Of a stretch of DNA of 64,000 nt, positions 1-64,000 are shown piece by piece (the first letter of the stretch is position 1; every line of letters starts with the position of its first letter). The stretch is from assembly GCF_026571515.1 (NCBI RefSeq), contig NW_026855598.1, positions 1-64,000 on the forward strand, given 5' to 3'. Below the pieces are notes generated by a model. The model was not told the origin of the DNA. It made no database searches and worked only from the letters and a program-made list of their open reading frames with translations. This stretch comes from Ruditapes philippinarum (lineage: Eukaryota). Made by a program: the position numbers and the translations under genes.

Positions 1-112
1 TAAAGAAAAAAATGGCCCTTTTGTGATCTTAGAAAATTTTATATTATCAAGGCTCTTTTACTATCAAGCACTAAGAATAGTGGAGTGTGCTGTCCCACTG
101 ACAGCTCTTGTG
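1..112 (+). mobile_element. 3' end of a non-autonomous Helentron/DINE-like element (same family as 37612-38202)
   Basis: TCAAGCACTAAGAATAGTGGAG...GCTGTC-CCACT-GACAGC-TCTTG is the reverse complement of the end of the 37612 element, with the 3' hairpin GCTGTC/GACAGC. Confidence 0.65.
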
Positions 113-359
113 TTTGTTGAGGAAAGATTGGAAATATAAGTTACCTTGAAAAATATGTTAGGAAAGTCCTTGCATGTTATTCTCAATTGCAAAGGTTTTT
201 TTTTAAGACGGATATTGTCTACCACTAGCCCAAATAGCATTTGATTTTCAGGCCCTAAATTTCTGATTGCATTTTACTGACATCTTTTTACTAACATTTT
301 TGACTTGGCATATATACTTTTATTTATAGTGTTAAGCAATTTGTTTTTTGTTTTTTCAG

Positions 360-11131
<10,772 letters not shown>

Positions 11132-11618
11132 TCTATATCAAAACTTATGACAAAATTGGTTTAGTGCTTAGCTTGTATTTTGTATTCTTTGACATATTTT
11201 TAAATACATGGACAATTTTAAATGGAATAGTCAAATGCATTTAAATTAAATTTTAAACTATTTATATTTTTGGCTCAACTTTTTTTAAAGAAAACAAGTG
11301 GAGCTATTGTCATGGAGCCGTGTTGGCGTTGGTTAACCTTTTCGTTAAGTTCCATTTTCTCAGAAAGTATAATAGCTAATAACTTCAAACTTGCCATATA
11401 TGTTTATTGTCCTAAAAGGACAGATAATCCAAAAATTATTTTAGGCAAAGTTATGCCCCTTTTTAGCCTTGGTTAACTTTTTCAATTTTTTGGTAAAGGT
11501 GCATTACTCAGAAAGTATCGAAAGATATTCACTTTAAACTTGTACATGTTCACTACTAAATTTAATGCATTTCTTAGGGGCAAAATATCCTGAAAGCCAT
11601 TTTTACCTTTTTCCTTTT

Positions 11619-13372
11619 TTATGCCACCGCAGCATCTGCGATGCGGTGGCATATAGCGATTCACCTGTGTGTGTGTGTGTTTGTGTGTGTGTTTGTGTGT
11701 GTGTTATATAGATTATATAGTGAACTTAAAAAATCTTCTTGTGAAAAACCACTGGTCCAATTTCAACCAAACTTGGCAGGATTGTTCCTTGGGTGAAGGG
11801 CTTCCAAAGTTGTTCAAAGAATTTAATTCCATGCAGAAATCTGGTTGCCATGGCAACCAAAAGGAATTATAAGAATAAATTTAAAAAATCTTCTTGTAAA
11901 GACCCAAAAGGCCTAGAGCTTAGATATTTTGCATAAGGCATTGTCTGGTAGACCTCTAACAAGATTGTTCAAATTATAGCCTGGGGTCAAATTGGCCCCG
12001 CCCCGGGGGTCATTGATTTTCACTATATACATATAGTAAAAACTTAAAATACCTTCTTGTACAGACCAAAAGGCTAGAGCTTAGATATTTTGCATAAGGC
12101 ATCGTCTGGTAGACCCTTACCAAGATTGTTCAAATAATAGCCCTTGGGTCAAAATCGGCCCGTCCCGGGGTCATTGATTTTCACTATATGTACTTATAGA
12201 AAAAACTTAAAACACCTTCTTGTAAAGACCCAAAAGGCCTAGAGCTTAGATATTTTGCATAAGGCATTGTCTGGTAGACCTCTACCTAGATTGTTCAAAT
12301 TATAGCCCTGGGGTCAAAATCGGCCCCGCCCGGTGGTCATTGGTTTTCCATTATGCTATATTATATGTATATAGTAAAAACTTCAAAAAAATTCTTCTAG
12401 CAATTGACAAATGCTAGAGGTTAGATATTTTGCATGAAACATTGTGTAGTAAACCTCTAGCAAGATTGTTCAAATTATAGCCCTGGGGTCAAAATTGCCC
12501 CCTGCCCTGGGGTCATTGATTTCAATATATACATATAGTAAAAAAATCAAAGAATCTTATTGTCTGAAGGTACAAGGCGTAGAGCTTTAATATTTGTTAA
12601 ATAATATCATCTTAAGGTACTCTACAAAAGTTATTCAAATTTAGCCTCTTGTGTCAAAATTAGCCCCGCCCCGGGGGCCATATGTTTTCCTTATATGTAT
12701 ATAGTAAAAACTTAAAAAATCATCTTCTCTAAATTTACAAAGGCTAGAGTTAAGATATTTTGCATGAAACATTGTGTAGTGAACCTCTTGCAAGATTGTT
12801 AAAATTATAGCCCTGGGGTCAAAATTGGTTCTGCCCCGGGGGTCATTGATGATCATTATGTACATATAGTGAAAGAATAAAAAATATTTTTGTCTGAAGG
12901 TACAAGGCATAGAGCTTTGATGTTTGATATATAATATCATTTATAGGTCCTCTACCAAAGTTGTTAAAATTTTTCCCCTGGTGTCAAAATTGGCCCTGCC
13001 CGGGGGCAGTGATTCTCATTATGTACACATAGTAAAAACAGAAAATAAAACAAATGTTTTCTGAATGGGAGAAAGCTATAGCTTAGATATTTGACTTGAA
13101 ATGTTGTTTGGTGGACCTGTATCAAGATTGTTTTGAATTAAACCCTTGGGTCAAAATTATGCCTTGCCCAAGGGGACAGTGACCTACTTTCTTGTCCTTT
13201 AATGTACAGCAATGACATTTTGACCATGTGCACAGTTTTAGTTGTAAAATTGAACTTTGATATCAGGTGACCTAGATTTTGATGATGTAACCTACTTTCT
13301 TGTCCTTTGATGTACAGCTATGAAATTTGAACATTGCGGTGGCATAGCATTTTTCTCAAATGCAATCTTGTT
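11619..13372 (+). mobile_element. Helentron/DINE-like element with ~170-180-bp tandem array, nested in an older degenerate element (about 11268-13555)
   Basis: 5' ATGCCACCGCA with internal inverse TGCGGTGGCAT, (TG)n microsatellite, repeated units containing CCCTGGGGTCAAAATTGGCCCCGCCCC, 3' TGCGGTGGCAT and hairpin GCATTT..AAATGC. Confidence 0.85.
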
Positions 13373-14394
13373 TTAATTTGGAATATTTGCCTTTTTCTTA
13401 AAAAACCCTTAAGGTATTTACTTGAAACTTAATATATTTGTTGACTATTAAGAGCAGGTTATTTTGCAAAGCATGTTTTCAGAATTATGTCCCTTTTCCT
13501 TTGTTGCCTATTATTAACTGGCCAGCACTGAGAAAAGTGGAAAACAGGTCTTGCTGTATTTTGTGTTATGTTTTGGAAAAATGATTACACTTTACAATAT
13601 TGTCCATACAAGATCTCATATTCCCAGTTTGACACATATTTTATATGATAAATGTAATCTAGCATTATGGTTAAGAAAATTTATCTTATAGATAATATAA
13701 ATAATCATTATCATTGAATGTTGTTTGCAAATCTGTACTTTGTTTTTTTCCAGTCTTTTTTGTTTGCTTGTAAAGCATTTTTTAGAAGTGTGTGTTTTGT
13801 GCATAAACAGTTTGAATTTGAATTTATATCAAAGATTTTATTCTGGTTCAACATTCTAAGTATTTTCTTCATGACTGTATGTTATCTAAATGTGCAATAA
13901 AGTATAACAAACATTCATTTGTAATCTCAGTGATATTTTCAAATTGTTGGCCTCTAAGTCCCTTCTTCAGGTCAGGGGACAGACAATTGTTAAAGGTTTT
14001 TGCTTCACAAAAATCTGTGGTTCTTCTATACCCTAACAACCAGTGCTATTTGTAGACAAGCTTTATTATATAAACACACCCTGAAAAATGTTGTTAAGAA
14101 ATAAATAAGGAACAAAGTTAACTTTAGTGTATAGTCTCGCAGTTTTGTAATTAACTACATGGAATTTTCTGTGGGGAAAGTAAAATTTTTTTTTTTAACC
14201 AGCAGTCTAAGTACACTAGTATACCGGGTAATATTATCTTTACAGTTTTGTTTTTAAAATTCTCCGAGTACTGTTAATAGCAATGGTTGATTTAGTATGA
14301 GCAAGAATTGTTAGTTTCCTTGATAATGTACATTTCCAAAAATGTAAGCTAGACAAATTCATTTTTGAAATTCCGCAAATCCAAGGTTAATACT

Positions 14395-14715
14395 TGTACA
14401 GCTAAGAACAGGTTTAAATCTTACAGCTAAGAAACCATTTAAATTTTACAGCTAAGAAATGGTTTAAATTAACAGCTAAGAAACAGTTTAAATTTACAGC
14501 TAAGAACAAGTAAATACAGGTTTAACATAAAGAACAAGTTAATTCAAGTTGTTCAGCTTAAAAACCGGTTTTAACTTAACAGCTAAGAACAGGTTAATAA
14601 TTGTACAGCTTAGAACTAGTTAAAAATTTACAGCTAAAACAAGTTAAAACTTATGTAGCTAAAAACTGGTTTGAACTTTACACCTAGGAACAGGTTAATA
14701 CAACTATAGTTAAGA
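14395..14715. repeat. ~25-bp minisatellite
   Basis: About 12 degenerate copies of ACAGCTAAGAACAGGTTTAAAT. Confidence 0.85.
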
Positions 14716-15229
14716 AGAGAGTATCCAGAAATGCTTATTAGGTAACTTAGTGTCACAATATTTTGCTTTTAAACTGATTGAGTCTTCTGAAAGAAAGAAA
14801 AAAACATTGTAAAAAAAAAAGAACAGAGCTTTTTATATTTTTGACCTGGAAAAAAGGGAAGTGTTTTCAACTACATATTACATATACATGGTTAGAAATA
14901 ATGATATATTTTCTCTGTGATTTAATTTAACTTTGGTAAAATTGAATGTTTTGTAAAAAGCTTAAAATGTTTGTAAGCATGTTGTTGTTTTTTTTAATGT
15001 TCATTATCTTCATAATAGATGTTATGTTTATATAATCATTAAATCCTCATATTGTGCTTTTATGGTTTGTTATTGTATTGTACCAAAAAACAAGTTCCAC
15101 TATTTGAATTAATTGCAATTCATTTACACATATGTATAGGATCATAATGCATTCATGAATCATTAGAACCAGTACAACCTTATTGTCACTTACTAGAATA
15201 AATAGGTCAATAGGAAAACTATTGCCATT

Positions 15230-15883
15230 TTTAGCTCACCTGACCACGAAGTGGTCAAGGTGAGGTATAGTGATGGGGCTATGTCCGGCGTGCGTCGTCG
15301 TGCGTCGTCAACAATTGGGTTGTTAACAGTCTAGCAGTCACAGTTTTGATTGGATCATTGTCAAACTTTGTCAGAATGTTTGTCTCAATGAAATACAGAT
15401 CGAGTTCGAAGATGGGTTATCTTTGGTCAAAAAATAGGTCACAGGAGCTAAAAATAGAAAAAGCTTGTTAACACTCTAGTGGCTGCAGTTTTGATCCAAA
15501 TATTCAGGAAATTTGTCAGGAAGGTTGTTTTGATGATTTCTAGGTCAAGTTTGAAGATTGGTCATTTCCGGTAAAAAACTAGGTCACAGAAGCTAAAAAT
15601 AGAAAAATCTTTTTAACACTAGTGGCTGCAGTTTTGATCCAAATATCCTGGAAATTTGTCAGGAAGGTTGCTTTGTTGATTTCTAGGTCAAGTTTGAATA
15701 TGGGTCATCTCCAGTCAAAAATTAGGTCACATTGCCCAATTATGGAAAACCTTTTTAACACAATAGAGGTCACATTTTTGACTCAATTGTCATTAAACTT
15801 GGCTAGGATTCTTGTCTAAGACATTGCTTGGATGCGGTTGATGGGTCAGGGGAGCGATCCAGGGCCATCATGGCCCTCTTGTT
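15230..15883 (+). mobile_element. Helentron/DINE-like non-autonomous element
   Basis: 5' TTAGCTCACCTG, (GCGTC)n microsatellite, ~140-bp internal repeats, 3' hairpin AGGGCCATCATGGCCCT-CTTGTT; the termini are shared with the 39494 and 49442 elements. Confidence 0.8.
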
Positions 15884-18161
15884 TATTGAGTAATTTGTTA
15901 TAATTTTATTTTTTACTGACCACCGGAATGAACCAAATGGGACAGAATATCTGTATACCTGCTGGTTCAGTGTTGTATTGTCATCAATGGTGTGTCTTAA
16001 GTCTGTTTATACCATTTCTTTGTGTGTAGGTGGCAGCGGGAGGCAACAACAATATCATTCAAAACAACCCTTTGTAGCACAACACCCTCCTGAATAAGTC
16101 TTAACAGGTCAACAATCATCCCTGGTATTAGAATGCTTGACATTGACCTGCCATGAGCCTTTTAGGCAACATGTACCTCTTGGATTGAATTTGGAGAAGA
16201 TAATCGAGCAACTGTGAATAAAGACATTTGTTCTTGAGAAGTTTCTTAATGGTCTTTCTGTCTAACCATTTTGACACCAAACATTACCTAAAGTGAATAA
16301 AGTTTAGGCATGTTGGTTAAACTCATTTGCTCTCACCCTGATGATAGTCTGTTAGGGTAAGATGGGTTGTGAATAGCATTGTTTTATGGTTTGAAAAGTA
16401 TAAAGGTATGCTAATTTGAAATTATGGATTTACTCTTATATTGCGTTTGCTGACTAACAATAATTGCAGCATGTAATTTTACTGAATTACTTACCTTTGT
16501 TAACTTAAACTTTCTGCACGGCTCTTGCTGTAATGTTGCACACTATAAACACTATTACTTAATGATGTCATCTTCACAATCCCCAGATACCTTGCTTTCA
16601 TTATGGATTTTTAAATTCAATGATAAAGACTATTTTATATCCAGAGACAAATAAATTCAGAGTATAACAATGACTTGACCTTAGAAATACAATTTGTTTA
16701 TTGCATATAAACAGATATACATGTATATGTATTCTAATTCAGCTCCGTACTGTTGCTGTCTGGTTACCTCTTTCTTGTGTTTTTTTGTAAAGCTGTATTA
16801 ACACATTACTATGGTTTTAGAAAAAATAAGCCAGCTTTAAAAGCTTATTTACACGTAATAATTATGTATCCAGTGTTTTTTAACAGGACACACTGTACGA
16901 TTCTATTGTGGTTAATGGTACCTAAACTTTTCACAGATAATGTTAATCCGGTCCAGCTTTAAAGCTGTAGACAAACACTCTGATCAATATCCTCCTTTAA
17001 CTAGATATTTTTATCCGAAATGATCTGTCAATATTTATTTGCATCTGTATGCAATTGAAAGGTGTGTATTTCCTCTATCTTTTATGGTATTAAGAGACCA
17101 GATTACTTATAAATTTTTGATGTCAGACCTTTGTAGATGAGAAATGCTTATGTTTGAGAATTTCCTATAATTATGATTTTCAACTACTAGTATCTCTTCG
17201 AAATAGTGTACAGTTTTGAACTGTGATATACTCCCCGCTATATTGAAATTTGTTCTTGAATTTCTAATAGGTACAATGTGAAATTGGACTCGCAGCTTTA
17301 TACCATCATAGCGCAATGTTGGGCGCCAATGCCACAGAGAAAAAATATGAAAAATGAGAAAAATATGCAGTCTGACCAGAACTTGAAGGCTCAACAGCCG
17401 CTTACACACTATGTCTCTTTATTATACCCCCGCACAACAAAGTTGTAAGGGGGGTATACTGGAATCAGCTTGTTCATCCGGGCGTCTGTCGGTTTTTCCT
17501 TGTCCGTCCAATAACTTAAGATTCCTTTGACCCCACAGTCTTCATTTTTGGCAGGGAGGTTAGTCATGATGAGTAGATGACCCCTATTGATTTTGACTGG
17601 GTCAAGGTCACAGGGGCCTTGAGTAAAGCTTATCCACCCAATAACTTAAGATTCCTTTGACCCACAGTCTTCATATTTGGCATGGAGGATAGTCACGATG
17701 AGTAGATGACCCCTATTGATTTTGAGGTCACTGGGTCAAAGGTCAAGCAAGGTCAGACAGGCCTCGACTAAAAAAGCTTGTCTGCCCAATAACTTAATAT
17801 TCCTTTGACCCACTGTCTTCATATATGGCATGGAGGTTAGTCATGATTATTAGATTTCCCCTATTGATTTTGAGGTCAAAGGTCAAGGTCACACAGGCCT
17901 TCACTAAAAAAGGTCTTGTCTGCCTATTAACTTAAGAATCCTTTGACCCAGTCTTCATATTTGGTATTGAGGTTGTTTATGATTATTAGATGACCCCTTT
18001 TGATTTTGAGGTCACTGGGACCTTGACCTAAAAAAGCTTGTTGGCTCAATTGCTTAAGAATGCTTTGGTTAACAGTCTTTATATTTGGTATTGAGGTTGT
18101 TTATTACTAGATGACCCCTATTGATTCTTTTTCGCGAAAGAATTTCGTTTCGGGACTTACC

Positions 18162-18191
18162 TGAGATACGGTTGCGCATGCGCAGTTCACT
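18162..18191. repeat. DIRS left inverted terminal repeat core (partner at 22637-22666)
   Basis: TGAGATACGGTTGCGCATGCGCAGTTCACT is the exact reverse complement of AGTGAACTGCGCATGCGCAACCGTATCTCA. Confidence 0.92.
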
Positions 18192-18417
18192 TTCCCGGTT
18201 GCGTTTCACGCAGTGAAACACGTTTCGTATAATATTAAAAGTTTTATCGGTCGTAGATCGATATAAGTTTATCACTCTTTTTATTTCGAAGTTTATTCGA
18301 AATACAATGTACTAACTATTTCTATATTGTGTGTGGACGTAGTTCACATTATTGTGTTTTTTATCGTTGTTGAGAGGCGAATTTTCTCGATCGCACGTGG
18401 TGTGATCTTCGTAAATT

Positions 18418-19542
18418 ATGGCGGATGCCAAAGAAGCGAACAAAAAAGCTGCTGAAAGCAGCGGTTATGAAAAAACAAATAAAGGGAAAGCGCCGAAGAA
18501 AGCGTCAGAAAAGGTTCCCGAAAAAACTGCAAGTACAAGCTCGTCGAGTTTGGGCAAAACTTCTGAAGATAAAATTTTGTCTCTTCTGGAAATTATGAAA
18601 AGTTCGTTTGATCGCCAAATGCAGGAACAAAATACAAAAATTAACAGTTTAGCAAGTAAAGTTGACGATTATGAACAATATTATGAAGAGTATGATTATG
18701 ATGATGATTATGAGTCTGTGGACAATTTCCATCAGGATGATGATCAACCTGAGCAGAGTAAGAGAAAAAATGATGATGAGAATAATAATAGTAGATTTAA
18801 GAATATGGCAAAGCGTTTTAAGACCACAGAAACTTGTGATTCGAAAGTTGATTCTGTGTTAGCGTCAACTGTAAATGACTTATTTCTAAATGGACTTGAT
18901 GAGGATCATTATAATAAATTGACAAAAGATGAACTCAATGCTAGGCCTGAAAACTGTGAGGCTTTATCTGTGGTAAAAATGAACCAGTTAATATGGGACG
19001 CGGTTTCCCCAAATGCTAGAACGTCTGATAGGAAACTTCAATACATTGAAGAGTCGGTTAATTAAAAGTGGTACACTCTTAGTAAAAGTAGTCAATTGAG
19101 TTGGACAAATTAGATTCGGAGAATGATGGAAGCTTGGTCCCGTTGATAGAGCAGTGTAATGATGTCCTGACTTTGTTGGGTCATGCGAATAAGCCAAATT
19201 AATATGACCAGGAAAGACTTTCTTAGACCTGAAATGAGTAAGGAATACACTCATCTTTGTAGTCAATCTAGACCTTTTACAAAATTCTTATTTGGGGACG
19301 ATGTCTCCAAGTCGGCTAAGGAGATTGAGGACTGTTCCAAGATCAGTAATAAGATGTTTGATCGTAGACCTTTTCGAGGAGGTCCTGCCCGCCGAATGTT
19401 GAATAGAGGATTTCGTTTCCGAGGCGGTTATGGCCGAGGTATGAGACCGAGGGGCCGAGGTTTGTCGGATCCAAATGTTGGTACATCTACCGATTCAAAA
19501 AACTACCAGAGACGGGGGTCTCGGCTGCCATTCAAGCAGTAG
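18418..19542 (+). CDS. DIRS ORF1 (Gag-like), interrupted by three +1 insertions at about 19060, 19098 and 19194
   Basis: ORFs 18418-19065 and 19183-19542 share a frame. Removing three single extra bases gives the continuous read ESVIKSGTLLVKVVNELDKLDSENDGSLVPLIEQCNDVLTLLGHANKQINMTRKDFLRP...FLFGDDV. It also has a RPENC motif and an RG-rich C-terminus. Confidence 0.8.
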
Positions 19543-21593
19543 AGCAGGTAAATGATTATTTTCAAGCAGGTAGACTTGCAAATTTTGTTAACGAATGGGA
19601 AAATTTAACAAGTGACCCTCAAATTCTTGATATTGTTAAAAATTGTCATATTGATCTTCAAGTTAATAACTCTGGACAAAAATATTTTTCTCCTTGTCAG
19701 TATAAATTTGATACTTTTGAATGTCAACATATTGATAATGAAATCAAAAAGCTTCTAAAATTGAAAGTAATAGTGCCTGTTGAGGCAGAGAAAGGTCAAA
19801 TTTTATCACCAATATTTTTACGCCCTAAAAAGAACGGGGAATACAGATTGATTTTGAATTTGAAAAAAGTTAACACATTTATCCCTTATAAACATTTTAA
19901 AATGGACACTTTTGAAAAAGTTCTCACATTAATTTCACCAGGGGTAAAAATGGGATCAGTTGACATTCGTCATGCATACTATTCTATAAAGATTGCTGAA
20001 GAACAGCAAAAATGTTTTTGTTTCATTTGGCGTAAACAAATCTACCAGTATACCTGTTTAGCAAATGGCGTTAGTGAAGGCCCTCGTCTGTTTACGAAAC
20101 TTTTGAAACCAGTATATGCACGATTACGTAGTTTGGGCTATGTAAATTCTGGATTTATTGATGATAGTTTTTTGTTGGGTGATAGTTATAATGAATGTGA
20201 AGAAAATATCAAAGCCACTGTTAACTTAATGTTACAGGTAGGATTCATTATAAATGAAGAAAAGTCTGTATTAATTCCAACAACAAAATTACTTTACTTA
20301 GGGAACATAATTGATTCTGAAGGCATGGTAGTTACTTTGCCTAAAGAAAGACAAGATAAAATTGTTTTGGAATGTCAAAACTTATGTAATAAATCTGTAG
20401 CTTCAATAAGGCAGGTTGCAAAGGTTATTGGTTTGATAGTTGCAAGTTTTTCTGCAGTAGACTATGGGAAACTGCATTATCGACAATTAGAGTTGGCAAA
20501 AACATTTTATTTAAAGAAGAATTTTGGGAATTATAATGCTTTTATGCCAGTGACTGATAAAATGAGAACTGAACTAACTTGGTGGGTTAACAATTTGAGA
20601 CAACAATCACGATCAATAAATAGGTCAACCCCTAATACCATTATTGAAACGGATGCCTCGTTTCTTGGATGGGGGGCTAAATATAAAGATATTAGAACAG
20701 GCGGCAGATGGCTTGTTGAAGAAAAGCTTCTTAACATAAATGTATTGGAATTGTTAGCAATATTTTATGCATTACGATCGTTTCGAGAACATGTTGTTTC
20801 CCAGCATGTAAAAATAATGTCGGATAATACTACAGCTGTAAGTTATATCAATAATATGGGTGGAACTGTATCCTTACAGTGTAATAAGATTGCTGTTGAA
20901 ATTTGGACCTGGTGTATAGCTAATGACATATGGTTAACTGCTGCACATATTGCAGGCAAAGAAAATTTAGAGGCTGATCAGGCTTCTAGAAAATTTAAAG
21001 ATAATCTGGAATGGAAACTGGATGAGAAAATTTTTAATAAGATTTGTGATTTGTGGGGTACCCCAGATTTAGATTGTTTTGCATCTAGGTTAAATGCACA
21101 ATTAAAGAATTATTGCTCTTGGAAACCTGATCCAGATTGTATTTATGTTGATGCGTTTTCCATAGATTGGAAAATTGTGAATAATGTATATGTTTATCCT
21201 CCTTTCAGTCTGTTAGGAAGATGCGTGCAGAAAATGAGAAGAGATATGGCCAAGGGCATCATCATAGCTCCACTTTGGACAACTCAACCTTGGTTTCCAA
21301 GGCTTATGGACATATTGGTAGACACGCCAGTTATTATTCAAAAGAAGAAAGGTTTGCTGAAATTACCGCTTCAACAAATGTCTCATCCTCTCGAAGGCAG
21401 ACTCAGATTGATAGTTTGCAAAGTGTCAGGGATAGTTTCAGAAAACGTGGATTTTCAGAGGACTCTACCAGAATATTCATGTTGTCATGGAAATCAGGTA
21501 CTAAAAAACAGTATAATACACACATTACCAGGTGGTTTCGCTACTGTACTGAAAGGAAGATTACTCCAGTTTCGCCAACTTTGGAGGAAGTAG
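19497..21593 (+). CDS. DIRS ORF2: reverse transcriptase / RNase H / Dam-like methyltransferase domain
   Basis: Frame is open from 19407. RT motifs SPIFLRPKKNGEYRLILNLK, VDIRHAYY, GFIDDSFL; RNase H motifs ETDASFLGWGA, INVLELLAI, SDNTTAVSYIN, HIAGKENLEADQASR; MT motifs DLDCFAS, DAFSIDW, VYPPF, APLWTTQPWF. Confidence 0.93.
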   Translation, partial: KKLPETGVSAAIQAVEQVNDYFQAGRLANFVNEWENLTSDPQILDIVKNCHIDLQVNNSGQKYFSPCQYKFDTFECQHIDNEIKKLLKLKVIVPVEAEKGQILSPIFLRPKKNGEYRLILNLKKVNTFIPYKHFKMDTFEKVLTLISPGVKMGSVDIRHAYYSIKIAEEQQKCFCFIWRKQIYQYTCLANGVSEGPRLFTKLLKPVYARLRSLGYVNSGFIDDSFLLGDSYNECEENIKATVNLMLQVGFIINEEKSVLIPTTKLLYLGNIIDSEGMVVTLPKERQDKIVLECQNLCNKSVASIRQVAKVIGLIVASFSAVDYGKLHYRQLELAKTFYLKKNFGNYNAFMPVTDKMRTELTWWVNNLRQQSRSINRSTPNTIIETDASFLGWGAKYKDIRTGGRWLVEEKLLNINVLELLAIFYALRSFREHVVSQHVKIMSDNTTAVSYINNMGGTVSLQCNKIAVEIWTWCIANDIWLTAAHIAGKENLEADQASRKFKDNLEWKLDEKIFNKICDLWGTPDLDCFASRLNAQLKNYCSWKPDPDCIYVDAFSIDWKIVNNVYVYPPFSLLGRCVQKMRRDMAKGIIIAPLWTTQPWFPRLMDILVDTPVIIQKKKGLLKLPLQQMSHPLEGRLRLIVCKVSGIVSENVDFQRTLPEYSCCHGNQVLKNSIIHTLPGGFATVLKGRLLQFRQLWRK

Positions 21594-22396
21594 TTGAATT
21601 TTTAACAAATCAGTTTAACAAAGGTCTTGGTTATGAAAGTCTTAATACAGCTCGTGGTGCTCTATCTGCTCTTGGAATTCAATTTGAAGGATTTCGGATT
21701 GGAAATCATCCTTTAATAATAAGATTCATGAAAGGTGTATTTGCAGCCAGACCAACAAAATCACGTTATACTGAAGTTTGGGATGTGAATAAAGTTTTAA
21801 TTTATTTGAAAAAGCTTTCACCAGTAAGACATCTTTCACTGAAAAATCTCACATTGAAGCTGGTGATGCTCATGGCCCTAACTCAAGCTGCACGTGTACA
21901 GACATTACAATTAATTAGTTATACTGATTATAAGAAGTTAAAATCAGAGTTTGTGTTTAAATTTGATGGGCTGCTGAAGCACAACAGACCAAACCATAAC
22001 ATTAATTTTATTTCATTTAAGGCTTATCCTCCAGATAGGAGACTTTGTATATATACAGTGCTGAAGGAGTATTTGGCGCGTACAAGTAATGTTAGAATTG
22101 ACAATAATGCTAAGAAATTGTTATTAAGTTATGTTAAACCATATAAAAATGTTACAAAAGACACGATTTCTAGATGGATTAAAACTGTTATGTATAGATC
22201 TGGAATAAACATTGCGAAATATGGTTCTCATAGTGTGAGAGCAGCAGCAGCATCCAAGGCAAAGAATTCTGGAGTGCCTGTTGCAGTAATATTAGAGAAA
22301 GCTGGCTGGTCGTCAGAAAGCACATTTGCTAAATTCTATGATAAGGCAATAAACACGGGGAGAGACCCATTTCAAGAAGGTGTTTTGAGGCACTAG
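21221..22396 (+). CDS. DIRS ORF3: tyrosine recombinase
   Basis: Catalytic set present: R (AARVQTL), K (LKHNRP), HxxR (HSVR), W (AGWS), Y (KFYDK). Overlaps ORF2 by 373 bp in another frame. Confidence 0.93.
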   Translation: MRAENEKRYGQGHHHSSTLDNSTLVSKAYGHIGRHASYYSKEERFAEITASTNVSSSRRQTQIDSLQSVRDSFRKRGFSEDSTRIFMLSWKSGTKKQYNTHITRWFRYCTERKITPVSPTLEEVVEFLTNQFNKGLGYESLNTARGALSALGIQFEGFRIGNHPLIIRFMKGVFAARPTKSRYTEVWDVNKVLIYLKKLSPVRHLSLKNLTLKLVMLMALTQAARVQTLQLISYTDYKKLKSEFVFKFDGLLKHNRPNHNINFISFKAYPPDRRLCIYTVLKEYLARTSNVRIDNNAKKLLLSYVKPYKNVTKDTISRWIKTVMYRSGINIAKYGSHSVRAAAASKAKNSGVPVAVILEKAGWSSESTFAKFYDKAINTGRDPFQEGVLRH

Positions 22397-22428
22397 GACT
22401 AGGTGTTTTTTCGCATTAGGCTTTAAAG

Positions 22429-22555
22429 TCTCAGGTAAGTCCCGAAACGAAATTCTTTCGCGAAAAAGAATTTAAAAATTAAACGAGACTTACCTTGGTT
22501 AAGTTGAAGTTTGATTTCAATTCTTTGAGTAAGAATTGAGTGAGGGGCTTAACTG
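22429..22555. repeat. DIRS internal complementary region (ICR)
   Basis: 22429-22470 is the reverse complement of the left end 18125-18166; 22471-22555 is the reverse complement of the right end 22665-22749. Confidence 0.95.
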
Positions 22556-25500
22556 CCACCCTCCCTCCCTACAGGAATTTAAATTTAGAAAATACATTCT
22601 TATAATTGTTACTAATGGGAAAAAACACTGTTAAGGAGTGAACTGCGCATGCGCAACCGTATCTCAGTTAAGCCCCTCACTCAATTCTTACTCAAAGAAT
22701 TGAAATCAAACTTCAACTTAACCAAGGTAAGTCTCGTTTAATTTTTAAATTTTTAGGTGACTGTGTCAAAGGTCACATGGGCTTTTACAACAATAAGCTT
22801 GTCTGCTCAAATGTTTAAGGTCCTCAGTGTATTGATTTTGACATTTTCATATTTGAAGCATGTAGATTACATAACACCAATGCTTTGGCTTACTTACCTT
22901 AGCTTTGGCAGGGCTCTAAATGGCCACTGTTGATTCTGACAAAGTGGTATGAAGGGGTATTCACGCCAAGACAGTGGCAGTTCTAGTTAATGAACAGTTT
23001 TAAACTGTAACGTAATTGTGCATTGAATGTTGTTATCCATTTCCTTTATACATCTACTTAACAACCGCTCACAGGATGGTTTTAAGTAACCATCTACTGA
23101 ACTAATGTTATATATTATATTATAATAAGTGGTCATTTGAAGGCCACCTAATTTATCTCTAAAAATCATGTCAGAAACTTTGATGCCCAAAGCTGCAATT
23201 TGCTTGACACCAAATTTTATTACCTATCAAGTGTTAGAATATTTTTTAAATATTGATATACATCCTTACTACAAGTGTTACAGGCAATTGCTATACTTCC
23301 TGGTTTTATATACAAAAAGACTGTGCCATTACATTAGTTTCTAGAGTTAGCCAGAAAATAGCTCTAATCAATCTATTACTTCTTGCTTGTGGTTAACGGG
23401 ATTGTATAAGTTTTTACAATATGGCTACCCCTAATGATGGCAAGTTAGTTGGTCAACAAATAAACTAAAACAGAAGTCTAGTGTAGGAAAGCTGATTTTA
23501 TTACAAACAGGTTATATGGTTATATGATGGTTACAGTGAACTCTTAAACAAGTACAACAATGTGAAAACAGCAAACAGTAAACCTGGTGAAATTATTGCC
23601 CAGTAATTGTGAGCTACACTACTGAGGACAAAAGTCATGACCACAATGAAAACATAGAAACACTTTTATGGAACAAAAAAAGTATTTCCTCTAAGATCCT
23701 TGAATAAATATACAAAGAGGTGATTTTAAATAATGTCATCAGACTCGAAGAGACTGTTTCCTGTAAGTAAATAAAGAATTTTTACATAAAATGAACAACC
23801 ATTAACTACCCTGGGCAGGTGGATTTCAGGTTAAAAAAAAATACAAAAATATTAACTTGAAGGAATCAGAAACTAGGACAAGGTCTATGTACAGGATAAT
23901 TATACTGAAAAAATCTAAATAAACCTTTTTTGATAGCATTTGCTTTATTACAGACATGTTCATATTTGTCCTATTTTTTTTCAATAGAAGTCATTACATG
24001 TTTACACCAATATTATAATATTCCCCATTATTCCTATAAAGTAAAACTTACTTTAGACAGAACAAGTAAAACACAGAAAAAAATCCCAATACAAATAACC
24101 TCCCATATAAACTTTGCACACAGCATAAATGATTATATTAATATTACCATTTAATAAAACATCATTCCACAGAAAAAGAAAACAAACTTTATCATAACCC
24201 AATACACGACCATACAACATAAATCTGTAGAATAAAAGAAAATCTGAACCACTACTTATATCCCACTTTAAATATAACAGAAATATAACATTTTTATTTA
24301 TGACCCGCATTTCATTAAACATCTAACTTAAAAACTGTTCAAATGTTATAGCAAACAATATAAAAAAATTAATTAAATCATAATATAAAGTACCAGAAAA
24401 TCCCAACAAACCATGTACGAAGTAAACTAATGAAATAATCACCACATCTAAAACAATTCTTAATTTAGTTCTAATATTTCTTATGTAAATCTTATTTCAT
24501 TTTACATGAATACAAATAAATCATATTCTACATCTAATAGAAAAATCTTAAACAGAAGATCAGGGAAACAAATAAACAATCTAAAATGTCAGAATTTAAA
24601 TACAATATTTAAAACGGAGAAGATATAAAATCTGGCAAGAATTTTGTATACATGTGTATTTTTATATTGACATGGTATGTCAACTATATTTGTGCATATT
24701 ATATAATTTAATACTATATGTCTGTATATTTTGTTAACAGAATCATATCTGTGTCCCAATCATTATAAACAGTAAATTGAATTCTTATTATTATCAAGAA
24801 ATTTAGAAACATTTTTAACGGTATATGTATACAATTACAGATTTACTTAATATAAAATGTGATATAAAGCTGCAATTTAAATTTTATCAACCAAAAAATC
24901 GATCAGTCTCAGAATATGCTTTACACAGTACAAAAACTGCAGAGCAATTTAACAAAATAATGTGTATATAACAACTCCCCCATTGTCTTAAGCTTTAAGC
25001 CTAGTAAACTTATCATATAGGATTTAAAACATATCTGCACATAAAATTCTCAAGCCAAAATGTCAAAATTAATGTTAATTTTTAAAGTACATGTCCAATA
25101 ACTGGGTTCACATGTAAGTTTTGAAGTAAAAAGCACAAGATCAGTCAAATTGATGAATTTATAAACACAGCACACATGATTATATACAATACTACAAACT
25201 TTATAACAATTCTTAATAATAATATGTAAAATGTCTTTCATTTCTTATTTTACAGAATAAAATTATAGATTATTTTGCAAAGTCTTTTCAGCAAAATGTC
25301 TATATCAATAATGTTTGTTTTCTTAATGTCATTAACCATTCAATGTTGATTTACCATACTTAAGATAGAAATATAATATGAAATGGACGTCTGATTTACA
25401 GCAAACTGTGCAGAAAATGATCAAAATGACACTGGTTAATGTTAAAAGATATTTCATTTATAATCAATTCAAAATTATGAAAATTAATTACTATATACAC

Positions 25501-26396
25501 ATGAACCTCTGTCTTTATCAAAAAGCTATCTTTTTCACCTCCTTTAATCAATATCAACTGTCATCTGAATTATTATAATAATATGCAAACTTATAATACA
25601 AGGAGTATACATGGATACATTTTACAAATTTATATACGAGTTAAAATACAACTTCAAATATACCATCATATATTTGAATAAGAGACTCTACATGAAACAT
25701 ACTTCAACTCCATAAGTAAAAGGATTTCTTATCAATATTCTACAACATTAAACAGGAATTTTCAAAAATACATGTATATAACTATACATGTTCATTTACA
25801 CAGAAAAACAAATGATAATAATACATTCATATACATAAATATAATGCATGTTCAAATACTTCCTAACTGAAAGGTATTTAATATGGTAAAAGTAAGTTGT
25901 AAATACATAATATAAAGATGAAGATAAATATAAAGGCACTATTTCTTGTTTTCAAAAATAAATCTATCACCTCAATAAATAGTTTGAATCAATGGACAAA
26001 CTTTATACACAGAAATAATACAAAGTATTCAAATCTCAATAAACATTTTTCTTCTGCAAACCATAGTGCAGTTTGCCAAAAAGAACTAAATTTAGAAGAA
26101 AATAAAACAGCTAAAAATTGCCAATTGACAACATTTATAGAAATCAGAGACAAAATATCTTATAAAGCTGTAAAATTAATATAATATACCCATTTACCTT
26201 TAATTGGATTTATAGATGTTGTGTCAGTGTGTGAAATCACAATACGTGTAGTATATGACAGGATTTTAAATAATAAATAGTTTATGCACACCTATGATAC
26301 TATTTATATAACAGAAGAAAAATGTTACATTAATTGTAACAAATTATTTACTTTTCTTGTTTTGAAATTTCACTTTCACTGAATGCCAAAAAATTA

Positions 26397-26698
26397 ACAA
26401 GACTACTGCATGTGGTGTTAACACTTGTCTGTTAAAATAAGCACTTATGACAAAAAATTTAGTTACTTTAAAAGTTATAAAGGGGCATAACTCCAAAAAT
26501 ATAGCTTTCAGAATTATGCACCTTGTCTTAAAACTGCCTCTAGTCATGATAAGCAAGTTTTCCAAGTTTCATATAGATACCTCTAATATTGTTTGAGTTA
26601 TGGGCTACATTAAAGTTTTTGCATGACAACAAAGACAACGACGATAACAACACATTGATCATAATAACTCAACTTTTCTTCAAAACAGACGAGCTAAT
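26397..26698 (-). mobile_element. Short degenerate Helentron/DINE-like element
   Basis: AACAAG...GAGCTAA termini, one core unit (AAGGGGCATAACTC...), (GAC/AAC)n microsatellite. Confidence 0.55.
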
Positions 26699-27294
26699 AA
26701 AAACTTACATTTGTCATAACCTTTTACATACAAGGATGAAAATGTCTGAATAATTATACACTACTTTAAAAAGAATTTTTTTTTGGCCTACCAATATGCT
26801 ATATAAATTCTCATATTGGTTTAACATATATATATACTGTATATCCATTTATACTCTGCAATATCAATCATTTCAACAAAAGACAAAAAGGTTACATATA
26901 ACATAAAAGTCGAAGTCAAATAGAAATCCATGTAAATAACTTTTTTCAAACATATATATACAGAACAACAAAATATACATTAAATAAAATTATATATGTT
27001 AGGAAACTCCGATTTCCTAGTCACCACATAATAGTTCTCTCTAAAAATGTCTTTAGTATTACCATATGTAAAACTAAAAACATTCAAAACAATTCAAAAT
27101 GAATTGATGCTTTTACTATCTATGAAGTAGTTTTAAAAAATCACTTATTTCTCAAATTCTTTTAACAATTGGTGTTATTCAATGTATTTGCATGTATAAC
27201 TACATACAACTATTAAATTGTCTTCAGTTTAAATGTAAGTAAACATATGTCTACATAAAGCTGTTGTATATTATTGTGTATATATGAAGTACTA

Positions 27295-30200
27295 CTACAT
27301 TGACATAGACTTGAGAAAGGCATCTGCTGTAACAATCCTTCCAGTGTTTCCATAATCAGCCAACAATTTGGCCCACAATGCATCACATCGTAACAGCTCA
27401 TCATTACCTGAAATATAACAAGCAAATTCTTCTGTTACTGCTCGTGCATTGTTACATGAATTGTGAGTTCCTTAAGTTGTAAGGATATATATTTATAATA
27501 GCAATGATAGTTTAAATGATTAAATAAATCAGTAAAGATTACCTGCTACCTTGCCATGTTTGTATGAAATGTCTAGCTTTGAATTAAGAATTGTTAGGTT
27601 AAGTTTCTGGTATTTCATGAAAAACTACTAAAACTGAGCAACCATCAATAAAGGCAATTTCTTGTCTGACTGACCTAGCACTTGTGTTGTCATTTGTGCT
27701 GTCTAACCAGACTCTATACTGCTGACCTCTTAATTTCATCCTGAAATCACTTTAACTAACAATGGACTGGTCCAAACTCTAACTAGGAAAAGTCCATTTC
27801 ACACATTATGTAGAGTAAAGCTTAAATAGCATGCTTTTAACTTTTCAAATCATGTCATTTTGTAACAGTACATAATTTAAATTTATTACTATGTTAAACA
27901 AAGAAAGAAAAGAGTACATGTATTAGAATCAGCGAAACAAACTGTAGATGACTTACCAACAATGATCAGTCCTTTCTTGGCCCTTGTTAAAGCTGTAGTC
28001 ACTATAGCTTTATCAACAAGTTGACCTAGTTTTGACAACTTCCATTTCTTATCTGGATACCTTTCTATACTTGGATTTGCAACAGTTCTTACTGTACATA
28101 AGATCACGTAATCAAACTCTTTACCTGTAATACAAAAATATATATACATTACATAATAAATAAAGTACTCAATACAATTCTGTGACAACAATGATCCATT
28201 CTAAAAGAATTATGTTTTATTTATGATATTTTGAAACTTTACAAACAGATCTCACTTTATCTACAGACCTAAATGTTTATTTAATACAGGCTAACAAAAC
28301 ATATTGCTAAAGGTGAAGGATCCTTTCCAAAACTGCATGTTCAATGCAAATCATATAGGAAAATGTAAAAATCTATTTTAAGCATCAGTGACCTTGACCT
28401 TGATGCTGTGACCAAACACTCCTCAAAAGTTATAAGATCATCCATAACTACCAAACAAATACATAAGATAACAGTCAATAAATGAAGTTGCTACTGCAAA
28501 ACCATGGAAAAATTGAGTGAATTTCTTTTGGTAGAACACAAATGTACAGTATTAATTATTACCTTGTGACTCTTCAACTGTGAGACAAGAAGGTGTGTTT
28601 CCTACACTAGATAGTTTTTTGCTGATGATAACACGCTGGGCTCTAGTTGTACAGATTACTGCAACATTATTTGCTGGTACCTGGTAACTTGTTACTAATG
28701 CAACTGCAATCCTTACCTGTAAAACATATGAAATCAATTTAAATCATGTTAAAACAAGTAAGAACACATGGCAAAAATGTTCTTTTCTGTGAATTATCAC
28801 TTAAAGTTCATTGAGAAATATTTAAGACCTTATGCCTCTATCACTTTTATATACGGTAGAAAAATAAGATAAACAACAACAAATGCATAGGGCCTAAATT
28901 TTGCAAAAATGAATGATTTTAAAAACCCTGACAACATGCAAAGGGCACTTGCTGACAATAATTCTGTGAAGTTTTCAAATCCTGATAATATGTGCCAGGC
29001 ACTTGATGACGAATAGTTCTGTGAAAGATTGGTTCAAATCCTTTAAGACATGTAAAAAGAGTGGCATGTAGATAGAGATGTTTTCTACACATGTAAATAA
29101 AATTAACAACAAAGGGCCATTATTCTGCCAAAAAAATTAAAAGCAAAAATGTTTTAACTTCCTCATTAACCAAATGTTACCACAAGGTACTTACAGAAAA
29201 GTCAGCCTGATCAGTATTACATATAGAATGTTCCCTCTGTGAACTTAGATCAATGGCTTGAGTTCTCTCGGACCCCTTCAGTTTACAGAATGCCACTGGT
29301 TTAGTTCTTCCCGCTGGCCAGTTTAATATAGATGGCTGCCTCTGGTTCATTGTACCACACAATAAACGACCTTCATAACTATTCTTAGATGGAAAATCCA
29401 CAATACCTTCATGCTACAATTAAACATGATAACCTTATTCTTTTCTTCCTTAATATCCTCCAGATATGCCAATGTATTTCATTCAAATAAAACTTGAGAA
29501 AAATGTACTAAGAACTTAAGGAACTAAAAAGATTCAAGTCATAATTTACATGTAATGTGCTACTGACAACTGATTTTGCAGTCTTTATTACCATATTTCT
29601 ACTGGGTGATTATTGCAGTAAGGGATATTTTGGCATATTTTTATTTACCTAGGTTACAAGTTCCGTTTGCAATGTGTAAATTACTTTCTTTGTTAACTTC
29701 ACAATATTCTAATTTTACATACATTTTCAAAATTTTCATAAAAATTAGCATGAATCTTGAGGCATGCTGCTTTAACAACCAATTACAGGCCCCCATTAAT
29801 GAGTAATGCTGGTTTAATGCCATAATTTTAAAAAGATGAAAACTTCAAGACTAGGATGCTACTTACCACTCTATACTGTACATTTAAATACACAGCTAAA
29901 CTCAGGTAATCATTCATCAAGGAGCGTCCAAGTCCAAGGACTTTAGCAGCTTCATTAGTTACATGCGGACCTATCTGGTTAACATCTCCAATAATTGTAA
30001 CCTGGCTTGCTTCATTATACAGTGAAAGTGGAACCAATACCTCAAGCTCAGAACCAGAGTTAGCATCATCTATAATTATCTGTAATTTAGAACATTGTAT
30101 ATGTAATTTGATATAGCTCATTGAAAGTTTCATGTCACTCAGCAGCAGATTATTAGTTTCGCAGTTATGTTTTGCATTTCTAAAAGAATTCAGGACAGAA

Positions 30201-33200
30201 TTAAATCATTTTAATACCGAATAAGACAACATTTATTTAATGGTGTACGTGGTAAGCATGTTAAAACCTCTATTTTTATAAATCATTTAAAGCAAGAGAT
30301 AACAAACATACAGTACCTGATGAATATTAGTGTTTGATTTGATTTTTGGTAAACCAGCAGTGAGAGTGGTACACAATATAATATCAGCTTCCCTTAATAC
30401 AGCAGCTTCAGCTTTAGCTTCATACTCACAGAACTCATCAAACTGATCATCTGATATATCATCCGGATATAACGAAAATAGTGTTTCATACTCCTGTAAT
30501 ATAAATAGTTTCATACTCCTGTAATATAAATTCTATCACTCATATATCATCCGGATACAACGAAAATAGAGTTTCATACTCCTGTAATATAAATAGTTTC
30601 ATACTCCTGTAATATAAATTCTATCACTCATATATCATCCGGATATAACGAAAATAGTGTTTCATACTCCTGTAATATAAATTCTATCACTCATATATTG
30701 TTGTATATTGAAATACTACAGTCATATAGGGACTCTCCTAGATTACTATTATTCTTTACTTACACTTCATATTTCAGAATAACTGACAATCATTTTACCC
30801 TGTACAAAATAGTTAATATTCCTTGTCTTCACTTTTAAGCTTTACTTAAAGCAAGACTTCAAATTCCCCTCACATTTTTTTCTTCTTTTTTTTTTTTTTG
30901 GTTTCACGTCACACCGACACAGAATAGGTCATTTGGCGACGTTCCAGCTTTACTGGTGGAGGAAGACCTCAGGTGCCTTTCCGTGCATTATTTCAGGCAG
31001 GAACGGGCACCCGAGTAGAACCACCGACGTTCCGTAAGCTAGCTGGATAGCTTCCTCACATGAAAGAATCCAAAGTCCCTGTCGGGATTCGAACCCACAG
31101 CTGTAAGGGGCAAGTGGTTTGAAGTCAACGACCTTAACCACTCGGCCACGGACGCCCAAAATTCCCTTCACCTGATTTCTGACTTTTGTGGTAACCTTGG
31201 TAGAATCACTGACCTTTGATAAGCTATCAGCCTTGTGCCATGATAATTAAAATGTTCCTTCAAGGATTCAAACCAACAATGACAACAGGGAAAAAGATAC
31301 AAGTTCAAATCTTACCAAATGTCATACAGTCCCAAAACCCCCACCATACCCCATAAAATATGCAATTATCTAATTAATAAATGAGCCACGTCATGACAAA
31401 ACCAACATAGTGCGTTTGCGACCAGCATGGATCCAGACCAGCCTGCGCATCCGCTTGTAATAGAGTTGGTAAGTGAACAGCATGGATCCTGATCAGACTG
31501 CGCAGGCTGGTCTGGATCCATGCTGGTCGCAAACGCACTTTGTTGGTTTTGTCATGACACGGCTCAAATGAAAATTTACTTACAGTAAGATGTTTACTAT
31601 ATGGAGATCCTGAACTTCTAATGAGATTGTACAATGAGAGGAGAGAGTAATTAGCTCTGATATTGTGCAGATTATCGGAGTTATACTGTATATTACATGT
31701 AATATGTTTAGCTGATGGATGTACAAGTTTCTCTATATGGTCACTGTATACTCTCACAACTCTAGGACAACTTGTTGTCAATGACAAAAAGTAATCTGAA
31801 ATTAAAACATGAGAAAATATGTCATAACTTTACAATAAAGGTTTTTTTCAAAATTATGAAGGGAGCCATAAGATGTCTAGCGATTGATAATTGGATGTCC
31901 ATCTCAAAAAATAGAATGTGAAAACAGGTAAACGCGGAAGTGTAAAAACCAATAATTCCAACAATTTTAAGTCCCTCTGACACTCTTAAGATACTTGAGC
32001 AGATTTACTGGTACAAGAATTTCAACCAAGGCATTTAACCAAGTAGAAACACAAACCTGTAAGCTATTTAAAAATACCCCCGATACACAGATGATGGGAT
32101 TAGAAACCATAGCTTTGAGTGAAGAATGATTCAAAATAAACAATTAAGTAGAGAATGATTCAAAATAAACAATTAAAACAAAACTGACACAGGGGCTCTA
32201 ACATGCTGAGGAATAGTACTAACATTTTACACTTAGTATCTGTCAACAAAATTCTATTTGAATGTATATGAAATTAACATACCTGTTAATATATCCAGAC
32301 TTGATTCCCTGGGTGCACACACTAACACCTGTCTTTTAGATCCACCATTAACTGTATTACGTTGATTATACATGACGGCAAGTTTGACAGCAAGTAAAGA
32401 CTTGCCAGATCCAACACAACCCTGTATAACTGTAAATGGTTGTTGCAGGGACATGTTTAGAGCTGCCTCTTGTTGTTGATTAGGTATTTGTAGAATTCCT
32501 CTACATGATTGTAGTAAACTATCAACGTCTGTAAATTGTACTGTAACAAACATTAATAACAAATCTTAACATCATCTTTCCTTCCTTACATAATGTCAAT
32601 TTTATATTATATCAACACAAGGCACATGAAATACACTACAAGAGGGCGCGTGCATTAATACACATTCAACTAGTAATTTAACGATGCTTACCACATGTCA
32701 AACACTTCAGGTAACATCTTCATCTGACAAGAAATGTTTCAATAACTTATAGCTCAAACATGGACTAATAATTTAAACAGTTAAAAGTGAAAGCATATTA
32801 ATACAAAATTAAAGTTCTTACATGTATTTGTAGGTGTTTGTCTCAAAACAATATCCTGAACCATCTTTGAACTGTGCACCAAACTTCTTAGAGAATATAG
32901 CATCATTCTATACACAGAAATAAAATAAACAAGATTATATACTTCAGAGATAGTCAGAATATTAGCTAAAGACTGAGTAAGAAAAATGAAATTTTGAATT
33001 TTTCACATCACCGTTTCACACAAGGTCTAGTTACACTTCTGTCATGTTAAATATAAGTTATTAAATCTATGATAATACCCACTGCTGGCAATACTGAACA
33101 AAAGTCAGTGGGTTAAATATCATCTATGAAACTTGTTGAATGTTGCAATTAAAAAAACTTTATTCGACTTTTAATTTAATGTAAAACTGTTATTTAACTA

Positions 33201-36200
33201 AATTTCAAGGAATATAATAATTACCTATCAGATTCTGTCCTCATGATCAGCTCTACAGAACATGATCTTCTCCTTACAATAACAGGCAGGGGCACATCAC
33301 TCTGTACTAACTGCAGCTTTAATGTAGCTGAATCATTTATAACAGCAACATCAATGATAGTGCAGTGTCCAACCCATGTGAATATACCTCCAGTGTTGAC
33401 CAGCTGGGACACCTCATCACTCAATCCAGCTTTATTTGGTAATGTAACATTGCTATAACGGATGCACACAAAGTCCGAAAAGTATGCATTACAGTATGAA
33501 GTATTGTCAGGGTTAAACAACATTCTCTGCTCAAAGTTTGAAGATAACTTGATTTGCCTCTGTCTCATGAATTTCAGAGGGAGTTTAATGCAACCAATCA
33601 TTGTATTTGATAACCCATCCTGCGTCCATTCTACTGGAACATTATTAATCAGTATACGGTCATTATTCTCAACAGCCTTACTAGAAGCTTCCAATTCTAA
33701 TATTGGCATCCAAACTTTCTGGTAACTGGCAATATCCTTACAATCAGCTTGGTTTGGTTCCATGATGTTGTGTTTGTTAGTAAAGCATGTGTCTGGATGT
33801 TGGGCATGTTCCAGACATATATCTAGATTATTAGTTAGATTCAATAACTGTATGTATGGTGACAGTAGAGGACTGTTGTTACCAGATAATGCAGACAGTT
33901 GTACTAGGAGTATCTGACTGGGTGATAACTGAAGTGAAAACTCTGTCAAATGTTTAATATTTCCCAGCTTATGAACTTCTGATGTCACATCTTCAATGTA
34001 ATTTCCAGCCAGAGCTGGGTTACTAACTTGTTTACGCACGATCTCTACAGCTGAGGTAAGTTTCTGTACCCTTACTCCTTCATCCTGCTCCCTTATTGCA
34101 ATCAGAAGTCTCTGCCACTGGAATGCTGGGATCTTGTAAATAAATCGATCAGGATTAAGCTCTCCATAATTACTGCCAACAACAGTTTGATTCTGCAGCA
34201 CAGAGTAATCATATACCCTTTGTCTCCACTTTAATACAACTTCTCCACCTTCACTGTAACATGGTGGCTCATATATTCCTAGTGAAACTAAGTCAATAGT
34301 CTGTAACTTTATCACAGACAACAGATTAGAGAAACAAAGCTGTATTTTCTCTAAGTTTGAATGAACAATGACAGTATAAAGTAGTAATGGTCTTGACATA
34401 AGTGCAGAGCTCAACTGTGACAAACGAGCCTCCTGTTCAAACTTCTTCCCATTGGAGAATGATTTTGTGACATCATTACAAATTGCTTGTATCTCAGACT
34501 GTGTATAAGGGCAAGCTTTACCATCTAAACAAGCTGACAGTAGCCTCTGTACAACAATATCCATATAACAGCTCAGTGGCTGTGTGATGTTAGTGTATGG
34601 TTTACGATTAAGGGTGTAATGGTAGTTCTCACCCTTATCACCAGAGCTACATACAAACTTCTCAGCCTTTTGGATTGATAGTAGTGTGTATAAAGCAACA
34701 GTTAACTGGGGATGGTTCTCTGGAGATACAATAATGTCTTGTATTGTTGCGAAGTCTCCTACACCAACTGCATCATTTAGACTGTCCCACAGTGTAGACA
34801 CTACATTGATTTGTTCCCTCTTGACAATATTAGACTGCCGTACAAAGTTTACTGTGTGCGTACATGCCAAGCCACATTTACAGATCTCCATAACTGAGGA
34901 ATTCAGGAAAGGTTTTGTTAAGGCAATGGAGTTTACAGCATCTGCTGCATGCTGCTGCCTCCATATTCCCAAAGTTTGTCCATCTGGTGCATCCTGCACA
35001 AACAATGGTAAAACATCAGGATAACTCCTCATAACTATCTTAGCTATATGAAACTCTGTCATCACTATCATCTCCTCTACAAGTTGACATGAAAGTGCTG
35101 TGGACTTCTCCAGTAACTTATCATGATACAGGGAAGCATTTCCTAATCTATCCTTTCTCCAAAGACGGGCAATCTCAAAGAGGACAAGTACACAACTTTT
35201 AAGATAGTCTTCATGTGCTGTGGGATCTTGTATAATATCCTGAGCTTCTCTCAGGCTGAAACTCTTCTTACAATTTATGATTGTCTTTTGAATATTAACT
35301 TGTACTACCTCTCCAGTTGGTTGAACTGTCATTAAAACTGAGAATGCTAGTTTATCTTCATCACATTTAAGGTTACAGAGATCAGTAGAAAGTCTGCTTG
35401 GTAACATATGGATTGGTTCTTCATCAGCTGGGAAACAGGCAACACCTCGACTTTGTGCCTCAATATCAACACTACTTCCTTTATTAACAAATGCAGCAAC
35501 ATCTGAAAAATGTACACCAACTTGATAATTACCGTCTCCAATCTCATCTATACTAAATGCCCGGCTGGTCGGACTCATACTTGATGAATCAATGGTGAAA
35601 CACCAACTCTCTCGAAGATTAAGTGTTCTACTGTTTAACATAGTATCAGACAACTGGAAATTATCAGGATACAGGAAATCCACTTCTTCAGCTATACCAG
35701 GATTATATGCCTTCATTAAATGATGTTCTAACTCTAAAACTTTCATACAAGTGGCCAGATCATTACCTACATTGTAAACACCAATTACAATACATAAAGG
35801 AAGCTGTAATTTACTGTCCCATTTTAGGAACCTGGTGATAAACATCTTCTCAGTTCTGTTAAAGATGTTAAATTTCTCTATGTGACTTAGTCTGACTTGT
35901 TTATTCTTTGTAAATTGGTACACAGTTACACTGTCATCTTTATTGTGTTGTATATTAGATGTGGTTACAACATTAAACATGGGAGATAATCCATTATCTA
36001 TAGGAACCATTATTCCACCATTATCTCCTACTGTACATACAATATATCTGTTGTTAAGATCAACAGCTGACTTCAGCACACCAACAACCTTCCCATATGT
36101 CTGTCCTCCTTCTTTAACAACCTCTACAACAACTTCATCATTGTTATAACCCTGACCACACATCCATCTACTTGGTATGTCTACTTCTATCCCTTTATTA

Positions 36201-39200
36201 GCCCCATCAAGTACTTCAGCCTTACAGCCATCAGAATTTATATGAAGCTGGGTCCTTAGATATCTTGATTCATTAGTTAGTAATGTTCTTAGTTGTTTAT
36301 CATCATATGAGGGGTATATAGCTCCACTTTCTGTAAAGGCATTACTGCCTCCCCTAACTACAGCCTGTCCATTCTCCTCACATACAGTTATACTTTCCCT
36401 TGTAATGTTTCCATTACCTCCTGAATTACCATCTAACTTAATCAACTGGAGCAATACATCATCAGCATCTAATGTATACTCATCCCCTACTTCATAGTAA
36501 GATTCTACTGATACCCTCTTAGTTAAGGTAGATATAGGAGCTGGTGGCAGACCACGTGAGATTACTGATTTTAGTGGATTAAGGGGTGTAAGAGGACTTT
36601 TCATTACAGTACTAGTGCTACTAGTTACATTATTTCTTATAAATAATGTATCCTCTTCTTTACTTACAACATTCTGGTTCTTTCCTAGACCTAGTCCCAT
36701 AAAATTACCATCATTTAAACCAGATTCAATAGCCAACTGCCCATTATTAGATATAGTGTTGCTACTTGTATTGTGTACAAGAGATGCCAGTTTCTGTCCA
36801 CTCTGTCGTTCATTTGCTATCTGTAACAACCTCTCTCTGGCTGGAGAGTTCAATAGATTCTGCACCTGTTGTCTTATAGCATCAAATGTGTGATTCTGAG
36901 GATACAGGCTGCTCATGTTCTGACAGTGTTTGATGTAGGTACGCCACACATTAACACATTCCCCAACAGCACACAAAACAACAGGGTCACCTACTACCAC
37001 AACCAATGACTGGGCTCGTGTTAAAGCTGTGTTAAGAAGTTTTGAATCTGATAAGAAACCGAAGTCACCAGCTTCACCATCACAATCTGTTAGACCATGT
37101 TTTTGCACATGTTGGGCTTCAATAAGATGTCTTGTCCTTACTGTTGTTATAAACATAGCACGAAACTCTTTCCCTATTTGTAAAATAACAACAACAATAT
37201 TTCAACTGAATCATAAACATAATAATGCACATAATTTATTGCCACTACATTAACATGCAAAAATCAAATGTTTAAGGACACTTATTACATCAAAGAATGT
37301 CAGTATCAACATTAATTACATGATTTTCAGTAGACAATGACATTATAGTATGATAATTTCACATTGAAATTATAAAATATAATTTTCACAGTCGCTGGAT
37401 GATGAAAAGAATATATCATAATAAAGAAGAAATATATCAGAAAATACACATTGTCATAATTAAAATGTTCTTAATTACTAGGACATGAAAATTTGAAAAT
37501 GCAACAAAATTTGTGAAATTTTACAAAATTAATTTTCAACAAGAACAATGTGACAGCATGATTAGATTACGCCATGAATGAGAGCGCATGCTGTTCCAAA
37601 GAAATAATTGTAACAAGAGCTGTCGGAAGGACAGCAACGCTCGACTATTCTTAGTGCTTGATTGTAAAAAAAATGCTTGATACAGTTACCTCCTCCTGTT
37701 TACAGGTTGAGGTAATGATGGTGAACAAGTGTGCAAAGTTTCAAAGCCATATGTCAATGGACTTTGAAAATATTTGAGGTATTACGAAAACTTTAACATA
37801 AATTCTAAGTCGAAAAAAGGGGCATAATTCTGTCAAAATGATTGATACAGTTACCTCCTCCTGTTTACGGGTTGGGGTAATGATGGTCAACAAGTGTGCA
37901 AAGTTTAAAAGCCATAGGTCAATGGACTTTGAAAATATTTGAACTATTACAAAAACTTTAACGTAAATTCTAAGTCGAAAAAGGGGCATAATTCTGTCAA
38001 AATGCTTGATACAGTTACCTCCTCCTGTTTACAGGTTGGGGTAATGATGGTGAACAAGTGTGCAAAGTTTCAAAGCCATAGGTCAATGGACTTTGAAAAT
38101 ATTTAAACTATTACAAAAACTTTAACATAAGTGGTTACGCCGACGCCGACGCTCGGGTGACTACAATAGCTCCACTTATTCTTATCGAATAGTCGAGCTA
38201 AAAATACTAAATGCCCAAGTAAATAGAAATAATTTGTTACATAATTATTTGTTATGCATTTAAGATCAAATTATATTTCACTTGTGAATACCCAGCTCTT
38301 ATATCTTTCACATGAAAATATCAACACATAATTTCATGCAAAACAAATAATTATCCTCTATCAAATTACTTGTGATATCTTCACAATATGATTGATTCGG
38401 CATCATAATACAACATACATATGAATGTGTAATATTACCTTGTACACCTTGGACTCTCTCAACCACTACATCTTTCAATGCTACATTTCTCTTCTTCAAT
38501 GCTTTCCTTATCAAAATCACCTAAAATTTTCATAAAAAAATCTAAACATGTATCTTAGATTGTGAAACAATTTTTGCAGTTGTTATTATGCATAAATCAC
38601 TTCCAAGTTCCTGAAATAAACAAGTACTGGTGTCAAATTAAGAAACATGGTTTTAATCAAGACAGGGCTTGAATTCCATGATCTCAGTTGAGATGAAGAC
38701 ACCTTAACTAAAAGTTTTTATTCTCACTTGCACTAAACTTTCGATGTTATTCACTCACCAAAACAGGAATAACGAAATAACAAGACATTTTCTCACCTTG
38801 TACATACTTACTCTGTTCCTATTATGAACACAATTTTAAATAATTAAAATCTTAATATGTGATAAAGTATTAAATTATAACAAGAGGGCCATGATGGCCC
38901 TGAGGTCGCTTACCTGATAATAGGCCTCCCCCCCCCCCCCATGACAGGGCCAATTTTAGTCCAAGGGCTTTTATTTGAACAAACTTGGTAGACACTCATA
39001 AGAAGATGTTTCATGCTAAACATCTAAGCTCTGAGCTCATTGGGTTTTTCAAAGAAGATTTTTAAAGTTTTTACTATACACATATACAGTTGACTCTCAA
39101 TCAGTCAAAATCGCTTTACTCAAAATTCCGCCTTAGTCGAATAATTTCTAAAGTCCCGTCAAATTTCCTTCTTTATCTTTGTATTTTAACTCCGCTTATG

Positions 39201-42200
39201 TCAAATTTTGACTTACCGAGACTCCTGTTTAGTCGAAAAGAAAATTTGGTCCCGTCAATTAAAGTCCACATATTTTCATCTCAATTAGTCGAAGTGTGAA
39301 AACAGCCGACTGATCAAAGGTCGGCGACATCAAAGTGAGATGTTGTCACTCGTGATTTACACGTTTCATAGTAATTTTTAATTGCCGGTCATCATGTATT
39401 ATTAACATGTCGTAAAAGTGTCTTTAATCCGTTTCACGACTTAATTAGTTTTAACAGTTAGATAGCTAAATTAAAATTTAATTACATTTCTTTAACAAGA
39501 GGGCCATGATGGCCCTGAGGTCGCTCACCTGTATATAGCCCCCTACCCCCCCCCGGGCCAATTTTTACCCAAGGGCTTTTATTTGTTTATTTGAACAGAC
39601 TTGGTAGACACCCATAAGAAGATGTTTCATGCTAAACATCTAAGTTCTAGCTCATTGGGTTTTTTAAAAGAAGATTTTTAAAGGTTTTACTATACACATA
39701 TAGTTAAAAACAATGACACCCCTGGGGCAGGGCCAGTTTTGACCCCCGGACTTTTATTTGAACAAACTTTGTAGATATTTACTAAAAGATGTTTCATGCT
39801 TAATATCTAAACTCTAGCTATTTGGGTTTTTTCAAAGAAGATTTTTAAGTTTTTGCTATACACATATAAGGAAAATCAATGACCCCCCACCCCCCTGGGC
39901 GGGGCCAGTTTTGACCCCAGGGCTTTTATTTGTACATACTTGGTAGACACCCATTAGAACATGTTTCATGCTAAATATCTTAGCTATAGCTCTTTGAGTT
40001 CTTTAAAAGAAGATTTTTTGAGTTTTTACTATATGCATATAGGGAAAATCAATGACCCCCCGGGGCGGGGCCAATTTTGACCCCAGGGCTTTTATTTGAA
40101 CAAACTTGATAGACATTCACTAGAAGACGTTTCATGCCAAATATCTAAGCTCTAGCTCTTAAGGTTCTTTAAAAGAAGATTTTTTTAAGTTTTTACTATA
40201 TGCATATAGGGAAAATCAATGACCCCCCGGGGCGGGGCCAATTTTGACCCCAGGGCTTTTATTTGAACAAACTTGATAGACATTCACTAGAAGACGTTTC
40301 ATGCCAAATATCTAAGCTCTAGCTCTTAAGGTTCTTTAAAAGAAGATTTTTTTAAGTTTTTACTATATGCATATAGGGAAAATCAATGACCCCCCGGGGC
40401 GGGGCCAATTTTGACCCCAGGGCTTTTATTTGAACAAACTTGGTAGACACTCACTAGAAGATGTTTCATGCCAAATATCTTAGCTCTAGCTCTTTGGGTT
40501 CTTTAAAAGAAGATTTTTTAAGTTTTTACTATATGCATATAGGGAAAATCAATGACCCCCCGGGGCGGGGCCAATTTTGACCCCAGGGCTTTTATTTGAA
40601 CAAACTTGGTAGACACTCACTAGAAGATGTTTCATGCCAAATATCTTAGCTCTAGCTCTTTGGGTTCTTTAAAAGAAGATTTTTTAAGTTTTTACTATAT
40701 GCATATAGGGAAAATCAATGACCCCCTGGGGCGGGGCCAATTTTGACCCCAGGGCTTTTATTTGAACAAACTTGGTAGACACTCACTAGAAGATGTTTCA
40801 TGCCAAATTTTTTGAACAATTTTTAAAGGTGACCACCAAAGGAACATTCCTGTGAAGTTTGGATGAAATTGGCTCAGTGGTTTATGAGGAGATGTCATTT
40901 TAAGCAAAAGTTTACGGACAGACGCCGGACGGACGCCGGACGAAAAGCGATCACAAAAGCTCACCCTGTCACTTTGTGACAGGTGAGCTAAAAAGATTTA
41001 AAATAAAATACAATGAGTTAATATAATCTAAATAGCTCATAGAAATATTTGCTACCTGATCATAGTATGGTGTAACTACACCTATATCCTTGGCAGATGG
41101 AGTGCCCCATTCTTCTGGCCACTTGTCAAACAAATCATCCACCCTGTCCACCACTTCTTGTACCTCTGACATATTGTAGTAAGATATACTATTCTCGTCT
41201 TGAACTTCTCTGCCTTGTACAGCATAAAATGCCAGTGGAGTAATTGACAAAACAGATCTTATATTTGCCTCAGATTTTAAGACATCTGGCCCTCCATAGA
41301 ATACAGCTGAAATAAATCTCAATATCTCCATCTTAGTTCTGTAGTTGATACTAAGAAGTATATTCAATGGGCTGGTTTCCGGGATAAATGTAGAGTGGGA
41401 GTCATAATACTGGTGCAGTCTCTCCAATAATGACTGGTGTAGATTCTGGTTCCTAGCTTCTACACTGTACACCTTAGGACTGATCTGTCTATGGTCCCCG
41501 GCCAGCACTATACAGGTCTTATCTGTAGCCAGGGTAAGTGGCATGAGGCTTTCACTCTCCAAGGTCTGAGCTGCTTCATCTATAAATATGTGAGTAAACA
41601 TCCCTTGTAGACCAAGACTGAAATATATATAATATACACAAAATTACTGAAAACATTCACAATGTCATATTACATATAAATTAGTATAACTTACATACAA
41701 TTATAATGTTGATGAATGAAACAGTAAACTTCTATTATATCAATATTGCTTATGCTGATATATCATTATATCCATAAGTCTGCCATGGTTCCTATAATTT
41801 ATAATATAAGCTGCTTGGCATGTATCAATATCAAATGTATCAATATTTCAGATGTATCAATTCAGATATGTCAGTTACCCAAGCACACATATTTTACAAC
41901 TTAAATTGCTCTCAATGTTCAACAATTATCAGCTTGATTTAATAAAATAATGTAGAATATTGTCAAACGATACAATATAGTTTCATTACTATTATAGATG
42001 AAGTTATCTCAGGAACAAAATTTTTCCAGTGTTTAAATTTATACATGTATATGTAGCTATAAATGAACATGATTGTATCAGGTTTATAAATGACAGAACT
42101 GCCGATTTACTCAAATTTTCAACTAAAATTTGTTTTATACATCTTAAAAGAAACATGTATCAGTTAACTAAATGTAGAACAGAGGGTGGTAACAATATTT

Positions 42201-45200
42201 GGATGCATCAATATTGTTTAGCTTATCAGCTGAACATCAATTTAAGTAGAGTTTACAGTACAAATAATGAAATACTAACTTTGCAAGGACAAGAGATGTT
42301 GTAACCGTGACAATTACAACCCGACATTTCTCAATATCATCATGTGTTGGCATCTGGAAGGCATCACCATCAGGTGACAGAAGACAGTAGCTCTTTACTT
42401 GTGGTGTCACAGTAAATAACAGACGGTCCTTGAAATAAACACGCTTTACCAGAGCCTGATTACCTGATTTCTTCAAGAAAGTATCAAAATGCTTCACTAT
42501 ATACAGGTCAGCAGCACTGAAAATTATAATATCAATGTATGTTAAGTTTTCCATGATGGTCACCAATTATATGGGGGAAAAAAAGAGAAAAACCTTCATG
42601 TGTGTGATGATTTGAAACTCATGAATAAATATTATGCACATTAATTCAACAAAGTTTTTCAAAATAAATAATGCATATTTTGTTTCAACAATATATCTCT
42701 ATAATACAGTTACCTGTTAGACTGGGCACAAATAAGTATTCTTGTGTCTTTTGTTTCCTTCAATAGAACCATGGTAGCTTGAGCAATAGTCTCAGTTTTG
42801 CCCGTACCAAATGGTCCAAACAGAACAAATGGTGGAGTGTATCCTGTCCTTTCAGCTACAATATGCCGCACAGCAGACATCTGGTCGGGGTTTAATACAG
42901 ATGACCTATACAAGCAAAAGGCAATTTTAGTTAAAGCATTTCTTGAAAAAAAAATTAAATTTGAAATACCTAAATGCTGACTAACTTCCTATACATGTTA
43001 GTAATATATGCTCCATTTGAAGAAAAATACCCTAATGATGATGACAACCAATTATGAGAATATGACACAAAATACAAAAATTGTCTACATATGAGACTTG
43101 TCTTATGAGCTAAAATGAATACCACATTATAGCACTTAATATTCTCCTTTTTTAACAACATCCTACATTTTACTTTATGAGATGATCAACCATCTTTAGA
43201 AAAATGACGAATGTTCATTAAATGAATAAAAAACATCATCAAACTTACGAAATTCTGAGGTTGTGTTTCTCATTACGAAGTGGGTTGATCTTGGGGACAT
43301 CTGGAAACACAATCTCTGAGGAATGTAGTTGATCAATGGCATAATGCATGCGACAGAAAAATAGACGATCCATCTGGAATTGTATCTCTACATCAATACT
43401 AGTCCTTGGCTTTAATCCAAGCTGCTTTACACATTGAGGAGACAAGCATAGGTAAATAAAATCTCTGCCTCTTCCGTCAAATTCAAAGTTTTCTTTGTTT
43501 ACAATGGAAGCTTCATAGACGACCTTGCTGGAATCAGATCTGGGTGCTAGCAGTACTTTACGTACACTAGTAAGAATAAGTTTGCCAGCATCTGTATCCT
43601 CTGTCAAGTTCTCCTGTAAGGGAACTTTAGCAAACAATTCTCCAGCCATTGCAAATACATAAGTGGCTTCTTCTATGGCTTGTAAACACTCGATGGTCAC
43701 ACATAGGTTATAGCTGTAACATAAATATCTTAACTTAATATCATGGGCTACTGACGCTTTAAGTGTGCATGTTACATACTATATTACACACCACAACATT
43801 TTCTTAAGTTTAATGCTTTCATTAACACCACTATACTGCAATACAGGTGTAACTTTTCGTGACATCTTGATTTCAAGACACGTTAATAAACTATCTTTGC
43901 ACCACTTTAAGAAATAATTTTGGTGAAAAAGAAAAAACATAACTTCACTTGATGCTATAACCAGTCAATAAAGCAAAAGATAATTTTCTATAACTATGTA
44001 TACATTCTTTTATAAATTCAGGTGATTATACTGAATTACAGTTTTAACTATAACACTTGCATAATTCTAGATATTTTACTTAACAGTAACAAGATATGTT
44101 TGTAAAACATGTATGCCCCCTATCAGCAGCCAATTATTCATGTGATAAGGTAATTATGCATGACTTCTGACCCAGTGATCAAACAATTAATAAGGGTTAT
44201 CAAGTATCTACTGGTCATGACCTTGACCCCTTGACCCAAAACTCAATAGGGGTCATCTGCTGGTCAAGACCAATCATCATACAAAGTTTGAAGTTCCTAG
44301 GCCTAAGCGTTTTTAGTTAATTGATCAGAAACCGTTTTTACTTACAAGGTCAATGTGACCTTGACCTTTGACCTCTTGATCCCAAAATCGAAAGGGGTAT
44401 TCTGCTGGTCATGAAAAATCACCATACCAAGTTTGAAGTTCCTAGGCCTAAGCGTTTTTAAGTTATTGATCAGAAACCGTTTTTACTTACAAGGTCGATG
44501 TGACCTTGACCTTTGACCCTTGACCCAAAACTCAATAGGGGTCATCTGCTGGTCACCACCAATCATCATACAAAGTTTGAAGTTCCTAGGCCTAAGCGTT
44601 TTTAGTTAATTGATCGGAAACCGTTTTTTACCTACAAGGTCAATGTTTACATGACCTTTGACCCTTGACCCTAAAAACAATAGGTCATCTGCTGGTCATG
44701 ACCAATCACCATACCAAGTTTGAAGTTCCTAGGCCTAAGGGTTCTTAAGTTATTGATCGGAAAGCATTTTTACCTACAAGGTCAATGTGACTTGCCCTTT
44801 GACCCTTAATCCCCAAAATCAGTAGGGGTCATCTGCTGGTCATGACCAATCACCATACCAAGTTTGAAGTTCCTAGGCCTAAGAGTTCTTTAGTTATTGA
44901 TCGGAAACTGCTTTTACCTAAGAGGTCAATGTGACCTTGACCTTTGACCCTTGATCCCAAAATCAATAGGGGTCATCTACTGATCATGACCAATCACCAT
45001 ACCAAGTTTGAAGTCCTAGGCCTAAGGGTTCTTTAGTTATTGATCGGAAACTGTTTTTACCTAAGAGGTCAATGTGACCTTGACCTTTGATCATTTGACC
45101 CCAAAATCAATAGGGTCATCTACTGATCATGACCAATCACCATATCAAGTTTGAAGTCCCTAGGCCTAAGGGTTCTTTCGTTATTGATCGGAAACCGTTT

Positions 45201-48200
45201 TTACCTACAAGGTCAATGTGACCTTGACCTTTGACCCCTTAACCCCAAAATCAATAGGGGTCATCTACTGATCATGACCAATCACCATATCAAGTTTGAA
45301 GTCCATAGGCCTAAGGGTTCTTTCGTTATTGATCGGAAACCGTTTTTACCTACAAGGTCAATGTGATCTTGACCTATGACCCTTCACCCAAGAATCAATA
45401 GGGGTCGTCTGCTGGTCATAACCAATCACCATACCAAGTTTGAAGTTCCTAGGCCTAAGGGTTCTTTTGTTATTGATCGGAAACTGTTTTTACCCAAGAG
45501 GTCAATGTGACCTTGACCTTTGACCCCTTGACCCCAAAATCAATAGGGGTCATCTACTGATCATGACCAATCACCATACCAAGTTTGAAGTTCCTAGGCC
45601 TCAAGGTTCTTTACTTATTGATCGGAAACCGTTTTTGCTAACAAGGTCTATGTGGCCCTGACCTTTGACCCCTTGACCCCAAAATCAATAGGGGTCATCT
45701 ACTGATCATGACCAATCACCATACCAAGTTTGAAGTTCCTAGACCTTACGGTTCTTTACTTATTGATCGGAAACCGTTTTTGCTTACAAGGTCAATGTGA
45801 CCTTGACCTTTGACCCCTTGACCCCAAAATCAATAGGGGTCATCTACTGATCATGACCAATCACCATACCAAGTTTGAAGTTCCTAGGCCTTAAGGTTCT
45901 TTACTTATTGATCGGAAACCGTTTTTGCTTACAAGGTCAATGTGACCTTGACCTTTGACCCCTTGACCCCAAAATCAATAGGGGTCATCTACTGATCATG
46001 ACCAATCACCATACCAAGTTTGAAGTTCCTAGGCCTTAAGGTTCTTTACTTATTGATCGGAAACCGTTTTTGCTTACAAGGTCAATGTGACCTTGACCTT
46101 TGACCCCTTGACCCCAAAATCAATAGGGGTCATCTACTGATCATGACAAATCACCATACCAAGTTTGAAGTTCCTAGGCCTTAAGGTTCTTTAGTTATTG
46201 ATCGGAAACCGTTTTTGCTTACAAGGTCAATGTGACCTTGACCTTTGACCCCTTGACCCCAAAATCAATAGGGGTCATCTACTTGTCATGACCAATCACC
46301 CATACCAAGTTTGAAGTTCCTAGGCCTAAGGGTTCTTTAGTTATCACTCGGAAACCATTTGGTCTACGGACCGACGGACCGACAAGTGCAAAGCAATATA
46401 CCTCCTTTTCTTCGAAATGGGGGCATAATTAATCACACAAAAACTATCATTTACCTGGATGACTTGTACTTAGTTTCATAAATATAGTTTCAAACATAAA
46501 TAATTTACCTTGATATTGTCTGATGTCTCGTCATCTCCTCTAGTTCTAACAGTTTATGCATCTTAGCCTTGTAATTGTGTCTGTTTAACTCCTTAGTTAC
46601 TGTTGTCTGGGTAACAACAGTCTCCGAGGAAGAGGGCTCCTTGTACTTCTTCACTAACATTTCTTCTATATCCTCCAATTCCTTCGTAACTTCACGATTG
46701 GGGCTTGCCCAAGGGTCAAATTTTAGTTTTTGGGGGAGATTTTAATTTTTAGAAAAAGACTGATTCCCCTACCCACAGTAACCCCCTACAAACAAGGGGA
46801 TAATTTTGGCCCAAAAAGTAAAAATAAAACCCTGCATGAAAGATCCAAAATTCCCAAAAAAGTTAAGCTGTACCTCATACAAGGGCTTGCCATTGTGGCT
46901 GACATTGTGACAAAACATGTCACCCTGGGCAATCTGACATGACCTCTCGGATACATTAACTAGAGAGAAGTGAAGTCTGTCACGATTATATAATAGTGCT
47001 ACCCTCTCAAGAGGTTTCTGCAAAACAAAATAAAATTTCCTGTAATATATGATATCGGAGGTGAACATCTGACAGTTCAGGTAACTCATTTCTATATTAG
47101 TAACAGAATGATTTATAAATGATAAACTGATTGATAAATCTTTGAATACATAAAGCAGGCACTGTCCAAGGTATCATACAAAATAAAACAAATATAAAAC
47201 AAATATAAAATAAAACAGTAAACTCAGATATTTTGGCAAGGTTTAAGGCACAGTCATCCCTATATAAATGGGAAAAGAGTACAGTCTTCATTTAAACCCT
47301 TAGTGATAAAAGATATAACATTTGCTGGATAAGGGACAAAAAAGTAAATCATCAGTAAGTCCTTTTTATAACTGAAAATTGCAAGTTGCTCAGAGATTAT
47401 GTAGAGAACAAAATAGGCCCTACCACAATGTTACAGAAAAAATTAATATGGAAAGAACTTGATGACAACATGGTTAATTGATATGAATTACAGGCTCGAG
47501 TGTGAGAATAAACCTACGACCACTTCTACATATAAACTACTTCCAGAGAATATTGTTGTGCAAGTAACATTTACCTCAACAATGAAAAACTTGAAAATAA
47601 GTATCCCTTCAACAGACTTAACCAGCTAGCCATTTTTTGTCACCTATTTCTAATGAGGATTATTTATCAAACAATACATACCAAAGAAATAATTTCAAAA
47701 ACCCAGGTATATTTGGCTTGCTTCTCTTCCCGGTATATATGTAATTCTCCTGTAGTTTTTATCTCTACTCCATCAAGACTTTCTGTTATCTGTAAAAGAA
47801 AATAGTAAGGAGCTGCTACATAAATTATTTCAGACAACATAATAGAATTATCCCAAATAGCCCAAATGATCAGTAACAAAAGGATATATGAAGCTCTCAT
47901 TTGCTGAAATGCCTCGCCTGTAAGACAATAAAGACTTGTCAACAGAGACCCATTTCATAACACAATTTGAATGAACTCTTTATTTTTTTGTTTACTTATT
48001 CCTAGACTCCGCACCAGAACTTCCCAGATTTCCTGCAAGTTCTTGCACATTACAACTTCTCAACACAAATGATTGGGAAACTGCTACAGAGAACATACTG
48101 CATTTGACCCAAATGCTCATATATACATATGCTGCACTTAGAACTTTAACTATGTTAAATCTGTCCAACCAAAAATATTGATTCAAAGTTGAACATAGGG

Positions 48201-51200
48201 AACTTACAACATTGACAGGATCTGTAGAGTTCTCGTATTTCTCCAGTAATTCATCCATGTAAGAGAAAACTTTTTCTTGTCTTGCCATCTCTCTCTTCAT
48301 CTGTCTCCACTCGTAGCGTTCCTTCCACTCATCTAGCTCATCCTGACTGTGAGCATAGCGACACAGGTTGTACATGTCCGGAACATTAGAATACTGGCAC
48401 TGACCACCATCATTATGTCTGTAACAATAAATAGAATACATGTCTAAATAAAGCTTCTATGTATTAAAATACATGTCATCTATTTTGAATAAGAAATTAA
48501 ATCTATATTTACCAATAATATATATATCTTTTGTATTGTTTCATATGCTATAAACAAGTGACAGGAAATGTCATTAAACCAATTCTTCTGCTAATATTAC
48601 AAATATGAAAAGAAAAACAAAGGGCAAAAACAATATCAAAAGAATACCTCTAGACAATATGAACAAGGACACTCACTGATATTCTTTTAAAATTATGCTG
48701 AAATGCCTTAAGAAATGTAGAGAAAATGGCACATTAAAGAAATTGTTTATACCCACCTGTATGCCAACATTATATAACGACCATTTGGAACAACCAAATA
48801 TAAAACTGTTGGAAAACCTGGTTAAAAACTCCTATGATTTTCTTAATTTATCCAAAACAAAAGATCACTTAATATTATTACAGCCTCCTTATTACTCTAT
48901 AACATTAACAAATCTATCTGATTTTTTCAGTATATGTAGAGACATTTCATAACAGACACATAAGAAACAAAAAAGTACATACTTTTCACAAAGTTCATAG
49001 AATCTGCCAGATGTCCAGGGTGGTTGCCTATAGTTCCACTGATGTTCCTTGTCAGAATTGACATTAAAATTATGTTTTTCAGAAGCACAATGCTCGTCCC
49101 ACTGTTTCTGACTGTTACAAGAGACACCACAATAGTGGCAGTAGAATGTATGAACACTGGTCACTGGCATAGCAGGCCGGCTGGCACTAACTGTGTTCAT
49201 GCTCACACTCACTACAGACTGACCACTGATCTTATTCTTGGCCGTCTCGGCACGAGCTTTCTGGGCAGCTTTGCTTGCCTCTGATAAGTCAGCTGGTGTT
49301 TTTACTGCAATAATGATATTTGTGCGTCATAACAACAGGTCAAGTGGTAATGACGATAAAGATATATATACATGTACATGTTTATCAATTGACTTAATAC
49401 TAAGTAAATTCTCTTTGCATGAAAAACTCAACAAAACACAAAACAAGAGGGCCATGATGGCCCTGAAGTCGCTCACCTGTACATAGGCCCCCGGAGCGGG
49501 GCCAGTTTAAACCCCGGGGCTTTTATTTGAACAAACTTGGTAGACAACCATTAAAAAATGTTTCATGCTAAACATCTAAGGTCTGGCTTGTTGGGATTTT
49601 TAAAAAAAAGATTTTTTAAAGTTTTTTCTTTACACATATAGTTAAAAACAATGACACACCTGGGGCAGGGCCGATTTGACCCCAGGGCTTTTATTTGAAC
49701 AATCTTTGTAGACACTTACTAAAAAATGTTTCATGCTGAATATCTAAACTTGAGCTCAAAGAAGATTTTTAAGTTTTTGCTTTACACATATAAGGAAAAT
49801 CAATGTCCCCTGAGGCGGGGCCAATTTTGACTCCAGGGCTTTTATTTGAACAAACTTTGTAGACACTCACTAGAAGATGCTTCGTCTTTAATATCTAAAC
49901 TCTAACTATTTGAGTTTTTTCAAAGAAGTTTTTTTAATTTTTGCTATAGTTTTACACATATAGGGAAAATGAATGACCTCCAGGGTGGGGCCAATTTTGA
50001 CCCCAGGGCTTTTATTTGAACAAACTTTGTAGACACTCACTAGAAGATCTTTCTGCTTAATATCTAAACATTATCTATTTGTTTTTTTCCAAAGAAGATT
50101 TTTTAAGTTTTTGCTATACACATATAAGGAAATTTGGAAAATCAATGACCGCCTGAGCCGGTCAAATTTTGACCCCAGGGCTCTTATTTGAACAAACTTG
50201 GTAGACATCCATTAGAACATGTTTCATGCTAAATATCTAAGCTCTAGCTCTTTGGGTTCTTTCAAAGAAGATTTTTTAAGTTTTTACTATATGCATATAG
50301 GGAAAATCAATGACCCCCTGGGGCGGGGCCAATTTTGACCCCAGGGCTTTTATTTGAACAAACTTGGTAGACACTCATTAGAAGATGTTTCATGCTAAAT
50401 ATCTTAGCTCTAGCTCTTTGGGTTCTTTCAAAGAAGATTTTTTAAGTTTTTACTATATGCATATAGGGAAAATCTATGACCCCCTGGGGCGGGGCCAATT
50501 TTGACCCCAGGGCTTTTATTTGAACAAACTTGGTAGACATTCACTAGAAGATGTTTCATGCCAAATATCTAAGCTCTAGCTCTTATGGTTCTTAAAAAGA
50601 AGATTTTTTAAGTTTTTACTATATGCATATAGGGAAAATAAATGACCCCCAGGGGCGGGGCCAATTTTGACCCCAGGGCTTTAATTTGAACAAACTTGGT
50701 AGACATTCACTAGAAGATGTTTCATGCTTAATATCTAAGCTCTAGCTCTTACGGTTCTTTAAAAGAAGATTTTTAAGTTTTACTATATGCATATAGGGAA
50801 AATCAATGACCCCCCAGGGCGGGGCCAATTTTGACCCCAGGGCTTTTATTTGAACAAACTTGGTAGACACTCACTAGAAGATGTTTCATGCCAAATATCT
50901 AAGCTCTAGCTCTTAGGGTTGTTTAAAAGAAGATATTTAAAGATTTTTCTTTCGGTTGCCAACCAGAGTTCTGAATAGAATTAAATTCTTTGAACAATTT
51001 TTAAAGGTGACCACCAAAGGAACATTCCTGTGAAGTTTGGATGAAATTGGCTCAGGGGTTTATGAGGAGATGTCATTTAAAGCAAAAGTTTACGGACGGA
51101 CGGACGACGGACGGACAGACGCCTGACGAAAAGCGATCACAAAAGCTCACCCTGTCACTTTGTGACAGGTGAGCTAAAAATGTTTACTAATAGCGAATTA

Positions 51201-54200
51201 GTAATACAATCAATTACATGTATGTAAAACGGAAATTTAAGAGATATAAATAAATGATAAATTCATTACAAAGACATGTTAGCATTATTTTAACAATTAT
51301 CTGACAGGCTTTTCATTCAGACAGAATGCAAGTCACAGATCTAGAAAATGAAGAAAATATTAACTTACAGTTTTTACCACACATGAATTTCCAAGCTTCC
51401 ATTTCTTCAGTACAGTGAGCAAACTGACATGGCCCTCTTCCTGTAAATCCACACTTTTTCCCATCTTTCACATACTGACAAACAATAAAGTTTAATCCAG
51501 ATGGAATTTTCCTTGGCAGAGGTCGAAGCTCTTTCAGTGATGGACTGAGTAGATAGACAATATTACAGCTCCAGTTACCATGACCTTTCTGACATCTGTC
51601 CTTGCCCGCTTGCTGTTGAGTCCTTTGACCACGTTTCCAGCAGGTCTCACACACCTCTAGTACAGTTATAGGGCACAAACCATCCGGGGCTGACGGTATA
51701 CCTTGTGGCTCAGCACTCTAAAACAAAATACAGTCATAACCTTTATTGTTCCAGTTTAATTTGAAAGTACACTTACATCTAAAACAGTTTAATGACCTGT
51801 AATAATTTTACTTTGGCAAATATGTCTGCCTACCATTGCAGAGCTCAATTCACTAAATTTAATGTCATCAATATCTTTACATACTGTCAAAAATTAAGAA
51901 TTTTTCTCATTTTAGCATACCATAATAAATAGTTATATTTTAATTCAGATAATAATATTTTATGGAGTAAATAATATTGTATTTTAAAGCAGAGTAAGTG
52001 ATATTTATACCTGGACTGCAACTTGTTGTTTTGGCTCTGGTGTATAAGAAGTTGTTACAGATGGTGTCGGTGTTGTTTTGACAAATGAACTCTGACCTGA
52101 GGAATATCCAGAACTTGGAGTAGGCGGCCCTATCACAATCAGCTTAGACTGACTGGCTATTTCACTTCTCTTTATACCACAGTCTCTTTCCAACATCCAA
52201 ATATCTCGTTCGATCATACTGTGGGCAAACCTACATGTAGCATTAACTCTAGAGCGACAAAACTGTAGCCATTTACATATCTTGAAAAAGGCTGACTTAT
52301 GTAGAAACCCTCGAGGATTAATTAGAGTAAATACCCCACCAGGTCCAACATGAGCAAGAATCTTAAAATCCTTCCATGTATGACCAGGCGGATCACCATT
52401 ACATTTTGTTGGGTCAGAACTTATCAATGATATTTTAGGTGGAGTTCCATAATAACATGCTCTACAAATAAATTCAAAATAACCTCCATGTTTATTCAAA
52501 ATCTCCTCAAGACTAAATCCTTTACCAACAGAAAACTTCCTATTTTGTATCAGAAACTCAGTAATGTTAAACTTGTTATCTTTCTCAAGTGTCCAAAAAT
52601 ATCGTTCAACGTCATTATGTGCAAAACTGCAAAGTTCTTCTCCGTATTTACAAAATGAAGGATTTTTATAGCGAATGCTGTTACATAATATATAATTTCC
52701 TGGAAATTCACGATGATTCTTCCTTTCTCTCACCCTAACATAAGGTTCTCCTGGAATCTTCCTCCTTAAGGCAAGCATGGTTTCTTCACATTTGTGGGTT
52801 ATATTAATAAATTCATAAATTCCTGGATAAATTGTAGCCTTAAAGCAATGCTGACAAACCACAAATACATTATGAGTTTCAGCTAGTGGATTCTCAAGTT
52901 TAGCAACAGACTGCTGTAGTTCCATTCCTTGCTGATCCAAATCCTCTATTACAGTTGGGATCTGTAAACTCCACTGACCCCTCTGACTGGGTACAGGAGG
53001 GGGAGGCTGTGAATATTGACCTGTATAAATACAAGATTTTAATAACATAACCTTTTCTTTCAGTCAAGTTTTAAATCACAGCATAGGACCTACTATCATT
53101 CATGGAGGTGGAAGACCCCATGTTTTCCTTTCTTCGTTATTTCTGCCACAAATGACAAATTTGGCAGAATTACTGAATATCTTAAAAATAACTGCAAGCA
53201 AATAATTTATTGTCTGTATCAAACAGAACTTAAACTGTTTATGCATAGACAACAATACATGAATCTCGCTTTAAGACAGTTTCAACATTAAAGCCATCTA
53301 TAAATTTTCTGGATAACTTTATTGCAGAAACTTACCATAATTGTATCCATTAAATTGTGGTGAGTAAGGAGTATGTGGTAGACCAGTATAAGGTGACATG
53401 TGTTGACCTGGTGATGGTGGTGGATATGATACTGGTACGCCACTTGGTGGTGGATGGCTCAAAAAGTCATTCTGTGGTACTGAGAATCTGCAAGGATAGA
53501 AACTATATCTGTCTAAAAATATCAAATTTGGATCGTATCTAAATAAATATCATATATTTACAATAGTCTTTAATATGGCAAAAATTATGAATGCTTTTGG
53601 ATTAATTGGTGAAAGTAGACCTCAAGTATTATTTAACGTACTTATAATTATACAAACTTTAATATCAATGAAGTATTCCACAAGTTGCTTTTTAAATGAT
53701 GTATGTATTCATTCCAATATATATTTAGAAAACTAATATTTATACCTGTTTTGAGGTACAGACTGTGGGATATTTGGTCTAAGTAGCTGTGATGACGCAG
53801 GTTTCGCTGTAAAAGATGGCTGAGTTGGTCTGTTCAGCTTTGGGCTATCCATTATTTCCAGTGTAGGTTTCTTCTTGTTACCGCCATAGTTTAACCCTGG
53901 TATATACTGCTGCTTCAATTTCTGGGCATTCAGTGTTTCACTATCATCTAAATAAGACAATATAATAGCAGAGTTAAATGGAAATTAGCAATCATTGGTC
54001 AGTTAGAGGTTTGCTTGAATGAGGTATACACAGACAAATACTATAAAGAAAGGCCACAAAGTTGGTATCTGATAAAAAACCAACCAATAACAATCAGTGT
54101 TTTAATGCACAATGAATTATATCTAACTGTATTTTTTCTTATATATTATGTGTCACAGAGTGAAACTTAATACCATAATCAATTTCATCATTGCAGTCAT

Positions 54201-57200
54201 GGCATTAATGTACAATATTGAAATAATACTTCAATTCAATTGAATATTACGAAATAAAGAGATGTCAAATTATTATAAAAACTTAAGATAGTTTTATGAT
54301 TACTTAATTCAGCACAATATTTGTGGTTTTAAAAAAACATTTTTTTTTATTTGCTTTGCATCACAAGCCACTTCATACAAACATTTCAGCAGAGAAATAA
54401 TTTGTTTTTTCGGTACAGTGATCACATTTCTTTATCTTATAACAATGTGATTATTAGTACAATTAAAGTACTTACATATTTTGTATGTCCTACACTGCAA
54501 AATGAAATTTTCTATGGAAAAATTTCCATCTCTATCAATCGTCCACATACTAGCTTCAGCCTGATGATGAGGAAATGTACACTTATCTTCAGCAACCTTA
54601 CATGGCTTATTCTGACTAAACTGTGTACATATCTTATATATTCCGTAATGACCTTTAGTCTCGGGTCGTGGCCGAACTTTCAGCCAACTTAATCCTGGTA
54701 TGTTCTTCTTCTTTAATATTAACACATCTCGTAAACACTGATGAGCTGCATTTACATATCTGTAACCTGTAGTCATACAAATACATATATAAACAACCTG
54801 TGCTAACACAAATGTTTTATTTCAATATTTAAACTTTGTTTTCATTTTCACTTGCAAGATTCCCCTAGAAAATAATTCAGGAACAAAGACCTCTTTTAAG
54901 ACCTAAATAAAACAAATCTTCAGTCAATCAAAATTGTAATGGTTTTTTCTAAAATTCACTTACACTTTAGGATGTTTACAGACATATTTATTCTTACACA
55001 TCATAAAACATGAAAATGTAAATGCTGGTAGTTATTTAAAAATTAGAAATAACTTATACCTTTAACGCCTTCACCAATCTTTGAGAAACAGTGTCGACAA
55101 GCAACTTTAAAGTCAAACTCATCTTCTAGCGGGAAGTTAATCTGCGGCACTGTAGCTGGAGCAGGGGAAGGGGTCAAACTTTGTGTACGAGTTGGTACAG
55201 TTACGAACTTAGCGGGACTCTGTGAAGCTCTTGAACTACGACCTGACGATGTGTTACTATAGCTGAAGCTACCACCCTCAGAATCTATACCTTCTATAAT
55301 TGAGAAAATATTCTAATGCAATGTTTTAATCACTTCACAATTCTCATATGCATCTATGTCAAATAAAGCTATGTATCTATCTGCTGCAAAAATTATAGTT
55401 TGAATTTTTTAAAAGAATAAATCTAAAATGCTTGTATGAAATAAATATGGTAGTAAATTGCCTTAAAAGTAAATGGCTTGTGCACAAAATCATTCCTACA
55501 TGGATAAAACCCTACTTAAAATAGCAGAATAAAATTTCTTTTCCGGAACATTTGATTATGTTTAAGCACAATATTCATGTGTGTTAAATAACAGAAACAC
55601 TCTATGTTACAACTCTTTTAAGAATCTACAATAAGATTATGAAAGCAATATTATTTTACTGTTGATAAATTAAATGAAAATATTTCATAAGATATAGCTT
55701 TATACCCTTGAATGGACATGTCTGTCTTCCATTTTTGGAAATATCAATTATTAGTTTTATTACTTTTTGCTATATCAAACTGAATATTTATAGTTAGCAA
55801 ACCAACAGTATAGACCCTAATCAGACTGCCTGGGTGTGCAAATGCTTATCACTTTGAGTTCTAAAAGTTAATAGTATAAATGGAAGACAGTCACATTGGT
55901 TGCATTACTTTAATTGATTTATTTCTGATCAAAGTTTTGTTAAGATAATGTAACATACCTGGTGTAGAAAAGTTGTCCAGTCCCATAGCAGCCTGTAAAC
56001 AACACAATCAGCACTTTATATCATGCCTAATAACCATGTTTTTATTATACATCAATGGAAAACAAAACAACAAAAAACCTAACTTTAAATGTATAAAAAA
56101 TATGTTTTCGATTATTATATGATAAAAAAGGTAAAAAGGCTCCATTGCCACTTGTTTCTTCCATTGACGTTGTCAAATACAAAAAATAATTTTATTTTTT
56201 AAAAATTTAATAAAATATTCCCCATTAACAGTGAAGTTTGTACTCTTAACAAATTATTTTCTTCATTATACACATCATATACCTGTTACCTCAGTATTAA
56301 TGTAACTCTATCAACATATAACATACCTGTTTATCATATATGTCAGTCTTAATTTGATCTTCCTCTAAATCATGTGGAAATGATGACCATGGTGTCTCGT
56401 CCTCTTCAGTGGGCGGGGCAATTATATCCAACCCACCTGATATACCACGCCCATTTATTGTTCCCACCCTACCTGTAGCACTATTCTGTTGTACATCTGA
56501 ATCATAAAACAATCCAAATATTTCATGTTTTGCCATCTGGTTTAAAAAATATGTAACTACTTTTTATAACTTTCTAACTTTCTCTGCGAGTTTGGAGCTG
56601 GTATCTATGTAATGTAGTTCAGCTAAACCTACAGTTATATGTGTAATTATTCTAATGACACTATAAAACAACATACAACCATGTTACTCAAGTTAAATGG
56701 ATTAAACATTATCTCAAGAAACATAAGCATATTTTTAGAAGTATTAAAGTCTTACAAAGAAAATTAAGATTAAAATGATAAAAAAGCAACAATTTCTTGT
56801 TTATACTTCAGTTTCAAAATCAATGAATGATATGGAAAGTGATGAAAATGTAACACCTTAATGATAAAATTAGTATCTTAAGTGTAAACATGTATTATCC
56901 ATAATTTTTCATAAAATGTTCATTTGAATGTCAACATTTCCTTGATATCAAAACATAAATAAATTCAATATATAACATATCAGCAAAGCCAAGGTGGGGA
57001 TTAAATACTCCAAAAGGCAAATTCTGCTAAATTAACCAGAATAATACTTTTACTGAATAAGTTATTCTCTCCAATATACAACAGTACACTATGGTGGTCT
57101 GAGATACTGTCTTACCTCTGAGCATATTAGCAAACTCAGTATCATCTTCATACTCAGCTGGACTTGGATCATCACTATCAGACTCGGGTTCAATACTTGA

Positions 57201-60200
57201 TACAACAACACTCTTAGATCCACCCTTGCTCTTCTTTTTAGCTGTATAACAAAATTTCCCTTTACTATAGCTTGTCATACAAAGATATAAATAGAGAGGT
57301 CAACATCATTGACCATGTTAAACATAGTGTTAACTACACATCATTACACAAATGTCTGACAGAAATGGTCGCAATGCCGGATTAGAGATGTGGTCGGTAT
57401 ACTGATCATTTTTCTCCATGAATAAAGAAGGCAACTTTTTTTTTACTTTTAAAAAGTGCCCTCTATAGTGGCATAGTCCATTTGTGGTGTGGTTGTTAGG
57501 TGGTATTTTATTGTATCTGATTTCACAGTCATTACAACACAAGCCCAACAAAAAAAGTTTTAATAAATTAAACATTAGTAATGAATATCAAGTAATAAGA
57601 AATGGAAGCAATGAGATAAAATACTAACTTTTCTTTGTCATCTTTGATCTTGTTTCAAGTTGCTGAAATGAACAATATCATAATAAGACATATAGGAAAT
57701 CAATAATTTCAATGTGTAACTCAATTATTGATTAATGATTATATACAAGACTATCATTGTCATAAACTAGATAACAAAAGTCTTCAACAGATTCTTTTGA
57801 TGTCTCCAACAATAGCTTCCAACATTAAGTGGAAAATTCTGAAAATTGATAATGATTGTTAATAAATAAATCTTATTTAAGAGTAAAATTTACCCATGTA
57901 GAATTTGGTGTGTTATTAAAAGAAATGATTCTTTGAACATTACATCAATACATGTACTTAAAGAGATATTATGCTTATTATTTCATAAAAAAAATATAAA
58001 TTGTCTAAAATATAAAAAGACTGCTCCACTCATTTATAAATTGAAAGTTACAGACAAAGTTCTATGGATATTTAAACTAATTTCATTGAGCCACTGAACT
58101 TAAAGCAAAATGTAAACTCAATTTGACTTTAACCTGTTCACACTTTATACTCCCTTGGATGGGCATAATGTCACTTTAAATCAAACAACAGAATATCTAA
58201 ATAACCAGGTACACTAGTACAGGACAGATTAATTAAAATACCTTTTGTGTGACAGCAATATTAGTTCCAGTCAGCCATTCATTATCAGGACCTGAATTAT
58301 TATCACCTGAACTCAACACCTGGCCTGACTTTGCTGATACCTCTGCTGTTTGTCTCCCTTGTTGCTCCCCGGATCTTGAACCTACTGTGATCTTAGGCTC
58401 TAGTTCATCTATTAATTCCTTTAATGCCTCCTTAAACATATCAAAATTTTATCATACTTCTGTTTCAATACTGACATATCATTAACAACAGTTATAACAT
58501 TTTCCAAAAAAAAAAAAAATAAATAAATATTACCCCACCCCATTCTATATCTATAAATCATTAGTCTATATCATTATAAAGAAAAGATATACTTATTCTT
58601 CAATCTCTTCTTGTTTGGCAGCTATAGTAACACTTACTTCGATATTTATAAATACTGATTTTCTAAAAAAAATGTTTATCTCATTTTTGTGTGTATTCAC
58701 TTATCAGTTTAATATTGCACTTCCTGTTACATTAACACAATGTACCTAAAAAAAATGCACACCTTAGAAATTTGGAATAAACTTGCTGCATTATATAATA
58801 TTTAAAGACTTTAAAGTTGTTGTTTTTTTTGTAAATAAACTTAAAGATATGTAATATCTATATTATCTACATAATAAGAAAATTCTATTTTAAGATCCTA
58901 TATGTTGTGAAACAGGGAATTTTTGTAATTGTACTTTCATTTTCCTTATCTTCATAGTGTGCTTTAATGACAAGGACAAAAAATAACACACAAATATAGA
59001 ATAAAATGTTGATAATACTTTAATAGTTTTTGGTCTATTTTACTTTGCTGCATCAATGGAAATGTAAAAGAAAACTGGAAAAACCAGCATGTTACTATAA
59101 ATAGCCCAATGACTTGTTCTACTTACAAGGCAACAATGAGATATGACCTTTTATCTACATTTCATGCTAATCTTTACTTTTTTTATTTTATTTTTTTTTA
59201 TAGAAAAAAAATTGCATAATAAATTACATAAATACTGACAAAACGAATGTTTTCTATAAGTTGATTTCTTTATTTATTTATTAAAAAAACAACACTTAAT
59301 TGATTGCATGTATAAATATCACATAATTTTATATTTAAACTTAAGACTTACAGAGCTAGGCTGCATTTCTTGTCCTTTACAAGCAGATCTGTAGGCTTCA
59401 GAAAATTTCTTCATGTTTTTATATGCTTGAGCTTGTCGATAATATGCTTTTATATTCTTAGGAAATACACCAATAGCTAAAATAAAACAAAGATGATCAA
59501 AATAAATATAGCCTCTATGTTATTTTGTTGTTTTTCATCAGAAAAAAATACAGTTTCTAACTAATGTCGTAGTTAACCTTTAACCTGATGATTTTGTGAG
59601 AAGGTTTTGTCCGGCTTTGACTTTGGAATAGTCCAACTTAGTTTAAGAGTTAGACTGCCCCTGGCTCTATATACATGTAGGTGGCAAAGGCTTATCATTC
59701 AGTTCCAGCAGAATATGGCTTCAATTATAATTCTGATTACAGAAAATTGTATATGTTTTAAATATTATTCATTATTTCTATAAAAAGTAACAGAAACATT
59801 TAAGATATAATATTGTATAAGCTTTTAAAGTAATTCTATATAGTGCACCAAGACAATTATATACATACCTGATTCACAGTCTTGGACAGCCTCTTTGAAC
59901 ATACTCTGTAAACAACATTTTAAAATAGCATTAACTCAACATTATGCATTTACCCCGTTCTATAGGAATATATCTGTGAATCTTGAATTAATGAAACATA
60001 TCAAAATAGCATTAAATCAACATGATTTATTTCAACTTGACAATACCCATTTACATTCTTAAAATATATTTCATAAACACTGTTAGACTGAATTTCGACA
60101 CTGCCAGTCTAACCAAGATTCAAGGGTTTATTTCAAAAGGCATTTTACAATGTCCGTCGCCATAAACAGAATGACGGTTACAAATAGTATATGAGAAAAA

Positions 60201-63200
60201 GTATGTTTTAACCATTTTTAATCTAACACAGTCAATGCCCTCCCACTTCATAACAGAATATGTATTAAGGAGCCTGTCTTAAAGAATATATTCACACCTT
60301 CCACTATTAAATCTGAATCAAAGTAAGGCAAGATTTCTTTTTATTTGTAATTTTAAATTTATGTATTTCATAGACATTTATTTAACATAACCCAGACAAT
60401 CATAAAGGAAACCTAACACCTCCATTCTAAAATTTTCTAACAAAACAAATTAAAGTTTATTTGTAAGATTAATGTAACAGCATACCTTTTTTAAACAACA
60501 AAATGCTCTATTTGAGAATAGAGAAGATGTAAACTCATTCTCAACTGTGTGAAAAAATCGATTTTCTAATATTCTAACAACAAATATTGCATTTCTGTAG
60601 TGCATCCATGCTATATCATAGTGACTATCTTTAAACAAGGCATTTCCTTCTTCCTTCAGGTCCTGCATTAAACGCAGTAGTGACTCCTATAAATAGAAAC
60701 AGTAAAGGGTAGTAAAAACAGTTTAAATATAATATCTGTAATAATTATAGTCTATTATTAAAGATATACTATGCTCAAATTTAATATCAGGAATTATTGG
60801 TAATTGCTACACAGTCTCTTTGTAAATATAAAATAAATATGTTTTGACTTCACACAAAGTAGATATTTCATGTTTAAAAATGTTCACACTATAGGTGGTC
60901 ACAATATGAATATATAATGTCGTTAAAAAAACTGGCAGTTTTTTTTTAAGAAAAGACCAACTTAACTTGTCTTGTAAAAGGGAACGCGACTTCCAATATA
61001 TAGTTAATTCATTTTTAATTCAAATAAGATATATTCAGTAAGGATTTCATGGGTTTTAACAAATTTCTTTGATTAAAATATTTTACTCAAAGATGAGCAT
61101 AGTGTATATAACAAGCATTCAGTTTAAATGGTCAATAAATTTAAAGCAGTCCCCAGTCAGTTAAACTATACCATAAAATAAACAGAATGTTCATTTACAT
61201 CTACAATTTCAATTCCAATACTTAAGACTTTCCTGAGAACTTATAAAAATACAGACAAAAACTTACCTTATTAACTTTTGGTTCTTTATCATTTCTGTAA
61301 AAGAATTTAAATTAAATTTCTTTATTAAGGTAGAGAATATAACTTAATTACAATCAAAGATAGAACAAAGGAATATCAAGCATTCAAGGTATTATGGTTT
61401 CTGACAAGAAGATATTGAGATTTTAACTGGTCATATTCATCTATCCTAAAACTCACAGTAGAGCACTGAAATGAGCTAAAAGTCAATATTCAATTAAAGT
61501 TTCCTTAATAACATACTCTTGCTTGGTTAAATATCTTGTATGCAATGCATATAATTACTCTTCTTTTATATCAGAACTCAAAACGGTTTGAATTAATAAA
61601 TTTAGTACTCTGCAAAAAGCAACAATAACAAGCAATTATCATAGTATTGCAAGCAATCCATAAGTCCCCTACCGGTTAGAACCCCAGCAACATTCTGATG
61701 GGCCATTGGCAATTCAATTTTACCAGTGAATAAATGACATGAATGAACTTAAATCTTTTGAGTTCTAAGTTTGTCTATATCACAGTAATGTGTTAAGTTC
61801 CCCTGCCTAGTAAGGAAATTATGTTTATACAACCTTGTCATATTATTACGATGTGGGATTTTAAAGTAAATCATAGGAATGAAGAAGTTGGAGTGAAATA
61901 CCAATTTCTCTAAAAAAATCTAAGTTCAAGGGGGACATAATTCTGGAAATAGTCTTGCTAGAGTATTTAACCTTCTCAAAAATGTTGAGTGATAATAAGA
62001 AACATATATATGAAGTTTGAAGTAGATACATTAGGAAATAAAGAAGTTATTTAAAAAAGACAACATTTTTTTTCATAAAAATTCTAGTTCAAGGGAGGTA
62101 ATACTGATAATTTTTGTGCTAGAGTTGTAAACCTTGTCACTTATGATGTGGTTAATGACCAGAAACTTACATTTAAATATTGATGTAAACACCTTAAGAA
62201 ATAAAGAACTTATAGTGAAAAAGCTGAAAAAATTAAATCAGAAATCTTGAAATTCAGGCTATTTGTTGCCATAGCAACCAGAATTTTCAACATAGGAAGA
62301 AAAGAAAAAGATGTGCATAATCTCCAGACTGCCATCTACCCATATTTCAAGTTTCATAAAAATATTTTCAGTACTTTTTGAGTTATCACTGGATCCAGTT
62401 TATGTGTTAAATTTTTCATATTTTCAGACTATTTGTTGCCATAGCAACCAGAATGTTCAACATAGGAAGAAAACAAAAAGATGTGCATAATCTCCATACT
62501 GCCATCTATCCATATATCAAGTTTCATAAAAATATTTTCAGTACTTTTTGAGTTATCGCGGGATCCAGTTTTGTGGACAGACGGACTGACAGACGTTCTA
62601 ACAGGAGAGTAATTATGTGGCTACTCTATTGTTCTCTCGATTGTTCTTTTTAGCCACACAAAAGAAAATAGCCACATAAAAGCATTACGGAATGAATGAC
62701 ATCAAAGAGAAAGAACAGTTACCTATTGTCCCTCTAGCCACATAATTACTCTCCTGTGAGTACGGACTGACAGACAGACGGACAGACAGACGGTAAACCT
62801 AAAGTCCCCTCCGGTTAAACCGGTAGGGGACTAACAAAATGAATTACTATAGCGTATGAAAGTCCAGAAAACATTTATTTTGATTGAAAATCAAGCAACA
62901 CTACGAAAATACAAATCTTCGAATAGCAATGATATCGAAACAAGACTCTAGAGGTGCATGAATACCAAATCTAAACCAATGACAAGTTGTTATGTTGATG
63001 TTAAGAAACAGTTATTAAAATACATGTGGATACCAACAGATAAACAAACCAATGAAGCGTAATTAATAATGTTAATGTTTAAAATAATTCAATAAAGATC
63101 ATACATTACAAAAATCATTTGAAAAATTCAGGATATAATATATTGAAATCATCAATGGTGACTGTGATATGAATATGTAACAAATGTCACCACCATCATT

Positions 63201-63380
63201 AACAGATGTCAAACATACACAATGTTACCTACACATGTATCACTATTGCTATTTTTTATGTAATACATACACTAATAAATCCCAGAATGGTTTTATTCTT
63301 TCCTTTCGGTCCTCCCTTTTCCTCATTTCATCAAAATCTGCAGGAACATCTCGGGCATATACTTCCCAAGGGGGTTCCAT
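27295..63380 (-). CDS. Giant ZC3H7-like TPR/CCCH zinc-finger + HELZ2-like helicase/RNB/helicase protein (~3,860 aa)
   Basis: Phase-consistent GT-AG exons in transcription order: 63271-63380, 61267-61294, 60486-60686, 59869-59905, 59352-59476, 58242-58430, 57629-57662, 57116-57241, (56579-56604 tentative), 56327-56536, 55959-55992, 55060-55293, 54476-54766, 53746-53947, 53336-53487, 52011-53020, 51369-51717, 48983-49304, 48208-48418, 47682-47789, 46509-47017 (two in-frame stops in a garbled patch), 43249-43713, 42714-42905, 42280-42516, 41056-41617, 38439-38520, 33225-37173, 32822-32907, 32283-32540, 31584-31795, 30317-30493, 29867-30079, 29195-29413, 28563-28716, 27957-28124, 27295-27407. Motifs: TPR (LKEEGNALFK, SNRAFC, KAYYRQAQA), several CCCH fingers, C2H2 CHYCGVSCNSQKQWDEHCASEKH, helicase 1 (GPFGTGKT, IFIDEAAQ, AGDHRQ, NTALTRA), RNB-like region, helicase 2 (GCVGSGKS, IIDDA, GDVNQ, QGKEFD, TALTRAK). 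Confidence 0.85.
30454..30697. repeat. 88-bp tandem duplication (with nested 25-bp duplication) spanning an exon/intron boundary
   Basis: ATATATCATCCGGAT at 30454, 30542 and 30630; five copies of TTTCATACTCCTGTAATATAAAT. Confidence 0.92.
30874..31157 (-). mobile_element. tRNA-derived SINE, full length
   Basis: Minus strand: tRNA-Ser-like head with A box TGGCCGAGTGG and B box GTTCGAATC, body, poly(A) tail. ~13-bp TSD AAATTCCC(C/T)TCAC at 30861-30873 and 31159-31171. Confidence 0.9.
31382..31566. mobile_element. Palindromic (foldback) MITE
   Basis: 68-bp arms 31382-31449 and 31499-31566 are near-perfect reverse complements. Confidence 0.85.
33225..37173 (-). CDS. 3,949-bp single exon of the HELZ2-like gene (end of helicase 1, degenerate RNB domain, linker)
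   Basis: Matches the 1311-aa ORF, bounded by an AG acceptor (37174-37175) and a GT donor (33223-33224). RNB-like segments VGVHFSDVAAFV, HMLPSRLSTDLCNL, LVEEMIVM. Confidence 0.9.
37612..38202 (-). mobile_element. Helentron/DINE-like element with ~164-bp tandem units
   Basis: Hairpin GCTGTC..GACAGC, subTIRs CTCGACTATTC / GAATAGTCGAG, GATACAGTTACCTCC at 37679, 37844 and 38008, (GCCGAC)n. Confidence 0.85.
38879..39085 (-). mobile_element. Duplicate 3'-terminal fragment of the Helentron/DINE-like element at 39494
   Basis: AACAAGAGGGCCATGATGGCCCTGAGGTCGCT..CCTG plus one repeat unit, cut at TA by a different sequence. Confidence 0.8.
39086..39490. mobile_element. Truncated Tc1/mariner-like MITE
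   Basis: Begins TA|CAGTTGACTCTC with repeated AGTCGAA motifs; no matching right terminus. Confidence 0.5.
39494..40992 (-). mobile_element. Helentron/DINE-like element with a ~167-bp satellite array
   Basis: AATGACCCC recurs at 40051, 40218, 40385, 40551; (GGAC)n microsatellite; AGCTCACC..GGTGAGCT inverted repeat at the 5' end; GGGCCATGATGGCCC hairpin at the 3' end. Confidence 0.9.
44088..46428 (-). mobile_element. Helentron/DINE-like element with about 15 copies of a 145-bp unit
   Basis: CAATAGGGGTC at 45541, 45686, 45831, 45976; subTIRs TATGCCCCC / GGGGGCATA; (GGAC/CGAC)n. Confidence 0.9.
49442..51178 (-). mobile_element. Helentron/DINE-like element with a ~167-bp array (same family as 39494-40992)
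   Basis: Near-identical termini and repeat units to the 39494 element. Confidence 0.9.
61627..62834 (-). mobile_element. Helentron/DINE-like element with ~170-bp units and a nested MITE
   Basis: subTIRs AGTCCCCTACCGG / CCGGTAGGGGACT, (GACA/GACG)n microsatellite, ATTTGTTGCCATAGCAACCAG at 62261 and 62431. Confidence 0.8.
62596..62762. mobile_element. MITE with perfect 23-bp TIR core inserted in a microsatellite
   Basis: ACAGGAGAGTAATTATGTGGCTA / TAGCCACATAATTACTCTCCTGT; apparent 2-bp CG duplication. Confidence 0.75.
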
Positions 63381-64000
63381 ATTCACCTTCTGTTCTGTTA
63401 CTCCTTATTAATAAGAAAAACAGAATTTAAAAAAAAAACACTTGACATGCAGGAGAACAAAAATATCCAATTGTTTTATGATGAATTTCAGGCACCTATG
63501 ATATATTGAAACATTTGAAACTTTAAACCTAATGTGTTATTTTTTTACAAATACAATTGAAATACATCCTGCTTTCTTGTATTATCATGGGACTAAGATG
63601 GCCTAAACTGGCATAGATGAACTTTACAAAAATTGTTCTAGATGAATACATCAATATTATCTTCATTAACATTTGCGGCAAAGTACTTTGTAAAAATAGA
63701 TGCTGCACCACAAACTTCTAATCTAATTTGCTGCAATAACGATAATTGCCACATGGTAATAATAACTTGTCTGGTTTCCATAACTTTAAATGTCGCTTTT
63801 ATTCCCACGTTGTGCAAACCTGTTCGCTGAAGCCTCTTTAGCTATGTTTGTTCTACCAATTTTAAAGGTCGTGTTTAATCTGCTAACAACCATTTCAAAA
63901 ATTTGGACTTATTTGTGTGTGTGTAAAGAATACCTACAGAGCAATATTCCAACTAATTACTACGCAACGAGATATTGTGCTATCTTTATGTCTGGGCAAT

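Follow-up and report, generated by a model that had tools for sequence, protein, structure and literature searches.

Our analysis suggests that a DIRS1-like tyrosine-recombinase retrotransposon of Ruditapes philippinarum uses one programmed −1 frameshift to make both of its enzymes as Gag fusions, a reading to which we give a probability of about 0.78. The observed anatomy, conservation, reading register and splice phases, together with a splice joint found in two sets of contigs, lead us to infer ribosomal slippage at the end of gag and two fusion proteins. Since a splice donor in the phase of the Pol frame is joined to an acceptor in the frame of the tyrosine recombinase (YR), a single shift would likely give Gag-Pol from unspliced RNA and Gag-YR from spliced RNA. 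The majority of ribosomes would terminate at the gag stop (19542) and yield Gag; some would slip one base back on the heptamer A_AAA_AAC and then translate 15 codons of the Pol frame, up to 19547. On RNA that retains the intron, shifted ribosomes would continue into reverse transcriptase (RT), RNase H and methyltransferase (MT) to give a Gag-Pol of ~1,050 aa; on RNA spliced from 19547 to 21209, they would enter the recombinase to give a Gag-YR of ~770 aa. The amount of enzyme relative to Gag would be set by the frameshift rate and that of Pol relative to YR by the splicing ratio; Gag would carry both enzymes into the particle, and no encoded protease that might cleave the fusions was found. 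The features of the element in the window (the whole stretch of 64,000 nucleotides analysed, from contig NW_026855598.1) are as follows.

18124..22754, + strand: complete DIRS1-like tyrosine-recombinase retrotransposon, from the pattern of inverted terminal repeats (ITR) and internal complementary region (ICR), domains and two sister copies
18124..18191, + strand: left terminus and left ITR; 18124-18166 complementary to 22429-22471, 18152-18191 to 22637-22676
18418..19542, + strand: gag (ORF1), with an RG-rich tail, ending in S-K-N plus 12 residues; indels at 19058-19194 in the window copy
19407..21593, + strand: pol frame with RT, RNase H and Dam-like MT (Pfam); no ATG before 19902
19497..19503, + strand: candidate slippery heptamer A_AAA_AAC in −1 register; same run in sister copies, an in-register X_XXY_YYZ in related families
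19503..19547, + strand: 15-codon Pol-frame linker from shift site to splice donor, by frame arithmetic; predicted to be common to both fusion proteins
19509..19522, + strand: short hairpin GAGAC/GTCTC after a 5-nt spacer, a weak candidate stimulator (helix −5.9 kcal/mol)
19545..19553, + strand: 5′ splice donor CAG/GTAAAT, phase 0 of the Pol frame; joint in contigs
19548..21208, + strand: GT-AG intron of 1661 nt, predicted to be retained for Pol; joint present in X1 and X2 contigs
21193..21208, + strand: 3′ splice acceptor (pyrimidine tract and CAG) inside the YPPFS motif of MT, in phase 0 relative to the YR frame
21209..22396, + strand: YR exon, 395 codons counted from the acceptor
22429..22555, + strand: internal complementary region (lICR and rICR), from complementarity to both ends
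22637..22754, + strand: right ITR and right extension, from the complementarity pattern

The ITR/ICR complementarity within the element extends over 43 nt at 100%, 90 nt at 99% and 40 nt at 95%. Two sister copies with different flanks each carry 17 mismatches, and all three copies have ATT at both ends and unrelated flanking sequences. Pfam matches were obtained for RVT_1 (3e-13), RT_RNaseH (1e-4), Dam (1e-4) and Phage_integrase (6e-7), those of RT_RNaseH and Dam falling below the Pfam cut-offs; a scan of four frames returned no match to a DDE integrase or an aspartic protease at E <= 0.1. Gag has no Pfam match and was assigned from its position and its 74 homologues; among those of at least 280 aa, 48 of 58 carry [SPATV]KN within the last 45 residues. 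In the window copy, five single-base indels at 19058-19194 break gag; they are absent from both sister copies and from reads, and probably reflect misassembly or damage private to this copy. These indels and the splice donor at 19547/19548 are points that the earlier note had missed. A search among viral contigs found no relatives. The clam element resembles the DIRS1-like elements described by Piednoel et al. 2011 (PMC3266345) and Dictyostelium DIRS-1 (PMC7192593, PMC5633606), in the parts of these sources available to us, in its ITRs, right extension and ICR, in its gag, RT-RH-MT and YR, and in the ATT at both termini. It lacks the long pol/YR overlap, as the available part of PMC3266345 reports for molluscan DIRS1-like elements.

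Rechecking of the coordinates bore out the earlier description of the gag/pol overlap: the Pol frame extends from 19407, just behind a TAG at 19404-19406, to 21593 and is −1 relative to gag, which stops at TAG 19540-19542, and the gag codons TCA AAA AAC place A_AAA_AAC in −1 register. The first Pol-frame ATG, at 19902, indeed lies inside RT, downstream of the start of the RVT_1 match (ORF residue 140, ~19824); in an alignment, invariant RT residues sit upstream of this ATG, and its Met is replaced by Gln in four rows. MMTV and HTLV use A_AAA_AAC at gag-pro. In the parts of the sources available, this heptamer is ranked among the most shift-prone (PMC5009743), and U_UUU_UUA is the heptamer of HIV-1 (PMC4373837).

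Conservation of the heptamer, proposed earlier as a check, was found throughout the testable families. An X_XXY_YYZ heptamer lies in register within the gag/pol overlap in 33/33 own-genome families and in 31/31 families from metagenomes, against chance expectations of 4.7–5.9 and ~5, respectively; the families are mutually related, and these counts are thus not independent. The other two registers hold such a heptamer in 8 and 2 own-genome and in 6 and 2 metagenome families. Three main types switch among lineages—A_AAA_AAC/U, U_UUU_UUA and C_CCA_AAC—and for each type the preceding codon has a wobble base that fits the heptamer. A quick tree with 68 rows shows 9 changes of label and places L180 on a long branch. 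Synonymous codon choice alone would produce the heptamer 5–25% of the time per family; summed across 33 families, taken as independent, the log10 probabilities of these choices come to −31.5. Judged from these comparisons, the heptamer at this locus is more than chance, and the synonymous-codon test and the type switching indicate that it is conserved beyond the need of the protein. A different organisation was found in 6 of 45 own families, comprising two in-frame fusions, one in-frame stop and three +1 arrangements. The C_CCA_AAC lineage comprises 10 families and has a stop codon 0–9 nt behind the heptamer. The candidate signal for gag-to-pol −1 frameshifting is thereby strongly supported by family comparison; the earlier proposal that the shift makes Gag-Pol is nevertheless incomplete, as the splice likely lets the same shift feed the recombinase too.

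The part assigned earlier to downstream RNA structure fared less uniformly. The hairpin at 19509-19522 has the 5-nt spacer and appears in the minimum free energy (MFE) fold, as does a second hairpin, at 19524-19540, but the first is weak (z −1.13; 27 of 200 shuffles fold equally well) and is not kept pair for pair among families, because sister family L057 forms a hairpin there in another register. MFE z-scores over the 60 nt past the heptamer gave no conserved structure (group means −0.40, −0.38 and −0.02). The plain MFE test overlooked stems with long loops, which a helix-start profile picked up: for helices starting 7–11 nt past the heptamer, a spacer window picked after the sequences had been inspected, the mean is −5.2 in A_AAA families (−2.1 shuffled) and −7.6 in U_UUU families (−2.5 shuffled), with 0 of 200 shuffles as low in either group. 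Such helices may act as stimulators. A helix at spacer 4–10 is missing in 8 of 22 A_AAA families, the profile gave no stem signal in the C_CCA lineage, and Rfam returned two weak matches only, far under the gathering score.

The donor cut at 19547/19548 lies 44 nt past the heptamer and 5 nt past the gag stop, and the intron takes out RT, RNase H and most of MT. The intron was predicted first, and a 1661-nt skip with GT..AG ends then appeared in the contigs of X1 and X2, two runs belonging to separate studies; the joint is thus present in two of the four runs compared, and X1 and X2 are RNA by guess only. Contig depths over exon, intron and exon are 54/34/65 and 11.6/7.2/11.2 in X1 and X2, respectively. 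The GT..AG ends, the pyrimidine tract and the joint are those of a U2-type spliceosomal intron, with the RNA status of the runs guessed. No joint was found among 978 reads on the element in X21, a raw run labelled as RNA; loose GATC ends and even cover of both strands suggest that X21 is a DNA/Hi-C library. Run X23 gave 10 reads at the element ends only, leaving the interior uncovered, and none of the listed runs containing the element is recorded as RNA. The assembly matches include no intron-less DNA copy. Two matches that begin at the acceptor were considered as such copies and rejected; they are decayed, carry an internal deletion (19253-20568) and retain sequence upstream of the acceptor.

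The splice sites were compared among the families as well. Relative to the Pol frame, a phase-0 donor was found in 33/33 own-genome and 29/31 metagenome families, and the acceptor serine codon is AGY in 22/22 families against a background of 26%. Families of the C_CCA_AAC lineage have their acceptor further downstream, at an arginine codon (AGR in 10/10); phase 0 of the YR frame is kept there and the serine of PPFS is relaxed. Of 31 metagenome families, 7 have no AG at the PPFS site.

It is conceivable, if unlikely, that the frameshift serves Gag-Pol only, and that translation of YR from spliced RNA begins at an AUG of its own past the gag stop, through reinitiation or leaky scanning. Reinitiation is possible in the family of the window element because an in-frame YR ATG (21221) lies 12 nt past the acceptor and, on spliced RNA, 17 nt past the gag stop; the first ATG past the gag stop in this family is in the YR frame. 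The latter is true of 8 of 32 families, which does not exceed the one third expected by chance, and the ATG at 21221 is not conserved among families. Moreover, the first Met of 12 of the 32 full-length YR frames follows an invariant Trp of the N-terminal domain, so that a start there would cut this conserved domain; the position of the Met is not fixed, ranging from 4 to 220 codons past the acceptor; and reinitiation offers no reason for the phase-0 donor in 62 of 64 families.

Ribosomal slippage also has to be weighed against routes that bridge or bypass the frames by other means. Polymerase slippage, with an extra base in some transcripts, might draw on the six-base runs of A_AAA_AAC and U_UUU_UUA, and slippage during transcription is treated as another route in the available part of PMC5009743; we nonetheless consider it very improbable, given that the 10 C_CCA_AAC families lack a long run yet keep the X_XXY_YYZ form for tRNA re-pairing, that the run is always in the tandem-slip register, that the stem sits at ribosome spacing, and that no insertion at the run is listed in reads or contigs, although contigs drop rare variants. 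Equally improbable in our view is a start of Pol and YR at internal AUG or non-AUG codons of subgenomic RNAs, with the heptamer reflecting S/P/A-K-N, a peptide conserved in Gag. KN is a motif conserved in the protein, and transcript starts are invisible in contigs; the peptide, however, varies by lineage (K-N, F-L, P-N) while the nucleotide form stays, the synonymous choices are improbable as calculated above, and translation from the first ATG would leave the RT domain incomplete. Finally, the −1 offset could be an assembly or mutational indel in the A-run, gag and pol truly forming one frame, as they do in the distant families L061 and L070; the window copy does have other gag indels. This explanation is refuted for the family of the window element and has next to no probability, since the A-run is identical in both sister copies, reads and contigs list no indel in it and the offset is common to 64 families.

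Frameshifting by ribosomes at gag would place the clam element beside retroviruses and LTR retrotransposons, with which it shares an X_XXY_YYZ at the gag end, a start-less pol in the −1 frame and, in many cases, a stem 5–11 nt downstream; unlike them, it encodes no protease or integrase. Its donor lies within tens of bases of the shift, so a shifted ribosome can enter either of two enzymes, and we know of no retroviral precedent for a frameshift that feeds two enzymes through a nearby splice donor. Spliced subgenomic RNAs are used by other retroelements for retroviral env, foamy-virus pol and Drosophila copia gag, where, as proposed here, the ratio of the proteins is governed by splicing only part of the genomic RNA pool. 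Those RNAs use an AUG of their own or encode a truncated polyprotein, whereas the clam YR exon is mostly AUG-less and would be in frame only after the −1 shift. For Ngaro, a −1 frameshift from RT/RH into YR has been proposed (Poulter and Butler 2015, quoted in the available part of PMC13003380); there too, a YR retrotransposon would reach its recombinase by frameshifting, but in another superfamily, at a pol/YR overlap and without a splice, whereas the clam element would shift from gag to pol and reach YR by splicing out pol. We found no report of frameshift-splice coupling in DIRS in the literature searched; Poulter and Butler 2015 or Poulter and Goodwin 2005 may already suggest gag-pol frameshifting.

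In the available parts of the DIRS1-like accounts (PMC3266345, PMC7192593, PMC5633606), ORFs are described and no expression mechanism for pol or YR, slippery site or intron is given; the proposal thus offers a specific answer, with exact coordinates, to how the start-less RT and recombinase frames are expressed, which the DIRS literature, as far as available to us, leaves unexplained. Through it, the set of candidate natural −1 frameshift sites grows by 64, with three main types of heptamer and with stem-less C_CCA_AAC sites among them; it also describes a frameshift whose product would be selected by alternative splicing. We consider it likely, with somewhat less confidence than for the clam element itself, that invertebrate DIRS1-like elements have a −1 shift at the gag end wired to a splice switch (Gag-Pol unspliced, Gag-recombinase spliced), and that this arrangement has persisted through replacements of the slippery sequence and of the acceptor during evolution. 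If this is true, gene models of DIRS pol and YR that begin at the first ATG are truncated, and both DIRS enzymes would act as uncleaved Gag fusions.

The DIRS1-like element at 18124-22754 (forward strand) carries the sequence signature of a −1 ribosomal frameshift between gag and pol, and we put the probability that its Gag-Pol is made by a −1 slip at about 0.88. The start of the Pol frame, the −1 offset, the slippery heptamer and the ATG at about 19902 proposed in the earlier note were each borne out by reading 17500-24500 with its stop-to-stop frames. That ATG, the first of the Pol frame, falls past the start of the RT profile (~19824). The features are as follows:

18124-18191, forward strand, inverted repeat
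22429-22555, forward strand, inverted repeat
22637-22754, forward strand, inverted repeat
19407-21593, forward strand, Pol frame (stop to stop), −1 to gag
19497-19503, forward strand, heptamer A_AAA_AAC in the tandem-slip register
19540-19542, forward strand, gag stop TAG (stop-to-stop frame)

The repeats form the ITR/ICR/right-extension pattern that the available part of PMC3266345 gives for DIRS1-like elements; Pfam matched RT, RNase H, the Dam-like domain and the tyrosine recombinase in the element, and no protease or integrase. Recent movement of the family follows from two sister copies, each at 17 mismatches from the window copy and each set in different flanking sequence. Five single-base indels in the window gag (19058-19194) are absent from the sister copies and aligned reads and leave the gag/pol overlap untouched; an annotated gag homologue of Ruditapes philippinarum is 97% identical to the window gag.

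Conservation of the heptamer argues for the frameshift reading. Sixty loci from 150 listed RT matches in the clam genome, mostly picked for long open frames, were grouped at 80% RT identity into 45 families, the most distant sharing 32% with the window family. Of these, 33 show the −1 arrangement, with a gag frame of at least 100 aa stopping where pol begins. In every one of the 33 the overlap contains an in-register heptamer X_XXY_YYZ, with A or U as Y and any base but G as Z (9 A_AAA_AAC/U, 14 U_UUU_UUA, 10 C_CCA_AAC), against a background expectation of 4.7-5.9 and counts of 8 and 2 in the other registers. A metagenome scan of 80 loci, 73 of which had a match reaching the Pol N-terminus and were retained, gave 40 families; 31 of the 32 with a gag frame have the −1 arrangement, and all 31 carry the heptamer in register (other registers 6 and 2, expected 4.7-5.9). 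Probabilities computed from such counts assume independence and are overstated, because the families are kin; more weight attaches to the switches of type. On a quick tree built from 68 RT rows, the heptamer types require nine changes, which implies that the heptamer was replaced more than once, its type differing between lineages while its form was kept. Among Gag homologues of at least 280 aa, 48 of 58 have [SPATV]KN within the last 45 residues (upstream windows, 0 and 2); named proteins of Pinctada, Mercenaria and the brachiopod Lingula are among them.

Among the other clam families, L060 and L100 retain an in-register heptamer beside a broken gag, L080, L087 and L104 have U_UUU_UUA in indel-damaged copies, and L094 is truncated. 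Six of the 45 are real exceptions to the −1 arrangement. Gag and pol are fused in one frame, with no heptamer, in L061 (G000:C7715) and L070 (G000:C14485); both have a phase-1 donor in an AGR motif, and in L061 its joining to the acceptor in the methyltransferase motif PPFS would end the frame at once, giving copia-like free Gag. The single-copy L093 (G000:C10240) has the two genes in one frame split by a lone in-frame UGA-C and keeps a phase-0 donor, possibly a switch from frameshift to readthrough. L111, L113 and L114 are a separate lineage with pol in the +1 frame, a long gag-frame ORF3 of ~960 codons immediately past a single UGA-C stop (oriented position ~1760), and a strong donor 4 nt past the gag stop in Pol phase 0; readthrough plus splicing possibly expresses them.

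Both hairpins that the earlier note placed downstream appear in the MFE fold of the overlap region, but this fold is no better than shuffles (z −1.13; 27/200 as good), and an MFE test of the 60 nt 3′ of the heptamer gave no signal. A profile of helices by start position, run after G-rich and C-rich arms had been spotted by eye, showed that in both the A_AAA and the U_UUU group the best single helix peaks 7-11 nt past the heptamer (0/200 shuffles of the 3′ region as good in each). Helices of −7 kcal/mol or below occur in 8/22 and 20/32 families, respectively (shuffles 1.4 and 3.3), with arms in both orientations and loops of 3 to >60 nt. A stem is enriched in these two groups and absent from the C_CCA group (58/200 shuffles); at 5 bp and −5.9 kcal/mol, the window hairpin is one of the weaker cases. 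The gag stop in the C_CCA group lies 0-9 nt past the heptamer, and pausing there is our guess.

In every inspected family the alignments place a donor-like sequence just past the stop codon of gag. The intron end at 21208 was predicted from sequence ahead of RNA inspection. A GT..AG intron of 1661 nt (19548-21208) is the one long skip in the coding region among four aligned sequencing runs; it occurs in contigs from X1 and X2, runs from two studies that we took, by guess, for RNA. The contigs of these two runs sum to 207 and 161 million letters (vs 1,074-1,551 in three other matching runs), sizes that fit transcriptomes. Depths of 54/34/65 and 11.6/7.2/11.2 (exon/intron/exon) suggest a spliced share of roughly one third to one half, although contig depth measures this poorly. 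The joint is absent from 978 reads of the raw run X21; these reads, on 18050-22850, have loose ends with GATC and even two-strand cover, and X21 looks like a DNA/Hi-C library despite its RNA-Seq label. Run X23 does not cover the element. No intron-less DNA copy was found among assembly matches.

The donor cut leaves the Pol-frame codon 19545-19547 intact, and the YR exon likewise starts with a complete codon, at 21209. In a weight-table search for donors from −3 to +60 nt around the gag stop, 33/33 clam and 29/31 metagenome families have their first donor past the stop in Pol phase 0. The acceptor is embedded in PPFS, whose serine is AGT/AGC in 22/22 clam families vs 26% in the RT body; AG stands there in 24/31 metagenome families. 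In the C_CCA lineage this serine varies and the YR frame is closed; an acceptor-like site lies ~90-130 nt further downstream (Arg AGG/AGA, 10/10), again in YR phase 0. The definition of the site partly sets the YR phase, but YR frames extend 345-406 codons from the acceptor. In several families the frame opens exactly at the acceptor, whose TAG is also the last stop in the YR frame. A general AUG start for YR was rejected: in 12/32 frames the first YR Met lies beyond an invariant Trp in the N-terminal domain, and the YR frame holds the first ATG past the gag stop in 8/32.

Other observations concern the surroundings. All three near-identical copies (window 18124/22754; L055, L056) show a terminal ATT, then a short T/C run and AG, resembling an intron 3′ end; a target preference is possible from these three sites. 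The window copy lies inside a ~145-bp tandem repeat; arrays with repeat units of 145 and 165 bp occupy 7144-7723, 11860-13182, 37649-40864, 44228-46404 and 49488-51067. The decayed copies L195 and L196 share an internal deletion (window 19253-20568), keep both ends and are a non-autonomous derivative. A minus-strand frame at 27889-28200, probably a host exon, contains TALTRAKKGLIIVG, which we take to resemble the C-terminal motif of UPF1/DNA2-type helicases.

We found no way other than the −1 slip for a ribosome starting at the gag AUG to enter the Pol frame, the frame in which the YR exon lies after splicing; one slip would therefore likely yield Gag-Pol or Gag-YR, according to splicing. Gag itself would come from both unspliced and spliced RNA, because the donor is 3′ of the gag stop. 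The donor lies 2-44 nt past that stop, a range partly forced by the search window, and falls inside the junction-dependent decay limit of 50-55 nt after a stop. The sequence features, their conservation, the phases and the splice joint are observed; from them we infer slippage, the fusion proteins, their ratios and packaging, and consider one slip feeding two enzymes a likely account of the window family. In the literature as partly available we found no report of a slippery site or internal splice in DIRS1-like elements, and the first 300,000 of 449,034 characters of a frameshifting review (PMC5009743) do not mention DIRS. The available part of PMC13003380 quotes Poulter and Butler 2015 on frameshifting proposed for Ngaro from RT/RH to YR, and an earlier mention for DIRS in that work is possible. 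A single slip at the end of gag, leading to Gag-Pol from unspliced and Gag-YR from spliced RNA, would be a variation on mechanisms already known.
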